Origin: a virus | DNA: 64,000 bases | Virus record (IMG/VR): IMGVR_UViG_3300045988_185035 | Direction: 5' to 3' (one strand) | Shown here: in pieces, positions 1 through 64,000 of the stretch | Numbering within the stretch: position 1 is the first letter of the stretch | How the letters are laid out: every line of letters begins with the position of its first letter | Made by a program: the position numbers and the translations under genes | Notes under the pieces: model-generated | What the model saw: only the letters and a program-made list of their open reading frames with translations | Database searches by the model: none | Told to the model about the DNA's origin: nothing

Positions 1-97
1 TCTTATCGTTGATTGCCGGGATGGTCGGTGCTTCTGCCAGAACAAGCTGTCCACGCATAGAGCAGATGTCCAGAAATGAAATGATATGGTTGCCCAT
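1..97 (-). CDS. hypothetical protein (N-terminal fragment; gene continues beyond window start)
   Basis: ATG at 95-97 (minus strand) preceded by AAGGAGG; reading frame stays open to the window edge (MGNHIISFLDICSMRGQLVLAEAPTIPAINDK...). Confidence 0.4.
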   Translation of the reverse strand, partial: MGNHIISFLDICSMRGQLVLAEAPTIPAINDK

Positions 98-118
98 CCC
101 GATTACCTCCTTGATGGA

Positions 119-805
119 CTATAGTGCGCGGATACCCGCTACACCCTGAGCGCGAAGGAAAGGCTCGCCTGTCACTTTCAGAACAGTGTTGTCCCCTTTT
201 TCATACGCATAACGGATTACTTTCAGCATCTCGTAAGAGAGCTTGCTGTTGTAGGCAAGGCCTGGATTGGAAATCCCGAAATTTCCGTTCCAGCCAACCC
301 TCAACGCTTTGAGCTGAGGAATTAGCAGCTCTCTGGCTTCTATGACACCGACTCCACCCCAGCGAGCATCATGGTATGCTTGCAGACGAATTTCATCGGA
401 ACCATAACTGGTTGCAATATCTAAGGATTCATAGATGATTCCGAACTGCCCCATTAGGATGCGAGAATAGACATCAAGGATGTCAGCCGCCTGAAGCCAG
501 CCTGCTTCGTCCATTTCAATGAGCCTTGTATATGGATTTTCGTCTTTTACCTCCGACTTTATATCCACAGCAGAAAGAGCTGCGTCCAGAATCTTTCTTG
601 CTGCCTTTTGCATGGTAGGAACCGGTCCTGTGACCATAACTTCAGTCAAAATTGTATAGGCGTTTTCAATGTCTGCTTTCTTCGCACCATAAGTCTCACC
701 GACTTCTTTGCAGATAGACGAAAAGTCATTGCCGTAGAACACTTGCATGACCTGCATGATGCGTACAAACAATTTGTACTGTTCTTCTGTAAATTGAATG
801 AACAT
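119..805 (-). CDS. hypothetical protein (228 aa)
   Basis: Six-frame ORF; ATG at 803-805 preceded by AAAGGAG; upstream sigma70-like promoter TTGCCA-16-TATACT on the minus strand at about 860-890. Confidence 0.6.
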   Translation of the reverse strand: MFIQFTEEQYKLFVRIMQVMQVFYGNDFSSICKEVGETYGAKKADIENAYTILTEVMVTGPVPTMQKAARKILDAALSAVDIKSEVKDENPYTRLIEMDEAGWLQAADILDVYSRILMGQFGIIYESLDIATSYGSDEIRLQAYHDARWGGVGVIEARELLIPQLKALRVGWNGNFGISNPGLAYNSKLSYEMLKVIRYAYEKGDNTVLKVTGEPFLRAQGVAGIRAL

Positions 806-975
806 ACGCCGAAAACTCCTTTGCGTTACAGTATTATTTTACCATGAAACATAGCCACTTACAAACATGCAGCCGAAACCGTAACAGAATGTACACAAAT
901 AATTATCTTGAATCCAGTATAGCATAATCTGACGAAATGGCAACAAAAAATGCCGCACACCAAAGTGTACGGCGT

Positions 976-1063
976 TGGCGCTTGTGGTAGGATTTGAACC
1001 TACGAGCAGTTTCCTACTTCCGGTTTTCTGGACCGGCTCCTTCAGCCTCTCGGACACACAAGC
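976..1063 (-). tRNA. tRNA, type II (Ser-like long variable arm); anticodon loop CCAGAAA is atypical (C33; anticodon would read AGA)
   Basis: Hand-folded cloverleaf: acceptor GCTTGTG/CACAAGC, T-arm GTAGG-TTCAAAT-CCTAC, long variable arm, encoded CCA. Confidence 0.55.
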
Positions 1064-1066
1064 AAA

Positions 1067-1154
1067 TGGCGCAGAGGGTGAGGCTCGAACTCACAAGCCG
1101 CTTTCGCGGCGGCAGCTTAGCAAGCTGCTGCACTACCTATTGTGCGACCACTGC
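1067..1154 (-). tRNA. tRNA-Ser(GCT)
   Basis: Anticodon stem GCAGC/GCTGC with loop TTGCTAA; variable-arm hairpin GCCGC-GAAA-GCGGC; T-arm GTGAG-TTCGAGC-CTCAC; one mismatch in the acceptor stem; CCA encoded. Confidence 0.6.
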
Positions 1155-1213
1155 ATAAAGCACTCACATTTTTCTTGCGTATTAAATTTGATAGAACTAA
1201 CGTAGGTGCGTGT

Positions 1214-1290
1214 TGGTGACCCCTGGCAGACTCGAACTGCCGACTCCACATTGAGAGTGTGGTGACTTAGGCCAACTTGTCGAAGGGGCC
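1214..1290 (-). tRNA. tRNA-Glu(CTC)
   Basis: 5' end GGCCCCTTCGAC resembles bacterial tRNA-Glu; anticodon loop CTCTCAA; T-arm GGCAG-TTCGAGT-CTGCC; CCA encoded. Confidence 0.6.
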
Positions 1291-1293
1291 TTA

Positions 1294-1378
1294 TGGTGTG
1301 CCGGACTGGATTCGAACCAGTGAACCGTAACGGAGCGGTTTTACAGACCGTTAGCTTTAACCTCTTGCATACCGACAC
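1294..1378 (-). tRNA. tRNA-Tyr(GTA), type II
   Basis: Anticodon loop CTGTAAA; long variable arm; T-arm ACTGG-TTCGAAT-CCAGT; acceptor stem carries one G.U pair; CCA encoded. Confidence 0.65.
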
Positions 1379-1402
1379 ATAGAATGAGGCATTAAACCTC
1401 AC

Positions 1403-1478
1403 TGGTGCTCCCGGCTGGAGTCGAACCAGCTGCACGCGGCTCTTCAGACCGCTGCTCTACCAGGTGAGCTACAGAAGC
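1403..1478 (-). tRNA. tRNA-Phe(GAA)
   Basis: GCTTCTGTAGCTCA...GAGC start; anticodon loop CTGAAGA; T-arm GCTGG-TTCGACT-CCAGC; CCA encoded. Confidence 0.75.
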
Positions 1479-1479
1479 A

Positions 1480-1556
1480 TGGTGACCGAAATGGGGCTTG
1501 AACCCATAACCTCAAGCGTGAAGGGCTTGCGACTTAACCAATTCGTCAATTCGGCC
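1480..1556 (-). tRNA. tRNA, possibly Glu(TTC); anticodon loop CCTTCAC has C33
   Basis: Acceptor GGCCGAA/TTCGGTC; T-arm ATGGG-TTCAAGC-CCCAT; anticodon stem CAAGC/GCTTG. Confidence 0.5.
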
Positions 1557-1585
1557 ATGTTATGCCGCGCCCGGCGGCTGAGAAT

Positions 1586-1807
1586 TTAAGCGATAACGAG
1601 AATATCGTCAATTTTAGTATCCAACATCGCGGCTAAAATCACGAGGTTGTCGATAGTAGGAAGAGCCGCACCAGCTTGCCACTTAGCGACGGCCTGCGGA
1701 GTAACGCCGAGGGCATCCGCCATATCTTTAACCTTGATGCCCGCCGCTTTGCGGAGCGTTTTGATGTTGGCACCAGTTTGCTGGATGTCTATAGTAGGAA
1801 TCGTCAT
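1586..1807 (-). CDS. XRE-family helix-turn-helix transcriptional regulator (Cro/CI-like, 73 aa)
   Basis: IKTLRKAAGIKVKDMADALGVTPQAVAKWQAG matches the HTH_XRE pattern; the gene sits inside the tRNA array. Confidence 0.8.
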   Translation of the reverse strand: MTIPTIDIQQTGANIKTLRKAAGIKVKDMADALGVTPQAVAKWQAGAALPTIDNLVILAAMLDTKIDDILVIA

Positions 1808-2106
1808 TTGTATGCTGCCTTTCTTTATGCAGGCAACAAAAAAGCTGCCTGCCGAAATCTCGACAAGCAGCTATGACATGCAGTTATCGTTTAGAAGACG
1901 CACCGCATCTGCGCACTGACTGTGTTGGCCTGTCGAGGAGTATGGGAAATAAAGCTGCGTTCATAGGAACTGAACTCAGATTCATAACTATACTCGTTAA
2001 ACGACATAGTGTTGACAGTGTTGCACAGCATATTGGGTATCTCCTTTCTCGTTTCGTTCTGATTCTATTATAGCACGTTTGCATTGAAACGCAATCAACT
2101 TGTGGT

Positions 2107-2289
2107 TTACTTTTTGCTACACCATTTGGCGGTGTCGGGAATGTATATGGCATCTACTCCATCTTGCTTTGGGCTGGAAGGATTTTCCCTGGTTCCCGGC
2201 AACGGGGTTCCTCGTGCTGCCCTGAATTTGGTGCGATAGCCTGCGCCTTGATGCAGTACACGTTCTGAGCCGAGTAATTTGTCGTTCAT
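2107..2289 (-). CDS. small hypothetical protein (60 aa)
   Basis: ATG preceded by GAAAGGAGTATAC; short ORF between tRNA blocks. Confidence 0.4.
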   Translation of the reverse strand: MNDKLLGSERVLHQGAGYRTKFRAARGTPLPGTRENPSSPKQDGVDAIYIPDTAKWCSKK

Positions 2290-2347
2290 GGTATACTCCT
2301 TTCAAAAACAATAATGAGCATGCACCTTTTGAGTACATACTCACCGT

Positions 2348-2423
2348 TGGCAGGGGTAACACGACTCGAACATGCAACACGCGGTTTTGGAGACCGCTGC
2401 TCTACCACTTGAGCTATACCCCT
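2348..2423 (-). tRNA. tRNA-Trp(CCA)
   Basis: AGGGGTATAGCTCAAGTGGTAGAGC; anticodon loop CTCCAAA; acceptor AGGGGTA/TACCCCT; CCA encoded. Confidence 0.7.
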
Positions 2424-2430
2424 ATATAGA

Positions 2431-2505
2431 TGCTTCAGCTGGGAATTGAACCCAGAAGAACTCGGAGCTTAAATCCGCTGCGTCTGCCAGTTGCGCCACT
2501 GAAGC
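2431..2505 (-). tRNA. tRNA, isotype uncertain; loop TTTAAGC would give anticodon TAA (Leu-type) on a short-variable-arm scaffold; no encoded CCA
   Basis: Acceptor GCTTCAG/CTGAAGC; T-arm CTGGG-TTCAATT-CCCAG; D-arm GCGCAACTGGCAGACGC is identical to the tRNA at 2627-2706. Confidence 0.45.
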
Positions 2506-2534
2506 AAAGTTAGCAGTTATCGCATTGCTGGACG

Positions 2535-2621
2535 TGGTGCTCTCGGTGGGAGTCGAACCCACACTCCATGAATGGAACCAGACTCTGAATCTGGCGCGTC
2601 TGCCTATTCCACCACGAGAGC
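2535..2621 (-). tRNA. tRNA-Leu(CAG), type II
   Basis: Anticodon stem CCAGA/TCTGG with loop TTCAGAG; long variable arm; T-arm GTGGG-TTCGACT-CCCAC; CCA encoded. Confidence 0.65.
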
Positions 2622-2626
2622 TTAAA

Positions 2627-2706
2627 TGGTGTCCAAGGCGGGAATCGAACCCGCAGTAAATACTGGTTCCTTAAACCAGCGCGTCTGCCAGTTGCGCCAC
2701 TTGGAC
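2627..2706 (-). tRNA. tRNA, isotype uncertain (loop TTAAGGA, or a 9-nt loop TTTAAGGAA)
   Basis: Acceptor GTCCAAG/CTTGGAC; T-arm GCGGG-TTCGATT-CCCGC; shares its D-arm with the tRNA at 2431-2505; CCA encoded. Confidence 0.45.
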
Positions 2707-2734
2707 ATAGTGGCAGTTGACGTACTGCCGAACG

Positions 2735-2811
2735 TGGTACTCCCCGAGGGATTTGAACCCTCAAAAATGTGCGGTTTGAGCGCACCGTGTCTGCCATTCC
2801 ACCAGAGGAGC
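2735..2811 (-). tRNA. tRNA with anticodon CAA (Leu-type anticodon) but a short variable arm
   Basis: Acceptor GCTCCTC/GGGGAGT with two G.U pairs; anticodon stem GTGCG/CGCAC with loop CTCAAAC; T-arm GAGGG-TTCAAAT-CCCTC. Confidence 0.5.
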
Positions 2812-2814
2812 TTA

Positions 2815-2890
2815 TGGCGGGCGTAGCAGGGCTTGAACCTGCGACACACGGGTTAACGGCCCGCTGCTCTGCCTACTGAGCTATACACCC
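2815..2890 (-). tRNA. tRNA-Asn(GTT); loop CCGTTAA has C33
   Basis: GGGTGTATAGCTCAGTAGGCAGAGC; T-arm GCAGG-TTCAAGC-CCTGC; CCA encoded. Confidence 0.6.
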
Positions 2891-2921
2891 AAAGAAGTGA
2901 CAGATGACGCTCTGCCGGGCG

Positions 2922-2997
2922 TGGTGCGCTCGCGGGAAGTCGAATCCCGAACCTGCCGATTAAAAGTCGGCTACTCTGCCAGTTGAGTTACGAGCAC
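2922..2997 (-). tRNA. tRNA-Lys(TTT)
   Basis: Anticodon stem GCCGA/TCGGC with loop CTTTTAA; T-arm CGGGA-TTCGACT-TCCCG; acceptor GTGCTCG/CGAGCGC. Confidence 0.7.
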
Positions 2998-3076
2998 TTG
3001 TTGCGCATCTACCGTGCCTTGCTTTGGGAGCACTGTCTTTGTGAATCTCACTTCCGATGCGCCTGAAAGTGATAGG

Positions 3077-3150
3077 TGGCCGAGGATGGTCGAGTTGAAC
3101 GACCAATGTCAGAGCCAAAATCTGATGCCTTACCGTTTGGCAAATCCTCG
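3077..3150 (-). tRNA. tRNA-Gln(TTG)
   Basis: Acceptor CGAGGAT/ATCCTCG; anticodon stem TCAGA/TCTGA with loop TTTTGGC; T-arm GGTCG-TTCAACT-CGACC; CCA encoded. Confidence 0.55.
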
Positions 3151-3534
3151 ATGTATACAATATGTATATTTGATACACTTTAATAAGCCCGCCCGGAGCA
3201 TCTTCCGGTGGCATCAAAATGGACTGGATTTGATTTTCTGCATAGAAAAAGCACCCATCAGGCGTTGTGCGTCTGACAGGTGCTCATATCGTGCAGAGTA
3301 CGGAAAACGGCCGATACTCGGATGGTTTTATACTACCATCACTGCACTATGATTCACACAAACAGACAGCACAAAGTTGCCGAGGAGGTACAAATTGCTC
3401 CACAGCTCTTGCCACTTATTCTGTTTGTTCATCATAGTAGCGAACATCGGTGTGTTCTCCTTTCCTAAAATCTCATTATCTTTATTATACACACTGTAAT
3501 ACACAAAGTCAATAGCTAAATTGCAAAAAGTCTA

Positions 3535-3582
3535 AGAAAAAGGCCCGCCGATTTCTCGACGAGCCTCAAGTTCGGGCTTGGC
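3535..3582 (-). terminator. rho-independent terminator downstream of the repeat-lipoprotein gene
   Basis: GC-rich hairpin GCCCG...CGGGC followed by CTTTTTCTT on the minus strand. Confidence 0.45.
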
Positions 3583-3630
3583 TAAATAGCCTGCAACGCT
3601 ATTAGTTATGCCCCAACTGTTCCTGATGGT

Positions 3631-6396
3631 TTAGTCAGCAGCTTCCTCGACAACGATAGCTTCGACTTCGGTCTCTTTGGGCAGAGTGGCATCTTCCTGC
3701 TTGACACCCTCAGAGTCAGACTCTTCAGCATCTTCAGCCGGAACATCAGATTCTGCCGTATCGGCGGGAAGCTCCTCACTTACGGCCGGGGTTTCTGCTT
3801 CCACTGGGGTCTCAACCTCGGCGTCGGAAGGGTTTACACTTGCCAGAGACTGGCTTGCAATGCGGGGGATGGACTCGGTCTTGGTCTCGCCGCAGACAGA
3901 GCAGGTGTGGGTCTTAACGCCCTCATGGTCAGCAGTAGGCTCAACGGTCACAACACCGTTATCCCAACTGTGGTTGTTGGTCTTAGGCAGAGTCTCGATG
4001 AGTTCGGAATAACCGCAGCGGTCGCAGACGTAATCGGTATGACCGTCTTCCTTGCAGGTAGCGGGAGTGGTGTGCAGAGAACCGCTATGGCCCAGTGCGT
4101 TGGTGTAGTTGTCGGTATAAGACTTGGAATCGTCCTCGTTGCACTTATGGTAGGTGTAGCCCTGCTCAGTGCAAGTAGGCTCGACAACAGTCACAGTAAA
4201 GGTGTACTTGGTGGCGAGGATTCCCTCGGTTTTGGTTGCACCACAGACAGTGCAGGTGTAGGTACGGATACCGTTCTCATCGTGGGTCGGCTCTTTGGTA
4301 ACAACGCCCTCGTCCCAAGTATGACCCGTGGCATAAAGGGTATAGGTCATAGTGTGCGTCGGGTCGTTTTTGCAAGTCCGAGTCAGAGAACCATCCTCGG
4401 TGCAAGTTGCCTGCTTGGTGACAACGCCATCATCCCAATCATGGCCGGTGGCAGGAATCGGAGCAGTCTTAGTCTCATTGCAGCCGTCCACGGTGCAGTA
4501 GAAAGTGCGAACGCCGTCTTCCTCGCAAGTCGGCTGCTTGGTCACTTCATTGCGGCCCCAAACGTGGCCCAGCTGAGGGATAGTTTCGGTGTAGGTGTCA
4601 CCGCAGTTCTTGCAGGTGTAGGTGCGGATGCCGCTGGTGGTCTGCGTAGGCTCCTTTGTCACAACGCCTTCATCGTAGTCATGGCCCGTAGCAGGAACTT
4701 CCTCGGTCTTGGTCTTGTTGCAGACGGTGCAGGTAAAGGTCTTCTCACCTGCTTCAGTGCAGGTAGGAGCCTTAGTGATTTCGCCATCGTTCCACTGATG
4801 GTCTTCGGTAACAGGCAGGGTGCTGATGTGCTGGGTGTCGCCGCAGCGCTCGCAGACATTGTCTACGCTGCCCTCGTCTTTGCAGGTGGCAGGGGTCGTG
4901 ACTTCCTTGTAATCGTGGCCCAGAGCGTCGGTATAGCTGTCCTTGTAGGACATGGAGGCATCCTCATTGCACTCGTGCAGGGTGTAACCCTGTTCAGTAC
5001 AGGTGGGCGCAACCACGGTGTCAGTATAGGTGTAGCCCTTGGCAGGGATGACCTCGGTGTAGGTATGGGTCGGGTCATTCTTGCAGGTAAAGGTCTTAAC
5101 GCCATCCTCGGTGCAAGTGGCAGCCGTAGTGATGACACCATCATCCCATTCATGGCCCAGAGCGGCAATTTCCTCGGTCTGAGTCTCGGTGCAGCCGTCG
5201 TTCAGGCACTTGAAAGTCTTGACGCCAGGCTGGTCGCAGGTAGGCTCGGTGGTAACAGTACCCTCGTCCCACTTGTGACCCAGTGCCGGGATAACCTCGG
5301 TCTTGGTCTCACCATCGCGGGAGCAGGTGTAGGTCATAGTACCGTCGGCCGTGCAGGTGGCGGCAACCGTAACAACGCCCTCGTTCCAGTCATGGCCCAG
5401 AGCATCGGTGAAGTCGCGCTTCTCGGTCAGGCTCTCGTCCTGGTCGCAGATGTACACGGTGTAGCCCTGCTCAGTGCAGGTGGGAGCAACCGTCTCACCC
5501 TTGTGCCAGGTCTTCTCCAGAACAGGAATGTCCTCGGTGTAGGAGTCACCGCAAACGGTACAGGTAAAGGTCTTGACGCCCTTCTCATAGATAGTCGGAG
5601 CCTTGGTGACAACACCCTCGTCATAGCTGTGGGGCAGCTTGGCGGTGTAGTCAGCCTTGTAAGTCAGACCCGGAACCTCGTTGCACTCATAGATGGTATA
5701 GCCTTCGCTGGTGCAGGTTGCCGGAACGACTTCCTTGATATGGTAGGTCTTGTTCAGCGCAGGAATCTCTTCGGTACGGGTCTCGCCGCAGTCCTTGCAC
5801 TTGAAGGTCTTGATACCGTTCTCGGTGTAGGTAGCCGCCTTGGTGATGACGCCGTTATCCCAGTTGTGGCCCTTAGGAGCGGTGTAGTTGTCGTTATAGT
5901 TCATGCCGCCCCACTCGTTGCAGATATGCTCGTCATACCCGCCGGTGGTGCAGGAAGCCTCATGGTGGCGAACAACAAAGGTGTAGGTAGGCTCGGCTTT
6001 CTTTTCTTCGGCTGCGGCCGGGGCTGCACTGGCCTGCTGAACGGGTGCCTTGGTCTGAGTCTTGCTGGTGCTGTAGGTCGGCTTCTTGGTAGAAGTGGTG
6101 TTCGCCTGGTCAGAAGAGTTGGAGCTGCTGACAGAAGAATCGGCGGTTTCATCCTTTGCGGTGTCCTGCTTGGTGTCCTCGGTCTTCGTCTCGGAGTCAG
6201 CCGTGGCGGCAGAACTGGCCGTATCCTCGCTCGTGGCGGGAGCCTCGGTCGGAGCCGGTTCAGACTGGCTGGTAGTGGATTCAGAAGATGCAACATTGCT
6301 TTCGTTTTTAGCGCCACAGCCGGTAGCGGAAACCGCCACTGCTGCTGCCATCGCAAAAGCCATGATACTCTTCGCAAGTTTGGTTTTCTTACGCAT
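3631..6396 (-). CDS. surface lipoprotein with about 18 tandem Cys-rich repeats (921 aa)
   Basis: ATG at 6396 preceded by AAGGAGAG; signal peptide with lipobox (ATGC); Ser/Thr/Ala-rich linker; two alternating 35-40-aa repeat types (VxPTCTEQGYTxYxCNED..., GHxWDxGVVTKxPT...TFTCxxCGxTxTE); acidic C-terminus. Confidence 0.8.
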   Translation of the reverse strand: MRKKTKLAKSIMAFAMAAAVAVSATGCGAKNESNVASSESTTSQSEPAPTEAPATSEDTASSAATADSETKTEDTKQDTAKDETADSSVSSSNSSDQANTTSTKKPTYSTSKTQTKAPVQQASAAPAAAEEKKAEPTYTFVVRHHEASCTTGGYDEHICNEWGGMNYNDNYTAPKGHNWDNGVITKAATYTENGIKTFKCKDCGETRTEEIPALNKTYHIKEVVPATCTSEGYTIYECNEVPGLTYKADYTAKLPHSYDEGVVTKAPTIYEKGVKTFTCTVCGDSYTEDIPVLEKTWHKGETVAPTCTEQGYTVYICDQDESLTEKRDFTDALGHDWNEGVVTVAATCTADGTMTYTCSRDGETKTEVIPALGHKWDEGTVTTEPTCDQPGVKTFKCLNDGCTETQTEEIAALGHEWDDGVITTAATCTEDGVKTFTCKNDPTHTYTEVIPAKGYTYTDTVVAPTCTEQGYTLHECNEDASMSYKDSYTDALGHDYKEVTTPATCKDEGSVDNVCERCGDTQHISTLPVTEDHQWNDGEITKAPTCTEAGEKTFTCTVCNKTKTEEVPATGHDYDEGVVTKEPTQTTSGIRTYTCKNCGDTYTETIPQLGHVWGRNEVTKQPTCEEDGVRTFYCTVDGCNETKTAPIPATGHDWDDGVVTKQATCTEDGSLTRTCKNDPTHTMTYTLYATGHTWDEGVVTKEPTHDENGIRTYTCTVCGATKTEGILATKYTFTVTVVEPTCTEQGYTYHKCNEDDSKSYTDNYTNALGHSGSLHTTPATCKEDGHTDYVCDRCGYSELIETLPKTNNHSWDNGVVTVEPTADHEGVKTHTCSVCGETKTESIPRIASQSLASVNPSDAEVETPVEAETPAVSEELPADTAESDVPAEDAEESDSEGVKQEDATLPKETEVEAIVVEEAAD

Positions 6397-6536
6397 GGTT
6401 TTACTCTCCTTAGCGTGTTTTAAGGGTTGCTTTTCGAGCAGAAAACAACTTATTTTTAACGTGCGTTCGTGCTTTCCGTTCACTGACTACATTATACCAA
6501 AATCCGGCATCAATTGAAATTTTGTGCCCCAATGCT

Positions 6537-7271
6537 TTACAAACTGTTCATATTTGATGAGCATTCAGGCTTCCAGGTGAGAACCGTATTCAGCACAGAT
6601 TCAAGCTCCTTTCCCTCATACAGCGAGAGCTTATTAAGAGCATGACGCATAAGAGTATCGTAATTCGTAACACTCATATCGAGTGGTATGGTGATGGTAA
6701 CAGTGCCAGAAAGCGGAGTGAGGATGATAGGAGTGTTGTTTCTGAACTTTTTCTCATCTTTCGGCACCCAGCCGTTTGTCAGAAGATAATCATACAAAGC
6801 ATACGGATTCACAGCCGTCACAGAAACACGACCATCCAGCATCTTGTAAGCCCGCAAATACTTGGTTTCTCGAAGCAAGTCTTTCTGGGTCAGCGGATAT
6901 GGCAGCCTGGTAAGGTCCATGTTGCTGCGTAAATCACTCAGTTTGACTTTAGTAGCAACCGGATTCTGACGGATATGCCAGATGTATTCGGCGTAGCTCA
7001 TTCCCTTCCGGCGGGTCAACACATTTACCGCGTCTGCCACCTCTTTCGGGAATTCTGCCCGGATGTCAGCCATTGTAATGGTTGTATCCTCGACAGTGTC
7101 GTGCAGGTACGCAACAGCTTCGGCTACCGGGTCATCGTTCACCCCCTTAGCAACCACCGAGACATGTGCGATAAAGTAGTCTTCCCCTGCTTTGTCCTTC
7201 TGCCCCGCATGGGCTTCTACCGCCCAGCGTTTGGCTTTTTCGACCATCTTGGTCAGTTCTAATTCGGTCAT
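6537..7271 (-). CDS. HD-domain (p)ppGpp hydrolase-like protein (SpoT/Mesh1-type small alarmone hydrolase) with a C-terminal extension
   Basis: AHAGQKDKAGEDYFIAHV...AVAYLHDTVEDT matches the SpoT/RelA HD hydrolase motif; start MTELEL with a GAGGAG ribosome-binding site. Confidence 0.75.
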   Translation of the reverse strand: MTELELTKMVEKAKRWAVEAHAGQKDKAGEDYFIAHVSVVAKGVNDDPVAEAVAYLHDTVEDTTITMADIRAEFPKEVADAVNVLTRRKGMSYAEYIWHIRQNPVATKVKLSDLRSNMDLTRLPYPLTQKDLLRETKYLRAYKMLDGRVSVTAVNPYALYDYLLTNGWVPKDEKKFRNNTPIILTPLSGTVTITIPLDMSVTNYDTLMRHALNKLSLYEGKELESVLNTVLTWKPECSSNMNSL

Positions 7272-7321
7272 ACAAAACTCCTCATAAAACAAGAAAAGCC
7301 GGGATTGACCCGGCAAAATCA

Positions 7322-7410
7322 TGGCGGACGGGGTGGGATTCGAACCCACGGACACTTGCGGCATCGCTGGTTTTCAAGACCAGTTCCATAGGCCACTCGG
7401 ACACCCGACC
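7322..7410 (-). tRNA. tRNA-Ser(TGA), type II
   Basis: GGTCGGGTGTCCGAGTGG...; anticodon stem CTGGT/ACCAG with loop CTTGAAA; long variable arm; T-arm GTGGG-TTCGAAT-CCCAC. Confidence 0.7.
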
Positions 7411-7445
7411 ATGTAGTAAGATGTTAGCCGCAGTTGTCCCCCTGC

Positions 7446-7560
7446 GTTGCCCGTCGTCCGCCCCGTGGAGGCCATCTTTATGGACGACTGACGGAGTTTT
7501 GCTCCGTCTATACCGCAGCCGCTTTCGCCACACGGTATGATTATTACGGCTTGCTTGCGC
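7446..7560. ncRNA. structured repeat unit A (~100 nt): GTTGCCC box, hairpin 1 with CGTGGAGG core loop, hairpins 2 and 3
   Basis: Stem pairs GTCGTCC/GGACGAC, GACGGAG/CTCCGTC and ATACCG/CGGTAT; homologous to the unit at 7713-7830 with compensatory stem changes. Confidence 0.45.
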
Positions 7561-7712
7561 ATCCTGTTCTATCGGCGTGTCCGCCGTAGCGCGGCAAGAT
7601 GAACAATGCTCGTGGTGTAGTTTTACCCGAAAAGGAGACTTCGGAGGCCCCGCGCTATTTCATCATGGAACTTAACTAACGACACAAGAGTATTAGCCAC
7701 AGATGTATCTGT

Positions 7713-7830
7713 GTTGCCCGTCATCCACCTCGTGGAGGTTGCTCTTTTGGATGACTGACGAGGGTGTGCGCCTCGCCAATGCCGCAGCCGGTTTCGCCAC
7801 TCGGCACTGCATTTTTCCGGCTTGACGATG
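7713..7830. ncRNA. structured repeat unit B (tandem paralog of 7446-7560)
   Basis: GTCATCC/GGATGAC, GACGAGG/CCTCGCC and TGCCG/CGGCA stems enclose the same conserved loops (cgtggagg; ccgcagccgSTTTCGCCAC). Confidence 0.45.
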
Positions 7831-7979
7831 CCCTGTGTAAATCGCTTGTCCAAGCGGCGCGGACAAGGCATTCGTCTTCGTGGTCATAGTTAAGGAGTTC
7901 CGCGCAAATGACCGTACTGCGAATCAACAACAGTACAATGCACGCCCAGAGACAGCCGCAGGAAGCGGCATGTTGCTGG

Positions 7980-8055
7980 TGGTGGAAATAGAGGGATTCG
8001 AACCCTCGACCCCCTGCTTGCAAAGCAGGTGCTCTCCCAGCTGAGCTATATCCCC
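7980..8055 (-). tRNA. tRNA-Ala(TGC)
   Basis: GGGGATATAGCTCAGCTGGGAGAGC with G3.U70; anticodon loop TTTGCAA; T-arm GAGGG-TTCGAAT-CCCTC. Confidence 0.75.
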
Positions 8056-8085
8056 ATGATGGCGGGGCATCCCCGCCGGACAGTT

Positions 8086-8469
8086 TTAGGTGTACTGGAA
8101 GTCGCCGTACTGCTTGACCTCGCGCTCCAGGTGGAGCGGAATGGTCTTGGTGCTTCGCTGCGTGATGTCGCTACGTGCCACCAGAGTCTCGCTTACGCCT
8201 GCCGCCTGAAGAACTTCAAACAGATTGGACGGTCCTGTACCAGCATAGCCCGCCGTCAGTCCGTTGACACGCATTGTAAACCCATGCAGACGCGGTGCCA
8301 GGCCGGAGATGAAGTCGAGCTCAACAACGACCTCGTCACTCTTATCGTTCACACGTTTGACTGAGATAGCACGGATGTTCTGGCTTCCGAAGGTCTCAAT
8401 CAGTTTCTTGGCTGCCGCTGCGGTTTCAATCGTGGATGTACCTTCTACATTGATAATTGCCTGCTCCAT
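8086..8469 (-). CDS. hypothetical protein (about 127 aa)
   Basis: Internal ATG (MEQAIINVEG...) preceded by AAAGGAGATGATTCCA; the longer N-terminal ORF extension is Arg-rich and lacks a ribosome-binding site. Confidence 0.5.
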   Translation of the reverse strand: MEQAIINVEGTSTIETAAAAKKLIETFGSQNIRAISVKRVNDKSDEVVVELDFISGLAPRLHGFTMRVNGLTAGYAGTGPSNLFEVLQAAGVSETLVARSDITQRSTKTIPLHLEREVKQYGDFQYT

Positions 8470-8670
8470 TGGAATCATCTCCTTTCTACTTAGAGTTGTC
8501 ATGCGCTGTAGCAGATAACGCTCTGCCATGCGGGGCTTTACGTTGCCCATTCGTGTTCGGTTCCGGCTACGACGACTTCCGTAAGGACTTAGCCAACCGC
8601 CAACAGGTGCATGCCCCCGTTGGAAGCTTCTTGGGCGGATTCTCAAAGAGCGCGTCGCCCAATCGGACCG

Positions 8671-8746
8671 TGGAGCTTAGTGGCAGATTCGAACTGCCCG
8701 CCTGCACATTACGAGTGTGCCGCTCTGCCTAATGAGCTAACCAAGC
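8671..8746 (-). tRNA. tRNA-Thr(CGT)
   Basis: GCTTGGTTAGCTCATTAGGCAGAGC; anticodon stem GCACA/TGTGC with loop CTCGTAA; T-arm GGCAG-TTCGAAT-CTGCC. Confidence 0.7.
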
Positions 8747-9124
8747 ATGGCAGGATGTTTTATGCTTGTTATCATCCCAAATCAGGGCAGCCAACCCTGC
8801 ATCAAGCACCATCCGGCAGCCACGCCGATGGATTCTGTATTGTACCCTCTCCGCCGTTTTCCGGTCTCATTCGCGACTGATACTGAGACTTTCGGATACT
8901 CTCAGGCACAGCACCTGTTTGCCGATTCTTTTAGAGGCTGTCCATTGGCATTCGGACAGCGGACCACAAGTGGACCATGCTCGCTTTATTTAGTGTCGTG
9001 CGTACGGTGACAGCGACGGTGGAGCGGGCAGCGGGATTCATTTCTATTCACGCCACCCATGTGGGCAGCGACAATTGCTATACCCCGCGTGGTGGGTCGC
9101 GTCTGGCTTTCGCTTTTGCGGCCT

Positions 9125-9319
9125 TTATTTTGCTTCGCTGTTTATGTACCCAAACCAGCAGCTTTCGCAGCCAGCGAACCCCGCGCACCCTTCCTCGTAC
9201 ACGTCATTCCATGGCGGACATCTGAAATTCTTTTCAAAGACTTTTACCATGTTCTTTTTGATATCTTCCACGGGTCCGCTGAACTTCATTCCTTTTGTCA
9301 ATTCTTCAAAAACCGTCAT
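9125..9319 (-). CDS. small Cys-rich protein (64 aa)
   Basis: AGGAGGGAAAGAAA-ATG; Cys-rich C-terminal region (CPPW...C...C..C) suggests a zinc-ribbon-like fold; lone CDS within the tRNA array. Confidence 0.55.
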   Translation of the reverse strand: MTVFEELTKGMKFSGPVEDIKKNMVKVFEKNFRCPPWNDVYEEGCAGFAGCESCWFGYINSEAK

Positions 9320-9368
9320 TTTTCTTTCCCTCCTTCTCGCCGCGTGGAGGCTACCAGCGTAGGGATAT

Positions 9369-9443
9369 TGGAGGAGTATATCGGGGTCGAACCGACGTTA
9401 TCTGCTTGGAGGGCAGAGGTATTAACCGTTATACGAATACTCC
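9369..9443 (-). tRNA. tRNA-Gly(TCC)
   Basis: Acceptor GGAGTAT/ATACTCC; anticodon stem TCTGC/GCAGA with loop CCTCCAA; T-arm GTCGG-TTCGACC-CCGAT; CCA encoded. Confidence 0.6.
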
Positions 9444-10604
9444 ACAAGATTGCGGGTGAACCCTCATTTAGCCCCGCCATGATGTTCGTTTAGGAGGTAG
9501 TCGGCCCCGAACGCCATCTTTACACCACCTGACAATCTTGCGAATCTCATCGCTGACTATGCGTGAGAATCCAAGAAAGCGCTTGGGTGTTGGTCAACTT
9601 CAAATCTTAGAGCCCTACCGTTACTTCCCTGTCAATTCGGGCGAACGGTTTTCGATGGGCTGAGTTTGTAAGACTGCGGCTCACTTACCAGCTGCCGTGC
9701 AGCAGTCTCGCCTGTAACGGCTGTGTCGCGTCTGGCTGCGCCCCGGCTTTACGGGGATGCTCGTACGTCTGCATGCTTGATGGGGCGGGATTTGTTGTTT
9801 CCGAACCGTAGTTCGAGAGGAAGCACTCGCCCACACAACTTCCTGGCTTTTAGGGATACCGCTCACGTCGGGAGCCGTGATGCGATTCCCAAGATTGAAA
9901 ACTTAGCCATGTCGCGGGTATTGACCGCAACGATGTTGCCCACTGCTCACCACGAGGAGGTTGTTTTCTGAGCAGTAACGCGGATTGTGTGAACCAGTCC
10001 GCGCAAGCAGCTTCCGCGTATTCCCTGCTGCTCGAGGGGGTTCGTTGAGCGTCCGCTGACGCCGTACCCCGGAGGGAACGTCCAAAGGCGTTTTGCAGTA
10101 CGGAAAAGTTCGGTTTAGAGCCATGAACTGGGCCAAGGACTGCTTACCTTGTCTGGTTTGCCCTTCAGATTGGGTTGAGAGCATTCGTCAGCGACTGTAG
10201 AAATCGTTGTCCACCACCCGCCGCGTGGAGGCTGTCTCATGGGTGGCTGGGCTCGTCGGATGTTTCCGGCGTGCCCAGATAGGCGCTACCTATCGTGTCG
10301 TTCTAAGGCGGGAGCTGCCCGCCATCAGGTTTACCTGTGCATCGGATTATCCCTTTCACTTATGCGGCCTGTCGGACGTAATTAGTGCATAGGCGTTCTC
10401 CTTTGTTCAGATTTTGACATCGGACGCGGTAATTACTGCATCGGAGTGCCCTCCCTGTTAGATTTCGACCTGTTTAACGTCCGTGTCAGGACGTGTTCTG
10501 GATGGGTGGTGTCACACCACCGTGTTCCGTGCTTACGCGTCGCACCTGTACTCCACTATTACGCCTTATCGCGCGATTGACGTGTTCCCTTGTACTACAT
10601 CCAG

Positions 10605-10681
10605 TGGCGACTCGTGCCGGTTTCGAACCGGCGACCTCCAGCGTGACAGGCTGGCGTTCTAACCGTCTGAACTAACGAGCC
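10605..10681 (-). tRNA. tRNA-Asp(GTC)
   Basis: GGCTCGTTAGTTCAGACGGTTAGAAC; anticodon loop CTGTCAC; T-arm GCCGG-TTCGAAA-CCGGC. Confidence 0.7.
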
Positions 10682-10715
10682 ATATATGGCCGATTTAACG
10701 TCGCGGCCGAGACGA

Positions 10716-10790
10716 TGGATACGGGGATGGGACTTGAACCCACAACCACCAGCGTATGAGGCTGGAAAGCTACCATTGCTATACCCCGTG
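10716..10790 (-). tRNA. tRNA-Met(CAT), possibly initiator-like
   Basis: Anticodon stem CCAGC/GCTGG with loop CTCATAC; T-arm GTGGG-TTCAAGT-CCCAT; position 1-72 is an unpaired C.A. Confidence 0.55.
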
Positions 10791-11050
10791 TCAATAACAA
10801 GACATTGGCCGCAAGAACCTTCAAAACTTGCGTTGTCCATCTCTCGCCACGCGGAGGCTGTCTTGTGAGGGATTCTCGGAGATTGCGCAAGGATGTGTAA
10901 AACTATACTGGTGTAGTATGATGTGCTGCAAGCAGCTACAATGCACATTCTCCGAGGTTGTTATTACCGTCTATCAAGTGAGGGTATGTAGCACTATAGT
11001 AGTTGTGATGTGTGTCGGGATGACACTTACAACACTTGATATTCGGTATA

Positions 11051-11126
11051 TGGCGGGTCGTACAGGGCTCGAACCTGTGACATCTTGATTAACAGTCAAG
11101 CGCTCTGCCGACTGAGCTAACGACCC
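11051..11126 (-). tRNA. tRNA-Asn(GTT)
   Basis: GGGTCGTTAGCTCAGTCGGCAGAGC; anticodon loop CTGTTAA; T-arm ACAGG-TTCGAGC-CCTGT. Confidence 0.7.
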
Positions 11127-11296
11127 AGAAATAAGACATTTGCCACGGGGAGCTCAATACCCGTGTTACCGTCACCGCCGCGAGGAGGCTGTCTTATGGT
11201 GACATAGCCCGCAAGATGTGTGTATAGCATCGTATCAAGAAGTTACGATTCATCAAGCGGGATTTCGGATTTCAACGGAGGAACGATGAAAACCAA

Positions 11297-11372
11297 TGGA
11301 GCTTCCGGTGGGACTCGAACCCACAACCTACTGATTACAAGACAGTTGCTCCGCCTGTTGAGCCACAGAAGC
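11297..11372 (-). tRNA. tRNA-Thr(TGT)
   Basis: GCTTCTGTGGCTCAACAGGCGGAGC; anticodon loop CTTGTAA; T-arm GTGGG-TTCGAGT-CCCAC. Confidence 0.7.
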
Positions 11373-11467
11373 ATGGTAGTCGCAAGGAGTAAAACCTTGA
11401 CGACAAATGTATTATTTAGTATATGCGGTTCGCACGATTCGGCAATACAGATTATTTGAAGCACATT

Positions 11468-12139
11468 CTATATTTTGCGAATCTGCAAGTCACTGACATC
11501 TGCAATGTCTCGGTTTTCTTTCGTGACATCCTTTACCGCGCGTTTCTTTGACCAGAGAACACTCAGGACGCGATTGCGAAGGTTGTCGTCCTCGATAGTG
11601 GATGTCACTTTTACGATTTCTGACTCGCTCAAGTAGACTGTTCCACCCTGCTGAATCATGGTCGGATACCCGTTATCACTTCTCAGGACCTTTTTATCAA
11701 GGCTATCGTAGGCGTATATCGCGTCGATAAGAAGTTCGGCCGCGATTCCGTCCAGCTGTGCTTCCGTAATGCCCTGGAATACGAGCCAACGGTGCATGAA
11801 CGAATCATCCGGGATGCTGTCGCTGTAAAGAGAGAACAGCGGAGACACCAATTTGTTGCTCGAATAGCGCTCATGCTCTTCATCGACATTCAGGTTGTCC
11901 TGCCAAAGCTTCAGCATCAAGCCATCGCCGTAGTAGACGAACGTGTCGTGAAAGAACCCGGACGAGCACACTTTGATGTGGTCGATGTTTGCTACTTCCT
12001 CACGGCGGCAGAGCACAAAGCGAGTGCCTTCACTCTTGCCGTAGGTCTCATCGTCCCACTTGACCGTGACTCGTTCCAGCACAAAGCTGTCGTTGAGGAG
12101 CTTCAGAACTTTATTGATGGGAAATACTCGCCAGTCCAT
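11468..12139 (-). CDS. hypothetical protein
   Basis: Start MDWRVFP with GGAGGGAAACCTG-ATG; TGATG stop/start overlap with the upstream gene. Confidence 0.6.
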   Translation of the reverse strand: MDWRVFPINKVLKLLNDSFVLERVTVKWDDETYGKSEGTRFVLCRREEVANIDHIKVCSSGFFHDTFVYYGDGLMLKLWQDNLNVDEEHERYSSNKLVSPLFSLYSDSIPDDSFMHRWLVFQGITEAQLDGIAAELLIDAIYAYDSLDKKVLRSDNGYPTMIQQGGTVYLSESEIVKVTSTIEDDNLRNRVLSVLWSKKRAVKDVTKENRDIADVSDLQIRKI

Positions 12140-12750
12140 CAGGTTTCCCTCCACTTCTTTGCTATCTGGTCGTACTCGGCCACTTCTTTTTTCGTAACCT
12201 TGCCGTCCTTTTTATACAGCGTGACGCGCTGGATATAGTTGGCGGCATTGGCATCAAGTCGGCGCATGGCTTCGGCAGCAGAACTCGTCGTAGTGACTCC
12301 ACGATAAGAGCCGCCGGAGCCCAGGACATCAGGCTCATAGTAGCCAGTCTCGTAGTAGACTGCCACATCCTGTCTGTCAGGAGAGGTCGCATCCAGAATG
12401 ACCTTTGCGGTATCTTTGCCACCATCTGTATAGGAGTTGCGGATGATGCGAGCACCACGGTCATTCCCCTGCTGTTCATAGGCATCGGCAAAGAACTCAA
12501 CGTAGGTCTTGAACTTCTGTTCGTCGCCGTCTCGATGCGCTTCAATGAGCTTTCCGAGCGTAACTGCGTTAGTGACATTTGTGCTTTTAGGAGCAAACTG
12601 AAAAGCAATATACTCTAAAGCTCCGGAAATGCCACCACTAAGATGATTTTCTTTGGAGTAATTGAGAATCATCGCTACAGCATCATCCGACAGATAGATT
12701 CCGCGAAGCTTGCGTTCTTCCGTCTTTCCTTCTCTTTTGGCGCTTTTCAT
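12139..12750 (-). CDS. hypothetical protein (203 aa)
   Basis: Six-frame ORF; translationally coupled to the downstream gene. Confidence 0.6.
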   Translation of the reverse strand: MKSAKREGKTEERKLRGIYLSDDAVAMILNYSKENHLSGGISGALEYIAFQFAPKSTNVTNAVTLGKLIEAHRDGDEQKFKTYVEFFADAYEQQGNDRGARIIRNSYTDGGKDTAKVILDATSPDRQDVAVYYETGYYEPDVLGSGGSYRGVTTTSSAAEAMRRLDANAANYIQRVTLYKKDGKVTKKEVAEYDQIAKKWRET

Positions 12751-12827
12751 CGCTTTGTGCTCCTCTCTTGAACTGTCTACATTATACCATTTTTTGAGTT
12801 CCGACTCGTACTGTGTAGGCTAATGAT

Positions 12828-13502
12828 TCATAGATTCTTAACAAACTTACGCGTTTTTACTGGAATGAATCTGTAATGACCAGTCGCATCTTGCTCGACT
12901 CTCCATTTCCACATGTGTCCCTGCATCCGCTCAGAATACAGCATCTGCTCGGCCGGTAAAAGCAGCCCTATGCCGTAGTATTTTGTAAGTGGTCTTCCAT
13001 TTTCGTGGTTCTCAGCAGCACGAGGAAAAGGTCGTTTCTCGCGTTCTAATTTGTGCCCCGCATCGAGCAGTTCTGTTGCATAGAGCGCTGCATTCACCCG
13101 ATGAAATACATATAGCATTTTGGTGCTTGAGAAGTAATAGAAGATGCAGTTTGCGTTTTTATAGAGCCACCCATCTGAATGATGGAGCGTTGACTCATTG
13201 GTGACGGGATTGCAGTTGATGACATTGCCATTCGCGTCAAATAGATAAGAGTCAACGGCCTGTTCCAGGAAGATGTTGCCGGTAGTGTATGTATCCGTTT
13301 TGGCGTCGAGTGTCACTGTGCGGCCATCCTTGCGATGAATCAGGAAGTCAATATCCTGTTCTTGATACGTTTTGATGCTTCGCACATCTTCGTAGCTCTC
13401 AAAGCTCAACCTTCCCAATTCGCAGCTCTTTTTTACGTAGTCAATTGCCACCTGCTCTCCGAGCTTTCCGATTGCAAGCTGGTCTTTCATATTGTAAGCC
13501 AA
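12828..13502 (-). CDS. hypothetical protein, possible PD-(D/E)xK-type nuclease fold
   Basis: GEQVAIDYV...DIDFLI...TLDAKTD resembles a D...(D/E)xK active-site arrangement; weak call. Confidence 0.45.
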   Translation of the reverse strand: MAYNMKDQLAIGKLGEQVAIDYVKKSCELGRLSFESYEDVRSIKTYQEQDIDFLIHRKDGRTVTLDAKTDTYTTGNIFLEQAVDSYLFDANGNVINCNPVTNESTLHHSDGWLYKNANCIFYYFSSTKMLYVFHRVNAALYATELLDAGHKLEREKRPFPRAAENHENGRPLTKYYGIGLLLPAEQMLYSERMQGHMWKWRVEQDATGHYRFIPVKTRKFVKNL

Positions 13503-13508
13503 GAGGTA

Positions 13509-14249
13509 TCACCTCCGCACTTTGCGGCAGGCAGGGCACTTGGGACCGTACTTGCATACGGTAAAAAGCAGCGGCGTCCATTCTCCATCCTTGCCATATC
13601 CGCAATCGGGACATACCAAAGCAATGCGTTCACCGCTTCCGGCGGTGAGTTCATTGGGCCTAAACTTGTTGGCTGTCGGATGCCACATGGCTGCAATCTG
13701 AGTGTATCCCACGCTAATGATAGGCTTCGTCGTGCATTTACGAATCCGTTTCATCCGGCTGTGAGAAGCATTCAACCTGGCGCATTGCGGGCAGCCTGTA
13801 TGATTCACGCCGCTGCCGCAAGCGAAAGCCAGGAGTGGATGCCACTCGCCGTTTTGACCATAGCCGCAGGTCTTGCAGACAAGATAGACATGCAGACCGC
13901 TGCCGGATGTGATTTGGTCAGGCTGGATGGTATTTAGAGTCGGATGCCACTGTTCGGCAATTTCAGGATGAACTGTAGCTACATCATTCACGCCCTTGAC
14001 CACGATTCGTCCAGCACAGACAGGGCAGCCGCCTCTCGTGCGGCAGACAGAAGAAAGCACCGGTCGCCATTCTCCGTTCTTACCGTATCCGCACCGGGGG
14101 CAAATCAAGGCAATACGTCGCCCACTTCCGCACGTGATTTCATCAGGACCACAGTCATTGGCAGTCGGTTGCCACATGGCAGCAATTTCAGGATGCTCTT
14201 CCGCCACTGTGCCACGGGGTTCATAGAGTTTAATCTCAAATTCACGCAT
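13509..14249 (-). CDS. protein with three tandem zinc-ribbon repeats (DUF4379-like 'probable zinc-ribbon')
   Basis: Repeat (HPEIAxxWxPTxN...ITxGSGxxIALxCPxCGYGKxGEWxP...CP.C) occurs three times. Confidence 0.65.
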   Translation of the reverse strand: MREFEIKLYEPRGTVAEEHPEIAAMWQPTANDCGPDEITCGSGRRIALICPRCGYGKNGEWRPVLSSVCRTRGGCPVCAGRIVVKGVNDVATVHPEIAEQWHPTLNTIQPDQITSGSGLHVYLVCKTCGYGQNGEWHPLLAFACGSGVNHTGCPQCARLNASHSRMKRIRKCTTKPIISVGYTQIAAMWHPTANKFRPNELTAGSGERIALVCPDCGYGKDGEWTPLLFTVCKYGPKCPACRKVRR

Positions 14250-15153
14250 CCTTGTCCTCCTTTTCTTGCCGCTCGATGACCCAGCTCACAATATGGTCCG
14301 TGCAAGCCTTCGTGACGTTGCTGGGCGTATAGTTGTGGTCAATGCGACAGAGCATATCTTCGATTTCTTCTTTGCTCGCCGTATAGCCGACTGAGCTAAA
14401 AAACTTCTCGCATAAGTCATGTGCAGACTGAGTATCCAGCATGCGAACACGATGAAGGAAGCTGAACCGCCGGAACAGTGCAGCATCAAGCTGGTCTTCC
14501 CTGTTCGTGGTTCCGATAAGGATAACGTCATTGGGTAGCCGGTCAAGTTCCTGCATCAGAGCAATTGTCACACGGCTCATTTCTGCCACATCATCGCGGC
14601 CGCCGCGCTTCATGCCAATAGCGTCAATTTCGTCAAGGCACAGTACACAGGGACTGCGTCTGGCATAGTCAAAGACCAGGCCGATGTTCTGCTGCGTCTT
14701 GCCAAGAGCCGAGCTGATGAGGCCGGAAAATTTGAGATATACGAACGGCAGGTCTGCTTTGTGGGCAATGTATCTTGCCAGTTCGGTTTTACCAGTCCCG
14801 GGCTCGCCGCTCAGGAGCAAAGAACTGGTATAGTGAACGCCCATTTCTTTGAGTTTGAGGGACGCTTTTCTCGTTTTGAGAATCTTATCGATGACCGCTT
14901 CCTCCGATTCTCGGATGAGGAACCTCTGCTCCGGGAAATCAGAGACGTCTTCTGCCACCAAGAGCCCTTGCATGTTGAACGGCAATTCAATGAATCGCGG
15001 CTCAACATTATTGAGCTTTGCCAGGCAGTTCGTCTTGAACTGCTCATCCTTCGCAGATGTGATACTGTTCAGGATGATTTTTGCCTGCATCTGTGCTTTG
15101 CGAATGTCGCCTTCTGCTACATAGCGAAGGAGCATACGGTTGTTATCATTCAT
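14242..15153 (-). CDS. AAA+ ATPase
   Basis: Walker A GEPGTGKT, Walker B VLCLDEID, sensor-1 TTN, arginine finger FRRF. Confidence 0.85.
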   Translation of the reverse strand: MNDNNRMLLRYVAEGDIRKAQMQAKIILNSITSAKDEQFKTNCLAKLNNVEPRFIELPFNMQGLLVAEDVSDFPEQRFLIRESEEAVIDKILKTRKASLKLKEMGVHYTSSLLLSGEPGTGKTELARYIAHKADLPFVYLKFSGLISSALGKTQQNIGLVFDYARRSPCVLCLDEIDAIGMKRGGRDDVAEMSRVTIALMQELDRLPNDVILIGTTNREDQLDAALFRRFSFLHRVRMLDTQSAHDLCEKFFSSVGYTASKEEIEDMLCRIDHNYTPSNVTKACTDHIVSWVIERQEKEDKDA

Positions 15154-15210
15154 GGTTTATTTACCTCTATAAATGAAAAGACCCACCGAATGGCAGGTCT
15201 TGCTTCTCTG

Positions 15211-15816
15211 TTATTTATTTGCAAAGTAGGTGTCGGTATCTGCCCTGGCAGCTCTTGCCTCAATGTCAGCTTCGTTCAGATACCGAATGCTTTTGAAGGA
15301 ATAGTTAGTATCGCCCTTTGAACGGACATAGATACCGCGCTTTGCGTATGTCAGCCCAGGTGTCATATCACTATCAGCCGTAGTCAGTAGTTTGATAATC
15401 GGATGCTCACCGGTATCATCAACCACACAAAGGCTCACATCCGCATTGCCGTCGCAAGGGTAATTTTCTGGCAGTTTCACTTCGTAATCCACCACTACGA
15501 GTTCGGGGTTTTCGATGCCTTTTCTCAGCTCATCAAGAACCGATTCATCCGTCCGAAGCACAGAAAGAGAGTTGCTAAGAGCAATGACGTTGTTGACGTA
15601 ATTTTCGCTTTTGCTCTCTGTCGTGATTTTCGTAATGCGCATTTCAATGTCATGCCACCGGCCGTCGGTCAAGGACCCATTTGAGACGGTTCCCCAGTCA
15701 CCGAGAGCGATAAGGTCACTGTTCTCACCTTGCGCCGGTTCTGTTTCAATACTGGTTTGGGCTGGAAGGTCCACAATGAGTCGGTTTCTTTCTGACATAG
15801 CTTCTTTGTCAATCAA
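15211..15816 (-). CDS. hypothetical protein (TTG start)
   Basis: GGAGGA 8 nt upstream of TTG; acidic protein; promoter motif and leader hairpin lie upstream. Confidence 0.55.
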   Translation of the reverse strand: MIDKEAMSERNRLIVDLPAQTSIETEPAQGENSDLIALGDWGTVSNGSLTDGRWHDIEMRITKITTESKSENYVNNVIALSNSLSVLRTDESVLDELRKGIENPELVVVDYEVKLPENYPCDGNADVSLCVVDDTGEHPIIKLLTTADSDMTPGLTYAKRGIYVRSKGDTNYSFKSIRYLNEADIEARAARADTDTYFANK

Positions 15817-15904
15817 TGTTGAGTCCTCCTTGCAAATAAAAAAGCAGGCTCTTAAAAGAACCTGCTTTCGTGGTCGTTAATACACTTTTTGGTCTACAAT
15901 ATTC

Positions 15905-15932
15905 AGTTTACTCAATTCGCACAAACGCGCAA
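15905..15932 (-). promoter_or_regulatory. sigma70-like promoter with conserved GTGCGAATTG spacer (TTGCGC-N16-TAAACT)
   Basis: Member of the repeated promoter-like motif family described in the findings. Confidence 0.45.
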
Positions 15933-15952
15933 GAAGGCAACATGAAACGGTT

Positions 15953-16429
15953 TTATTTCCATTCCATATATGGAATATGTGCCAGCATAAGCAAACACAC
16001 TTCAAGATTTGATTCGATGTAACGAGCAATTGTATCGAATCGTTGATTCAGACTCAATGACTCAAAAGTGTAGCCGGATTCAGAGAGAATCATTTCCTCG
16101 CTGCTGGTATACATAACATTGAGCATCGCCGTCAATGCTTGCAGGATTTCCGTATCGCAGTCCTTCTTTGTGAAGAAGAAATATCGTGTTGAGTTCCCAT
16201 CGGTGATGCCGATTTTGCCTTCATAGCCATCAAAACTTGCAAGGTCGCCGAATAAGCTGCAAGCAATATAGCCAAGCTTTTCTTCAACCGGCACAGTGAC
16301 CCACAAAGGATAACGCTCGTTTGGCTGAAAATCAGTCTTGCCACAGTTATACTCCCACTCGATGAAAGTACGAATACTGATAACTTCTCCGTACGGCGTA
16401 ATAATTTTGACGTTTTCCAATTTACTCAC
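15953..16429 (-). CDS. hypothetical protein (158 aa)
   Basis: Six-frame ORF with RBS GAGGTGAGTAAATTG-ATG; promoter motif at about 16455-16478. Confidence 0.55.
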   Translation of the reverse strand: MSKLENVKIITPYGEVISIRTFIEWEYNCGKTDFQPNERYPLWVTVPVEEKLGYIACSLFGDLASFDGYEGKIGITDGNSTRYFFFTKKDCDTEILQALTAMLNVMYTSSEEMILSESGYTFESLSLNQRFDTIARYIESNLEVCLLMLAHIPYMEWK

Positions 16430-16523
16430 CTCACTTGTGCGTCACATGACTTTATTGTATTCAATTCGCAATGAAAAGCAAAAAGAGGGGCCGCCTGACG
16501 GCAGTCCCTCTTATGCAATGTGA

Positions 16524-17033
16524 TTAGTATTTTCCGGCTTGTACACCGGGAATGGCTTCGATTTTCTTGAGGATGTTCTCGAAGTTGTGCATGACATACG
16601 ACGAGATTTCGCACATCTTCTCCTCGTGGTTCAGGGTGTCGAATTTGGCAAAAGCGCCGTTTTCCTCATAAGCAGCTTTCACCTCTGCGTAAACACGCTT
16701 GAAAACATTCGCGCTTTCGATGGCAACCTTGTCAGCGTAAAACGGGCACCAAACTTCTTTGGTAGTGTTGGCGGTCTTGATGAGGATAGGTTCTCCCCTG
16801 TCATCACCATTGCCCAGCATCTGGAACAGGGACATAGACATGGCCTGCATCTTCTGGGAAGGAGTCAACTCCTCCCATTTGGTGCCGGGTTCAGCAATCT
16901 TGCAACTGTTGAACTTGGCGTATGCACAGCCGGTCTCGGCCTGGTAGTTTTTGTCGCGAGTCTCCGTGTAAAGAAACTCGGCGACATCTTTGGTCGGCAT
17001 GGATTTGCCCATCAGAATAACAGTTTTGCTCAT
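16524..17033 (-). CDS. hypothetical protein (169 aa)
   Basis: Six-frame ORF packed against its neighbours. Confidence 0.55.
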   Translation of the reverse strand: MSKTVILMGKSMPTKDVAEFLYTETRDKNYQAETGCAYAKFNSCKIAEPGTKWEELTPSQKMQAMSMSLFQMLGNGDDRGEPILIKTANTTKEVWCPFYADKVAIESANVFKRVYAEVKAAYEENGAFAKFDTLNHEEKMCEISSYVMHNFENILKKIEAIPGVQAGKY

Positions 17034-17057
17034 GGTGGTATTCTCCTTTTTGAAAAA

Positions 17058-18491
17058 TTACATCGTCGGACTTTGCGGCAGCCACTGCTGCGGATAAGCA
17101 CGAAGCAGATTCTTAGGCACGCAATCGCTCAGCGCAGAGTTCTCAGCAAGTGCCATGTCGATGATGTAGTAATCATCACCGTTGCGCATCACATCAACAC
17201 TCCACTGCCCTGTCAGCTCTACGTGCGGAATAACCTTCTTCAGCTCATCCAGAACAATCTGGACACTCTCCTTGTAGCGCTTTTCCAGCACATCCTCGTG
17301 CATCTGGTAGATAACGTAGTCGTGCCGTTCCTGCGGACTGCTCACTTCCTGGAATTTGCCCTTCATCACATCGCTGCGCCAGTACGGACTGACGCCGAGA
17401 ATCGTCTTAGCATCGAAGTCCACAAACACGCGGTATTCAGTGTGCAGCGGCAGACCGTTATAGATAGTCGGATTCCCTTCCTTGTCTTTGATATACTCTC
17501 TGACAACCCACTCGTTGGTCGTATTTGCCCCGTAGAAGCAATGCCCATTGCCGGGTGCTGCCATAGAGCAGGTCAGATGGTTCAAAAACAAGAAATACTC
17601 GCCCATCTCACGGACCTCTTGAGGTTCATGGACATGGGCATTGCGGAACTCGTACTTGGAAGAGTACGTGCCGGTTTTGATGAAGTAGTCGCCATCATCG
17701 TCCAGATGGAAGATTCTCTTGCAGTAACGATTCACAATCGCTTTCGTCACGGGATTAAGCGTCTCAAAGCCGAGTCTCGTGAGTTGGAGCATCGTGATGG
17801 GCACATGCAAGAGTTTTGTCTCCGGCACCTTGAAGAACTTGTTGCCGTCCAAGGCAGCAACCAGTGGCGGCAGCCAGTAGCTCATCGTGTTCGGATTCAT
17901 TTCAAGCATTTGATATGTGATGTCATCGAGGTCCAGAATGTCGAGGCCCTGGCGGAACACGTGATACTGCATCGCTTTGTTTCGGTCGTTTCTCGCATCG
18001 AGATACGCCTTGTAATGGCTGAGCAGCACCTTATAAGACGGTTCCGAAATGTCAATCTTCATCAGATTGCCGGTCAGCTGCGGCCGAAGTTCTTCCGGGA
18101 ACTTCTTGAGGTCCTCATTCGTAACCGGCGGAAGGATATGCTGGTTTGTGGAATATCGAACATAATAGCCTCCACGCTCCGGCTCATAGATGTACATTCT
18201 GGTGTTGTCCATCAGCTCGGCAACGATTTTGTCAATGAGATTGTCCAGCTCTTTCGTAAAAGGCACGCTCTTATCGAGCATTGCCTTTACGGTTGCGGTA
18301 TCCCACTGGAGAAGGTTTTCGGACAGTGCGCCACTTTCCAGCACTTGGGTCCTGTAGACATCTTCAAAGGTCTTGAGCGCATCAGGGCTCGTTTTCAGCA
18401 TCGATGCAAGCTCCTCATAGGAAAACGACTCATTTTCCTTCTTTGAGAGCATCGCGCCGATTTGAGCAAGCATATCGTTGAGGTGAGCCAT
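17058..18491 (-). CDS. putative ATP-grasp fold enzyme (477 aa)
   Basis: C-terminal half shows ATP-grasp-like motifs: YFIKTGTYSSKYEFRN, EWVVREYI, EYRVFVDFD, DYYIIDMALAENS. Confidence 0.5.
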   Translation of the reverse strand: MAHLNDMLAQIGAMLSKKENESFSYEELASMLKTSPDALKTFEDVYRTQVLESGALSENLLQWDTATVKAMLDKSVPFTKELDNLIDKIVAELMDNTRMYIYEPERGGYYVRYSTNQHILPPVTNEDLKKFPEELRPQLTGNLMKIDISEPSYKVLLSHYKAYLDARNDRNKAMQYHVFRQGLDILDLDDITYQMLEMNPNTMSYWLPPLVAALDGNKFFKVPETKLLHVPITMLQLTRLGFETLNPVTKAIVNRYCKRIFHLDDDGDYFIKTGTYSSKYEFRNAHVHEPQEVREMGEYFLFLNHLTCSMAAPGNGHCFYGANTTNEWVVREYIKDKEGNPTIYNGLPLHTEYRVFVDFDAKTILGVSPYWRSDVMKGKFQEVSSPQERHDYVIYQMHEDVLEKRYKESVQIVLDELKKVIPHVELTGQWSVDVMRNGDDYYIIDMALAENSALSDCVPKNLLRAYPQQWLPQSPTM

Positions 18492-18823
18492 CAGTAGCCC
18501 TCCTCATCGGAAATTTCATCTGCCGTCAGGTTTTCGTTGAAGTCCACGGTCAAATCAGCAACCGGCGCGTCCAGCTTTTTAAGGCCGAACGACTCATAGA
18601 AGCCATCAGGAATCTCGGCCGCATCACCCCAGTTGAAGTAGCCACTGTTGAGTCGCAGCGTCTTTTTGCCTTCTTCGGTATCCAGATAAGACTTTACGGC
18701 GTTGCGTACTTGCGTGAGAACGTCATACGCTTTTTCAGAGTCATACTCAAACTGCAACATGGTCGTCTCGGTGCTGAATGGGCCGATGATTTCGTTTGCT
18801 GCGATAGTAAAAATTTTAGTCAT
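18491..18823 (-). CDS. hypothetical acidic protein (110 aa)
   Basis: AAAGGAGTGTATTTACC-ATG; preceded by a leader hairpin plus U-tract and the promoter motif. Confidence 0.55.
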   Translation of the reverse strand: MTKIFTIAANEIIGPFSTETTMLQFEYDSEKAYDVLTQVRNAVKSYLDTEEGKKTLRLNSGYFNWGDAAEIPDGFYESFGLKKLDAPVADLTVDFNENLTADEISDEEGY

Positions 18824-18850
18824 GGTAAATACACTCCTTTGTTTTGACGC

Positions 18851-18888
18851 AAAAAGAGCGGGCCTCCCGCGTGGGAAGTCCGCTCTTC
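18851..18888 (-). terminator. leader hairpin plus U-tract (terminator-like) between the promoter motif and the start codon
   Basis: Minus strand AAGAGCGGACTTCCCACGCGGGAGGCCCGCTCTTTTTG lies 25 nt upstream of the ATG at 18823. Confidence 0.5.
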
Positions 18889-18949
18889 AAGCGAAATTGT
18901 GAATACGAAGGGCAAGTCGCCTTTTCGATTATGTTATCTATCGTACACT

Positions 18950-18987
18950 TTTATCTTATGCAATTCGCATATTTTGACAACCAAGTG
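18950..18987 (-). promoter_or_regulatory. sigma70-like promoter TTGTCA-N16-TAAGAT with GCGAATTGC spacer
   Basis: Minus strand TTGTCAAAATATGCGAATTGCATAAGAT. Confidence 0.5.
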
Positions 18988-19152
18988 CTTTTGTTGGATG
19001 AATGACTGGATACGAGTGGCATCGTCATATTCGAGATGAAGGGTCGCGTTTACCATATTAGTAATAGATTGGATTGGTTATTGGATAGAATTGGATAGAT
19101 TTTGTATTGCTATGAGTTAATATCTAATCAAGAACGGAACAGTTGATACCCT

Positions 19153-20310
19153 TTACGGCTTGCAATACCCGCAAGGTGTATAGCCCTGCTCGATTAGGTC
19201 ATCGCGGGAACCTGTATAGTCTTTGCGGTTTGCATCGCTCATTTGAGCTACGGCGGAGCAGTCAGGCTTATGAAATTTCATAGAGTTTGTGTTCAGGACA
19301 TAGGTACTGACCGTCGTATTCTTTTGCTGTGACTCCTCGACCTCGACTGTATCGGTGGTAGTGCTTCCTGCCGCCTGGTGATATTCGCCATAGGTGAAAG
19401 AAACGTCTTTACCATCTGAGGTGCAGTAGATGTCTCCCATCTCGTCAGTTCTGAAAACCTCAATGTCTTTGCTCTGGAGCTTTGCCAAAGTGATGTCGTG
19501 TGGATGACCATAGCTGTTGTCCTTGCCACAGGAAATAACAGCATAGGCTGGATTCACTGTGTCGAGGAACGCTTCGGATGTGGAGGTTCGAGAACCATGA
19601 TGCCCTACCTTCAGAACAGTAGATTGGATGTCTTGTCCAGACTGTAGGATAACATCTTCGGCAGGCTCTTCTGCATCACCCGTAAACAAGAATGAGGTTT
19701 CTCCATATACGATGCGTAGGACAATGGAGGTATTGTTGGTATCATCCGGCACTGAGTTCACGGCGATAACAGTCACTTCGGCATCGCCAAGGGAGAATGT
19801 ATCCCCTACCGACGGAATCGTAAGGCCGTTGCCTCTTTCTTCCGCTCGCTGCTTGAAGTTCCGAAAAGCTTTACTGTCGTACTCTGTGACAGGGCAATAC
19901 GTGACATCAGCCGTCACGGCTTCGAATGCACCGGAAAGACCTCCGATATGGTCTTCATGGGCGTGCGTGCCAACAACATAATCCAGATGTCCGTCTGTCT
20001 CACGTTCCAGAACAGAATATACGAGGTCAGAATCATCAACATTGCCACCGTCAATGAGCATCGAATGCCCATCACAGGTAACAAGAGCAGAGTCCGCCTG
20101 CCCCACATCAATGAAGTGGATAGTAAAGCTGCCGTCTTCCGTTACGCCAGCCGTCTGCTCGCTGTCAGAGACAGGACTTTCTGAGACGACCCCGGATACA
20201 GGAAGACTACCCGAATCAATCGGGGTCTGACCGCAGCCTGCGAAGCTGAGGGTGAAGAGTGCCGCAATCGCTGCCGCTGCTCTCCGCAAGAATGTGTTTT
20301 TGCTTTGCAT
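19153..20310 (-). CDS. MBL-fold metallo-hydrolase lipoprotein (ComEC/Rec2-type beta-lactamase domain) with C-terminal Ada-like Cys-rich zinc-binding motif
   Basis: Lipobox LSFAGC; THAHEDHIGG and later HHGSR motifs; C-terminal KFHKPDC...GYTPCGYCKP. Confidence 0.75.
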   Translation of the reverse strand: MQSKNTFLRRAAAAIAALFTLSFAGCGQTPIDSGSLPVSGVVSESPVSDSEQTAGVTEDGSFTIHFIDVGQADSALVTCDGHSMLIDGGNVDDSDLVYSVLERETDGHLDYVVGTHAHEDHIGGLSGAFEAVTADVTYCPVTEYDSKAFRNFKQRAEERGNGLTIPSVGDTFSLGDAEVTVIAVNSVPDDTNNTSIVLRIVYGETSFLFTGDAEEPAEDVILQSGQDIQSTVLKVGHHGSRTSTSEAFLDTVNPAYAVISCGKDNSYGHPHDITLAKLQSKDIEVFRTDEMGDIYCTSDGKDVSFTYGEYHQAAGSTTTDTVEVEESQQKNTTVSTYVLNTNSMKFHKPDCSAVAQMSDANRKDYTGSRDDLIEQGYTPCGYCKP

Positions 20311-20342
20311 TGGAAATTTCTCTTTTCAAATAAAAAAGAGCG

Positions 20343-20385
20343 GGCCTACCCCGGAATGGGATAAGTCCGCTCTTAAAACAGATTG
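20343..20385 (-). terminator. leader hairpin plus U-tract upstream of the MBL lipoprotein gene
   Basis: Minus strand AAGAGCGGACTTATCCCATTCCGGGGTAGGCCCGCTCTTTTTTATTTG. Confidence 0.5.
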
Positions 20386-20474
20386 TGAACGATAGAAAAT
20401 CGTAACATCTTTATGTGTTTGGTATCTATCGTACAATCAATATTGTAGTCAATTCGAAAGGAATGGCAAGGCCT

Positions 20475-20696
20475 TCACTTTTGGTTATGGGACACTTTAA
20501 GGTCAGCATAAATGCAGCACCCAATAAGACCCAGGCTGCAGATACATCCAAGTGCTATATGGCGAGGATAAAGAATAAGCCAAGTGGGGTCAGTCATCGC
20601 CTTTGCCCAAAAAAGAACGTCCGACAAAGCAATGGTGAGCGGAATGATAATGGTCTTTGTGACCTTCCAGATTTTCAGTAGTTTTTCCTTTGACAT
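20475..20696 (-). CDS. small membrane protein (73 aa, two predicted TM helices)
   Basis: AGGAG ribosome-binding site; hydrophobic segments. Confidence 0.5.
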   Translation of the reverse strand: MSKEKLLKIWKVTKTIIIPLTIALSDVLFWAKAMTDPTWLILYPRHIALGCICSLGLIGCCIYADLKVSHNQK

Positions 20697-20708
20697 CTTT
20701 TGGCACTC

Positions 20709-21482
20709 CTAAGCAGACAGCGTGGCTCTGACGACATAGCGTTGGTTTGTGGTTTGGTAGTATCCGAACGGATAGCAGGTATACATCACGAGCCGGTCGG
20801 TGGTGTCCGAAAGGTCCACAAGAATGGTTCCATCATCGGCCACCACAGTGCTTGCATCTTCCGTTACGGTTCCGGGCCTAGCGGAATCTATCGTATATAC
20901 GTATTGTCCGTAGTCTGTAGTGACCACAAATTCGTCTCCAATACTCACGTATTGAAGCAAAGCCAAAGTGCTGTCGTTATGAGAGCAAAGAAGATGGCAA
21001 CCACCGTACCCGACCTGATAGGAGCCTGTGTACTGATATACACCGCTGCGGCTGTCGAGGAGAGCTTGGTCATCGCCCCAGATAAGGGAAGCGTTGATAC
21101 CTACGCTGCTGCATGAGACTGTCCCGTAGGAAGCGCCATACGTGGCAGGCACCACATCACCCCATACGCTGGTCGTGAGTGGAACCGAAGTATCTGTAGG
21201 GACCGGTGTTGGTGCTTCTGTCGGTTCAGGCGTCTGTGTAGGAGTAGGCTCTGGTGCAGCTGTTGGTTTCGACAAAGGAGCATGAGGTGTGGGTTCCGGG
21301 ATGCTGTCGGTGCTTAGATAAATCGCATCATTCGCTGTCTCAGCCGTTGCCGCTGATTCCGTTGTGCTGGCAAAAGAGTCTGGTGGTACTGATACGGGAG
21401 TAGATGCACTACTCGCGCAAGCTGTGGCAAAGGTCAGTACGCCTACTGCCACAGCAGTTATCACTGCTTTTGTCCGTCTCAT
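20709..21482 (-). CDS. lipoprotein with Ser/Thr/Pro-rich linker and a C-terminal sortase-like transpeptidase domain
   Basis: Lipobox FATAC; C-terminal CHLLCSHND ... LVMYTCYP ... RYVVRA resembles the sortase His / TLxTC / Arg arrangement; low-confidence fold assignment. Confidence 0.5.
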   Translation of the reverse strand: MRRTKAVITAVAVGVLTFATACASSASTPVSVPPDSFASTTESAATAETANDAIYLSTDSIPEPTPHAPLSKPTAAPEPTPTQTPEPTEAPTPVPTDTSVPLTTSVWGDVVPATYGASYGTVSCSSVGINASLIWGDDQALLDSRSGVYQYTGSYQVGYGGCHLLCSHNDSTLALLQYVSIGDEFVVTTDYGQYVYTIDSARPGTVTEDASTVVADDGTILVDLSDTTDRLVMYTCYPFGYYQTTNQRYVVRATLSA

Positions 21483-21524
21483 ATAACAAGTCCTTTCTGG
21501 TCGTTAGTAAAAATCAAAGCTGCC

Positions 21525-22190
21525 TCAATGCTTAACGAATCGAGGCAGCTTTTTGGCAACGGACATGATAAGCCATTTTTGCGTTTCTTCTGAGAGTTGG
21601 TGCGGTTTGCACTCTACCTTCTTGCGGATACCATAGGTGCTTTCACCGTCATAGTAAATCAGGACACCGATGCCATCGGGAATTTCGCCTTTCACTTTTT
21701 TATAGAGAGCCGTCGGCATAGCATAGTAGTTGCAATGCCCTACAAAGTTGTGCCCGTGGTCAGAGTGAAAGTCCCCTACTGAGATTTTAATTTCTACACA
21801 GGTGATGACGGTATCAATCGTGTAGAGATGCTCTGTCTTATACAACCTACAGAACCGCTCGGTGCAAGGTTCGTTGCGAAAATTCCAGTTGGAGATGTCC
21901 TTCGGACAATTCACTTCCTGCGTCCATTGTTCGATAGACGGCATAACGAGGTCTTTATCCTCGTCGGAGTACATCGACAATTTGCAAGTTCCACACTTTG
22001 TCTCAGAAGTAAAACACTCCTGCACACGGACGAAATCTACAAGCCCAGAGCGTGTCGTGCCGCACTCCACAGGCACTTCAAGAGCATCGAAGCCCTGGCG
22101 GAATGTATCCGTTCTATACCCGCCGTAGTTGGTTGGATTCCAGTTATGGAGCGCCACCTCAATTTCGCGGGTCAATTGTGTTTTAGCCAC
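21525..22190 (-). CDS. hypothetical Cys/His-rich protein (221 aa), possibly nuclease-like
   Basis: Six-frame ORF; several CxxC motifs; ITCVEIKISVGDF gives a weak PD-(D/E)xK hint. Confidence 0.45.
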   Translation of the reverse strand: MAKTQLTREIEVALHNWNPTNYGGYRTDTFRQGFDALEVPVECGTTRSGLVDFVRVQECFTSETKCGTCKLSMYSDEDKDLVMPSIEQWTQEVNCPKDISNWNFRNEPCTERFCRLYKTEHLYTIDTVITCVEIKISVGDFHSDHGHNFVGHCNYYAMPTALYKKVKGEIPDGIGVLIYYDGESTYGIRKKVECKPHQLSEETQKWLIMSVAKKLPRFVKH

Positions 22191-22334
22191 TTGTGTTTAC
22201 CTCAGAATATCATGGCCCAGCTGAATCATCTTTTTACGCTTTTTGTGCAAAGAGACAAGATGCGCAACGGCAGCTGCGACACCGGCTACCATTACGATTT
22301 TCAGGAATTTCTTCATGGGGGTTCTCCTTTCAGG

Positions 22335-23201
22335 TTACGCCTTTTTCTTGGCCTTTTTGGTTTCGGGCTTTACGATACGTCCCGTGGCATCGTAGATGTT
22401 ATACGGAAAATCACCGTCATTGATGCGCTTTGCGACACGCTGGCCGGTGGCAGTCTTATAATACTGGTTCAGACGATTCGCAGTACGGTAGAAGGCATAT
22501 TTTGCATACTGCGTGCCGGTCTTAGAGGTGTTGTTGCGAATCAGGTCATCACGCAGCATGACGGCATAGTGCTCGGCTTCATTGGTCGTGAAACCGCTAT
22601 AGAAAACTTCGAGAAACTTGGAGATATAGGCTTCGGGCACATCGTTTATCGCTGCCACAATCATGGCGGCGGTGATACCGGCGGAAGACAGGCCACGCAT
22701 CGAACCACGCTTAATATGGCTCGTGACCATCTCAATCTGAGGCCGATACTTGGCGAGCCACTCGGTCAAGTCTTCCTCATGGCTTAAATTGGAGCCGGAA
22801 AACATACGGCCGATAAGGTTGGCTGCCGAGAGAATTGTTTTGTCGGTCCAACTCATGTCGTAGTCTGACATCTGGACACGGTTCGCCATCGAGCGGCTGT
22901 TGCCGGAGTCGATGTGCTGAGACTTGGGCGCATTGAAGGTCACGTTCATGCGCACAGTGACACCGGATTCTACCACCGCCATCAGCCGGTGCTGACCATC
23001 GACCAACGTGCCATCGGTGGCAATCGCAATGCCCTGATGAGTCGTGTCCCAGTGACCCTCGCGCATATCCTTTGCCATTTTCTTGACCTTGGCAAAGTTC
23101 ACGTTGCGGTTATTGGTGTTCTTCTCCAGCCACTGCTTTGCCAGTGCGGGCGTAACGACATAGCCGTCACGAGTATGCTGTTCAAAATTATAACGTCCCA
23201 T
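22335..23201 (-). CDS. ParB-like nuclease domain protein (ParB/Srx N-terminal domain)
   Basis: LVDGQHRLMAV motif; start MGRYNFEQ with GGAAGGAA ribosome-binding site. Confidence 0.7.
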   Translation of the reverse strand: MGRYNFEQHTRDGYVVTPALAKQWLEKNTNNRNVNFAKVKKMAKDMREGHWDTTHQGIAIATDGTLVDGQHRLMAVVESGVTVRMNVTFNAPKSQHIDSGNSRSMANRVQMSDYDMSWTDKTILSAANLIGRMFSGSNLSHEEDLTEWLAKYRPQIEMVTSHIKRGSMRGLSSAGITAAMIVAAINDVPEAYISKFLEVFYSGFTTNEAEHYAVMLRDDLIRNNTSKTGTQYAKYAFYRTANRLNQYYKTATGQRVAKRINDGDFPYNIYDATGRIVKPETKKAKKKA

Positions 23202-23278
23202 TGTGATTCCTTCCTGCCTTATAGGCATGTAATATGACTGATTTATATTTACTGTGATTTGTCGATGAATGAGATGGA

Positions 23279-23785
23279 TTAGATGACGGGCTTTTCCGCA
23301 GAATACTGCCGATTGACCAGTTCCTGTGTACTCATGGCGCAGAACCCTGCATCAGCGGCCGCGTCAACCGCCTTGAAGTAGTCATCCACAAAGAGAATTT
23401 GGGAAGACTCCAAGCCATAGACTTTAGCAAACATCTGCATAACGGTCACTTTGCGTTCCGGGCTGGATGTGCCCAGCATGTCATGGAACTGACCCGGAAA
23501 GTGCATCTCAAGCCACTGCTTTTTGAACGGCAGCGTGATGCTGTCCTGCACAAAAGAGATGCAGTATTTCGGAATGTCGGGGCAGCTCTCAAGGAAGTGC
23601 TGGATGAGGTCATTTGGCTCACCGATTTCATCAAAGATTCGGTAGCCGTCCTTCGTTTCTTTTTCCCGGCGCAGGAGCCGTTCTCTATGTGCTTCGCCCG
23701 TAGAGTCGAGACGCTGTTCCCGATAGTGGATAAGCAGAGTATCATCAAAATCGAAGAACATCATCTTGATTTTTGAAAGGTTCAT
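23279..23785 (-). CDS. HAD-superfamily hydrolase (phosphatase-like)
   Basis: Motif I FFDFDDTLL (DxDxT) and a later FVDD motif. Confidence 0.7.
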   Translation of the reverse strand: MNLSKIKMMFFDFDDTLLIHYREQRLDSTGEAHRERLLRREKETKDGYRIFDEIGEPNDLIQHFLESCPDIPKYCISFVQDSITLPFKKQWLEMHFPGQFHDMLGTSSPERKVTVMQMFAKVYGLESSQILFVDDYFKAVDAAADAGFCAMSTQELVNRQYSAEKPVI

Positions 23786-23798
23786 GTTTCTTTCTCCT

Positions 23799-24086
23799 TT
23801 ATTTGTAGGCAATTTCATGGTTCACGACATCAGACTCCGTCAGAAAGACGTCACTATAGTCGTCATCATCCGTTCCGGCGCAGACCCGGTGTTCATACGG
23901 CATAGAGCCTTCTTGCTCCACATCGATGCGCCAGATACCGTCGGTGTAGTGGACGAACAAAACCGTGTCATCTTCCAGAAAGAGCCAGACACCAGCCACA
24001 TCATAGCAGCCGATTTCATCCTCTGTATAATTTGAATTGTCCAAGCAGACGAGGTCGTCACTCGAACCGTAGATTTTGACCATCAT
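23799..24086 (-). CDS. hypothetical acidic protein (95 aa)
   Basis: Six-frame ORF. Confidence 0.45.
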   Translation of the reverse strand: MMVKIYGSSDDLVCLDNSNYTEDEIGCYDVAGVWLFLEDDTVLFVHYTDGIWRIDVEQEGSMPYEHRVCAGTDDDDYSDVFLTESDVVNHEIAYK

Positions 24087-24099
24087 ATACCTTCCTGCT

Positions 24100-24384
24100 T
24101 TACTTCACGATGCGGTCTTTTACCGCAGCTTCTGCCTCTGCGTACTGCCGAGCATGACTTTTGGCTTCCACCAGCAGAGCATCCTGCTCAACCTGAAGCA
24201 CTGCCTGCATTGAGGTGTGCTGTTTCCGCTTTGCACGTGAAACGGTATGCTGCCTGACCGCCTGGCGGATAGCTGCGTTTGTGTGTTGGATGCTGGCGGT
24301 TTCCTCATGCGAGAAGTCCCTATCTGTACCTCCTTGAAGATTAGACTCGGTTACAGTCTTGGCAAACTCAATAGATGTCGTCAT
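24100..24384 (-). CDS. hypothetical protein (about 94 aa)
   Basis: Internal start MTTSIEF with GGAGGCAGCT-ATG. Confidence 0.5.
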   Translation of the reverse strand: MTTSIEFAKTVTESNLQGGTDRDFSHEETASIQHTNAAIRQAVRQHTVSRAKRKQHTSMQAVLQVEQDALLVEAKSHARQYAEAEAAVKDRIVK

Positions 24385-24991
24385 AGCTGCCTCCGATTCC
24401 GGCCCAAAGAGCTTCATCACTCAAGTCGTTGCGCGGGCACTTAATAATGCCCGCTTCTCTTAAAATTTTTCTTGCTTCATTTGGCGTTAATCCATATTGC
24501 TTGGCAAGATTCGATAGAGACTGATTTGGAATAGCTCTGGCTTGGGCAATCAATCGTCTTTTCCTCTCGGCCCAATCGATTTCGGATTTCTTTGTTTTGG
24601 GTGCAGAGCGAACGGTTCTCTCGAAGTTGATTTCGAGGTCTTTTTGGTACTTCTTCGCGATTGCCTGAATGCCGCTGCTGGTCATGCCCCACTTTTCGGC
24701 GATGGTATTATAGGGCACACCATTTATGTAATCTTCGTAGATTTCCTTGTTTCTGGCACGCTTTGCCTGTGTGTTTCTTTGCCAGTTAAGGCGTGTCTTT
24801 TCCAAGCCGTATTCAGAGTCTGAACGAAGGATTTGTACAATCCTATAGCCAGACACGCCATATTTATCGGCCAAATCCACGACACACACGCCATCTATAT
24901 AATCTCGGTAAATCGCGTCATTACGTTCTTTCAAGGATTTATGGACGTCGTTATGTCTTGGCTTCATCTTAGTATCGCTATTTCCCATCAC
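24368..24991 (-). CDS. DNA-binding protein with three helix-turn-helix repeats
   Basis: Three HTH-like segments (IYRDYIDGVCVVDLADKYGVSGYRIVQIL; IYEDYINGVPYNTIAEKWGMTSSGIQAI; SLSNLAKQYGLTPNEARKILREAG). Confidence 0.55.
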   Translation of the reverse strand: MMGNSDTKMKPRHNDVHKSLKERNDAIYRDYIDGVCVVDLADKYGVSGYRIVQILRSDSEYGLEKTRLNWQRNTQAKRARNKEIYEDYINGVPYNTIAEKWGMTSSGIQAIAKKYQKDLEINFERTVRSAPKTKKSEIDWAERKRRLIAQARAIPNQSLSNLAKQYGLTPNEARKILREAGIIKCPRNDLSDEALWAGIGGSYDDIY

Positions 24992-26343
24992 AGACCTCCA
25001 AACGAAAGCTGCTCGCCCGTGGTCTGAGGCTTTGCTTCACTCTTTTCTTTCTTCTTGGAACCAAAACTGCCACCGTTGCGCCGCTTATAGCCATAGCCCT
25101 TGTGCGCAGCCTGAACGGATTTGTACCCATACCCGTTTGCATCGTCCAGCACAGTGTTGGAATCCTCTTCCATGATGACGTAGCGTACATCACCAGGTTT
25201 AGACAGCTTAGAGGAGCGAATAACTCGATAGTCGGCCGGGAACGCTTCTTTTTCTTTCTTATACTGCTCTTCCCCATCCTTCCACCAGCCAACAGGTTCA
25301 GAATCATACGTCTTACGCTCCGGCGGCAGACGCGTGTACTGGGAGAAGTCATAGGGCTCCGTAGCGGTTTCTTCTGCGACTTTGACATCTACGCCCATGC
25401 TCTGTAGACTGTTCAGCATTTGCTCGAAACTGTCAGCCGGGTTCAAAACAACCTGTTTCGGGGCTTGAGCCGGGCTGTACTGGGTGACAGGCTTCGGGCG
25501 CTTCTTCTCGCGGACTTTCCAGACCTTGAGAAGCTGACGTTCGTTGAAGTCGATGACCAAGCCGCAGTCTTTGAGCATCTTGCGAACTACATAGGTAGAG
25601 AAGGTTGAATAGCCTGAATACGGGCCGACATGGTTCTCAATATCGACTGCCACGCAAGACATCTGATGCTCAAACTCTGCATGGTCATCAAGCCACTGTT
25701 CGATGACATGGAGGAGTTCTTTCTTGTTGACCGATTCTTCCGCGGCTTTCTTATTCTGTTTCACGTATGCTTCGCAGGCTGCCAGAATCGTGTCATATCC
25801 GTTTACTGCCGTGCCATCCACGATAGAGCGGGTTCCGGCATCCAGGATGACATACTGCTCACCCTGCTTGATAATAGCAACGCCTTCGTCCTGCGGCGTT
25901 TCCTCTACAATGTTGCCGCCGGTATCAAATTCAGGCAGCGAAGTGTCGGACATAACTCGGTCAAGAATCGTATCGAGGCTTTGGGAGTAGTCTTTCTCCA
26001 GATTGTAGGAGAGAGCTTCCGTATAGACGCCCTTTGTGATACACTTCACCACTGCGTTCAAAAACGCCGTGCGGTCCGGAATTTCGACTTCATACATCGT
26101 GTTATCCCGAATGTTCCAAAGTACACCGGTAGGCAGGCCTGTAGCGAGCATATAGCAAGCGCACTGGATGAAATGCTTGTGAGCAAGGCTCGACACAAAT
26201 TTAAGGCAATAAACTTTATTATCTTTGACTACATCGGCCATACCGCTGACGATAAGCGATGTGACAGGCTGCTTCAGCTCATCCTGTTCAACCACAAGGT
26301 TTAACTCAGCACGTTCCTGAACCTCTTCGTCATGCGTGAACAT
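24988..26343 (-). CDS. hypothetical protein (up to 451 aa; true start probably internal)
   Basis: Six-frame ORF overlapping the 3' end of the helicase gene by 43 nt. Confidence 0.5.
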   Translation of the reverse strand: MFTHDEEVQERAELNLVVEQDELKQPVTSLIVSGMADVVKDNKVYCLKFVSSLAHKHFIQCACYMLATGLPTGVLWNIRDNTMYEVEIPDRTAFLNAVVKCITKGVYTEALSYNLEKDYSQSLDTILDRVMSDTSLPEFDTGGNIVEETPQDEGVAIIKQGEQYVILDAGTRSIVDGTAVNGYDTILAACEAYVKQNKKAAEESVNKKELLHVIEQWLDDHAEFEHQMSCVAVDIENHVGPYSGYSTFSTYVVRKMLKDCGLVIDFNERQLLKVWKVREKKRPKPVTQYSPAQAPKQVVLNPADSFEQMLNSLQSMGVDVKVAEETATEPYDFSQYTRLPPERKTYDSEPVGWWKDGEEQYKKEKEAFPADYRVIRSSKLSKPGDVRYVIMEEDSNTVLDDANGYGYKSVQAAHKGYGYKRRNGGSFGSKKKEKSEAKPQTTGEQLSFGGL

Positions 26344-27812
26344 AAAAGACGGTCGGTCAGTGCTTTAGCCTGCTCCGGCGTGATGAAAGGCAGTTCTACC
26401 TGCTTGATATAACGGTCCTGGCTCGTCATCAGCATTGTAAGAAACAGAACTTTTTGCTCAACGGACTTCCAAGTGGTTGGAACCTTCGCCATCTTGTCCT
26501 TGTGTAGGTACATGAAGAAGGCGATGGCGCTGTCGATGTCGTAAAAATCGAAGAAGTTTGCCTGCTGGTAGATGCCAATGCAGGGAGACAGGTCAATCAT
26601 CGCATCGGAGTGCTTGATTTCAATTTCCGTCTGGTCTTTCTGGAATACCTGCTTGGTTGTGATAAGGTTGTAGCACGCATCCACATCCTCATCAAACTTG
26701 AAATCGAACATTTCACTGATGTCGAATTTGTCCTTAAAGGTGGTGCGAGTCTTGACAGGGGTCATCAGTGTCTTGTCGCTCACGAGGCTACGCTTATCGG
26801 GTTTGACGAAGATGACCTCCTGCTTGCCACGGCTCGCAGCTACGCAAAAGAGGTTGCGCATGATTTCGTAGCGAGTCAGAGGCTGGCGCATACGGGTGGC
26901 CCAGTAATCCTCAGTGAAATCGAAAACTACACAGATAGGGCGCTCCATACCCTTGCTGCCATCGAACGTCGTGAAGATGCCCACGTTACCGTTCGGAGCT
27001 ACGCTCTTTTCACCATCGTTGTCCTTGATGCTGGCATAGACGTGCTTCTTATCATAGAGGTTGTCGGGACGTTCTTCCAAGGCATTCAAAACTGCGGCCA
27101 TCTGGCCGGTACGAGCGCCAAGGCATAGGACGTTCTTCGGGTCCAAATCGTTGAGGTACTCGATGACCTCATCCTTCGTCATGGACTTGACTTTGCAGTT
27201 CTCGTTGACTCCGTTGATTTCCTTATTCCAGATAGTGCCAAGGCGCTCGGCCAAGTCGTGGGACAAGCGGAAGCATTGGGTAAAGTTGACCTGCGTGTGT
27301 TTGCCGAGGAACTTGTTGATGAAGTTCCAGATGTCCAAGGATGTGGTGTCGTAGATTTTCTGCGCCATATCCCCCACCGCAATAATTTGCATGGTGGGGT
27401 TTTCTTCCTTGATATATTCAAGCATTCGAGAGATTTCTTCGTTAATATCTTGGTACTCATCGATGATGAGCACGTCATAGCGACCGACCGGAACATGCAA
27501 ATCGAGCGCCTTCTTAATTTGCTCGCCCTGTCCAATATTACGAACTCCGTGCCGATAGAGGAGTTTTGAAGCAAAGCCGTGGTAGTTCTGGACGACAACA
27601 TTGTCGTTTAGGATTTTTTCTTGCGCGTCGAGTTTTAGCAGACGGTTATAGGTCAGGTACAGAATCTGTTTGGAGGCGTCAAACTCGTTACACAACACGT
27701 TGATGGTCGATGTTTTACCGCTGCCGATGCAAGCGTCACAGAGTATATTTCTGCCTGCGAGAGCCAGGCGTACAAGGTCCTGTTGCTCAGTAGACAGGTT
27801 AGCGAGAGTCAT
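26301..27812 (-). CDS. SF1 DNA helicase, UvrD/PcrA-like, with C-terminal extension
   Basis: Walker A GSGKTS, motif II IIDEYQD, motif III VGDMAQKIY, motif V GIFTTFDGSKGMERP, motif VI RNLFCVAASRGKQE; GGAGGATTCAAACC-ATG. Confidence 0.85.
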   Translation of the reverse strand: MTLANLSTEQQDLVRLALAGRNILCDACIGSGKTSTINVLCNEFDASKQILYLTYNRLLKLDAQEKILNDNVVVQNYHGFASKLLYRHGVRNIGQGEQIKKALDLHVPVGRYDVLIIDEYQDINEEISRMLEYIKEENPTMQIIAVGDMAQKIYDTTSLDIWNFINKFLGKHTQVNFTQCFRLSHDLAERLGTIWNKEINGVNENCKVKSMTKDEVIEYLNDLDPKNVLCLGARTGQMAAVLNALEERPDNLYDKKHVYASIKDNDGEKSVAPNGNVGIFTTFDGSKGMERPICVVFDFTEDYWATRMRQPLTRYEIMRNLFCVAASRGKQEVIFVKPDKRSLVSDKTLMTPVKTRTTFKDKFDISEMFDFKFDEDVDACYNLITTKQVFQKDQTEIEIKHSDAMIDLSPCIGIYQQANFFDFYDIDSAIAFFMYLHKDKMAKVPTTWKSVEQKVLFLTMLMTSQDRYIKQVELPFITPEQAKALTDRLLCSRMTKRFRNVLS

Positions 27813-27846
27813 GGTTTGAATCCTCCAGAATACGTATTAACGCAAA

Positions 27847-27885
27847 AAGAATACCCCGGCAGGCACGCATGGTGTTCCGCCGGGG
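27847..27885 (-). terminator. leader hairpin plus U-tract upstream of the helicase gene
   Basis: Minus strand ACCCCGGCGG...GCCGGGGTATTCTTTTTGCG between the promoter motif and the ribosome-binding site. Confidence 0.45.
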
Positions 27886-27904
27886 TACAATTATTTATCT
27901 TACA

Positions 27905-27945
27905 ATATCAATTGTAGGCAATTCGCACAGATGGTCAAGCACTTT
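27905..27945 (-). promoter_or_regulatory. sigma70-like promoter TTGACC-N16-TACAAT with GTGCGAATTGCC spacer
   Basis: Minus strand GCTTGACCATCTGTGCGAATTGCCTACAAT. Confidence 0.5.
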
Positions 27946-28010
27946 TTATCGTATTTTGTTTTGAGTTTTGCGGGTACAAAAATAACGCCCACCCGTGATT
28001 TACGGATGGA

Positions 28011-28113
28011 CGTTCAATCTTACGCAGCCACATGTGCTGCTACGATGCTTTCGGACGACATGTAGCCGATACCGTCCTCGTTTCAATCTTACGCAGTCAC
28101 ACGGGCTGCTACG
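28011..28113. repeat. two about 34-bp direct repeats, each with an internal dyad GCAGCCACATGTGCTGC
   Basis: cgttcaatcttacgcagccacatgtgctgctacg and cgtttcaatcttacgcagtcacacgggctgctacgg; intergenic. Confidence 0.6.
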
Positions 28114-28218
28114 GCAAAATTACATAACAAAGAATTTTGCATATATTCAGCATTGTATATTCTGCCACTATTGGTTCTACGTTATTTTTGTTTGCTATCA
28201 CCGCATCTCTTTGCGGTT

Positions 28219-29226
28219 TTACATAATTCGATGCAGATAGGATTTGTTGATTTCTACGAGCAACTCCTCGATTTTCGCAAAATCGGGTTTTGCCGGGAGT
28301 TCCGTTTTCTTCACGTCACGCTGGAATTTCGTTTCGAGCTGGTCCACAAACTCGAAGAATTCGGGTGCATACGACCCATCCTCACGCATATACTTGCCGT
28401 TGCGGATAGCCAGCAGTTCTTCGTGCTCCTTGTCCCGGCTGGTGATGATGCGTCCTTGCTCCAGAATGTCAAATGCTGTGTAATACAGTCTCACAAGGTG
28501 CATGGCGTGCTTATTGATATGGGCAGCATCCTTTTGCGCTTTCGGATGCTGCGGCTGTTCATACTGGTCGATAGTCGTTGTCAGACCTCGAAGCAGGGAC
28601 TTGAGAGAGTTGACAGGATAGTTACTCAGATTTCCAGAAATCAAGAGAGGATGTTTGCCTTCAGAATCGACATCTTCACTGATGCTGATTTCAAAGACAT
28701 CATCTTTACCCTGACCTGCAATCAGTCGTTCGAGGCTTCTCTTTTCAAACTTGTTTTTGAGTGGCTCAGGAGAAGCGCCGTTCCGCAGTAGCCCCATCTG
28801 CAAGCGTCTGAGCTGGTCGTTCGCAAAGCCACCATAGCTGTATGCAATGCGCCGGGTCAGGAAAAGTTCCTTGTTATCCAGCAGCATCTGTCCTTCTGGA
28901 GTCATGTTCACATACAGCTTCGGGTCGTTGCCAAGAAGCTCAATGACATTAGGGTTACATTGGACAAGCAGGTTGACAAATTTATTGATGGCGTAGATGA
29001 CGGTATCCGTCTGATTATTGATGACTTGCTCGAAGCGATTAAACCCCAAGATTTCAGGCGAACCAGCCGCACCACGGATGTCAACATCTGAACCCTCAAC
29101 ATTCGTACCATAGGCGTGGCTGCCGCCGATAGTCAAAAACAGGATGTTATCTCCCAGATGCTTGTTGGTGCGTAAAAAATCATATTCTTCACGCTGGAGA
29201 ATCGCTTTCAATTCTGCGTTTGTCAT
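28219..29226 (-). CDS. Pol-beta superfamily nucleotidyltransferase (335 aa)
   Basis: LTIGGSHAYGTNVEGSDVDIRG is the GS...DxD nucleotidyltransferase motif. Confidence 0.65.
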   Translation of the reverse strand: MTNAELKAILQREEYDFLRTNKHLGDNILFLTIGGSHAYGTNVEGSDVDIRGAAGSPEILGFNRFEQVINNQTDTVIYAINKFVNLLVQCNPNVIELLGNDPKLYVNMTPEGQMLLDNKELFLTRRIAYSYGGFANDQLRRLQMGLLRNGASPEPLKNKFEKRSLERLIAGQGKDDVFEISISEDVDSEGKHPLLISGNLSNYPVNSLKSLLRGLTTTIDQYEQPQHPKAQKDAAHINKHAMHLVRLYYTAFDILEQGRIITSRDKEHEELLAIRNGKYMREDGSYAPEFFEFVDQLETKFQRDVKKTELPAKPDFAKIEELLVEINKSYLHRIM

Positions 29227-29246
29227 GTTACCACTTCCTTACTATT

Positions 29247-29666
29247 TCACGTCATTGCAATACATTTCTTTTCAACCCGGACCCACTTCTCCGTACCCCT
29301 GTCATACTCCAGCACGTCTTTGGCAACCACTGTGCTTCCCTCGATATATTCCAGAATTTGCCGCACACGCATGGGACGTTTCGCATCCTGTGCTATCCGT
29401 AGCGCTGCATCTCTGTACTCAACTGTGTATGCAGGCTCGTAGGTTACATACGGGCAGCCATCGGGTTGTGTCTGACGACTCAGCTCAAAGCGCGACCGGA
29501 CGTAGCCGTTGTGCAGGGCATTACGGATGGCGCAAGCACTTTTTCTTTCGCCACTCTGTTCAAAGGTTTGTGCAATTTCCTCCACACACCGACAAAAATG
29601 CGTGGCATCTTGGCTGTGTTTTGCGAAAATCAGTTTTCGAATCAGCAGTGCTTCATCTTGACTCAC
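29247..29666 (-). CDS. hypothetical protein (139 aa)
   Basis: Six-frame ORF. Confidence 0.5.
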   Translation of the reverse strand: MSQDEALLIRKLIFAKHSQDATHFCRCVEEIAQTFEQSGERKSACAIRNALHNGYVRSRFELSRQTQPDGCPYVTYEPAYTVEYRDAALRIAQDAKRPMRVRQILEYIEGSTVVAKDVLEYDRGTEKWVRVEKKCIAMT

Positions 29667-29678
29667 GGCTCTCTCCTT

Positions 29679-30014
29679 TCACTTCTTCGTCGAGACCAAG
29701 AAGACTCTTTTGGAGAAAGTTCCCTTCTCTGCTGCCTTCTGGCTTCTGACCTGTTCCACTTCCCTCTTAGAGACAGCGCAAGTCTTGCCCATAGCGTACA
29801 GAACCTCCATGACGTCTGATATTTCCTCTGCACAGTCCAGAACGCTCCGTTGCTTGGCGGTGTAGGCTTCCAGCAGTTCGGCAACCTCTTCTTTCAGTTT
29901 CTCAGCCAGAGCATCTTCGTACTCCTTATCAGACAGCTTACGGGTCACGCAGGTTTCTCCGTTTTTCTCAATAATAGCCGGGATATTATCCCGAACCAGC
30001 TTTTGAAACATCAT
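29679..30014 (-). CDS. MazG-like nucleoside triphosphate pyrophosphohydrolase
   Basis: KLVRDNIPAIIEKNGET ... EEVAELLEA ... EEISDVMEVLYA (MazG/PRA-PH-like); GGAGGAAAG-N-ATG internal start. Confidence 0.7.
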   Translation of the reverse strand: MMFQKLVRDNIPAIIEKNGETCVTRKLSDKEYEDALAEKLKEEVAELLEAYTAKQRSVLDCAEEISDVMEVLYAMGKTCAVSKREVEQVRSQKAAEKGTFSKRVFLVSTKK

Positions 30015-30018
30015 AGTT

Positions 30019-30441
30019 TTATCTTTCCTCCAGTTTACAGCGCCGCAGCGGTATGCGCAGCTCACGACAGGTGTATGCGGTTTCTCGTTCATCTTCGGCT
30101 CCTTCAAAGACTACACAGCCTTTCTGCTGCTGTTTGGAAAGGTATGTAGGTAAATCATCGTTTGTGACAGATACAAATAGGTATCCACGCTCACTGGCGT
30201 ACATCGCAGCCAAGGCCGCAATCTTCTGCCCTGATTCTGCTACAATGACAACCTTATCTCGCTTTGCCAGCATCTTGTCGAGATACTCAGCTACCTGTTT
30301 GCGGTGCTTCCCCATCGCTTGCTGCGTGGCAGTAACACCACAAAAGAACCAATCCTTTTCGCAGATTCTGGCATCGCATTCCTTGCACTGAAGGTAAACC
30401 ACATTGCCGTTTATGTATGGACAGTAAATGCTCATTCGCAA
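30019..30441 (-). CDS. hypothetical protein with N-terminal Cys4 zinc-finger and Rossmann-like segment
   Basis: CPYINGNVVYLQCKECDARICEKDWFFC; VVIVAESGQKIAALAAMYASERG. Confidence 0.45.
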   Translation of the reverse strand: MRMSIYCPYINGNVVYLQCKECDARICEKDWFFCGVTATQQAMGKHRKQVAEYLDKMLAKRDKVVIVAESGQKIAALAAMYASERGYLFVSVTNDDLPTYLSKQQQKGCVVFEGAEDERETAYTCRELRIPLRRCKLEER

Positions 30442-30660
30442 TTACACCTTTTTGAAATATTTCTCAACGTATTCATCCGGCAGCTCCATGCGCATCTTAT
30501 CCGGTCCTGTGAATTCCTTGAAGCTATATTGCCCACCGCACCAGAACAGATGCCAGATAGTCCCGCGTTTGACGCGGTACGGCTTCTTTTTGCCATCAGG
30601 CCCGTCATACCATAGTGTCAGCGGCTTGACGCATTTGTAATTTGTGTTATACATATCGCT
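30442..30660 (-). CDS. small hypothetical protein (about 72 aa)
   Basis: AAGGAGCGAT-ATG internal start; the longer ORF is Arg-rich and overlaps its neighbour. Confidence 0.4.
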   Translation of the reverse strand, partial: SDMYNTNYKCVKPLTLWYDGPDGKKKPYRVKRGTIWHLFWCGGQYSFKEFTGPDKMRMELPDEYVEKYFKKV

Positions 30661-30703
30661 CCTTGTTTTTGTTGGTGGATTCTCCAACCCGTATTTATTT
30701 GTC

Positions 30704-31183
30704 TTATCTCTTATTCGGCGACAAAACCCAAATCTCCACATTAGCGTTCCACGCCTCAGCAGCTTCGGCAATGAGAGAAAAGACAGTGTCCCAATCACCG
30801 CCCGCCAGGCCGCAGCCGATGCTGCTCGGAATACGGATAGTTGCTTCCGGGGCAATTTTCGAACAATCTCGCATAAACGTAAACAATGCCGTTGCAAAGG
30901 CAGCATAGTTCGTCTGACGTTCACCAAGTCCATAGTTATTTTGCCCAAACAGGTTCACGACATGAATGTTCGGCTCAACCCGGACTTTCTGGTAACTGCC
31001 AAGGAACTCCTTCCATGCCGGAATTTCCATATATTGCTGGTACACAACGGGCCACTTACGGCGAATTTTGAGAGCAAGCCCCGCGCCCATCACGCCTCGA
31101 CAATTCACCTGTTGACAGATGTAGACATCCTTGTTAGTGGGAAGATTCGTCAGGATGTCGCCGGAGATAATCTTGATGCTCAT
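30704..31183 (-). CDS. macro domain protein (ADP-ribose binding/hydrolase)
   Basis: IKIISGDIL...DVYICQQVNCRGVMGAGLALKI ... GCGLAGGDW matches the MacroD-like ADP-ribose-binding loops. Confidence 0.8.
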   Translation of the reverse strand: MSIKIISGDILTNLPTNKDVYICQQVNCRGVMGAGLALKIRRKWPVVYQQYMEIPAWKEFLGSYQKVRVEPNIHVVNLFGQNNYGLGERQTNYAAFATALFTFMRDCSKIAPEATIRIPSSIGCGLAGGDWDTVFSLIAEAAEAWNANVEIWVLSPNKR

Positions 31184-31187
31184 GTCC

Positions 31188-31787
31188 TCACTCCTTTATG
31201 ACGGTATAGTTGCCCGTGGCAAAGCCCAGCAGCTTGTTGTAAAGTTCCGCAGCAATTTCAATGAATGTCTCGCTGCAAGGGCTTATCCTGTGCAGAAAAC
31301 GCTTGTCTTGCTGCATCATAGATGCCATATTGAAGGCAATGGCAAGAACCTTTTTCTGCATGCGGCCGAAAGTCACGCCTCTCATTTCCACACTGTCAGG
31401 CGTTGCTGCCCACACGGATGCCTGTACTGTAATGGCCCACAGGTCCGCATCCCAGAAGCGAGCGTTTTCGTTGCCCATCAAGGGCCGCATAATGCGCCAG
31501 GCGTTCTCGTAGCTCTTGCCTTCGACATTTTCAATGGCAGGCCCGAAGAAGCCGTCCGTTTTGTTGCTGAGTTCAATGAGACGCTCAGCCATCTTGGTGG
31601 CAGCGTAGGCCAGAGACTTGGCATCGGTGTCGTTCATTTCGATAGTCAGCTCTTCCCCATCGGGCTTGATGTACTTATACTTGTTCTCACCGATGGCTGC
31701 ACTCTCCCACAGGATGCGGGGCAGTTCCTTCAGCATGGTCTTGCTTGCACCAGCCTTTGCTTTATCAATGTAACTGCTGTTTGCCAT
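31188..31787 (-). CDS. hypothetical protein, paralog of 38391-39053
   Basis: AKSLAYAATKMAERLIELSNKTDGF aligns with AKHLAESSVLLAERLMVLYNMTAGF. Confidence 0.6.
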   Translation of the reverse strand: MANSSYIDKAKAGASKTMLKELPRILWESAAIGENKYKYIKPDGEELTIEMNDTDAKSLAYAATKMAERLIELSNKTDGFFGPAIENVEGKSYENAWRIMRPLMGNENARFWDADLWAITVQASVWAATPDSVEMRGVTFGRMQKKVLAIAFNMASMMQQDKRFLHRISPCSETFIEIAAELYNKLLGFATGNYTVIKE

Positions 31788-31825
31788 GTTGTGTTCCTTT
31801 CAGTTCAAATGATAGATGCCTTAAC

Positions 31826-32251
31826 TCAATTCAGTTTGTTTCCCGGATAGAGTGCATAATCATTGCGGGATGTATGCTCCTCGCTATGTATCAGCATCAC
31901 GTTCGCCATGCTGGTGTAGTAGTCTTTGTCTCCGCTCATAGTGTCTTCGACCTCGAACTTGATGTTCAGACCGCCATCAACAATCTCGTACTTTACGAGT
32001 TTGGCTATGACCCACTGGTTATTATGTCGGTAGTAGATGTGGTCATAGTCAGGCTCTGCTGTCTCTGCTGTGCCGGGTTCGGCCGTCTCGCTCGTAGCAA
32101 ACAGCTGCGACGGAATGTCTTTCAGCTCTTCCAGCGTCTGGTCTGCCACTTCACCGCATCCCTCGAAGGCTACCGCAACGACCAGAATCACGCACACAAC
32201 CAATACTTTCTTTGCAAATCGCATAATCTGTTTCAAATGAATCACCACCAT
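31826..32251 (-). CDS. small lipoprotein
   Basis: Signal peptide plus lipobox AFEGC. Confidence 0.5.
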   Translation of the reverse strand: MVVIHLKQIMRFAKKVLVVCVILVVAVAFEGCGEVADQTLEELKDIPSQLFATSETAEPGTAETAEPDYDHIYYRHNNQWVIAKLVKYEIVDGGLNIKFEVEDTMSGDKDYYTSMANVMLIHSEEHTSRNDYALYPGNKLN

Positions 32252-32552
32252 TATTGTAGGTGCAATGTGCTTTTTTGCTTTCTCTATCTATAATTTTACC
32301 TGTAAAAACAGCAAAATACAACGATAGTAGCTTGTTTTTAATCTTCTGTACACATTTTGAAAGAGTGTCTTTGCCATCGAATAGAAAAGAAAAAGCCCGC
32401 CTGTTAGCAGCAGGCAGGCCGTTCTCGCAGTGAGCGTTTTAGGTCCGCTCAAGACCCTATTCGTCTCTACCGAAGCAACGCTGTCAACGCTGTTCAGTAT
32501 CTATTAGTATATGGTGGTCGCATATCGTGTCAACTGGATATCGCGGCAATGC

Positions 32553-32596
32553 AACAGAAAAAGGAGCCTCGCCCGTTTTTGCAGGTAAGACTCCTC
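32553..32596 (-). terminator. rho-independent terminator
   Basis: Hairpin GGAGCCTCGCCCG...CGGGCGAGGCTCC followed by TTTTT on the minus strand. Confidence 0.55.
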
Positions 32597-32607
32597 GTTC
32601 GTTTGGC

Positions 32608-32934
32608 TTAGCCTTCGATATCGAAAGTGTAGCCCTTCACGGTCATAGTGACCAGGCCGCCACGAGACTGACACTTTACGCCGTCCAGGCTGACATCGAG
32701 AGTCAGGCTGGAATCTTCGTTGTCCAGCCAGCTGGGCCGCATGTAGGCAGCGAGGTCGTGCAGCGCACCGATGACGTAAGCAACCAGGTCCTCATCATCC
32801 AGAGTCTGAGCAATCACATCGTTTTCCTTGTCGGCGGGAAAGCCGATGGAAGCGGTGATGCTGTCAAGGGTGTTGTCGTCCTTGGAGCGGAAAGCGGTGG
32901 CGCTGAACTCAATCAGGTTGGGGTTGATGTTCAT
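32608..32934 (-). CDS. hypothetical protein, tandem paralog A (108 aa)
   Basis: AAGGAGAATACCACT-ATG; shares ATAFR..DDN.L.S..ASI..P.......I..TLDDE.L....ALH/YNL......P.WLD.ED.SLTLD....G..AQSRGGLV with 33120-33440. Confidence 0.6.
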   Translation of the reverse strand: MNINPNLIEFSATAFRSKDDNTLDSITASIGFPADKENDVIAQTLDDEDLVAYVIGALHDLAAYMRPSWLDNEDSSLTLDVSLDGVKCQSRGGLVTMTVKGYTFDIEG

Positions 32935-33065
32935 AGTGGTATTCTCCTTTATATTTGTTATTAGTTCCCTGTGGTACTTATTATTGTATGCGACTCGCAT
33001 AAGGCGTCAACCGTCGCGCCTACGGCTTTTGCAGCTATGCTCTCTTATCCGTTTAGCAGCTACGC

Positions 33066-33106
33066 AACAAAAAAGGAGCCTCACCCGCTGCTGCAGGCAA
33101 GGCTCT
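33066..33106 (-). terminator. rho-independent terminator
   Basis: GGAGCCTCACCCGCTGCTGCAGGCAAGGCTC hairpin with a T-tract on the minus strand. Confidence 0.5.
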
Positions 33107-33119
33107 GAATTGTCTCAGC

Positions 33120-33440
33120 TTAATCTTCGAGGTTGAAGGTGAAGCCGTTTCCTTTCATAGCAACGAGACCGCCGCGTGACTGAGCCTCGCTGCCGTCGAT
33201 GAAAATATCCAGCGTCAGGCTGGTATCCTCGCCGTCCAGCCAGTTGGGGCGCAGGTCGCTGACAAGGTTGTACAGTGCTGCAACAGCATGAACAATAAGC
33301 TTCTCATCGTCCAGCGTGTTCCCAATCACTTCGTCGTCGTTCTCCACGGGTACGCTGATGGAAGCCGAGAGACTTTCGAGGTTGTTGTCGTCATCGTTGC
33401 GGAATGCGGTAGCTTCGAATTTCAGAGTGCAAGTGTTCAT
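33120..33440 (-). CDS. hypothetical protein, tandem paralog B (106 aa)
   Basis: AAAGGAGAACACCAAT-ATG; paralog of 32608-32934. Confidence 0.6.
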   Translation of the reverse strand: MNTCTLKFEATAFRNDDDNNLESLSASISVPVENDDEVIGNTLDDEKLIVHAVAALYNLVSDLRPNWLDGEDTSLTLDIFIDGSEAQSRGGLVAMKGNGFTFNLED

Positions 33441-33635
33441 ATTGGTGTTCTCCTTTGTGTGTTATTGAGATTCTTCTTGCACCTTTAATTGTACGCAAAT
33501 CGCACGATACAGCAATATAAAATTCCTTTAATAGAATCCGAAATATTTGAATTCAATTCGTGATTTCTTTGATTTTGTGATTTTCGCACGCGTAGGTGCC
33601 AAAAAGTTTATGTATAGCCTGGTTTATACTGACCT

Positions 33636-34532
33636 TTATGAATTTTGTTCATACACATTTATCAGCACTTGCTTGTTGGATGCAATAAGTGTCACCTTTT
33701 CACTGTAATTGATGCCTGGCGTCAAGAACATCCTTTTATTAAGAATTTCAGTGGTATATGTATAATCAAAGAGTCGATTTGTCAAATCTGCATTTTTATT
33801 TGAAGTGAAAATGACGCCTATATGCGTAGCCAGTGGAACCCAAATCTCTAAATTTTCGTTTTTGGACCGGAAACAAGCTACCGGAAAATTTGAAGTGATG
33901 AAGACTTTGCTTGTATAGCAAAAACGAAATTTAAAATTGCTTAATATGTTGCTAAAGTTTTCGGCTTGAAATCCCTCAAGTTTCCTTAATTCGTCCGTTG
34001 GTACGATTGTTCGATTTAGTGCTTGCTTTAGAAATGCGTTCATCATCAGACCCCACTCGTCTTTACCGAGAACAGGACCCTTCAGATTGTTAAACATGCG
34101 CTCATAGGTTGTTTTGTTCCTAAAATAAAGTTGAGCAATAAATTGAAACAGTATGCTCTTTTCTTCTTTATTTAGAATTAGGACTGTATTAAAATTTTCA
34201 TGGTGGCTTGCTATTTCTATAATTTTGTCAATCAATTTCTTTTGCTGAGATTCAAATTTTGAAAAGAGGTGCTCTTTCTCATTATGTAGAATATATTGGC
34301 CGCCATATTGGCTTTCATACAAATTATTAGCAGAGCACAAACTTGAGACTCCATTTTCTTTCGGGCGAGGGTTGATTCCTGTAGCCTCAAGAGAATAAAC
34401 CACGCCGGGTTTCCCCGGAATTGAAAAATAAGACAAGTAAAATTGTGGGACATAGTGTTCATTGACCGTTGCATTTTGCACATTTGATGACATCGTTATT
34501 GCTCCTTTCATAAAAAGAAAAAAGCCTCCCAC
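33636..34532 (-). CDS. DUF4238-like protein (HxVPxxYL motif)
   Basis: N-terminal NEHYVPQFYLSYF motif characteristic of DUF4238; lies in an AT-rich segment. Confidence 0.55.
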   Translation of the reverse strand: MGGFFLFMKGAITMSSNVQNATVNEHYVPQFYLSYFSIPGKPGVVYSLEATGINPRPKENGVSSLCSANNLYESQYGGQYILHNEKEHLFSKFESQQKKLIDKIIEIASHHENFNTVLILNKEEKSILFQFIAQLYFRNKTTYERMFNNLKGPVLGKDEWGLMMNAFLKQALNRTIVPTDELRKLEGFQAENFSNILSNFKFRFCYTSKVFITSNFPVACFRSKNENLEIWVPLATHIGVIFTSNKNADLTNRLFDYTYTTEILNKRMFLTPGINYSEKVTLIASNKQVLINVYEQNS

Positions 34533-34632
34533 CGTAGTCAGTGTGATACTGATTACGATAGGAGGCTGTGAACCTGTTGTGATGATTGTATTATAGCACG
34601 AATTGAGAATTGCGCAAGACTATATAAGGCGC

Positions 34633-35250
34633 TTATTTGGGTGTTATTGTTAACGGTGTCCCAATTTTGACAGCTAAGAACCAGTGACCACTCCTACATT
34701 CTACCTTATGATATATTACCCGCGCCTTGTTCGTTTTGTCTAATGCTATTTTTTCTCCTGTTAGAAGCTCTATACTATTATTTTCATAATCAACAATTCC
34801 AAGCAGAATTTGCTTTGTCTCACTTGGCGCGATAAATTCGATTGTAACAAATTTCTGTTCGTTGACAACAATTTCTATGTCAGTTGCAACATCATTTCCT
34901 TTGTTATATATATCAAGTTTGATTGCAAATTTTTGGGCGTGGTCGAGCAGCGCTTCTTCAAAGTCATTGGCGTTCATTCTCGCGATTACATTTGCACTTT
35001 TGCTTGCTTGTAAACAATATTGCTTTTCTTCTATATCAGCTGTTTTTTGTGTGAGGATTATAATGCTGACTAAATTAAGCGTTTCAACGACGCTTGCTAT
35101 AATTTCCCACGCATCATTGATTTTCAGACAATACAGAGCTACCCTGACTATTAGTATAATGATTGCGGAAATGCTCCAAACGTAAACAGGCTTTACTTTT
35201 CTTTTGAAGTGCTTATCATTTGATTCCATAGCATTTAATATTGTTTTCAA
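34633..35250 (-). CDS. membrane protein (two N-terminal TM helices plus soluble domain)
   Basis: Hydrophobic segments VYVWSISAIIILIVRVALY and IIASVVETLNLVSIIILT; AT-rich. Confidence 0.5.
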   Translation of the reverse strand: MKTILNAMESNDKHFKRKVKPVYVWSISAIIILIVRVALYCLKINDAWEIIASVVETLNLVSIIILTQKTADIEEKQYCLQASKSANVIARMNANDFEEALLDHAQKFAIKLDIYNKGNDVATDIEIVVNEQKFVTIEFIAPSETKQILLGIVDYENNSIELLTGEKIALDKTNKARVIYHKVECRSGHWFLAVKIGTPLTITPK

Positions 35251-36649
35251 TCTCTTCCCCTAACTCCCTATTTGTCTCCGCATCCCCCACCATATCTCTC
35301 AGCAATACAAACATAGCTCTCAACACAATGCCAGAGCCATGATAACGCCCAACGCGCTGGTACTTTTCAGAGTCGCAACAGTCATGCAGTATCGTTGCTT
35401 GCCCGAACGCGACAGCCGCATTAAGTGCCATCGCAATGGGCGTTCCAATGGCAAACTCGCCATCTGAAACCAATGCGAGCTTTGCAAGCCAGATATAGGA
35501 GCGGTAAACATAGAGTATCTCTTCCAGCAACATGCCGCTCCAATCGGAACCTGTGTCGTTCCCTTGGATGGTGACAATTACCTTCTTGAAGCCATCTTTC
35601 GCCTGCTTATACTTCCTATCGGCCGCATCCAGGCAAGCCATTTGGAACATTGCCTTGTAAGAGGAATCATCCAGTTGCAGAGCTTTCTGGAAGCATTGCA
35701 ATGCTCTCTCTCCGTCTGCATACATTTGTTTTTCGGACAGGCCGTATTGAAGGAATATCTCGGCCGTAAAAGGCATTGTCTCTTTGGAGGCGTGCTCTAT
35801 GGCATCACGCAGGTATGGTCTTGCATCAAGAGCAAATTGCGGCTGTCCTTCGCACAGTGCTGCTGCAAGGCGGTACATGGGCACGAAGCCGGGGGCTACG
35901 CGGTAGATTTTGTTCAGCTCCGAGAGCAGCTTCTCTACCGGTTCAAGAATCGAAAGCAGCCTTATTGTCAACGAGGTGTAAGTCTCCAACGCGGCTGTAA
36001 GCTCTCTTAGATGTCTCTGTGCGTTCACATAAGCGTACACGGAATAGATGCTCTGTGGCCCTACTCGACTTTGCTTTTCCAGCCCAATGAAGGAATCTGC
36101 CATCTCGTTAAGGAAGCTGTCTTCCGGCAACTTGTAATCACTCTTTAGGCTGAGAGCCTTTAGTTCGCTCATTTTCAGAACCTGAAACGTTCTCTTGATT
36201 TGCAAGTGCGCGAACATGTCAAATTGCCAGAAGGTCTCATTGATGTGCTGTAGACTCGCTACTGCCATCGCATCTCCTCGCCAAACGTGACGGATGATGT
36301 CATTAAGTGCTTCCTTCTCAAACTGCATCACAGAGGAACGGCTCTGTATAGCATCAGCACCATTGATAATTAGTTTCTGTTCCTTGATGCTGAAAGCGCA
36401 CCACAATTCATTCTCAGCCAGCTCTGCATCACCGGGATAGCGGTCAGTGAGAAACAGATACGCTGTCTGTTTATTTTCAGGATGCGCCAATATCTTATGT
36501 TGCTTTGACATGTCTTCGGCCGACATCCTGGTTGTTCTGACCAGGCAGCCAACGAAGGAAAAGAATGTTCTCAAGACTTCTTTTTCTGCTCCGGCTTGCG
36601 GTTCGTAGCAAATTTTGATAGCCATAATTGGCTTGATTGCATTGCTCAT
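35216..36649 (-). CDS. large hypothetical protein with TPR-like helical repeats (477 aa)
   Basis: Six-frame ORF; helical repeats (ALQCFQKALQLDDSSYKAMFQMA); overlaps the previous gene by 35 nt. Confidence 0.55.
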   Translation of the reverse strand: MSNAIKPIMAIKICYEPQAGAEKEVLRTFFSFVGCLVRTTRMSAEDMSKQHKILAHPENKQTAYLFLTDRYPGDAELAENELWCAFSIKEQKLIINGADAIQSRSSVMQFEKEALNDIIRHVWRGDAMAVASLQHINETFWQFDMFAHLQIKRTFQVLKMSELKALSLKSDYKLPEDSFLNEMADSFIGLEKQSRVGPQSIYSVYAYVNAQRHLRELTAALETYTSLTIRLLSILEPVEKLLSELNKIYRVAPGFVPMYRLAAALCEGQPQFALDARPYLRDAIEHASKETMPFTAEIFLQYGLSEKQMYADGERALQCFQKALQLDDSSYKAMFQMACLDAADRKYKQAKDGFKKVIVTIQGNDTGSDWSGMLLEEILYVYRSYIWLAKLALVSDGEFAIGTPIAMALNAAVAFGQATILHDCCDSEKYQRVGRYHGSGIVLRAMFVLLRDMVGDAETNRELGEEIENNIKCYGIK

Positions 36650-36667
36650 GATTGCTTTTTATAACAA

Positions 36668-36710
36668 GAAACGCACGCGTGCGTTCAAAATCACATGCGT
36701 GCGTTTTAAG
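36668..36710. promoter_or_regulatory. perfect 16-bp palindrome AACGCACGCGTGCGTT plus half-site repeat (ACATGCGTGCGTTTT)
   Basis: Intergenic between 36712-37329 and the start of 35216-36649; candidate operator or bidirectional terminator. Confidence 0.45.
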
Positions 36711-36711
36711 A

Positions 36712-37329
36712 TTATTTCGTTTCTTTCTTCGGATAGACACCGCTCGTTGTAGCCGTAAACAGCTTTTGGAAGATTGCTACAGCTACCAAGCAGAACCTCT
36801 CTGTTTTTGTTCTTCCTTCTACTTGCAGGCAGCCGCTTTCCTGAATTTGAAGCAGCGCCTTATAGATGGCTCCATAGATGGTCTTTCGGAGGTCTGCATC
36901 TTCTTTGAGTACAGCCACGATGTCTTTCGATGCCCAGGTGCAAACGCACATGAGTTCTGAAAATTTTTCGTCTTCTCCTTCAAAGGCCAGCTTCCCGCCG
37001 GGTGCGAAAGCTGCAAGTGCCAGTTTGTAAAGGTCCACGTCATCTTTCGGCGTTTTGAGTTTGTCAGACTCTTTTGTGGCATCCCATACTTTAAGGATGC
37101 CGTCAGCATATTTTGCCGACATGAAAGCAAGTCTGGTTCGCGTAAAATCGTTTGCCTTTACACGCTGCTCAGTTTCGGGATTGTAACAGGTCGTACTATC
37201 TACAATGTACTGCTGCTTCATCGTCGTCTCGATAGCTCGAACTGCAGGCATCAGACTTTTTGTATAGCTTTCAAGGGCTTGAAAGCCTTTATCCCCTTCG
37301 CTATTGCGATTCTTGTAATTGCACTTCAT
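36712..37329 (-). CDS. hypothetical protein (205 aa)
   Basis: Six-frame ORF. Confidence 0.55.
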   Translation of the reverse strand: MKCNYKNRNSEGDKGFQALESYTKSLMPAVRAIETTMKQQYIVDSTTCYNPETEQRVKANDFTRTRLAFMSAKYADGILKVWDATKESDKLKTPKDDVDLYKLALAAFAPGGKLAFEGEDEKFSELMCVCTWASKDIVAVLKEDADLRKTIYGAIYKALLQIQESGCLQVEGRTKTERFCLVAVAIFQKLFTATTSGVYPKKETK

Positions 37330-37340
37330 AGATGCCTCCG

Positions 37341-37952
37341 TTACGCAATAGAATTAACCATATCCAACTCCATACAGAAAACCACGAAGGCCAGGTTGGT
37401 GATTTTATCGGCATCCGTATCGAGATGCCCGACAAGTTCCTTGACCGCACCGCCGTCCTTGAGGCTCTTGGCCGCCTGGTAGATGAGCATGTAGGTGTTG
37501 ACGTAGATAGCCTGCTGTTTCACGCGGTCCTTGGTAATGTGCTCCGGCATGCAATCCTCGGACAGCGACTTAATGAGCGGATACCAGCAGGAAAGGTACA
37601 AAGCACCTCCCTCATCGTTCATCGCCTGCTGAATCTTGACCTGATACTTCGGGTAATTGCCATTCACGACCTCAATGAACTCGGTATCTTTGAACTCATC
37701 GCGGTGGCAGTGAAGCCACAGGATAGCGTTGGCAAGGTCCATGCAGATGAGCGCCAGCTTTTCGGCTTTGGCATCATCCAGTTTGACGGTATCGAAGCTG
37801 TCAGCATCGATGTCATACTGCTTGTAAATGTTCACCAGCTTGTAGCTATTCTCCCCTGCGCGTACCTTTGCCTTGATGAAGTCGGTAAAGTCGTGCGCCA
37901 GGGCCTCGTAGGCTTTCTGCTGCTCTTCGGCAATCGTATTCTGTTCGCTCAT
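37341..37952 (-). CDS. hypothetical protein, paralog of 39180-39791
   Basis: AAGGAGAACTCAAC-ATG; shares YKLVNIY, LKDGGAVKELV and DADKITNLAF with the paralog. Confidence 0.6.
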   Translation of the reverse strand: MSEQNTIAEEQQKAYEALAHDFTDFIKAKVRAGENSYKLVNIYKQYDIDADSFDTVKLDDAKAEKLALICMDLANAILWLHCHRDEFKDTEFIEVVNGNYPKYQVKIQQAMNDEGGALYLSCWYPLIKSLSEDCMPEHITKDRVKQQAIYVNTYMLIYQAAKSLKDGGAVKELVGHLDTDADKITNLAFVVFCMELDMVNSIA

Positions 37953-37966
37953 GTTGAGTTCTCCTT

Positions 37967-38410
37967 TTATCTTAATTTGGTCCTGATTTCTTCGAGCATC
38001 ATGCCCAGTTTGTTCTGACCGTGAACGCCCTTGCATCTGGGACACTGGCAATCCCCCCAATAGTTATCGTGCCAGCCGGTCGTGTCTTCGATAATGTGCC
38101 GGTCGCCTGTAGCGAGCAGTCGCTGTTTGAACTCTTCGTTCTGGTTGAACTTGGCATACAGCACCCGGCGCATCGCCTCGTCTCGAACTTCGTCCCAATC
38201 TGGAGGAAGTTGGACCCGGCGGCCGAGTCGCTTAGCCTCGTTCGGCATGAGACAGGCAAACTGGCGTCTCTCCTCCGGCGGGACCTTCTGGGCTTGGAAT
38301 GCTGCTTCCGCGTTGAGGTAGTAGATTCCATCCAGCACAAAGGAGCAAGGATAATAATTGCTCAGAAACCCGTAGGTCGGGTCGTCTTTCTTAAACCGCA
38401 GCAGATTCAA
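37967..38410 (-). CDS. NADAR-domain protein (YbiA-like; ADP-ribose/N-glycoside hydrolase family)
   Basis: LSNYYPCSFVLDGIYYLNAEAAFQAQK...AKRLGR...KFNQNEEFKQRLLATGDRHIIE...DNYWGDC matches the NADAR/YbiA signature; likely TTG start after GGAGG. Confidence 0.8.
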   Translation of the reverse strand: MNLLRFKKDDPTYGFLSNYYPCSFVLDGIYYLNAEAAFQAQKVPPEERRQFACLMPNEAKRLGRRVQLPPDWDEVRDEAMRRVLYAKFNQNEEFKQRLLATGDRHIIEDTTGWHDNYWGDCQCPRCKGVHGQNKLGMMLEEIRTKLR

Positions 38411-39053
38411 TGTGCATTCCCTCCATAACCCCGGCGGGCGTATTTTTGAGAACCTTGTAGCGCATCGTCGTAGCACCAAGCAGACCGTTGAAGACGGTCA
38501 CGGCGGTATGCACGAACAGAGGGTTCTGCAAGGTCATCTTGCCGTTTGTATCCCACTGGCCTTTGAGTTCAGCGGCCGCATCGTACACAACCATCATCAT
38601 GGCTTCATACATGTCGGACATCAGCTGTCGGTCGTACTTCTTCAAAGCATAGTAGCTTGGCAGGTTGTAAACGCGGCCGAGGAGCGGCTCGTCATACAAG
38701 GGCGAACCTTTCGCAACCATCGTATTGTAGACTTTGGGCCAGGCAGCTTCTTTCGGCTTGCCGGTGGTTGCCTGCATCTCGATGTTCTTGAAACCAGCCG
38801 TCATGTTGTACAGCACCATGAGCCGCTCGGCAAGCAAGACAGAAGATTCAGCCAGGTGCTTTGCTTCCTCATTGGTCATCGCAACCTGCATGGCCGTGCT
38901 GTCCGAGTCGTTGCCATAATAGAAATACTGCTTGCGCCCGGCGGCAGATTTCTGTACGAGCTTCTTTGCCAGCTGGCTCTCGATGTAATTGTAGATGTCG
39001 TTCTCCAACTCGCAGGTGATGCGCGTTGCGGTATAATGGATATTTTTGTTCAT
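38391..39053 (-). CDS. hypothetical protein, paralog of 31188-31787
   Basis: Six-frame ORF; preceded by the promoter motif and a leader hairpin. Confidence 0.6.
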   Translation of the reverse strand: MNKNIHYTATRITCELENDIYNYIESQLAKKLVQKSAAGRKQYFYYGNDSDSTAMQVAMTNEEAKHLAESSVLLAERLMVLYNMTAGFKNIEMQATTGKPKEAAWPKVYNTMVAKGSPLYDEPLLGRVYNLPSYYALKKYDRQLMSDMYEAMMMVVYDAAAELKGQWDTNGKMTLQNPLFVHTAVTVFNGLLGATTMRYKVLKNTPAGVMEGMHIESAAV

Positions 39054-39134
39054 GTAGTAGCCTCTTTCTGCATAGTAAAAAGAAAGAGCGGGCGAGCCGC
39101 TCTCCTCAAGACACTTATTTATCTTACGATTTTT

Positions 39135-39175
39135 ATTCTATGCAATTCGCACAGACACGCAAGGCGAAATAGCGA
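39135..39175 (-). promoter_or_regulatory. sigma70-like promoter TTGCGT-N16-TAGAAT with GTGCGAATTGCA spacer
   Basis: Minus strand CCTTGCGTGTCTGTGCGAATTGCATAGAAT. Confidence 0.5.
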
Positions 39176-39179
39176 CAGC

Positions 39180-39791
39180 TCACGGATTCATCTCGTATGC
39201 AATCAGCGCGTCATTGAAATACTTGAAAGCCAAGTTGCCGATTTTATCGGCGTCCTTCGGCAGCTTGTCCACCATGCGCTTAATAGAGCCGCCCGTCTTG
39301 AGAGACTTCATTGCAAGGTGAACATTCCAGTACATGTTGGTATACACCAACTGCCACTTCTTCTTATCGCCGACATAAGCATCCGGCATACAGTCTTCTG
39401 CCACAAGGCGGATAAGCATATCCCACGCATCCAGATAGAGCGGGCTTGTATTGTCGTTCAGCTTATGGATGATTTGCTTCAGATAGGAAGTGTAGTCTTC
39501 CCCGCTGATGTCAACGAGCCCGATGTCTGCGAACTTGTCGCGGAAGTAGTACAGCCAAAGTGTTGCTTTTGCAAGGTCGCAGCTGGCCGCAGCAAGCAGC
39601 TGAGCCTTTTCGTCCGGCAAAGTCACAATCTTGGCATCAGGGTCATCCAAGCCCTTCTCACCATAGAGATTGACCAGCTTGTACTGGTCTTTGCCGACTC
39701 TATCCTCTCTGCGGATAAACTCTTTGAAGTCTTCCACGAAGGCAATGTATGCCTGGACCTGTGGGTCGTTTTTCGGGTTGAACTCACTCAT
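39180..39791 (-). CDS. hypothetical protein, paralog of 37341-37952
   Basis: Six-frame ORF; paralog motifs as listed for 37341-37952. Confidence 0.6.
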   Translation of the reverse strand: MSEFNPKNDPQVQAYIAFVEDFKEFIRREDRVGKDQYKLVNLYGEKGLDDPDAKIVTLPDEKAQLLAAASCDLAKATLWLYYFRDKFADIGLVDISGEDYTSYLKQIIHKLNDNTSPLYLDAWDMLIRLVAEDCMPDAYVGDKKKWQLVYTNMYWNVHLAMKSLKTGGSIKRMVDKLPKDADKIGNLAFKYFNDALIAYEMNP

Positions 39792-39981
39792 GTGCGCTTC
39801 TCCTTTACTTTAGTCTACCTACAATGATACTCAATTCGAACGGATGAACAAGGAACCTTACGACATGTACATGGTTTCTTTAGAAATTGTTATCACGCTT
39901 TTAATAAACAGCGTCAAATCTCGCATTTTTGTATTCCATGTGTTATAAATGCAAGTAGAAAAGAAGGATGAGGCGTTTTTT

Positions 39982-40416
39982 ATGACACAAACTGATACTA
40001 AGACCCGTATCACTGGTTTTGGCTTTTACCTGGATGAAATCGAAAAGCTGATATTTTACATTTTCCTTGAGAATCATCATCAGACTATAGATGCAATGAC
40101 CGCTTCGGATAATGTTCGGGTGTTCCTTGACCGTATTTGTCTCGATAACGGCCGCATTAACTACGATGAAGCGGATAGGCTTTTGGCAAAGGATGACGAT
40201 TGTGCCTTGATGGGCGAATGCCTTACTGCTATCCTCAATTATGAGTTTGGAGAAGAGCTACTCTCTTGCCACTGTAGTGGTTCGACCGCCATGAACCGCC
40301 CGTGCCTTATACTTTCATCTGAAAAAGACCATGATGAGTCGGCTGCGGCGTATATGAAGAAAGCTACGAAGGAACTTCTCGTGGATTTTGAGCATGCGTG
40401 TCACTATATCCTGTAA
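39982..40416 (+). CDS. hypothetical Cys/His-rich protein (about 144 aa)
   Basis: One of few plus-strand genes; GGATGAGG 10 nt upstream of the ATG; followed by a bidirectional terminator. Confidence 0.5.
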   Translation: MTQTDTKTRITGFGFYLDEIEKLIFYIFLENHHQTIDAMTASDNVRVFLDRICLDNGRINYDEADRLLAKDDDCALMGECLTAILNYEFGEELLSCHCSGSTAMNRPCLILSSEKDHDESAAAYMKKATKELLVDFEHACHYIL

Positions 40417-40427
40417 AATAAAAAAGA

Positions 40428-40471
40428 AGGCTGCCACACCGGAGTTTGAGGTGACAGCCTATTTTTATTTT
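40428..40471. terminator. bidirectional rho-independent terminator
   Basis: AAAAAAGAAGGCTGCCAC...GTGACAGCCTATTTTTATTTT, with an A-tract and a T-tract flanking the hairpin. Confidence 0.65.
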
Positions 40472-40662
40472 GCTCGGCCATTGTAAAGCGCCGCAACCAT
40501 ATCCAATGCTTCTTCCAGTGATTTGCACTTGTAGCTGATGACGGTCCCGTTGCCCACGAGCATCGAGCCGCAGCGCCAGAAGGCTTTGCCATCGGAGGTA
40601 TAGATTGTGTTGCCATTAGATACTCGAAGCGTTACTCCGCTATTGGTTCTGATTTCATCCAT
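40465..40662 (-). CDS. small hypothetical protein (about 65 aa), tandem paralog
   Basis: AAGGAGACAAT-ATG; similar in size and Gly/Asn-rich beta-type composition to 40655-40855. Confidence 0.5.
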   Translation of the reverse strand: MDEIRTNSGVTLRVSNGNTIYTSDGKAFWRCGSMLVGNGTVISYKCKSLEEALDMVAALYNGRAK

Positions 40663-40855
40663 TGATTGTCTCCTTCCTGCCACCATACTTTGCAAGTACG
40701 ATTGCAACTGCGTCTTTCATGGTTGTGGCTTCTCCTTCGATTTCGCCATCACTCCGAATTAGGCGGCCATTGATGAACCAGTAGGATACATTATTGGAAG
40801 CAAAGATGACCGTACCATTGATACGAAGGCTGACGCCTGATTTCGTTTCAATCAT
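40655..40855 (-). CDS. small hypothetical protein (66 aa), tandem paralog
   Basis: GGGGAGGAGGCGTAATTTGT-ATG; overlaps the downstream paralog by 8 nt. Confidence 0.5.
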   Translation of the reverse strand: MIETKSGVSLRINGTVIFASNNVSYWFINGRLIRSDGEIEGEATTMKDAVAIVLAKYGGRKETING

Positions 40856-40876
40856 AACAAATTACGCCTCCTCCCC

Positions 40877-41056
40877 TTATAACTTTTTAGGAGTTGCTTT
40901 TGCTACAATACGTCCCGTTTCCGAAACATTGTGTTCCAACTGGAACGAATTGCGTTTATGACTAACAATAGCACTTGGTTTAGGTGTATAAGCTCTGACT
41001 CGATTGGCATTTGCTCTATTTAGCATTTCAAAGCATGTAGGGCAGATTTTATACAT
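40877..41056 (-). CDS. small CxxC protein (59 aa, MYKICPTCFEMLNRANANRVRAYTPKPSAIVSHK...), absent from the ORF track
   Basis: GGAGGTGAACC-ATG; start overlaps the stop codon of the upstream HNH gene. Confidence 0.4.
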   Translation of the reverse strand: MYKICPTCFEMLNRANANRVRAYTPKPSAIVSHKRNSFQLEHNVSETGRIVAKATPKKL

Positions 41057-41939
41057 GGTTCACCTCCAGGCATTCATTACAGACAGTGCGGTAATAATCT
41101 GCCGTAGGCTGTTCGCCTTTAGGAAGCGGCATGATGGGCTGGACATGAAGGCTCACACCCTCCGTCGGTGAGCGGCCGCAGAGAGTGCAGCGGAACCCAT
41201 CACGCTGCAGGACTGAGTGACGAAGCTCGGCAGATGCTGCTTTGCGAGCTGCTGCCCGTCTTTTCTTTTCTGCCTCGTGTTCCTTTGCAAGCCTGACAAA
41301 CTCCTTGGCCTCTGCCATAGAATATGTACGGGTCTCAGAGAGTGTTTTCCCTCTTGCCGGAGTATACTGCTTGACCACATGGAAGACAGGCTGTGTGACA
41401 GGTGTGCCATACACCGCATCGTTCACGAGCTTCTGTTCCCACTTGTGATAGATGCGGAACGGCACCCGGCGGCCGCAATCGTCATCTTTCTCCGTCCAGT
41501 TTGGCAGGCCTTCGAGTTCTTTTTTGTACATTCCAAACTGAATGTTGTTGCTATTGGCCCAGCCGAAGACCTCCTCAAATGCCGGAATTTTCTTCTGGAC
41601 AGTGCTCATAAAGAGCCGGTCAAAGGAGACATTTTGGTAGTTCTCCATCGTATCTTGAGGATACTCCAGCGTGATTTCCGCATCGACATCATAGAACACA
41701 TAGCCCTGATTGATTTCCAGCAGTCCTTCGAGGATATTACTTGTCTGCTTCACATTCTTCCTGGCGTGACGCGTGATAAAGAACCAGATGAGACCAACAA
41801 CGACCAGCAAGCCTGCTGCCATCAGAACAATATCCAATGACGTTATCATTGCCATTTGGTCTTCAAGCCAGAACGAGAACTCATCGGGCAGGTCAATCAG
41901 CCAGTCGTAAAAGTCAACCGGCTTTCCGTAGTTGTACAT
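41049..41939 (-). CDS. membrane-anchored HNH endonuclease
   Basis: N-terminal TM helix; C-terminal LQRDGFRCTLCGR...LHVQPI...CNEC HNH motif. Confidence 0.7.
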   Translation of the reverse strand: MYNYGKPVDFYDWLIDLPDEFSFWLEDQMAMITSLDIVLMAAGLLVVVGLIWFFITRHARKNVKQTSNILEGLLEINQGYVFYDVDAEITLEYPQDTMENYQNVSFDRLFMSTVQKKIPAFEEVFGWANSNNIQFGMYKKELEGLPNWTEKDDDCGRRVPFRIYHKWEQKLVNDAVYGTPVTQPVFHVVKQYTPARGKTLSETRTYSMAEAKEFVRLAKEHEAEKKRRAAARKAASAELRHSVLQRDGFRCTLCGRSPTEGVSLHVQPIMPLPKGEQPTADYYRTVCNECLEVNHV

Positions 41940-41952
41940 AAAAATGCCTCTT

Positions 41953-42624
41953 TCAATTCAGACCGTTTTCATCGTACTTGTTGCTCTTTCCAAGGTTACA
42001 GATGCTGCAAAGGGTCCGCAGGTTGGACGGCACAGTCTTTCCGCCTTTGGATACAGGTAAGATGTGGTCAACATGTAACGTGATGCCATCTTTCGGAGTG
42101 CGGCCGCAAAGCACACACTTAAAGCCATCGCGCTTCATAATGTCATATCGCAAGGACGGTGTCATGGCTTTCCGCTGGTATTCCTTGCTTTCCTTTTCTT
42201 TATCCTTCTGATAGGACTCGTTTATAAGAGTCTCAATCTCACTCGCGGTATAAACCTGGCTGTCCCCATAGTTTCGATGCCCCTGCGGTGAAGTATAGGT
42301 TTTGGCGCAGCGCAGGAGCAGTTCCGTTGTGGGAGTCGGACAGTTGCGTTCTTCTTTCTTGACTTCATCGCGTTCGAGTCTCGCATACATCTTTGAGCGC
42401 CATGTAGGCTCATAATCTTCTGTCTCGTCGAAGTACGGAGGCAAATCATCAAAATCATGGAGGTATTGGTTCATCAAGTTGGCATTTTCTCTTGTGAGCT
42501 GCAACAGCGTTTCAAATTCTTCTCGTTCCTTACTGACTTGCATAAAGACGTTCTTCTCGAAGTTAAAATGGTCATATTTCGGCTTTGTATCAAGTTGCCA
42601 TCTGCGAGTTACCATCCGGAACAT
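41953..42624 (-). CDS. HNH endonuclease domain protein (3' portion of a frameshifted paralog of 41049-41939)
   Basis: IMKRDGFKCVLCGRTPKDGITLHVDHILPVSKGG...NLRTLCSICN HNH motif; the N-terminal TM plus YTFYDV segment lies in ORF 42590-42874 in another frame. Confidence 0.6.
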   Translation of the reverse strand: MFRMVTRRWQLDTKPKYDHFNFEKNVFMQVSKEREEFETLLQLTRENANLMNQYLHDFDDLPPYFDETEDYEPTWRSKMYARLERDEVKKEERNCPTPTTELLLRCAKTYTSPQGHRNYGDSQVYTASEIETLINESYQKDKEKESKEYQRKAMTPSLRYDIMKRDGFKCVLCGRTPKDGITLHVDHILPVSKGGKTVPSNLRTLCSICNLGKSNKYDENGLN

Positions 42625-42874
42625 CGTAGAAGGTATATTTTCCGTTCAGCTCAATCAGTGCATGAAGCCGCGTACTGGTAGTAAGGACCAGCTGCTGCAT
42701 CTTGTTTTCATAAACCAAGTACCAGATGAATCCAAGAAGGAATACGATAGAAACTGTGAGCAGCAAAAGAAACATTGGGAAAGTCATGGGTGAAAGTCCT
42801 TTATACAAATATAGATAGAATTCGATATACGATACCAACGGCAACAAGCATAAGCACCGGAATCCAGCTGCCAA
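42590..42874 (-). pseudogene. 5' portion (TM helix plus LIELNGKYTFYDV) of the frameshifted HNH paralog
   Basis: Aligns to the N-terminal region of 41049-41939 (LEINQGYVFYDVD); the frame breaks after FYDV. Confidence 0.45.
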
Positions 42875-43232
42875 GTGTCAGAGGCTGGTCTTCTCTACAG
42901 CAGAATGCTTTCTTCGGGTTGCCGCTCGGAAAATAGAACATCCTGGCTTCCGGGTAATCATCTTGCTTACGGCGCTTTTTGTAGATTCTGCCTTCAAACT
43001 CGAATTGATATACGACAGAATAGTTGTAGTTCTTATAGGCGGGTTCACTGGAGTCATACGGCAAGTCCCGGATTTTGACAGGCGTTGCCATAGCATAGTA
43101 ACCTTTATCTTTTGCTGCCTGAACCTGCTTTTCGTAAGTGTTGAACCAGTGAGGATGCTTGGCTACAGGGATACCGATACAGATGATGACAATGAAGGTT
43201 GAGATGGCAAACAGAGCAATGTTCACGGCCAA
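42801..43232 (-). CDS. membrane protein (143 aa)
   Basis: Hydrophobic N- and C-terminal segments. Confidence 0.5.
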   Translation of the reverse strand: MAVNIALFAISTFIVIICIGIPVAKHPHWFNTYEKQVQAAKDKGYYAMATPVKIRDLPYDSSEPAYKNYNYSVVYQFEFEGRIYKKRRKQDDYPEARMFYFPSGNPKKAFCCREDQPLTLGSWIPVLMLVAVGIVYRILSIFV

Positions 43233-44500
43233 TCCCTCCCATAAACTCTGATGTCGGACGGATATTCTGTCATCATCTTGTATTCATCTTCGTTAGCCTT
43301 CACATCACACCATGTCCACTTACCATCCGCAAAAATAATGACACGTCCCCTTTGAAGCTCTGAGATGTATTTTGCGTTCTTTTCGCTCAAGTGGCACGCT
43401 TTTGCCACAGCGGGAACCAAATGGCTGAATATTTTGTGGTATATCTGAACATCTGAATCAGCCATGATTTCATGGAGAAACGCATCGTCTATACCGTCGT
43501 TAAACACGCTGGTAACGGTGATTACGGTGCAGTCACAGGACATCGCGTTCTGGCAGAGGTATTTGCTCCAGCTCAAAGTGGTGTCACGCTCCAGCATAAA
43601 CGGAGCATTTTTCATAACGTCACGGTTCTCGCCAAAGAATACATCACGCATTAGAATAGCCTTCTTGTCCGCCTCGTTCTGCATACGCTCGCTGAGGATT
43701 TCAAAGCAATAGGCCATCATAAAGTCCTTGGCCGTACTGTCTTTTTCGATTTGTCCCCTGTATTTCATAAAGTCCAGCACAAGGAAAGGACTATCCCAAT
43801 CAATATCCGTCTTATGGTTGAACCAGCCATAAGGTCCATCTACAAACTGTGAAAGCACGTTTGCGAAGTCATCAAGTTCTTTCAGATGTGCAAGCTTAAT
43901 GGTCGTATAAAAGTCTTCTATAGTCGGGAACTCTTTGTACTGGTCTGAGCCTTCCACGAGAAGACTGGCATTGTCATAGGTGATGCCTTTGACCTTATAA
44001 AGGCGGTAGAGTAACGCGTCAAGCAATCTCGCTTGCTCCGGTGTCATCTCAGGATACATTGCTCTGAACACTGTGAGCAGTTCCTGTACTTTCCTTGTTA
44101 GAGCTGAGCACTTACGGGGGCCTTCTTTCGGATTGCGAATGTCGAACAAGTTGATATGTGAGTTTTCTTCTCCTATAATCACGTTCTTACCGCCAAGCTG
44201 GTCGCACATATAGCCGTACTCTTCACGGCTCAACCCATCCGTTAGGATAGTAGCTTGTGCTCCTTGCTTGCAAAGGCGGTAAAGAATCAACTTGCCAGTA
44301 AAATCCTTGCCCTGGCCGTGGCTTCCGACAATGGAGATGACTGAGTTTTGATGCTTGGAAGCGTCAGTCATGTTGACGACTATATCGGCATCCTCTTTTC
44401 CTGTCCAGCACTTTGCAATGCTGATACCGCCTTCTTCTTGAATCGGTATGATTTCAGGAACATTAGCGGGCGCTTGCTTCTTTTTGAAAAACGGAAACAT
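43223..44500 (-). CDS. P-loop ATPase-like protein
   Basis: ISIVGSHGQGKDFTGKLIL is a Walker-A-like motif; GGGAGGG ribosome-binding site; promoter motif and terminator lie upstream. Confidence 0.5.
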   Translation of the reverse strand: MFPFFKKKQAPANVPEIIPIQEEGGISIAKCWTGKEDADIVVNMTDASKHQNSVISIVGSHGQGKDFTGKLILYRLCKQGAQATILTDGLSREEYGYMCDQLGGKNVIIGEENSHINLFDIRNPKEGPRKCSALTRKVQELLTVFRAMYPEMTPEQARLLDALLYRLYKVKGITYDNASLLVEGSDQYKEFPTIEDFYTTIKLAHLKELDDFANVLSQFVDGPYGWFNHKTDIDWDSPFLVLDFMKYRGQIEKDSTAKDFMMAYCFEILSERMQNEADKKAILMRDVFFGENRDVMKNAPFMLERDTTLSWSKYLCQNAMSCDCTVITVTSVFNDGIDDAFLHEIMADSDVQIYHKIFSHLVPAVAKACHLSEKNAKYISELQRGRVIIFADGKWTWCDVKANEDEYKMMTEYPSDIRVYGRDWP

Positions 44501-44524
44501 GTCATTTTCCCTCCCAATATGTAT

Positions 44525-44560
44525 CTGATTTTTATTATCTGCAATTCGCACAATTCATCA
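44525..44560 (-). promoter_or_regulatory. sigma70-like promoter TTGATG-N17-GATAAT with GTGCGAATTGCA spacer
   Basis: Minus strand TTTGATGAATTGTGCGAATTGCAGATAATAAAAATC; directly follows a terminator. Confidence 0.5.
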
Positions 44561-44574
44561 AATTTTCGCAGATA

Positions 44575-44611
44575 CGAAAAAAGCAGCCACCTCCCGAAGG
44601 AAGCGGCTGCG
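44575..44611 (-). terminator. rho-independent terminator
   Basis: GCAGCCGCTTCCTTCGGGAGGTGGCTGC followed by TTTTTTCG on the minus strand. Confidence 0.6.
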
Positions 44612-44626
44612 TATCACTAATCCGAA

Positions 44627-45493
44627 TTAGAACTTGAAGAATCGAGGCACAATACCATCTTTGTCCATGTCCAGAATCATGGCAGCGAAAGTATCCATCT
44701 GAATCGGCACAAACTCAGCCGTATAGCTGAGCGAGCCGCCGGACTCTTCTGCAATGTCAAGCATCGTCTTGAGGAATGCTGTAAAGTCCTGAATCTGGTT
44801 AGGTTTGAGGGTGACGCTCGTGCAGATAGAGAGGCAACCCTCATCTACATCTGCTACATCGCCTTCCTCGCGGCCGAAGACGCTCCTGACGGACTGAACT
44901 GCAGCCAGCATCTTATCGACCTGCTGAACGGTGAAGGTATTTCCCGCTTTCAGCTCCATCTCGAAGGTGTAGCAGAACCAGAAAGGAATATCCTTTACCG
45001 CTTCTTCCGACACATAATCGGGACTGTCGCACAGCGTCTTGCCATCAAAGGTCAGCATCGACACATGGCTGTCCACGTCGTAGTATTCAAGGCCCTGATA
45101 CCGGACCGATTCAGCCCCGCAATCCTGCAAAATATCGCTCCAGAATGCAGAGCCGTAGAAGATGCTGTGGCTGAAGTAGTGAATCATGCCGTAAGACAGA
45201 AACGCTTCAACGTCCACATCTTCGAGGATACGCGAAACGGCATCCTCCACTTCCGGCGTGCTCTGCCAGCTGGTATCGAGACCATCAAGCCCCTTCCCGC
45301 CGGTCTTGTTGTGAATGTCCAGAGCAGTTTTCCCGTCAAGTTTGATGACCATTGCGCTAAGACTCATGGACTCGATGCTGGCGGTATCGAGGAACTGGCG
45401 CAAATACCGCGCCAAATCTTTACGTACCTGCTCGGCACCCTTCTCACCTTTCCCGATAATGATGCGCTCAATAGCGACAAGTTCAGTGCTCAT
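44627..45493 (-). CDS. hypothetical protein (288 aa)
   Basis: Six-frame ORF. Confidence 0.55.
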   Translation of the reverse strand: MSTELVAIERIIIGKGEKGAEQVRKDLARYLRQFLDTASIESMSLSAMVIKLDGKTALDIHNKTGGKGLDGLDTSWQSTPEVEDAVSRILEDVDVEAFLSYGMIHYFSHSIFYGSAFWSDILQDCGAESVRYQGLEYYDVDSHVSMLTFDGKTLCDSPDYVSEEAVKDIPFWFCYTFEMELKAGNTFTVQQVDKMLAAVQSVRSVFGREEGDVADVDEGCLSICTSVTLKPNQIQDFTAFLKTMLDIAEESGGSLSYTAEFVPIQMDTFAAMILDMDKDGIVPRFFKF

Positions 45494-45503
45494 AAAAGCT
45501 CCT

Positions 45504-45671
45504 TTACTCTATATGGATAGGTAGTTCGATTTCCGCCTCGTTATGCTTTAGAGGCGGCAAGACCTGCTCGTACTCCGCAATCTTTTCAGCCAGTTCGGCA
45601 GCGCTCAGCATTTTGATTTCCGGCGGAACAATGCAGCGGTCATCAACGACATAGTTCTTAGTGCCCATAGG
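45504..45671 (-). CDS. small hypothetical protein
   Basis: ATG start close to the upstream stop; weak GAGGGA ribosome-binding site. Confidence 0.35.
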   Translation of the reverse strand, partial: PMGTKNYVVDDRCIVPPEIKMLSAAELAEKIAEYEQVLPPLKHNEAEIELPIHIE

Positions 45672-45678
45672 CATTCCC

Positions 45679-46179
45679 TCACAGTGCAGCCAGATAGTGA
45701 ATCGCCATCTTTGCAAACCCGATAGCAGATACAAAGCACCATCCTGCTTTTCCAGCCCAGATAACCTTTGTATAGATGGGTAATACCTTTCGGACCGGCT
45801 CCAATTTCCCGAATGCAAGAGGAATTGCGGATACCATCAGCAGCGAAATGTCAAACGCTAAACAAACAAACACAGTTAAACAGTAGTTCAGCATGAGTTG
45901 AGCTTCGACCTTATTGACTTCAATTAAGCGCAAAGCCAACAAAGCAAATGCCGTTGAAATCACACAGCTAATGACAAGGATTCGTACCGTATGGTTCAGA
46001 GTATCCTCGGGTGATAGGTATTTTCTTTTGCCGCAGCAATAGGTTACTTCTTGGAAGGCTTTACGCCCAAAATACAAGTTATAAACACCATTTACTGCGA
46101 AAAGGATAGCTGTTATGGAGAACAGCGCCACTCTGCAAATATCAACGATACCCATAGGAATCAAAAGGAGAACTTGCAC
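45679..46179 (-). CDS. polytopic membrane protein
   Basis: Multiple hydrophobic helices. Confidence 0.5.
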   Translation of the reverse strand: MQVLLLIPMGIVDICRVALFSITAILFAVNGVYNLYFGRKAFQEVTYCCGKRKYLSPEDTLNHTVRILVISCVISTAFALLALRLIEVNKVEAQLMLNYCLTVFVCLAFDISLLMVSAIPLAFGKLEPVRKVLPIYTKVIWAGKAGWCFVSAIGFAKMAIHYLAAL

Positions 46180-47048
46180 TCACGGCGCTCGCGGCCATTG
46201 CCGCACCAATAGTGCCGCCAGGTGGGAGCCTTACCGTTCGCTTCCTTCTTGTAACGCTCCATCAGATAATGGCCCACCACAAAGGTCTTGATATTGACTT
46301 TCTTGGTCTGGCCCTTGAACGTAAAGACAGGACGTTCGTCCTTTTTCGGGCTGTCCAGACGAATCTCCGCGCCTTTGCTGGCAAGGTAGTAGGCACACAG
46401 CATTGCGAGACGGACATAGGGCGTGCCTTCGCCGTAAACAGACGGGATAGCGTCCAGCGTTTCAGGAATAGTGATGTCATCTTTATCGCGGGTCGAAGAT
46501 GCCTTTTCGATGTACTGTTTCGTGCTGCGAGTCGCCTCCGTCAAGCTCTGACCCCCCTTAATCCAAGCGGGAAGGGACAGGAACGCGAAGTTCTCCTTCT
46601 CGTTCTGGACGGGGCCGACAAGGACGATGCCAACGAAGGTGTCATCCGTCTTTGTATCGAACTCGATATGCACGAACATGCCGCAGTAGTCCACGCTGTT
46701 GTACAGAGGCACATAGAAGTTCTTGAACGGCAGGCGCTCCAGCACCTCGCGATGGAGGGTGAGGTCATCGGTATCCATCAGCAGTTCCAGAAAATCCTTG
46801 CCGAAATCGTAGATGACCTTGGTCTGATTCCAGTTGGCGATGGTGTAGCACGGGAAAATCTGGGCAGCCAGCACCTTTTCAAAGCCAGGCTGCTGCATCT
46901 GCTGGGCAACACGCAGGCACTGAAGCGTAGCGCCCTTGGTGAATTCGTCCAGCGTCTTGCCGCAGGGGTCCTCAAAATCGAAGCCGGTACGGGTCGAGCG
47001 AGTAACGGCATTGGCGGTGAGTGCGATACGAACCTGTTCAGAAGTCAT
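46161..47048 (-). CDS. hypothetical protein (295 aa)
   Basis: Six-frame ORF; structured intergenic region containing the CGTGGAGGC motif lies upstream. Confidence 0.6.
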   Translation of the reverse strand: MTSEQVRIALTANAVTRSTRTGFDFEDPCGKTLDEFTKGATLQCLRVAQQMQQPGFEKVLAAQIFPCYTIANWNQTKVIYDFGKDFLELLMDTDDLTLHREVLERLPFKNFYVPLYNSVDYCGMFVHIEFDTKTDDTFVGIVLVGPVQNEKENFAFLSLPAWIKGGQSLTEATRSTKQYIEKASSTRDKDDITIPETLDAIPSVYGEGTPYVRLAMLCAYYLASKGAEIRLDSPKKDERPVFTFKGQTKKVNIKTFVVGHYLMERYKKEANGKAPTWRHYWCGNGRERRECKFSF

Positions 47049-47120
47049 AAATATCCTCCAAAATATGTTATTTGTTTTCGGTTTCCCGATGGTTTGTTAG
47101 AAAGCAAAGTTGTCTGCCAG

Positions 47121-47179
47121 CCGTAGCTGTTGCCCGCTGCCCGCCTCGTGGAGGCCCCTTTGCATAAAGGCAGCTGCGG
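47121..47179. promoter_or_regulatory. hairpin-embedded CGTGGAGGC core element (copy g)
   Basis: CCGTAGCTG-ttgcccgctgcccgcctcgtggaggcccctttgcataaagg-CAGCTGCGG. Confidence 0.45.
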
Positions 47180-47191
47180 GGAGAACCCCGC

Positions 47192-47767
47192 TCAAGATTT
47201 GATGTTTAGGCGTCTATTGATTTCTTTTACGCCGAGTTTTCGAGATGTAAATACAGGCTTTACCTCTTGCCCGTGCTGTTTCACAAACCGTTCGAGCACT
47301 GTCCATGACGGCTCGCTTCCATCCTCAAAGGAATACGGGCCAAGGTTCAGAAAGAGCCAGGTCTTGGTGTGTTCCCTGCCGGCCAGATAGTGAATGAGTG
47401 ATGCCGTAATGGCAAGAACCCCCTTATGCCATGTGTAGGTCATAGTTCGGCTCACATCATGGACAATAAGTTGGGGCTGCTTTCCCATCGCCATATCGAC
47501 TTCGATGGTATGCGCGGCAACAGGCTTGTCGTCCGTAATCTTATACTGATGCAGAATCATCGGGATACGACCTGGAACGATACGGTCATGGTCCAGTACA
47601 AAGTCCGCGTATTCCCCTGTCACATCAAAGACAATGATTCGGTCTGAGGTGGTACGCAGCGTCTTGGCAATCTGACGCTTACACCAGAACGTCTTCCCTA
47701 CCCCTTCATTGGCAGATACGAGAGTATAGTAGCTGGTTTCAATGATATTAGGTTCTATCCGTTTCAT
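47192..47767 (-). CDS. P-loop NTPase (small)
   Basis: LVSANEGVGKTF Walker A motif; IIVFDVTGEY hhhhD segment. Confidence 0.5.
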   Translation of the reverse strand: MKRIEPNIIETSYYTLVSANEGVGKTFWCKRQIAKTLRTTSDRIIVFDVTGEYADFVLDHDRIVPGRIPMILHQYKITDDKPVAAHTIEVDMAMGKQPQLIVHDVSRTMTYTWHKGVLAITASLIHYLAGREHTKTWLFLNLGPYSFEDGSEPSWTVLERFVKQHGQEVKPVFTSRKLGVKEINRRLNIKS

Positions 47768-48293
47768 TCCTTGATGTACTCCTCGCAAAACTCCAGTTTG
47801 CGTTCTGCATAACTCTCATCACCCGTAACATTGACCAGAAATTCTTGCAATTCGGCTTCGAGCTTCTTCTCGGTCAGAGTGGCGAGCTTTTCGTTATACT
47901 CTTTCGGCGGCCAATCAATGGCGCAGAAAATCATCGTGTTACCATCGTAGTCAAACGTACTGAAAAAGCTTCCGGAGGGATAGCCGTAACACTTTTCAAA
48001 AACGTGACACAGGGCGTTTGCATAGATGATATGGGCTTTTTCCTTCAAGCAGCCACTCCCGTAGTCCTTAGCCCGGTGCAGATTATACCAATCACCGGCT
48101 GCCGCAACGAATTTCATGTACAGCGGCCAGGATTCATACCCTTTGAGGTCTTCGTTTTTGAAAGATGGCACTAAATCGAGAACTTCTTCTTTTGTCGGAA
48201 CGTATTTTGCCAGATAATCCTCGTTGTAATGGACTTCCTCGCCGTCTCCAAGGTTGATGCCTTTCCCGGTGTTGTTTACGTGATACCACCCCA
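47764..48293 (-). CDS. hypothetical protein (about 176 aa)
   Basis: Start MGWYHV with GGAGGAGG ribosome-binding site. Confidence 0.5.
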
Positions 48294-48869
48294 TTAGTTG
48301 TTTGCCTCCTCCATTTGCATTTTGATTAGCAGAACTGCGCTTGTTGCAGACAACAGTGAAAGAAATCCGCACAGAAACGATGCCCAAAAATTCTCGGCGT
48401 CGGAGCTGCTGTCTACGCTGATATAGTACGGATATGCGTTCATGTCTCCAATTGCTTCCTGATATTCCTCCAGGTGTTCTGCCGGTACTGCCAGGATATT
48501 GCCTTTAATAGGCGCGTGGCTGTAGATATAGGAGCCTTTTTCGCTATCATCAAACTCTGCCGCGATGATGTAATCATCACCGCTTTTGGTGTATACCTTT
48601 ATCGGATAGAAAGCTGTCACATAGTCGCCGGATGGCTCATCGCTTGCAGCCTGATGACGTTCCCACATAATGATGTTGGATACAATGTTATAGTCTTCCG
48701 AATCCAGCGCAATGGATTTTTTCTCATACTGCTCCAATTGAGAAGGCTCAACCGTAGCCAGGTTCGTTCTGATAACCTGCTGCATGTAGGAAATCGGTAC
48801 GAATGCAAACAGTACCGCCATCACCAACATAAGAAGTATCTGCATAATGGCTTTCGTTTTCTTTTTCAT
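48294..48869 (-). CDS. membrane protein (N- and C-terminal TM helices)
   Basis: MKKKTKAIMQILLMLVMAVLFAF and ASFLCGFLSLLSATSAVLLI hydrophobic segments. Confidence 0.5.
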   Translation of the reverse strand: MKKKTKAIMQILLMLVMAVLFAFVPISYMQQVIRTNLATVEPSQLEQYEKKSIALDSEDYNIVSNIIMWERHQAASDEPSGDYVTAFYPIKVYTKSGDDYIIAAEFDDSEKGSYIYSHAPIKGNILAVPAEHLEEYQEAIGDMNAYPYYISVDSSSDAENFWASFLCGFLSLLSATSAVLLIKMQMEEANN

Positions 48870-48955
48870 AGTTATCTCCCGTGTGCTGCATACCAAGCAT
48901 AGAAGCCATCGTATTGCTCCCGCCCTGGTCTGTCTTCGCTCAAACTCGCGGGTAT

Positions 48956-49210
48956 CTACAAATGACTATACCGTCCGGCGTGCAAGCCTCTACCACAGGC
49001 TTCTTTTTCGGCTTCTTTGAGTTTCTCAGGAAATTCCCGTTCTTCCTTCTCGTTTTCTCGGAAGGCTTCCGCAAACGCTTTGTACAAGTCGTAAGTATCT
49101 TTTTCAGGATTAAAAGGCACGGTCCTATAATACTCCGTTATGAACCATTTTTTACCATCGATGCTTGTCAGATAAAATCTTGTATTTGGGATTGGGATAC
49201 TTCCCATCAT
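48956..49210 (-). CDS. hypothetical protein (about 84 aa)
   Basis: GGAGGATGGTGAGTAAC-ATG. Confidence 0.45.
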   Translation of the reverse strand: MMGSIPIPNTRFYLTSIDGKKWFITEYYRTVPFNPEKDTYDLYKAFAEAFRENEKEEREFPEKLKEAEKEACGRGLHAGRYSHL

Positions 49211-49215
49211 GTTAC

Positions 49216-49608
49216 TCACCATCCTCCACGAGATAAGCGAACCCACTCTGTCCTTGTCCCGCTGTAATACGGAGTATGAGTATACGCTTCGTAGGCCCAT
49301 TTGCGCTCTTGCTCTTCCCTCAATGCTTGCTCCTCCTTCAGTTCCTTGACTGTGGCGATGAGCTTGTTTTCTTTGCCTTCCGCTTCACCTTTGGCAAAAG
49401 CGGCTTTTTGGGCTTCGTCAATACGCTGGTATCTGTTCTTTCGTTCTTTCTCGATATAGAGTAGTCCATTGGCTACTGCATCGAGAAATGCTTGTGTCTC
49501 AAAGGCAGAAATAGGTTCTTTTCCATCCTTATCTTTGGATACACAGAAAAAGCCGTTTTCGTCATAGCAGATGAAATAGGGAGAGTTTGGGACCTGTTGT
49601 GTTTTCAT
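49216..49608 (-). CDS. hypothetical protein (130 aa)
   Basis: Six-frame ORF; structured intergenic region with CGTGGAGGCTGTCTT lies upstream. Confidence 0.55.
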   Translation of the reverse strand: MKTQQVPNSPYFICYDENGFFCVSKDKDGKEPISAFETQAFLDAVANGLLYIEKERKNRYQRIDEAQKAAFAKGEAEGKENKLIATVKELKEEQALREEQERKWAYEAYTHTPYYSGTRTEWVRLSRGGW

Positions 49609-49661
49609 GGCTTTCTCCCCTTCTTTTTCGTTCTGAAGACTATTTGCCAGGAGCCTTTCCC

Positions 49662-49705
49662 GTTGCCCGCCGCTTGCCCCGTGGAGGCTGTCTTCGTTGA
49701 GCGGC
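49662..49705. promoter_or_regulatory. hairpin-embedded CGTGGAGGCTGTCTT element (copy h)
   Basis: GTTGCCC-GCCGCT-tgccccgtggaggctgtcttcgttg-AGCGGC. Confidence 0.45.
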
Positions 49706-49739
49706 AGCAGCCCTCAATGGGCTGCGTGATGAACCTCAA

Positions 49740-51431
49740 TTATTTGTTGGGGCCCGTCTTCTTTTTATACGGATTGGTTTTGTTGGTGGTAGCATGCTTC
49801 TCAGCTGCCTTGGCGTGAGCATCCATGATGGCCTTTTCCTCGTCCGTAAAATCGGGACGGAAAGAAGTTTTATCTTCGCCGGTGATAGGGTCCTTCTCAT
49901 GGAACATCCAACCATCTTCGACACGCTCGGAGGTGATGTGAGATTTTGGCTCATCCAACTCCACACCATCGATATGGATGTTGCGGTCCGTCTTAGCCTG
50001 GATGCTATTGGCACGAACAATCTCACCCATGTCGATACCGGTTGCCTCCTTCACCGTCTGCATGGTCTGGGCCATGAGCACCGGGACGTTACCAGACACA
50101 CCGGATACGCCGGAAGCATCACCACCGATGATAGACACCTTGTCGATGCTGGACAGGGGCTGGGCCACGCTCTTGGCGATGTCAGGCAGAACCTTGATAA
50201 GCATTTCGGCAACAGCTGCGTCGTTGTACTGTTTGTAGGCTTCGGCTTTCTGCTTCATAGCCTCTGCCTCAGCCAGACCTTTCTGGCGAATGGCTTCAGC
50301 CTCAGCCTTACCGACCATCTCGATGCCTTCTGCTTCCTGCTGCTTAGCGAACTTTTGTGCTTCGGCTGCACGCTCCGCCTCGTATTTTTTGGCTTCTGCT
50401 TCTTTCTGACGGCGATAAAGGTCTGCATCAGCCTGTTTACGGACTTCTGCGTCCAGTTTACGCTGCTGGACTTCGGCTTCCTGCGCAGCAAGGTCAACCA
50501 TCTTCTTCTGCTTGGCAATCTCTGCGTCAGCCTCAGCTTCTTTGATTTCCTTGGCACGGAGGTTCATCTGGATACGACCAGCAGCATCTGCGTCGGCCGC
50601 AGCTTTGTCAGCTTCTGCCTTCAGCTTTGCCTTGGCAAGCTGCAACTCGTTGTTGCGCTGTGCGATAGCGGTCTGGGCTTCAACTTCCTTGGCGTTCGCT
50701 GCCATCTCAGCATCTGCTTTGGCACATGCCACATCGCGAGCAGCCTGGGCACGAGCAATCTCAGCCTGCTTCTTCACCAGTTCTTCCTGCTCGATACCGA
50801 TAGCTTCGATGACACCGTGATTGTGGCCCTGTGCATCAATCGCGTCCCTAATGTCTTGAACATTGAAGGTCACGACCTCAAGGCCCATCTTGGCGAGGTC
50901 TGGACGAGCGTTCTCAATGACGCTCAGTGCCATCTGCTTGCGGTTTGTCAGAATCTGGTCAACGGTCATGTCGGAGACAATCTCACGCAGGTTGCCCTGC
51001 AGAACGTCATTGACCTTGTCGTTGATGCCCTGCTCGTTCATGCCCAAGAAGTTCGAGATAGCTGCCTGCTGGCGGGACATGATATACGCCTTGGCGTCCT
51101 TCAGACCAGATGCTTTGACCTCATCGTCCAACACAGTGGAGTTCTCACTGTAAACCTGAATCGTTACGACAGAATCAATCCAGAGCGACACGCCATTCTG
51201 AGTCTTGACGCCTGTTTCAGGGGTCTTGACATCGATTTTCAGCAGCCGCATGTTCAGCTTGTCTGCTCGTTGCAAGACAGGAAGCACAAACGTGCCTTTA
51301 CCGGATACTACTTTAGGCTTTGACAACCCAAAACCGGTCACGACGATAGCCTCCGTCGGAGGGGCCTTCTTGTAGCACAGAAAGCCGAAGATGATAATAA
51401 GGACTGCTACAATCCCGATGATAAGCGCCAT
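49740..51431 (-). CDS. flotillin-like SPFH/Band-7 domain membrane protein
   Basis: N-terminal TM helix; SPFH segment FVLPVLQRADKLNMRLLKIDVKTPE...VSLWIDSVVTIQV; long Ala/Glu/Lys coiled-coil region. Confidence 0.8.
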   Translation of the reverse strand: MALIIGIVAVLIIIFGFLCYKKAPPTEAIVVTGFGLSKPKVVSGKGTFVLPVLQRADKLNMRLLKIDVKTPETGVKTQNGVSLWIDSVVTIQVYSENSTVLDDEVKASGLKDAKAYIMSRQQAAISNFLGMNEQGINDKVNDVLQGNLREIVSDMTVDQILTNRKQMALSVIENARPDLAKMGLEVVTFNVQDIRDAIDAQGHNHGVIEAIGIEQEELVKKQAEIARAQAARDVACAKADAEMAANAKEVEAQTAIAQRNNELQLAKAKLKAEADKAAADADAAGRIQMNLRAKEIKEAEADAEIAKQKKMVDLAAQEAEVQQRKLDAEVRKQADADLYRRQKEAEAKKYEAERAAEAQKFAKQQEAEGIEMVGKAEAEAIRQKGLAEAEAMKQKAEAYKQYNDAAVAEMLIKVLPDIAKSVAQPLSSIDKVSIIGGDASGVSGVSGNVPVLMAQTMQTVKEATGIDMGEIVRANSIQAKTDRNIHIDGVELDEPKSHITSERVEDGWMFHEKDPITGEDKTSFRPDFTDEEKAIMDAHAKAAEKHATTNKTNPYKKKTGPNK

Positions 51432-51669
51432 ATACATACTCCTTTCGCTCATCACAACCAATGCCTGTCTTTTGTGCAGGCGCGAATACAAACAAAAAAG
51501 CTGCGGAAGCAAAAGCAACCACAGCCTTTTATATGAACCACCGGCCCAGGAAAAAGCCGATGGGGTGAATACAAGCGGAAAGCAAACATGTCAAAGTGAG
51601 AGGAAACCACGTCGTACACACCGGCAGGAAGAGGTTAAGACCCGCCGGAACCCAATTCCGCTTGTACAA

Positions 51670-51705
51670 TTCTAATTCTACGCAATTCGCACAAATGCAC
51701 AAGAC
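51670..51705 (-). promoter_or_regulatory. sigma70-like promoter TTGTGC-N16-TAGAAT with GTGCGAATTGCG spacer
   Basis: Minus strand CTTGTGCATTTGTGCGAATTGCGTAGAAT; lies 230 nt upstream of the flotillin start codon. Confidence 0.5.
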
Positions 51706-51720
51706 ATTATTTCGATAAGC

Positions 51721-51761
51721 AAAAAGAATCCCCGCTGCTCTTTGCGGGGAAAGCAGCGGGG
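51721..51761 (-). terminator. rho-independent terminator
   Basis: CCCCGCTGCT...AGCAGCGGGG 10-bp stem followed by ATTCTTTTTGC on the minus strand. Confidence 0.6.
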
Positions 51762-51938
51762 TCCGTAAGAAAGGATAAAGAAAGGATGTAAGGAACGAGG
51801 TGACTGCATGAAAGCAGATAGAACCGTCGGAGAGGGACGGCAAATGTTGTGAGAACTCAGGCACTGTACCCTGCCCCGGTTTGCATGGCTGCCATCGACA
51901 GCACCGTCGGGTCTTTGTCCTTGCCCTCTATATTGTAT

Positions 51939-51956
51939 TATACCACATGTGGTATA
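51939..51956. promoter_or_regulatory. perfect 18-bp palindrome TATACCACATGTGGTATA
   Basis: Lies in a 420-bp non-coding segment; the CACATGTG core also occurs in the repeats at 28011-28113. Confidence 0.5.
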
Positions 51957-52182
51957 CAAAATCAAGATGCAATCCGAAAATATGGCACATTTAGTGCTTT
52001 GTCTGTATAATGAGTTGAACTTCTTTGCCTCTGTTTGTGGAGCTCAATCCAAAAAAATAGCCGTTTTCCAACCTTTTGGGAAATGAGATACACTTTTAAC
52101 TTTAACTCATTCCTGAAGCAGAGTAATGATGACGGTTCTGGCATTGGAGTAGTCCGAGGCACAGGTCGTCAGTGCCAACACC

Positions 52183-52618
52183 TTATAAGTTCCAGCATCT
52201 TTTTTGTAGGCTGCGAGTACATCCTGATTTACGTTCTCTGCATTTTCTTCTACATGTCTCGGCAGCAAAGCCAAGCGGTGCGTAGACGCTTTCCAGCTGT
52301 TCAGCCGTTAGATAGTAGCGTTCCCGGCCAGCCAGGTGTTCGGGTCCTTGCAGGTCTGTGGTACTGCCCACCTTTGCCCAGTCACCATTGATGCAAGCAA
52401 AGAAATCGGCAGCCGAGCCGTCCTCGCTTTCAAGTTTGATGTCTGCTTCTTTGTCTTCTTCAAGGCTGCTTTGCATTGCTGTTTCGGAGGTCGCAATTGA
52501 TGTTGTATTCTGTCCCTTCTTATCATCTGCGTAAGCCGCCGGTATGAAAGGAGTAAACAACTGCGCGGCGAGCAAAATGGCAGCCGATAAGCTTGTGATT
52601 CTTTTTGCGTCTGTCACT
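52183..52618 (-). CDS. secreted protein (signal peptide), probable GTG start
   Basis: AAAGGTG-N7-GTG; ITSLSAAILLAAQLFTPFIPAAYA signal peptide. Confidence 0.45.
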
Positions 52619-52708
52619 GTATCACACCTTTGCTGATATTTTGCGAAAAAGTTATAATGTGACAACCATTGCAATGGATACTGTTGCCAATTCGCACGTT
52701 TTGGCAAC

Positions 52709-52737
52709 AAAAAAGCCCGACCGCTTTGGGTCGAGCT
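52709..52737 (-). terminator. rho-independent terminator
   Basis: AAGCTCGACCCAAAGCGGTCGGGCTTTTTT on the minus strand; the promoter motif at 52670-52705 follows. Confidence 0.55.
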
Positions 52738-52875
52738 TAATGCTTCTTATTATATGTTGCTGGTTTTGCGTTTTCTTTTGGGACAGTGAAGTGTTTGTAA
52801 ACAATTCATCACACACTGTCAAGATTTATTATGATATGGTATAATGGGTATAGAAAATGAGAGGAATGATGTGTA

Positions 52876-53289
52876 ATGCAAACCTCAATGCAGAGACTGT
52901 GTCTTTCAAACGAGCAGATTGAACGGCTTCAAGCTATCATAGAGTCAAAGCAAAACTGCAAGTGCCAGGCGGATGTATCGTTTGGCACTGTATGGATTAC
53001 ATCGGATGATGAACTCAATGAGCTGCGAGTCTCTTTTCTGGGTGATTTCGAGCTTGTCGTGTCCCGCGTTGGCTTTACTCATAAGCGTCGTGGTACGATG
53101 ACTTCTGTTCTGGAAGAACTGAAGAAGATATGCACCGAGGTCGGCGTTCCCAGGATTGTGATACAGTCTGTTCTGACACCTGAGATGCAGGCATTCTGCC
53201 AGGCGCATCATATTGAGCCTGACAAGAACACAACCATGCAGGTTGGTGATGTCTTGGTAGGCGACTATTATCTTATGCTGGATACCTGA
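52876..53289 (+). CDS. small protein with a GNAT-like motif (putative acetyltransferase fold)
   Basis: Plus-strand promoter TGTCAA-N17-TGgTATAAT; ribosome-binding site GAGAGGAATGATGTGTA-ATG; HKRRGTMTSVLEELKKICTEVGVPRIV resembles the GNAT motif A. Confidence 0.45.
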   Translation: MQTSMQRLCLSNEQIERLQAIIESKQNCKCQADVSFGTVWITSDDELNELRVSFLGDFELVVSRVGFTHKRRGTMTSVLEELKKICTEVGVPRIVIQSVLTPEMQAFCQAHHIEPDKNTTMQVGDVLVGDYYLMLDT

Positions 53290-53295
53290 ACCTTT

Positions 53296-53685
53296 TCAGC
53301 ATTCGAGAACTTCCGGGTCTCCATCGAAATTCTCTCCCCTGTCGAGGCGCTGCCCCACAGAGAAGTTGATGACAAGGGGGTCCTTGTCGTATTCAGAATA
53401 GTCGAAGTCTTCCCTCTCACCGTCACTCAACGCTGGGTCATACTCAATTGTTGCGAGCCAAGCATCGAACGGCATTTCATCATGGGTTGCGATGTATTTG
53501 GCGTACTGCCCAAACAGTTCGCAGCATCTGGGCCACGGCAGAGGATTGTCAAGATAAAACTCAAGCTGCCAGTCCTCATACGGAGTCAGGTCGTTCACGC
53601 CGTAACGCTGGAGCCCCTTGAGTGCTTCCTGGCCTTCCTTGCTGGTAAAGAGATAATCGTATCCGTTCATGTTCATTTCCGTCAT
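53296..53685 (-). CDS. hypothetical acidic protein (129 aa)
   Basis: Six-frame ORF; convergent with the GNAT-like gene, stop codons 6 nt apart. Confidence 0.5.
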   Translation of the reverse strand: MTEMNMNGYDYLFTSKEGQEALKGLQRYGVNDLTPYEDWQLEFYLDNPLPWPRCCELFGQYAKYIATHDEMPFDAWLATIEYDPALSDGEREDFDYSEYDKDPLVINFSVGQRLDRGENFDGDPEVLEC

Positions 53686-53844
53686 CTTTTACAGGTCCTT
53701 TCTTTATTTGTGTTTCTTCCAAGTTCGTGGTGGTCGGCCGAGTCCCTGCCTCCTTTCTTTGTGGGGTCACTCTATAAAGAGATATTTTCTATAAAAATGT
53801 AAACCGCTATATACAAAAAGCCTCCAAAATTCTGGCGGCTGCTG

Positions 53845-54369
53845 TTATTTGTGATGGAGAGGTGCTGCTCCGAGTAATGCTGTCACATCAAACGACGATG
53901 CGTTATAGACTGTCAGCTGTTTCTCAAGCGCGTATTTCACAGTATAAGCTGTGCCGCCTGTCTGCTTCGTGCAGTAAGAAATGCAATAGTCTGAGCAATC
54001 GACCAGATGCCTGTCACGGGTCAAGTAAGCACTCTTGCTCGGCTCTTTACTGACATAGACGATTTTATCCATCTTTTTGTCTAAGTTCTTAGCATGGAGC
54101 TGCTGTTCTGGAGTCCATCGGTCGCGGTAGCCTTCAAAAGGAAGCACCTCGATGATGCGCAGGCGGCCGTTTTCTTTCTTCAGCTCAATGAGCATCTCCG
54201 CTACGAGGGTATCGAATCCTAAAGCACCGCCTACTCCATAGTAGATAATTCCGCTCTGGATGAGTGGGATAAGCCGATGCCTTACTCTGGTTAGAATCTT
54301 TGTCTGCTCTCCCGGCGGGATGTTTCGATGCCCCGTAAAGCAGCATGTTTGCTTCTTAAATTTTCCCAT
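53845..54369 (-). CDS. YpsA-like SLOG-family protein (DUF1273)
   Basis: CCFTGHRNIP ... YYGVGGALGFDTLVAEMLIELKKENGRLRIIEVLPFEGY aligns with the B. subtilis YpsA pattern ITGYKPFELG...[36 protein letters not shown]. Confidence 0.7.
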   Translation of the reverse strand: MGKFKKQTCCFTGHRNIPPGEQTKILTRVRHRLIPLIQSGIIYYGVGGALGFDTLVAEMLIELKKENGRLRIIEVLPFEGYRDRWTPEQQLHAKNLDKKMDKIVYVSKEPSKSAYLTRDRHLVDCSDYCISYCTKQTGGTAYTVKYALEKQLTVYNASSFDVTALLGAAPLHHK

Positions 54370-54435
54370 ACAGGCTCCTTTCTGTCAATTGGACAATTTA
54401 TCATTTTTTGTCAATTCCGCTCACAAATAAAGTGA

Positions 54436-54466
54436 CGATATTGACGAATTAGCGCAATTCCGTATA
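54436..54466 (+). promoter_or_regulatory. consensus sigma70 promoter TTGACG-N17-TATAAT (plus strand)
   Basis: ttgacgaattagcgcaattccgtataat; the spacer contains GCGCAATTC, reminiscent of the minus-strand motif. Confidence 0.6.
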
Positions 54467-54499
54467 ATTAAAATCAGCATTACAGAATAGCAATGAAAG

Positions 54500-54895
54500 T
54501 TGGTGTTTTCTATGGCAGCTTCCAGCCATGCGCCCCGTCCGTATCATCTGACTCCCGCAGAGGAAACCGTTATGAAAGCTTTCTGGAACAGCAAAAAGCC
54601 GCTGTGCCAGCAGGATATCCTTGACCATGTGAAAGAGAATGGTGACCTGTTCTGGAAAGAGCGTTCCATCTTCGCCATCATCAATTCCTTGATGAAGAAA
54701 GGCTGTATTAAGGAAGATGGTATGGTTCGCGCAGGTAAGACCTATGTGAGAACCTTTGTCGCAGCTATGAGCCGTCCGGAGTTCTACGCCGCTATGGTTA
54801 CAAACGCTCTGACAAAGAAGGAACTGGTCGAGTTCCGCCGCGCTATGCGTCATTTGGCGAGTGAAGACACTGAGTCTCCTGACGAGGAGGCTTGA
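54500..54895 (+). CDS. BlaI/MecI/CopY-family winged-helix transcriptional repressor
   Basis: LTPAEETVMKAFW..QQDILDHV....ERSIFAIINSLMKKGCIKEDG...KTYVRTFV pattern of penicillinase-repressor-family regulators. Confidence 0.65.
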   Translation: MVFSMAASSHAPRPYHLTPAEETVMKAFWNSKKPLCQQDILDHVKENGDLFWKERSIFAIINSLMKKGCIKEDGMVRAGKTYVRTFVAAMSRPEFYAAMVTNALTKKELVEFRRAMRHLASEDTESPDEEA

Positions 54896-54901
54896 CCTCA
54901 T

Positions 54902-55210
54902 TTGGAGGTGATTCTTGTGTCAAATGCACGAATGCTGGGTGCTTATATCAGGCAGAAAATGGAAGAGCGGAATGTTTCAGTGTCCTCTGTTGCTTCCCTG
55001 CTCGGATGCCAGGAAGTCGAGGCAGAAAGGTTTTTATGCGGCCGTGTACTTGCGACGTATCCGCAGATGAAGCAGATTGCTGAGTATCTTGGCTTATCTG
55101 TGCATGAACTCCTGCGGAACGCCTCTCAACTTGAGGAGGATACCCCTAAAAAGAAAGTGCTCGACATCATCTGGGATTACATGGATGTCAGAGACGCGGT
55201 ATTATGTTAA
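54902..55210 (+). CDS. XRE-family HTH regulator
   Basis: LGAYIRQKMEERNVSVSSVASLLGCQEVEAERFLCGR...QIAEYLGLSVHELL. Confidence 0.6.
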   Translation: MEVILVSNARMLGAYIRQKMEERNVSVSSVASLLGCQEVEAERFLCGRVLATYPQMKQIAEYLGLSVHELLRNASQLEEDTPKKKVLDIIWDYMDVRDAVLC

Positions 55211-55232
55211 CCACACGCCACGGTGGTGGGCC

Positions 55233-55505
55233 TTAACAAGGGTCTGCTGCTGTGGCGCTTTTTCGTGCTTCCACGAACCATTTATCTACTTCATAATAGA
55301 GATATGTGCTGGCTCTGCCAATCTGGCATGTATAGCGTACTCCCACGCCGCCGGTTTTAGAGTATTTGCGCGGCATCACCTCCGAAATGTTTGTGATGTC
55401 GAAGCGTTGGCCCGTATCCCAGATAACGGTCTGTGGTATGAGCGTTCCGTCCGGCTGAAAGTCAGCGATGACCTCAACATATTTCTTGATTCTCTGTTCT
55501 GGCAT
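55233..55505 (-). CDS. hypothetical protein (90 aa) immediately downstream of the Y-family polymerase gene
   Basis: Six-frame ORF with a 3-nt gap to the polymerase gene; could be a polymerase accessory protein, which cannot be verified from sequence alone. Confidence 0.45.
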   Translation of the reverse strand: MPEQRIKKYVEVIADFQPDGTLIPQTVIWDTGQRFDITNISEVMPRKYSKTGGVGVRYTCQIGRASTYLYYEVDKWFVEARKSATAADPC

Positions 55506-55508
55506 GGA

Positions 55509-56777
55509 TTATATGCTCCCTTGTAAGTATCCGTGTGGGTGAATCGTATGGTCTGCCCTCGCGTCGCAATGTGAGAGGAGTCGGTCCTTATACATCACGG
55601 CTCGCTGCACGGAATAGTATCCAAATCTATTTCGGACCCCATCAATGGCAGATTCTAAGCGTTCCATCTCTTCTTGCTTTTCGGCACTGAAGTCGAACGA
55701 GATTTGGCAAGGCTCCGTATCCGGCTGTAGGTCTATGGCCCGCACGCCAATGGAACGAAGATGCTCGCTCCAATGATAGTGCTTTTTATATAACGTGAAC
55801 GCGGCGGTCGCTATCTCTTGCTCTTGCATCGTCGGCAGGGACAGCTTCATCTGGCGCTCGAAGCTGAATAGGTTGGAGTCCCTCAAACTCACCTCCACGC
55901 CTCGGCATCGGAAATGGCTCTCTCGGAGGCGTGCCGCGACACTCTCTGCGAGCAGGTAAAGCACTATCCAAACATCCTGGTCGGTCTTTAAGTCCCGTGG
56001 TGTCGTCCAGCTATTTCCGATGCTCTTGATGGGAGCAAGCACCTCCCGCTGCTCGTACTTCGCCACCGGGTCAGAATCCAGGCCGTTGGCAAACCTCCAG
56101 AGCAAGAGTCCTACCTTGCCGAGCTTCTCCTGCAAGAACTGAGGTCTGGTCTTCGCCAAGTCTCCAATGGTATGTATGGCATAGTTATCTAACTTGGCTG
56201 CCGTTTTCTTTCCTACATATAGCAAATCCGAAGCAGGCAGTGGGAAAACTATCTTCTCGAAGTTCTGCCTATTGATGACCGTAATGGCATCCGGCTTTTT
56301 ATAGTCCGAGCCGAGCTTTGCCATCGTCTTATTCCAACTGACTCCGACCGAACATGTGATACCGAGTTCGTCCTTGACGGTGTCGGAAATTTTCTTTGCT
56401 ATCTCCTCACCTGTCCCAAAGAGAGACTGACTCGCGGTACAATCGAGCCAGGCCTCGTCCAAACCAAACGGTTCGACTTGGTCGGTGTAGCGAAGGAAGA
56501 TTTCTCTTGTGTAGTCGCTGAATCGGGTGTATAGGTCATAGTGAGCCGGAACAAAGGTGATGTCTCTGCAATGCTGCTGCGCCTCCCAAAGCGGCATACC
56601 GGTTTTTACCCCCATCCGCTTGGCCGGATACGAAGCTGTCAATACGATGCCGCTCCGTCGCTCTGGGTCACCGCATACTGCAATCGGCTTGTCCCGCAAT
56701 TCGGGATGGTAGGCCATCTCGCAGCTGGCATAGAAACAGTTCATATCGCAATGAAGGATGGCTCGCTCTTTTGCCAT
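55509..56777 (-). CDS. Y-family DNA polymerase (DinB/UmuC-like translesion polymerase)
   Basis: AILHCDMNCFYASCE catalytic motif; GIVLTASYPAKRMGVKTGMP; length and arrangement typical of DinB. Confidence 0.85.
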   Translation of the reverse strand: MAKERAILHCDMNCFYASCEMAYHPELRDKPIAVCGDPERRSGIVLTASYPAKRMGVKTGMPLWEAQQHCRDITFVPAHYDLYTRFSDYTREIFLRYTDQVEPFGLDEAWLDCTASQSLFGTGEEIAKKISDTVKDELGITCSVGVSWNKTMAKLGSDYKKPDAITVINRQNFEKIVFPLPASDLLYVGKKTAAKLDNYAIHTIGDLAKTRPQFLQEKLGKVGLLLWRFANGLDSDPVAKYEQREVLAPIKSIGNSWTTPRDLKTDQDVWIVLYLLAESVAARLRESHFRCRGVEVSLRDSNLFSFERQMKLSLPTMQEQEIATAAFTLYKKHYHWSEHLRSIGVRAIDLQPDTEPCQISFDFSAEKQEEMERLESAIDGVRNRFGYYSVQRAVMYKDRLLSHCDARADHTIHPHGYLQGSI

Positions 56778-56972
56778 AATATACAACCTCAATTCGTACA
56801 GATGGTTCCTAATTCGCATATAACAACCGACTGTTGTTATTATAGCCTATCAAGTGGTGGGATGCAAGGGGTATGGAAGAATTTGCCGTTTGCAATCCCA
56901 TTAGTTACTCTACAACTGTGGAAGACCTTGACAAAAGAAAGAGAGGAGCTTGTTTGGCTCCCCTCTTTTACT

Positions 56973-58682
56973 TTATTCTGTGATATTCAGTTTTTTGAGT
57001 TCCTCGTATACGCTCTGCTCTACAAGGTTCAGCGATGTGACGTCACGGATATAGCCTACCGGAACACCTTTTCGTCCGGCGAGGTCTTTGATTGGCGTAT
57101 ACTCTTTATGGCCCATGCTGTCAGTCTTGAAGAGTACGGCGGCCGCACCGTCCAATTGCCTATCGGCCGTCATTGCTTTATCTTTCTCGACAACCGCAGC
57201 ATTTGGGTATTTCTGAGCGAATTTGCCCATGATGTTTGGATGCCCACCAACGAAGACGATTTTCTTAGCCGAGAAGATTTTTGAAAGTTCCTCCTCATAG
57301 TTGATGTCTGGTTCCGCCGGGGCAGCCTCTACTCTTTCTTCGGTCGGTTGAGCTGGAAGCTGCTGACGCAGCCTGGCGTTCTCTTCCCGCAGAGCTTTGA
57401 GTTGTTCCTCAAGGTCCATGATTTGCTTTTGCTGGGACTCGACCTTGGATTGGATGCCCGCATAGCGGTTTCTGGCATCTTCGGCCGCACGTTCTGCCGC
57501 ATCGGCGCGGGCCTTGTACTCTTTCAGGGACTTTTTCTGCTGTTTCAGCAACTCACCGTCCCGTTCCATCTGTCGCTTGCACTTCTTCAGCTCATTGTTC
57601 AGACGTGTGCCTTGCGGATTGAAGAAGTAATCCTGCAATCCTTCCAGCACAGTTTTCTTCGTTTGCTCGCAAAGCATCGTATAGTAAGTAGCATTAAAGA
57701 GTGCAGTACGGAATATTTTCACTTTCTCTTTTGCTATCTGTACGGTTTCACTATCGTAAGAGGATTCGTTGCCTGCGTCAATCGCTTCCCATACCTTCTC
57801 AAGCGGTGCATCTACCTTATCGATACTGGCGGCCGTATAAGCAGCAACTGCCATGTGCATCAGCATTTCCTTGGACAGCACCTGCTTATCCATTCTTTGC
57901 TGGTTCATTACGCCACTGGCCGTGAGTGTCGCGATAAGAGGCATCTGAAGAGCGTTTTCTTCATCGCGTTCTATACCTGTTTTCCGGCGCATCGTATTGG
58001 AGTCGTTAATCCAGGTGGCACCGAAGCTTTTAGCAGCAAATCGCGGCCGTACTATGGTTCGATACAAATAGTCGTAGCGTTCCATGTAGCGAACCTTGGC
58101 AGTGGTATTGATATTACCCAACAGCATCATCGCCAAGAGTGCATTGGTGTAGATGTCATTGCTGCAAGAATCGAAATTCTTGTATCGCGGTGCATATACC
58201 GCAAAGAAGGCTCTGGATGGCGGATTCAGTTTATGTTCTGTAAAAGCGTCATACGCTATGGTTTGCTTGCTCTTGTCGTCATCAGGGGTTGACTCTATCT
58301 TACTGTATACTGCTTCGAGCGCCTTCTCGTTAATCGCAGGCAATTTTTCTTTCTTTGTGTTTTTCAGATAGGTTGATAGGAGGTCTTCGGTAAACTGTGG
58401 CTTATCATCTTCGTCGCTGCTTAGAATACATGCCAGGCATAGGACTGCATTGCGGCTCTGCACTGTATCTAAGCCTAATATGTACTGGAGCGTTTTCTCT
58501 CCGTGGCAGATTGCTTTGATATGCTTATCTACCTTATCCTGATGCTCACTGTAGTATTTGCCGGACAACTCTATGCACGCTTTGCTTCGGCTCGCAAATA
58601 GCGCCATGCGTTCGGCGTACTTATCGTACAATGCGCCCACTGTCATGGTCTCCGGGATGTTGTTCTTTGCCACGTCATTCAC
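56973..58682 (-). CDS. large coiled-coil protein with conserved C-terminal VFVGGHP domain (569 aa)
   Basis: Central heptad-rich segment; C-terminal roughly 90 aa are homologous to the C-terminus of 60264-62738. Confidence 0.6.
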   Translation of the reverse strand: MNDVAKNNIPETMTVGALYDKYAERMALFASRSKACIELSGKYYSEHQDKVDKHIKAICHGEKTLQYILGLDTVQSRNAVLCLACILSSDEDDKPQFTEDLLSTYLKNTKKEKLPAINEKALEAVYSKIESTPDDDKSKQTIAYDAFTEHKLNPPSRAFFAVYAPRYKNFDSCSNDIYTNALLAMMLLGNINTTAKVRYMERYDYLYRTIVRPRFAAKSFGATWINDSNTMRRKTGIERDEENALQMPLIATLTASGVMNQQRMDKQVLSKEMLMHMAVAAYTAASIDKVDAPLEKVWEAIDAGNESSYDSETVQIAKEKVKIFRTALFNATYYTMLCEQTKKTVLEGLQDYFFNPQGTRLNNELKKCKRQMERDGELLKQQKKSLKEYKARADAAERAAEDARNRYAGIQSKVESQQKQIMDLEEQLKALREENARLRQQLPAQPTEERVEAAPAEPDINYEEELSKIFSAKKIVFVGGHPNIMGKFAQKYPNAAVVEKDKAMTADRQLDGAAAVLFKTDSMGHKEYTPIKDLAGRKGVPVGYIRDVTSLNLVEQSVYEELKKLNITE

Positions 58683-58758
58683 TCCTTTTCTATCTGTATT
58701 ATATCAATCACGGTATCAACAACCAATGTTGGCGGCAAGAATGTTACAGATTCTTCAG

Positions 58759-59208
58759 TTATTCTTTGATAAACGCCCATAAGTTAGGCAATTGAAGAGT
58801 CGTGCGGAGGTAATCTGAAAGCTCTTTGTTCTGGTCAAGACCTATACGGCCACGGAAGAGATATTGTTCCCCCACATCGTTTGTCAGGGTCAGATACCAG
58901 CGGTCGGTGTGTTGCGCTTCATCTGTTTGCAGGAACATCGGCAAATGATGTTTTACTTTCGCGAGCACGGAATGTATTGCATCAGCCGGTAGATGATGGA
59001 TGGTGTAGTGGTCCCGAACCGGTTCGTCTTCATCCAGGTATTCAAGTTGTTCGAGATATACATGACCTCCCTGCTCTGCTACAATAAGTCGCTGTTCTGA
59101 TTCTTTGTTCGGTTCAGTATCAAGGCTTAGCCTTGTGCAGGTAGTACGAAGCTGCAATCTGATGATGTTTCCCTCGAATTGCTTCGAGTTATGGTCTGTA
59201 AATGCCAT
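58759..59208 (-). CDS. hypothetical protein (149 aa)
   Basis: Six-frame ORF. Confidence 0.5.
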   Translation of the reverse strand: MAFTDHNSKQFEGNIIRLQLRTTCTRLSLDTEPNKESEQRLIVAEQGGHVYLEQLEYLDEDEPVRDHYTIHHLPADAIHSVLAKVKHHLPMFLQTDEAQHTDRWYLTLTNDVGEQYLFRGRIGLDQNKELSDYLRTTLQLPNLWAFIKE

Positions 59209-59319
59209 AAATATGCCTCTTTCTGAGTACGATGCGTCTCTGTATAGTTTATCGCCCTATGCACAACTCGTTTTCATTTTCCGCATGACGATGCCTGTAT
59301 TTATGGCGCGTAGCGTGCT

Positions 59320-60126
59320 TTATGGTTTGCGGCTCTCAATGCTTTTCTTCGCACGCTGATAAGCCGTGTCAAACTCTCTTTGTTTCTTCTCTCTCATAAC
59401 ATCTGAAAAGAGAATCAAGTTCTTGCGTTGCCCCATCTGTTCATCGTCTTGGAAGCCATCAAAGGTCAGTTTGCAGTCGAGGGCCATCTCTAAGCTGACG
59501 ATACGGGAATAGTCCTTATTGAGTGGAAGCTCGTGCTCTTCGTCATCCAAAAGCAGGATACTATAGAGCCATCTGGCTGGTCCTTCGATAAAGTCAAGGT
59601 CAATCTTTGTGTCGAACAGTTCTTCGCCTGGGAACAGCGGAGATTCGACTCTTGGGTATTCTTCATCAAAGCCGAAATTATAAATCAGCTCACAGTAAGG
59701 TGATGCGGGTGTTATCGTGCAGCGGTATTTTTCAGTCGGAAAGGCAATGCACTGTGTTAAGGTGTAGGCAAATGGCCCAGCGCTGCGAGTTGCAAGGTTG
59801 AAGTATTCGACCCAAGCGTTCTGGTTCGTTGTCAGATAGGTAGAGGCAGCTTCCTGTATGAGCTTTATGGCCTCTGTGCGATTTGTATACAGGAGGTCCC
59901 CTTCCGGCGTGTCTCTGCCATTCTCCATCTGGAACCCATCAACTTCGTCATACAAGGTCTTGACTTTGCTTGTTTTGATTTCGAGGCGCGAAAAGCCAAA
60001 GGCTCCGTCGTAGTGTAGGAAGTTGTATTGCCTGGTATCAATGTGTAAGATGCCTTTGATGACAAATTCTGAATCATAGTATCCGATGTGACGGTATCCT
60101 GAGACTTCTGCTCGAATGATGCTCAT
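59320..60126 (-). CDS. hypothetical protein (268 aa)
   Basis: Six-frame ORF. Confidence 0.55.
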   Translation of the reverse strand: MSIIRAEVSGYRHIGYYDSEFVIKGILHIDTRQYNFLHYDGAFGFSRLEIKTSKVKTLYDEVDGFQMENGRDTPEGDLLYTNRTEAIKLIQEAASTYLTTNQNAWVEYFNLATRSAGPFAYTLTQCIAFPTEKYRCTITPASPYCELIYNFGFDEEYPRVESPLFPGEELFDTKIDLDFIEGPARWLYSILLLDDEEHELPLNKDYSRIVSLEMALDCKLTFDGFQDDEQMGQRKNLILFSDVMREKKQREFDTAYQRAKKSIESRKP

Positions 60127-60263
60127 ACCAATCCTCTCTTTTATAAAACAGAGATTTTTTCAGAGAAAATTTTCAAAATTGCGAAAGCGGCTTGTAGCAA
60201 AGATTTAGCAAGTATTAGCAAGTTCGTAGATAGTTTGTTCTGAACTGAAGCAAGTAACGGCTT

Positions 60264-62738
60264 TTATTGTTGCTGGTCCGCATTGACTACCTGCTCTGCG
60301 CATTTTGCAGCGGAGGCGGAAGTGAAATAACGCAGCGGGATGTTCTTGCTGCGGACAATGTCGATGATTTTGTAGAAAGCCTTATGGGAGAGGTAGTTGG
60401 TTTGCAGCCATACGATGTCCGCGCCCTTGATTTGTTCAGTGCTCGGAACTCCATCCACGAATTTCACATCCGGCACCATCGGCCGTATTGCCTTCAGCCA
60501 GGAAGGATGTCCGCCAAAGACGATGTGCTTCATGGTGGTGTGGTACGGAAACTCTATCTGCGTCTTGGTATCTTTCCTGGCAGCAGAGTCTGCGTCATTG
60601 GTCAGCGCAAACACCAGCTCACGAAGGTCGTTCAGTTCTTGCTTTTCTTTCTCGTGTTCTACAGAAGCCTTCTCTATGGCAGTAGTTAGTTCACTGATTG
60701 TCTTTTCGGCTTTATAGAGTCCCTGCTTATTCTTTTCATCCTTATTCTTGAGCTTCTCAATCTCTGCTTCATACGTATCGCATTTGGCACGTAGAGCATC
60801 ACACTCATCTTTTGTGTCGTTTGGAAAGTCGATACGGTCTTTCAAGTTGGACAGTAGAGATATGTATGCGGCGTATACAGCTCTACCTTCCGGCGAGGTC
60901 ACGCCCAAATCGGTAAGGGCTGTTTCTACTGGGTCTACGCTGGCTGTGTTACGTGGAACGAGGACTCCATCGGTATAGGTGTACACGGCGGCCGCCGGGG
61001 TCATACGCACGGGAGTCTTTGCATCTGCACCTTCTTGTTGTACCAAAGACATTGTATTCCAGCAGATTGGCACAACACTACTATCGCTTGTCAGGTTGTC
61101 TTCCATCAGATGTAGTTTGGATGTATTAGCATCGATATAGGAAGCAGACTGACCTGTTGCATCCAAGCATTGTTTGACTGCTCCTCCACACCACGGTAGT
61201 TGCGCTGCTGCGTAGGAGAGAAGCACACAGGATGGATAGTAAAGCCACGGAAGATTATCACCGTTATCCATCATGTAGTAGAACGCAAAGCACACTGCAT
61301 ACGGGTCCATGACTTCAAACATCACCGCACGCTTTGCTACTGCTGACGAATATTTCTTTGCCCATGTTTCTTTCGTCCAATAGGCACATTCGGCACTGTC
61401 ATAAGCAAAGTCTCGTTCCAACTCGTTGAGCTTTTGGAGCTCGGTTTGCATTGCCTCTAACTTTGCAACGATAGTTTCTCCGCGTTCTGTAATAGAATGG
61501 AGCCCGATGGTCATTTCGGTTTTCGCGCCGACTCCAGGCATATTATTTTTAGCAAGCGGTATGGCTTTTGCCTTGACCATAGAATGCGTCTTTTTGGAAA
61601 AAGCATTTGCTTCATCGCTCACTTTATTAAGCTCGTCATCAAGGCGATGGATTTCATCCAGACATTTCTTCTCTTCCTTGACCCACTTGGAGCGGCAACA
61701 GAAATAACGACTTATGGCTCCCCTTACCTGTATGGCATACATATTTACAGCATTATCGACCTTATCTTCTGGGAGCAAGCCAACAATGGCATCAAACACA
61801 TTTCTGGACGGTACATTCTGATGCTGCTTACCCCCGACGGTATAGCTATCAGTGACAGGATACTTGAGCGGAGGCTTCTCCGGGTTATTGATGCCAACAC
61901 AGTCCTCGTTTCGATGCAGAATGATATAGACCATACTGCGAATCACAGCTTCACTATAGCAAGGAGATACACAAGACGGCAGTTCGATAGATGCGAGCTG
62001 TTCCTCGTCTTTTGGCAACAAAGCGAGTGCTTCATCCATCTTGTGGTTCGCTCTGATGGCATCCAGCATCCAGATAGCAGCGGCGAGCGAGTAATTGAAC
62101 TGTCGCTCGCCTATGTTGAACGGAGGAGTCATCACCATATTCAGGCGGACCCATTCGTCCTCGTATCGCACCTCAAGGTCTTCCGGTATATATTCTTTGG
62201 CAATAGCTACTGCCATATCTCGTGTTTCGGCAATGGCTTCTACTCGCCTATCTATTGTTTTGTTGTCAATGTCAAACTCAAAGGCAACGGTTGGGTCCTT
62301 CTCCATCTCGCCGCCGAATCCGGCTATGTTTTTAAGCAACGCCCGTTTGCATCGTTCTTTGAAGCTGCCGGTTGGCTTCTTGCTATTGCGTTTTGCCTTG
62401 CCTTTGCCCATCGTATTCTCCTTTGTATGGGACACGCCAAATTTCTCTAATATAACATTATACGACATGTTGCGGTATTTATCAATCACCACGCTTTTCC
62501 GTGTACGGCAAGCTTCACATTTTCCAGACGAGTTTTTGCTGATTCCGGCACTTTTTACAACGAGTTCCGTTCTACTGTTTGTGGTTTGCGTGAACGCCGC
62601 ACTCGGCTCCCACATAGAGTTGCTTGCCAACTGTGTCATGGTTGGCTGCTCTGATATGATGTCTGGCAGCGCTTGCTCGCTATGAAGCGCGTGCCGGATG
62701 TACTGGACCGTGCCCCCTTGCCGTGGTTCATCCAGCAC
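60264..62738 (-). CDS. large hypothetical protein (up to 824 aa) sharing a C-terminal domain with 56973-58682
   Basis: HIVFGGHPSWLKAIRPMVPDVKFVDG aligns with KIVFVGGHPNIMGKFAQKYPNAAVVEKD; coiled-coil segment present. Confidence 0.6.
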   Translation of the reverse strand: MLDEPRQGGTVQYIRHALHSEQALPDIISEQPTMTQLASNSMWEPSAAFTQTTNSRTELVVKSAGISKNSSGKCEACRTRKSVVIDKYRNMSYNVILEKFGVSHTKENTMGKGKAKRNSKKPTGSFKERCKRALLKNIAGFGGEMEKDPTVAFEFDIDNKTIDRRVEAIAETRDMAVAIAKEYIPEDLEVRYEDEWVRLNMVMTPPFNIGERQFNYSLAAAIWMLDAIRANHKMDEALALLPKDEEQLASIELPSCVSPCYSEAVIRSMVYIILHRNEDCVGINNPEKPPLKYPVTDSYTVGGKQHQNVPSRNVFDAIVGLLPEDKVDNAVNMYAIQVRGAISRYFCCRSKWVKEEKKCLDEIHRLDDELNKVSDEANAFSKKTHSMVKAKAIPLAKNNMPGVGAKTEMTIGLHSITERGETIVAKLEAMQTELQKLNELERDFAYDSAECAYWTKETWAKKYSSAVAKRAVMFEVMDPYAVCFAFYYMMDNGDNLPWLYYPSCVLLSYAAAQLPWCGGAVKQCLDATGQSASYIDANTSKLHLMEDNLTSDSSVVPICWNTMSLVQQEGADAKTPVRMTPAAAVYTYTDGVLVPRNTASVDPVETALTDLGVTSPEGRAVYAAYISLLSNLKDRIDFPNDTKDECDALRAKCDTYEAEIEKLKNKDEKNKQGLYKAEKTISELTTAIEKASVEHEKEKQELNDLRELVFALTNDADSAARKDTKTQIEFPYHTTMKHIVFGGHPSWLKAIRPMVPDVKFVDGVPSTEQIKGADIVWLQTNYLSHKAFYKIIDIVRSKNIPLRYFTSASAAKCAEQVVNADQQQ

Positions 62739-62957
62739 AAAGAAAACTTACACGCCGTGCAACAGGATTCGCCTATAGCTTACACGCGTGTGACTGTCCG
62801 TGTAAGTCACAGTCTTATTATTTCCTTTTGTTGCCATGCACAGCGCCACAAGGCCGCCTGCCACGAGGTATTTCATGCTTAGACCGATATTGTTCCTATA
62901 CAACAAGAAAAGCACGCCACAGAAGCCCGTAGGCCCCTATGACGTGCGTATCGTTAT

Positions 62958-63800
62958 TTAGAGATAGTTAGACAGCTTAATGACGGATACTCCGTATGGA
63001 GATGTATCAATGTCGAGGTATGTGCAACCGGAGTTGGGTCTGTCCATGCGAGTGATTTCTTTATGAGGGATATGTCCAAAAATATAGAGCGTATCCCGAT
63101 GACCGGTCAACATTTCGTCTTTATCATAATCAAAGACTCGACCGAACGGGTTGTTGTGAGTTACCACGATTTGTTTGAATCGAGAACCGGGCGGAGGCGT
63201 GATGTTGAGTTCCTGTGCTTGATTCTCAAAGGTAGTTTCAAAGCTTTCCCTCGTTTTTTTCGTACCTGACAGATACTCATAGATGGTATGTTCTGCTTCG
63301 TACGGTGTGCCACACATATTGTCGAGCAGATAGGCGACCATCTGCCAAAGCCCATCGTTCTCCCACGCGAGTGTGTAGGTAATAAAAAGCTTCTGCCACC
63401 CGGCGAATGTATGAGGTCTTGCGGCGAGAATCTTCTTTCTTTCCTCCATGCTGCATCTGAGCGTTTCGAGTTCTTCTTTTGTTCTGAAGATGTGCTCTCC
63501 TTGCTTGTAGTGTAGGAAGACCCAGGCTGCGAGCTTTCTGACGGTCGGAGACTGTGCGAGTGCTTTATAGTATCGAAGCATCTGCCTATGTTCGTATTCG
63601 TGGTTGCCAAGAACGAGATGGACTGTATCTGGATGCTCCGTAATGAAGTTGACGACCTTTGCGTTTTCCTTGCCACGGTCTACTACATCACCAACGAAGA
63701 CGAGCTTGTCGGTTTCTTCATTCCATCCGGCGGCCATGAGGGATTCGATGAGACCTTTGTAGTTCCCATGCACATCTCCTGCCACATAGATGTCGCTCAT
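62958..63800 (-). CDS. Ser/Thr protein phosphatase (calcineurin-like metallophosphoesterase, lambda-PPase type)
   Basis: GDVHGN ... GDVVDRG ... GNHE motifs in canonical order. Confidence 0.85.
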   Translation of the reverse strand: MSDIYVAGDVHGNYKGLIESLMAAGWNEETDKLVFVGDVVDRGKENAKVVNFITEHPDTVHLVLGNHEYEHRQMLRYYKALAQSPTVRKLAAWVFLHYKQGEHIFRTKEELETLRCSMEERKKILAARPHTFAGWQKLFITYTLAWENDGLWQMVAYLLDNMCGTPYEAEHTIYEYLSGTKKTRESFETTFENQAQELNITPPPGSRFKQIVVTHNNPFGRVFDYDKDEMLTGHRDTLYIFGHIPHKEITRMDRPNSGCTYLDIDTSPYGVSVIKLSNYL

Positions 63801-64000
63801 TGGTTATCACCTTCTTTCCCAAAGTCGTCCGTGTTTATTTCCGCAATCTGGTTGTACAGCACTCTGAGCTTGTACATCGGTTTATCGATGTCTTGGTGCA
63901 TGTGGCCGCAACACCATTGTTTAAACTTCACCCGGCGGTAAATTTCATCAAGGTATACGCCAGTCGGGTCGTGAATCGGGCTGATGTCTCTGAAATAGAT
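63797..64000 (-). CDS. metallophosphoesterase, C-terminal fragment (gene continues beyond window end)
   Basis: Open frame to the window edge; ...WCCGHMHQDIDKP (GHxH motif); ATGA stop/start overlap with the downstream phosphatase gene. Confidence 0.45.
   Translation of the reverse strand: MYFRDISPIHDPTGVYLDEIYRRVKFKQWCCGHMHQDIDKPMYKLRVLYNQIAEINTDDFGKEGDNQ

What the first reader, a model, noticed from the sequence alone, without database searches (positions are those of the whole stretch)
33540..36710. AT-rich three-gene cassette led by a DUF4238-like gene: candidate phage-borne defence island
From about 33540 to about 35250 GC content drops visibly to roughly 35%, against about 48-50% in the flanks. 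The segment holds a gene whose product starts with the DUF4238 signature NEHYVPQFYLSYF (33636-34532). It is followed by a 2-TM membrane protein (34633-35250) and an overlapping 477-aa TPR-like protein (35216-36649); that third gene is closer to the flanking GC at roughly 45%. Its own promoter is a degenerate copy of the phage motif. The block is bounded by a perfect palindrome AACGCACGCGTGCGTT (36675-36690) with an adjacent half-site. DUF4238 single-gene systems have been reported among defence genes carried in phage and satellite hotspots. The AT-rich composition suggests a recent insertion into the phage backbone.
Basis: partly seen in the sequence, partly recalled or inferred. Interest (0 to 1): 0.7.

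Follow-up and report, generated by a model that had tools for sequence, protein, structure and literature searches.

The report
Swappable DUF4238 gene slot in phage
A large human-gut phage carries a DUF4238 gene, from a family with one proven anti-phage member, in a single-gene slot behind a conserved promoter-hairpin leader where related phages carry at least eleven other unrelated genes, so it is an exchangeable accessory gene and not part of a three-gene cassette.

Summary
Window 33540-35250 is the lowest-GC stretch of the window (36% against 49%), the three ORFs exist, and gene 1 is a true Pfam DUF4238 protein (E 4e-25).

The "three-gene cassette" reading is wrong; comparison with about 60 related loci shows three separate units:
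- The 477-aa gene has backbone GC (48%), belongs to a family of more than 150 clusters in huge gut phages, and has its own conserved twin-palindrome control region. The reported palindrome is one of those boxes.
- The 2-TM gene is a separate AT-rich module, 99-100% identical between phages whose flanks differ by 13-19%.
- DUF4238 sits alone in a slot between a conserved ~115-nt leader (sigma-70-type promoter, 19-bp hairpin, U-run) and the promoter of the next gene.

Two near-identical phages from independent samples have deleted the 477-aa and 2-TM genes but kept the leader and DUF4238. The closest IMG/VR relatives carry an unrelated 160-aa gene in the slot. The same leader precedes at least 12 AT-rich cargo families, two of them DUF4238 lineages.

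DUF4238 is under purifying selection (dN/dS 0.11-0.17) and keeps the family-invariant residues. It misses PADLOC's DUF4238-Pers model, and its fold has no solved relative. A defence role is inferred, not shown.

The parts
33636..34493 (-). DUF4238 ORF, 285 aa from ATG 34493 (the longest ORF, from GTG 34532, reads through the hairpin arm). GC 36%, GC3 36%.
   Evidence: ORF. Pfam PF14022 at E 4.2e-25. Homologues are called at 285 aa. Family-invariant residues H13, Y59, E74 and R125 are retained. dN/dS is 0.11-0.17. AF2 model has pLDDT 93.7.
33578..34507 (-). Exchangeable cargo segment: SD, DUF4238 ORF and a 58-nt 3' tail. L001 and L002 hold an unrelated ~485-bp segment with a 160-aa ORF at this position.
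   Evidence: blastn breakpoints at window 34508 and 33577. Identity drops to 22-34% inside the segment and is 95-100% just outside on the leader side.
34512..34622 (-). Conserved leader: -35 TTGCGC at 34612-34617, extended -10 TGcTATAAT at 34590-34598, conserved single-stranded stretch ACAACAGGTT at 34571-34580, 19-bp hairpin at 34523-34567, T-run at 34512-34522. The SD (34502-34508) follows it.
   Evidence: Sequence. Alignments across loci. RNA fold is -33.2 kcal/mol, z -6.65. 96.9% of cells are paired but with no significant covariation. nhmmer finds a single copy in the window at 34513-34622. No Rfam match. It precedes at least 12 cargo families.
34633..35229 (-). 2-TM protein gene, 198 aa from ATG 35229 (205 aa from TTG 35250), GC 35%. 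It is a separate AT-rich module whose left junction (~35233) supplies the last five codons of the 477-aa ORF.
   Evidence: ORF. Hydropathy. No Pfam, PHROG or PADLOC hit. It is 99-100% identical in L001 and L002, whereas the neighbouring 477-aa gene is 81-87% identical. It is found only with 160-aa-cargo phages and the window. Junction. Frameshifted in L002.
35216..36649 (-). 477-aa helical (sub-threshold TPR) protein gene with backbone GC (48%). It is widespread in huge gut phages, and the variable region begins immediately downstream of it.
   Evidence: ORF. GC. At least 153 homologous clusters on contigs up to 350 kb. Upstream synteny is conserved and downstream content is variable in L013-L020. 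Deleted in L177 and L178.
36670..36705 (.). Twin palindromic boxes: perfect AACGCACGCGTGCGTT at 36670-36685 and a degenerate copy at 36690-36705. They lie 21-56 nt upstream of the 477-aa start and are a putative operator of that gene.
   Evidence: Both boxes are conserved upstream of the 477-aa gene in L001, L002, L005, L007 and L013.
33441..33577 (-). Conserved right flank of the slot: the promoter and 5' region of the downstream 106-aa gene (33120-33440).
   Evidence: Homology with L001 and L002 resumes at 33577. The same sequence follows unrelated cargo in L001 and L051.
34659..36678 (.). 2,020-bp segment (477-aa gene plus most of the 2-TM gene) that is cleanly deleted in two near-identical phages from independent samples.
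   Evidence: L177 and L178 are 98-99% identical to window 30029-42514 except for this gap. The junction reads GAACGCAC|CGTTAAC.

Best explanation
The AT-rich block is not one cassette. It is two independent accessory modules in the hypervariable region of a huge human-gut phage.

Module 1 is a 2-TM protein gene. Module 2 is a single-gene slot that here holds DUF4238.

The slot is defined by two conserved flanks. On the left is a ~115-nt leader made of a sigma-70-type extended -10 promoter, a very stable hairpin with a U-run, and then the cargo's own SD. On the right is the promoter of the next backbone gene. Homologous recombination in these flanks between co-infecting relatives swaps the cargo. 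This step is inferred from breakpoints that lie exactly at the flanks.

The cargo pool holds at least 12 unrelated AT-rich gene families.

DUF4238 is a functional, selectively maintained single-domain protein. By analogy with the P2-borne DUF4238 gene that blocks T7, it most likely protects the infected cell and resident phage against competing phages. The promoter-proximal terminator hairpin most likely keeps its expression low or conditional.

Shown: the anatomy, the independence of the three genes, the slot behaviour, family membership, and purifying selection. Inferred: the defence role, the attenuator role of the hairpin, and the recombination mechanism. The biochemical activity of DUF4238 is unknown.
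For: - GC minimum and ORFs.
- Pfam DUF4238 at E 4e-25.
- 375 representative clusters, nearly all 280-300 aa and single-domain.
- Invariant H13/Y59/E74/R125 retained.
- dN/dS 0.11-0.17.
- Replacement by a 160-aa ORF in L001 and L002, with breakpoints at the T-run and at the downstream promoter.
- Different upstream neighbours in L003, L005, L006, L007 and L010.
- The leader is conserved across loci whose DUF4238 proteins are only 38-52% identical, and it sits before other cargo.
- 61 leader instances and 12 cargo families, including a second DUF4238 lineage.
- Two slots per genome in some phages, with cargo C1 found in either slot.
- L177 and L178 keep the leader and DUF4238 after deleting the other two genes.
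- Neighbouring variable cargo in relatives includes a TIR/ThsB-like protein, GmrSD-HNH, methylases and homing-type endonucleases.
- Experimental precedent for single-gene DUF4238 defence in a P2 hotspot.
- The only viral structural match is a gene beside the integrase of the P2-like phage Smp131.
Against: - No match to PADLOC's DUF4238-Pers model, so the protein is not close to the validated one.
- Defence has been shown for only one family member.
- None of the other cargo families has a defence annotation.
- Several neighbours (NADAR, macro-like, methylases) are counter-defence-type genes, so the region is not purely defensive.
- The hairpin shows no covariation.
- Host and lifestyle of the phage are unknown.
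Confidence: 0.6

Rival explanations
1. One reading: the 477-aa, 2-TM and DUF4238 genes form one three-gene defence cassette, inserted as a block and bounded by the palindrome.
For: The genes are adjacent on the same strand, and genes 2 and 3 overlap. A 477-aa homologue (56% identity) lies directly upstream of DUF4238 (52% identity) in the distant L007-L009 lineage too.
Against: - The 477-aa gene has backbone GC and occurs in more than 150 clusters, most without DUF4238.
- DUF4238 occurs without it in L003, L006, L010, L177 and L178.
- The 2-TM gene occurs with the 160-aa cargo instead.
- The three genes have different divergence histories.
- The palindrome is a conserved upstream element of the 477-aa gene in all clades.
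Confidence: 0.04
2. DUF4238 and the other leader-driven cargo are offensive functions that help the phage overcome its bacterial host (counter-defence or host takeover). They are not defences against other phages.
For: The same variable region carries NADAR, macro-like, DNA methylase and AcrVA2-like genes. Accessory regions of large lytic phages are typically rich in anti-defence genes (general knowledge).
Against: The only tested DUF4238 protein is a defence gene. TIR/ThsB-like and GmrSD-type genes, and Cas genes in L006, sit in the same regions of relatives.
Confidence: 0.2
3. The leader-cargo units are selfish or neutral passengers spread by recombination or homing. The low GC simply marks foreign DNA with no benefit to the phage.
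For: - GIY-YIG, HNH and DUF4379 endonuclease-like genes abound nearby.
- Cargo is dispensable and is swapped or lost.
- The 2-TM gene is frameshifted in L002.
Against: - DUF4238 is under purifying selection over dS up to ~1.
- It retains all family-invariant residues.
- It was kept in L177 and L178 while 2 kb next to it was deleted.
- Each cargo has a good SD and a conserved promoter.
Confidence: 0.12
4. For the leader only: it encodes a ~65-nt small RNA (conserved 5' single strand plus terminator hairpin) that acts in trans, and the downstream ORF is expressed only by read-through. Alternatively, the hairpin is just the terminator of the upstream gene.
For: The layout is promoter, then conserved unpaired ACAACAGGTT, then a strong hairpin with a U-run. 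Loop and stem sequence are conserved well beyond what a generic terminator needs.
Against: - No enriched complementary target in the window: 4 hits against 1.8 expected, one of them the element itself.
- No Rfam family.
- No covariation.
- The upstream gene differs in every lineage while promoter and hairpin stay together, which argues against a simple upstream-gene terminator.
Confidence: 0.25

Closest known systems
Rst_DUF4238 / 'DUF4238-Pers': the single-gene DUF4238 defence from the E. coli P2-prophage hotspot (Rousset et al. 2022, PMC9122126)
   Same: Same Pfam family and the same ~290-aa single-domain architecture. It is a single gene carried by a phage in a variable hotspot where relatives carry other genes, and it is AT-rich relative to its carrier.
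   Different: - The sequence is very distant: no hit to PADLOC's DUF4238-Pers model, and tblastn finds nothing in 50,697 deposited phages.
- The carrier is a huge gut phage of 100-390 kb with a tRNA array, not a P2-like temperate phage.
- The slot has a dedicated promoter-hairpin leader.
- Activity is untested.
PeSL (promoter-early stem-loop) elements of T4-like phages (Arbiol et al. 2010, PMC2839356; Comeau et al. 2014, PMC4122927)
   Same: Both are conserved composite elements of a sigma-70-type promoter plus a stem-loop. Both lie immediately upstream of variable, mostly orphan ORFs in hyperplastic regions, and exchange breakpoints fall at the element. Some genomes carry more than one copy, with the same cargo found behind different copies.
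   Different: - In PeSLs the stem-loop lies upstream of the promoter. Here it lies downstream, inside the 5' leader.
- This element is longer (~115 nt) and far more sequence-conserved.
- It has 1-2 copies per locus rather than dozens per genome.
- The phage group is unrelated.
- Mini-circle formation has not been tested.
Phage morons (autonomous promoter-gene-terminator units inserted between backbone genes; general knowledge, Hendrix and colleagues)
   Same: A single accessory gene with its own promoter, atypical AT-rich composition, placed between backbone genes, and present or absent among relatives.
   Different: Unrelated cargo genes share one conserved leader. The terminator-like hairpin precedes the gene rather than following it. 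No terminator was found after the DUF4238 stop codon.
Integron gene cassettes
   Same: Interchangeable single-gene cassettes occupy a fixed genomic position, drawn from a large and diverse pool of mostly unknown genes.
   Different: No integrase or attC-type sites were seen. Each unit brings or uses its own promoter. Exchange is most simply explained by homologous recombination in conserved flanks.
Defence systems carried by huge phages, e.g. CRISPR-Cas in huge phages (Al-Shayeb et al. 2020; cited from general knowledge)
   Same: Large phages carry host-type immune genes, presumably aimed at competing phages. A relative here (L006) encodes Cas5d/Csd1 about 8 kb from its DUF4238 gene.
   Different: The effector here is a single protein of unknown mechanism, not an RNA-guided system.

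Membership tests
Pfam DUF4238 (PF14022) | Profile match above the curated gathering score | tested here: met
   E 4.2e-25, 89.2 bits against a cutoff of 27, covering profile positions 1-229 of 281.
Pfam DUF4238 (PF14022) | Single-domain protein of about 280-300 aa with the N-terminal HYVPxFYL motif and family-invariant polar residues | tested here: met
   The protein is 285 aa. Nearly all of the 150 best representatives are 280-310 aa. H13, Y59, E74 and R125 are invariant, and P16, C53, E60, N71 and E81 nearly so, across 118 diverse members, all numbered on the window protein.
Rst_DUF4238 / DUF4238-Pers defence system (Rousset 2022; PADLOC PDLC03000) | Match to the system's own HMM | tested here: not met
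   No PADLOC hit even at E up to 1. The model is narrow, since only 9 of 118 diverse DUF4238 proteins match it. The DefenseFinder model was not available.
Rst_DUF4238 / DUF4238-Pers defence system | Works as a single gene with no conserved partner | tested here: met
   Upstream neighbours differ in every lineage. L177 and L178 retain it after loss of the 477-aa and 2-TM genes. Autonomy of function itself was not tested.
Rst_DUF4238 / DUF4238-Pers defence system | Located in a variable hotspot of a mobile element where relatives carry other cargo | tested here: met
   Replaced by a 160-aa ORF in L001 and L002. At least 12 cargo families share the same leader.
Rst_DUF4238 / DUF4238-Pers defence system | Confers resistance to phage infection | not testable with these tools
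   Shown experimentally only for the E. coli P2-hotspot protein against T7.
PeSL elements (T4-like phages) | Conserved composite promoter plus stem-loop next to variable ORFs, with exchange breakpoints at the element | tested here: met
PeSL elements (T4-like phages) | Stem-loop located just upstream of the promoter (terminator, then promoter, then SD, then ATG) | tested here: not met
   The order here is promoter, then hairpin with U-run, then SD, then ATG.
PeSL elements (T4-like phages) | Many copies per genome, clustered in hyperplastic regions | tested here: inconclusive
   One copy in the 64-kb window and in most loci. Two copies 1.3-3.9 kb apart in seven contigs. Complete genomes were not scanned.
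Tetratricopeptide-repeat proteins (for the 477-aa gene) | TPR profile match above threshold | tested here: not met
   The best matches are TPR_1 and TPR_2 at 16-17 bits against cutoffs of 27-28. One source (JGI) names a homologue 'TPR repeat protein'.

The most novel reading that the evidence does not exclude
The ~115-nt promoter-hairpin leader defines a previously undescribed cassette-exchange system in huge human-gut phages. On this reading it has two roles. It is a functional RNA element (an attenuator or short RNA) that gates expression of potentially toxic single-gene effectors. It is also the recombination handle through which a pool of at least 12 AT-rich gene families, including two DUF4238 lineages, is shuffled between phages and between slots. 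The leader could then serve as a sequence beacon for finding new phage-versus-phage immunity or counter-immunity genes.
Probability: 0.4. Interest if true: 0.75.

Novelty: new variant of a known kind. Interest (0 to 1): 0.58.

Why it matters
DUF4238 is one of the defence families with no known mechanism and, as shown here, no solved structural relative. Finding two deeply divergent lineages of it maintained under purifying selection in huge gut phages extends the family beyond P2-type prophages. It also gives a compact natural unit (leader plus ORF, ~1.05 kb) and four invariant residues to test.

More generally, the conserved leader marks a slot whose alternative occupants are almost all unannotated. 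A 22-nt core retrieves it specifically: 41 phage or gut-metagenome loci, against one chance hit in 185,579 bacterial genomes. That gives a cheap way to harvest candidate phage-borne immunity or anti-immunity genes, and to study how accessory genes are exchanged among uncultivated huge phages.

Tried and rejected
- **Deposited phages:** megablast of the region and tblastn of DUF4238, of a typical family member (P0150) and of the 160-aa cargo against 50,697 phages all found nothing.
- **PHROGs:** no hits for any of the three genes.
- **Solved structures by sequence:** nothing.
- **First AF2 model:** built from 16 close homologues, it was unusable at pLDDT 48. A 118-sequence alignment fixed this.
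- **Leader 16-mer scan of viral contigs:** it returned mostly chance hits and had to be filtered and repeated with a 22-mer.
- **Bacterial-genome scan:** the only hit was a chance match inside an H. ducreyi CDS.
- **Covariation in the hairpin:** not significant.
- **Trans-target search for the leader's conserved 5' segment:** no enrichment.
- **Palindrome motif across the window:** not enriched, 3 against 2.8 expected.
- **Directly abutting cassette arrays:** rejected, because the two leaders are separated by a conserved backbone segment encoding a 154-aa protein (2.9 kb in L148).
- **Assembly chimera at the shared leader:** rejected, because two independent samples show the same junction of 2-TM remnant, leader and DUF4238.
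Full report
**1. The observation**

The window is a piece of a large phage. It has 22 tRNA genes at 976-11372 and almost all genes are on the minus strand. PHROG matches include tail-related, clamp-loader-like and nucleotidyltransferase families. Close relatives are IMG/VR viral contigs of 84-390 kb.

GC over 33540-35250 is 36.1% against a window mean of 48.9%. This is the lowest value of any equally sized stretch, 4.3 SD below the mean. The three ORFs exist.

- **Gene 1 (33636-34532):** it hits Pfam DUF4238 at E 4.2e-25. The likely start is ATG 34493, preceded by AAAGGAG, giving 285 aa as called in homologues.
- **Gene 2:** it has two N-terminal hydrophobic segments followed by a ~135-aa soluble part, and matches no family in any library.
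- **Gene 3 (477 aa):** GC is 48.0%, which equals the backbone and is not ~45%. Its TPR hits are all below threshold.
- **Palindrome:** AACGCACGCGTGCGTT is at 36670-36685, five bases from the stated position, with a degenerate second copy at 36690-36705.

**2. Three units, not one cassette**

*Closest viral relatives.* L001 (95% identical) and L002 (91%) keep the 477-aa and 2-TM genes. They replace window 33578-34507 (SD, DUF4238 ORF and 58 nt) with an unrelated ~485-bp segment encoding a 160-aa protein.

*Identity profile.* Genes at 36757-38100 are 93-100% identical. The 477-aa gene is only 81-87% identical between the window and L002. The adjacent 2-TM gene is 99-100% identical in all three phages. 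The DUF4238 segment is unalignable. These are separate histories.

*Boundaries and distribution of the 2-TM module.* Its left junction lies about five codons before the stop of the 477-aa ORF, at ~35233. Among all fetched loci the 2-TM gene occurs only in phages with the 160-aa cargo and in the window. It is frameshifted in L002.

*Neighbours of DUF4238 in other relatives.*

| Locus | DUF4238 identity to window | Upstream neighbours |
|---|---|---|
| L005 | 85% | 98-aa and 117-aa AT-rich ORFs |
| L003 | 79% | EcoRI-type methylase, GmrSD-HNH, small membrane ORFs |
| L006 | 81% | GmrSD-HNH, a 202-aa ORF at 29% GC |
| L010 | 38% | DUF4379 protein |
| L007-L009 | 52% | a 477-aa homologue (56% identity) |

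*The 477-aa family.* It is much larger than the DUF4238 clade: at least 153 clusters, on contigs up to 350 kb, against about 20 clusters. In eight further IMG/VR loci anchored on the 477-aa gene, upstream synteny is conserved. The downstream content varies and never includes DUF4238. It comprises two C5 methylases, an EcoRI-type methylase, a TIR/ThsB-like protein, GmrSD-HNH, and GIY-YIG and DUF4379 endonuclease-like genes.

*Natural deletion variants.* L177 and L178 come from two independent sequencing runs and are 98-99% identical to window 30029-42514. They carry a clean 2,020-bp deletion of 34659-36678. The deletion removes the 477-aa gene and most of the 2-TM gene. It retains the 2-TM 3' remnant, the leader and a 99%-identical DUF4238. 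This shows the window's junction is not an assembly chimera. It also shows DUF4238 is maintained without the other two genes.

*The palindrome.* It is one of two tandem boxes conserved upstream of the 477-aa gene even in the 56%-identity clade. It is therefore that gene's control element, not a cassette boundary.

**3. The slot and its leader**

Between the 2-TM stop and the DUF4238 SD lies a ~115-nt element:
- -35 TTGCGC at 34612-34617
- a 16-nt spacer
- TGcTATAAT at 34590-34598
- a conserved unpaired ACAACAGGTT
- a 19-bp hairpin at 34523-34567
- a T-run

The RNA folds at -33.2 kcal/mol with z = -6.65. The promoter matches the window's own extended -10 motif, found 7 times on the gene strand against ~1 expected, mostly upstream of genes. 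In alignments the hexamers are conserved while the spacer varies.

The element is present once in every locus with DUF4238. It is also present, unchanged, before the 160-aa cargo. Its conservation exceeds that of the coding sequence behind it: 85% in L010, where the protein is 38% identical.

Rfam has no match. Pairing is 96.9%, but changes are almost all one-sided, so there is no statistical covariation.

The swap breakpoint with L001 and L002 falls just after the T-run. The right breakpoint falls at the conserved promoter region of the next gene, which also follows unrelated cargo in L001 and L051.

*Wider scans.* An exact 22-nt core retrieved 10 viral and 31 metagenome loci, with human-gut titles and contigs up to 389 kb. 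It gave only one chance hit in 185,579 bacterial genomes. Across all loci there are 61 leader instances. The ORF that follows falls into at least 12 unrelated families, all at 30-41% GC:

| Cargo | Length | Annotation |
|---|---|---|
| C1 | 269-273 aa | none |
| C2 | 146-160 aa | none |
| C3 | 285-292 aa | DUF4238 |
| C4 | 417 aa | borderline DUF3800 |
| C7 | 286 aa | second DUF4238 lineage: Pfam E 3e-13, barely alignable to the window protein |
| C8 | partial | HNH-containing |
| C10 | 143 aa | SEC-C motif |
| C5, C6, C9, C11, C12 | various | no annotation |

Seven contigs carry two leaders. In six of them the leaders are separated by a conserved ~650-nt backbone segment encoding a 154-aa protein; in L148 the spacer is 2.9 kb. 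Cargo C1 occurs behind either leader.

**4. DUF4238 itself**

A profile search of 1.84 billion representatives finds 375 clusters, of which only five score at E of 1e-30 or better. The phage clade is therefore a small, distinct branch, and members are almost all 280-300 aa.

Across 118 diverse members H13, Y59, E74 and R125 are invariant, and P16, L20, F23, C53, E60, N71, E81, F198 and P204 are nearly so. All are present in the window protein.

Among the window, L003, L005 and L006, dN/dS is 0.11-0.17 with dS 0.38-1.06. The gene is functional and long-resident, yet it stays at 33-37% GC in phages of 40-49% GC. Low GC is thus a maintained property of the cargo pool and not evidence of a recent insertion.

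In BFVD the only match is Smp_43 of the P2-like Stenotrophomonas phage Smp131, a gene beside the integrase. It matches the family profile at 93% probability.

PADLOC holds a DUF4238-Pers model, but only 9 of 118 diverse family members match it, and the window protein does not.

**5. How it most likely works**

Shown: a single-gene slot with conserved flanks, many alternative cargos, and a selectively maintained DUF4238 protein.

Inferred:
- Homologous recombination in the flanks during co-infection exchanges the cargo.
- The promoter-proximal terminator hairpin limits or conditions expression of effectors that may be toxic.
- DUF4238 acts as a single-protein anti-phage effector that protects the resident phage's infected cell from competitors. 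The basis is the P2-hotspot DUF4238 gene that blocks T7. Defence-type neighbours in relatives (TIR, GmrSD, Cas5d/Csd1) point the same way.

The invariant His/Tyr/Glu/Arg set suggests an enzyme or ligand-binding site, but the chemistry is unknown.

Rivals: a counter-defence or takeover role (NADAR, macro-like, methylase and AcrVA2-like neighbours), or selfish passenger status. Neither is excluded.

**6. Comparison with known systems, and verdict**

It is a member of Pfam DUF4238. It works like Rst_DUF4238, but it fails the only system-specific model available.

The leader resembles PeSLs of T4-like phages in its role and position. Its order is reversed, since in PeSLs the stem-loop precedes the promoter. 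It is also longer, has few copies, and occurs in an unrelated phage group. It also recalls morons and integron cassettes, but without a downstream terminator, integrase or attC.

The three-gene cassette, the palindrome boundary and the recent-insertion reading do not. The leader-defined exchange slot is the more interesting result.

Noticed in passing
window 34512-34622 (minus strand); also L001:12028-12139, L005:9857-9982, L007:9859-9978, L051, L074, L098, L130 and others: A conserved ~115-nt promoter-hairpin-U-run leader precedes at least 12 unrelated AT-rich cargo genes in huge gut phages. It has no Rfam match and is absent from representative bacterial genomes.
   Followed up: yes
window 36670-36705; L013:~6900-6960, L007:~8030-8090: Two tandem palindromic boxes (consensus ~ACGCACGCGTGCGT, about 20 bp apart) are conserved upstream of the 477-aa gene across clades that share only 56% protein identity. 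They look like an operator for an unidentified dimeric regulator.
   Followed up: partly
window 34633-35250 vs L001:11400-12017 and L002:11400-12018: The AT-rich 2-TM gene is 99-100% identical between phages whose adjacent 477-aa genes differ by 13-19%, which implies recent lateral spread. It is frameshifted in L002. Small AT-rich membrane-protein ORFs also precede the leader in L003, L005, L016 and L130, so there may be a second variable position holding possible superinfection-exclusion proteins.
   Followed up: partly
window 42026-42790: A ~765-bp segment overlapping the 223-aa gene at 41953-42624 is absent from L001 and L002 but present in L005 and L177. Its L005 and L177 homologues carry HNH domains, and it is weakly similar to the GmrSD-HNH proteins. 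This is homing-endonuclease-like presence/absence.
   Followed up: partly
window 37967-38479 and 30704-31183: A NADAR-domain gene (Pfam E 3e-28) and a gene matching phrog_335 ('phosphatase') flank the variable region. At least the NADAR gene suggests reversal of ADP-ribosylation, i.e. counter-defence; the nature of the phrog_335 match was not examined further.
   Followed up: no
window 31188-31787, 36712-37329, 37341-38060, 38391-39053, 39180-39791; and 32608-33000 / 33120-33440: Tandem paralogous gene families of unknown function surround the slot: 199-239-aa proteins, and the 106/130-aa 'fam1' pair at ~68% nucleotide identity.
   Followed up: partly
L016:10901-11662; L013:8473-10572; L006:12164-13983; L010:186-1073 and 10902-11582: Relatives carry the following in or near the same variable region: a TIR protein (PADLOC PDC-S66 at 1e-40, ThsB at 9e-26), paired C5 methylases, Cas5d/Csd1 genes, an AcrVA2-like gene, and an ADP-ribosyltransferase-like gene directly after DUF4238.
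   Followed up: partly
L151, L152, L155, L173, L154, L158 (inter-leader segments); L148 has a longer 2.9-kb spacer: In phages with two leader slots, the leaders are separated by a conserved ~650-nt segment of normal GC that encodes a 154-aa protein (MSTLKNGEFGIDLDKEKILW...), 89-96% identical between contigs.
   Followed up: partly
window 976-11372: An array of 22 tRNA genes, all on the minus strand, interspersed with short ORFs.
   Followed up: no
window 49740-51518 and 55509-56819: An SPFH/flotillin-domain protein (592 aa) and a Y-family (ImpB/MucB/DinB-type) DNA polymerase are encoded in the phage window.
   Followed up: no
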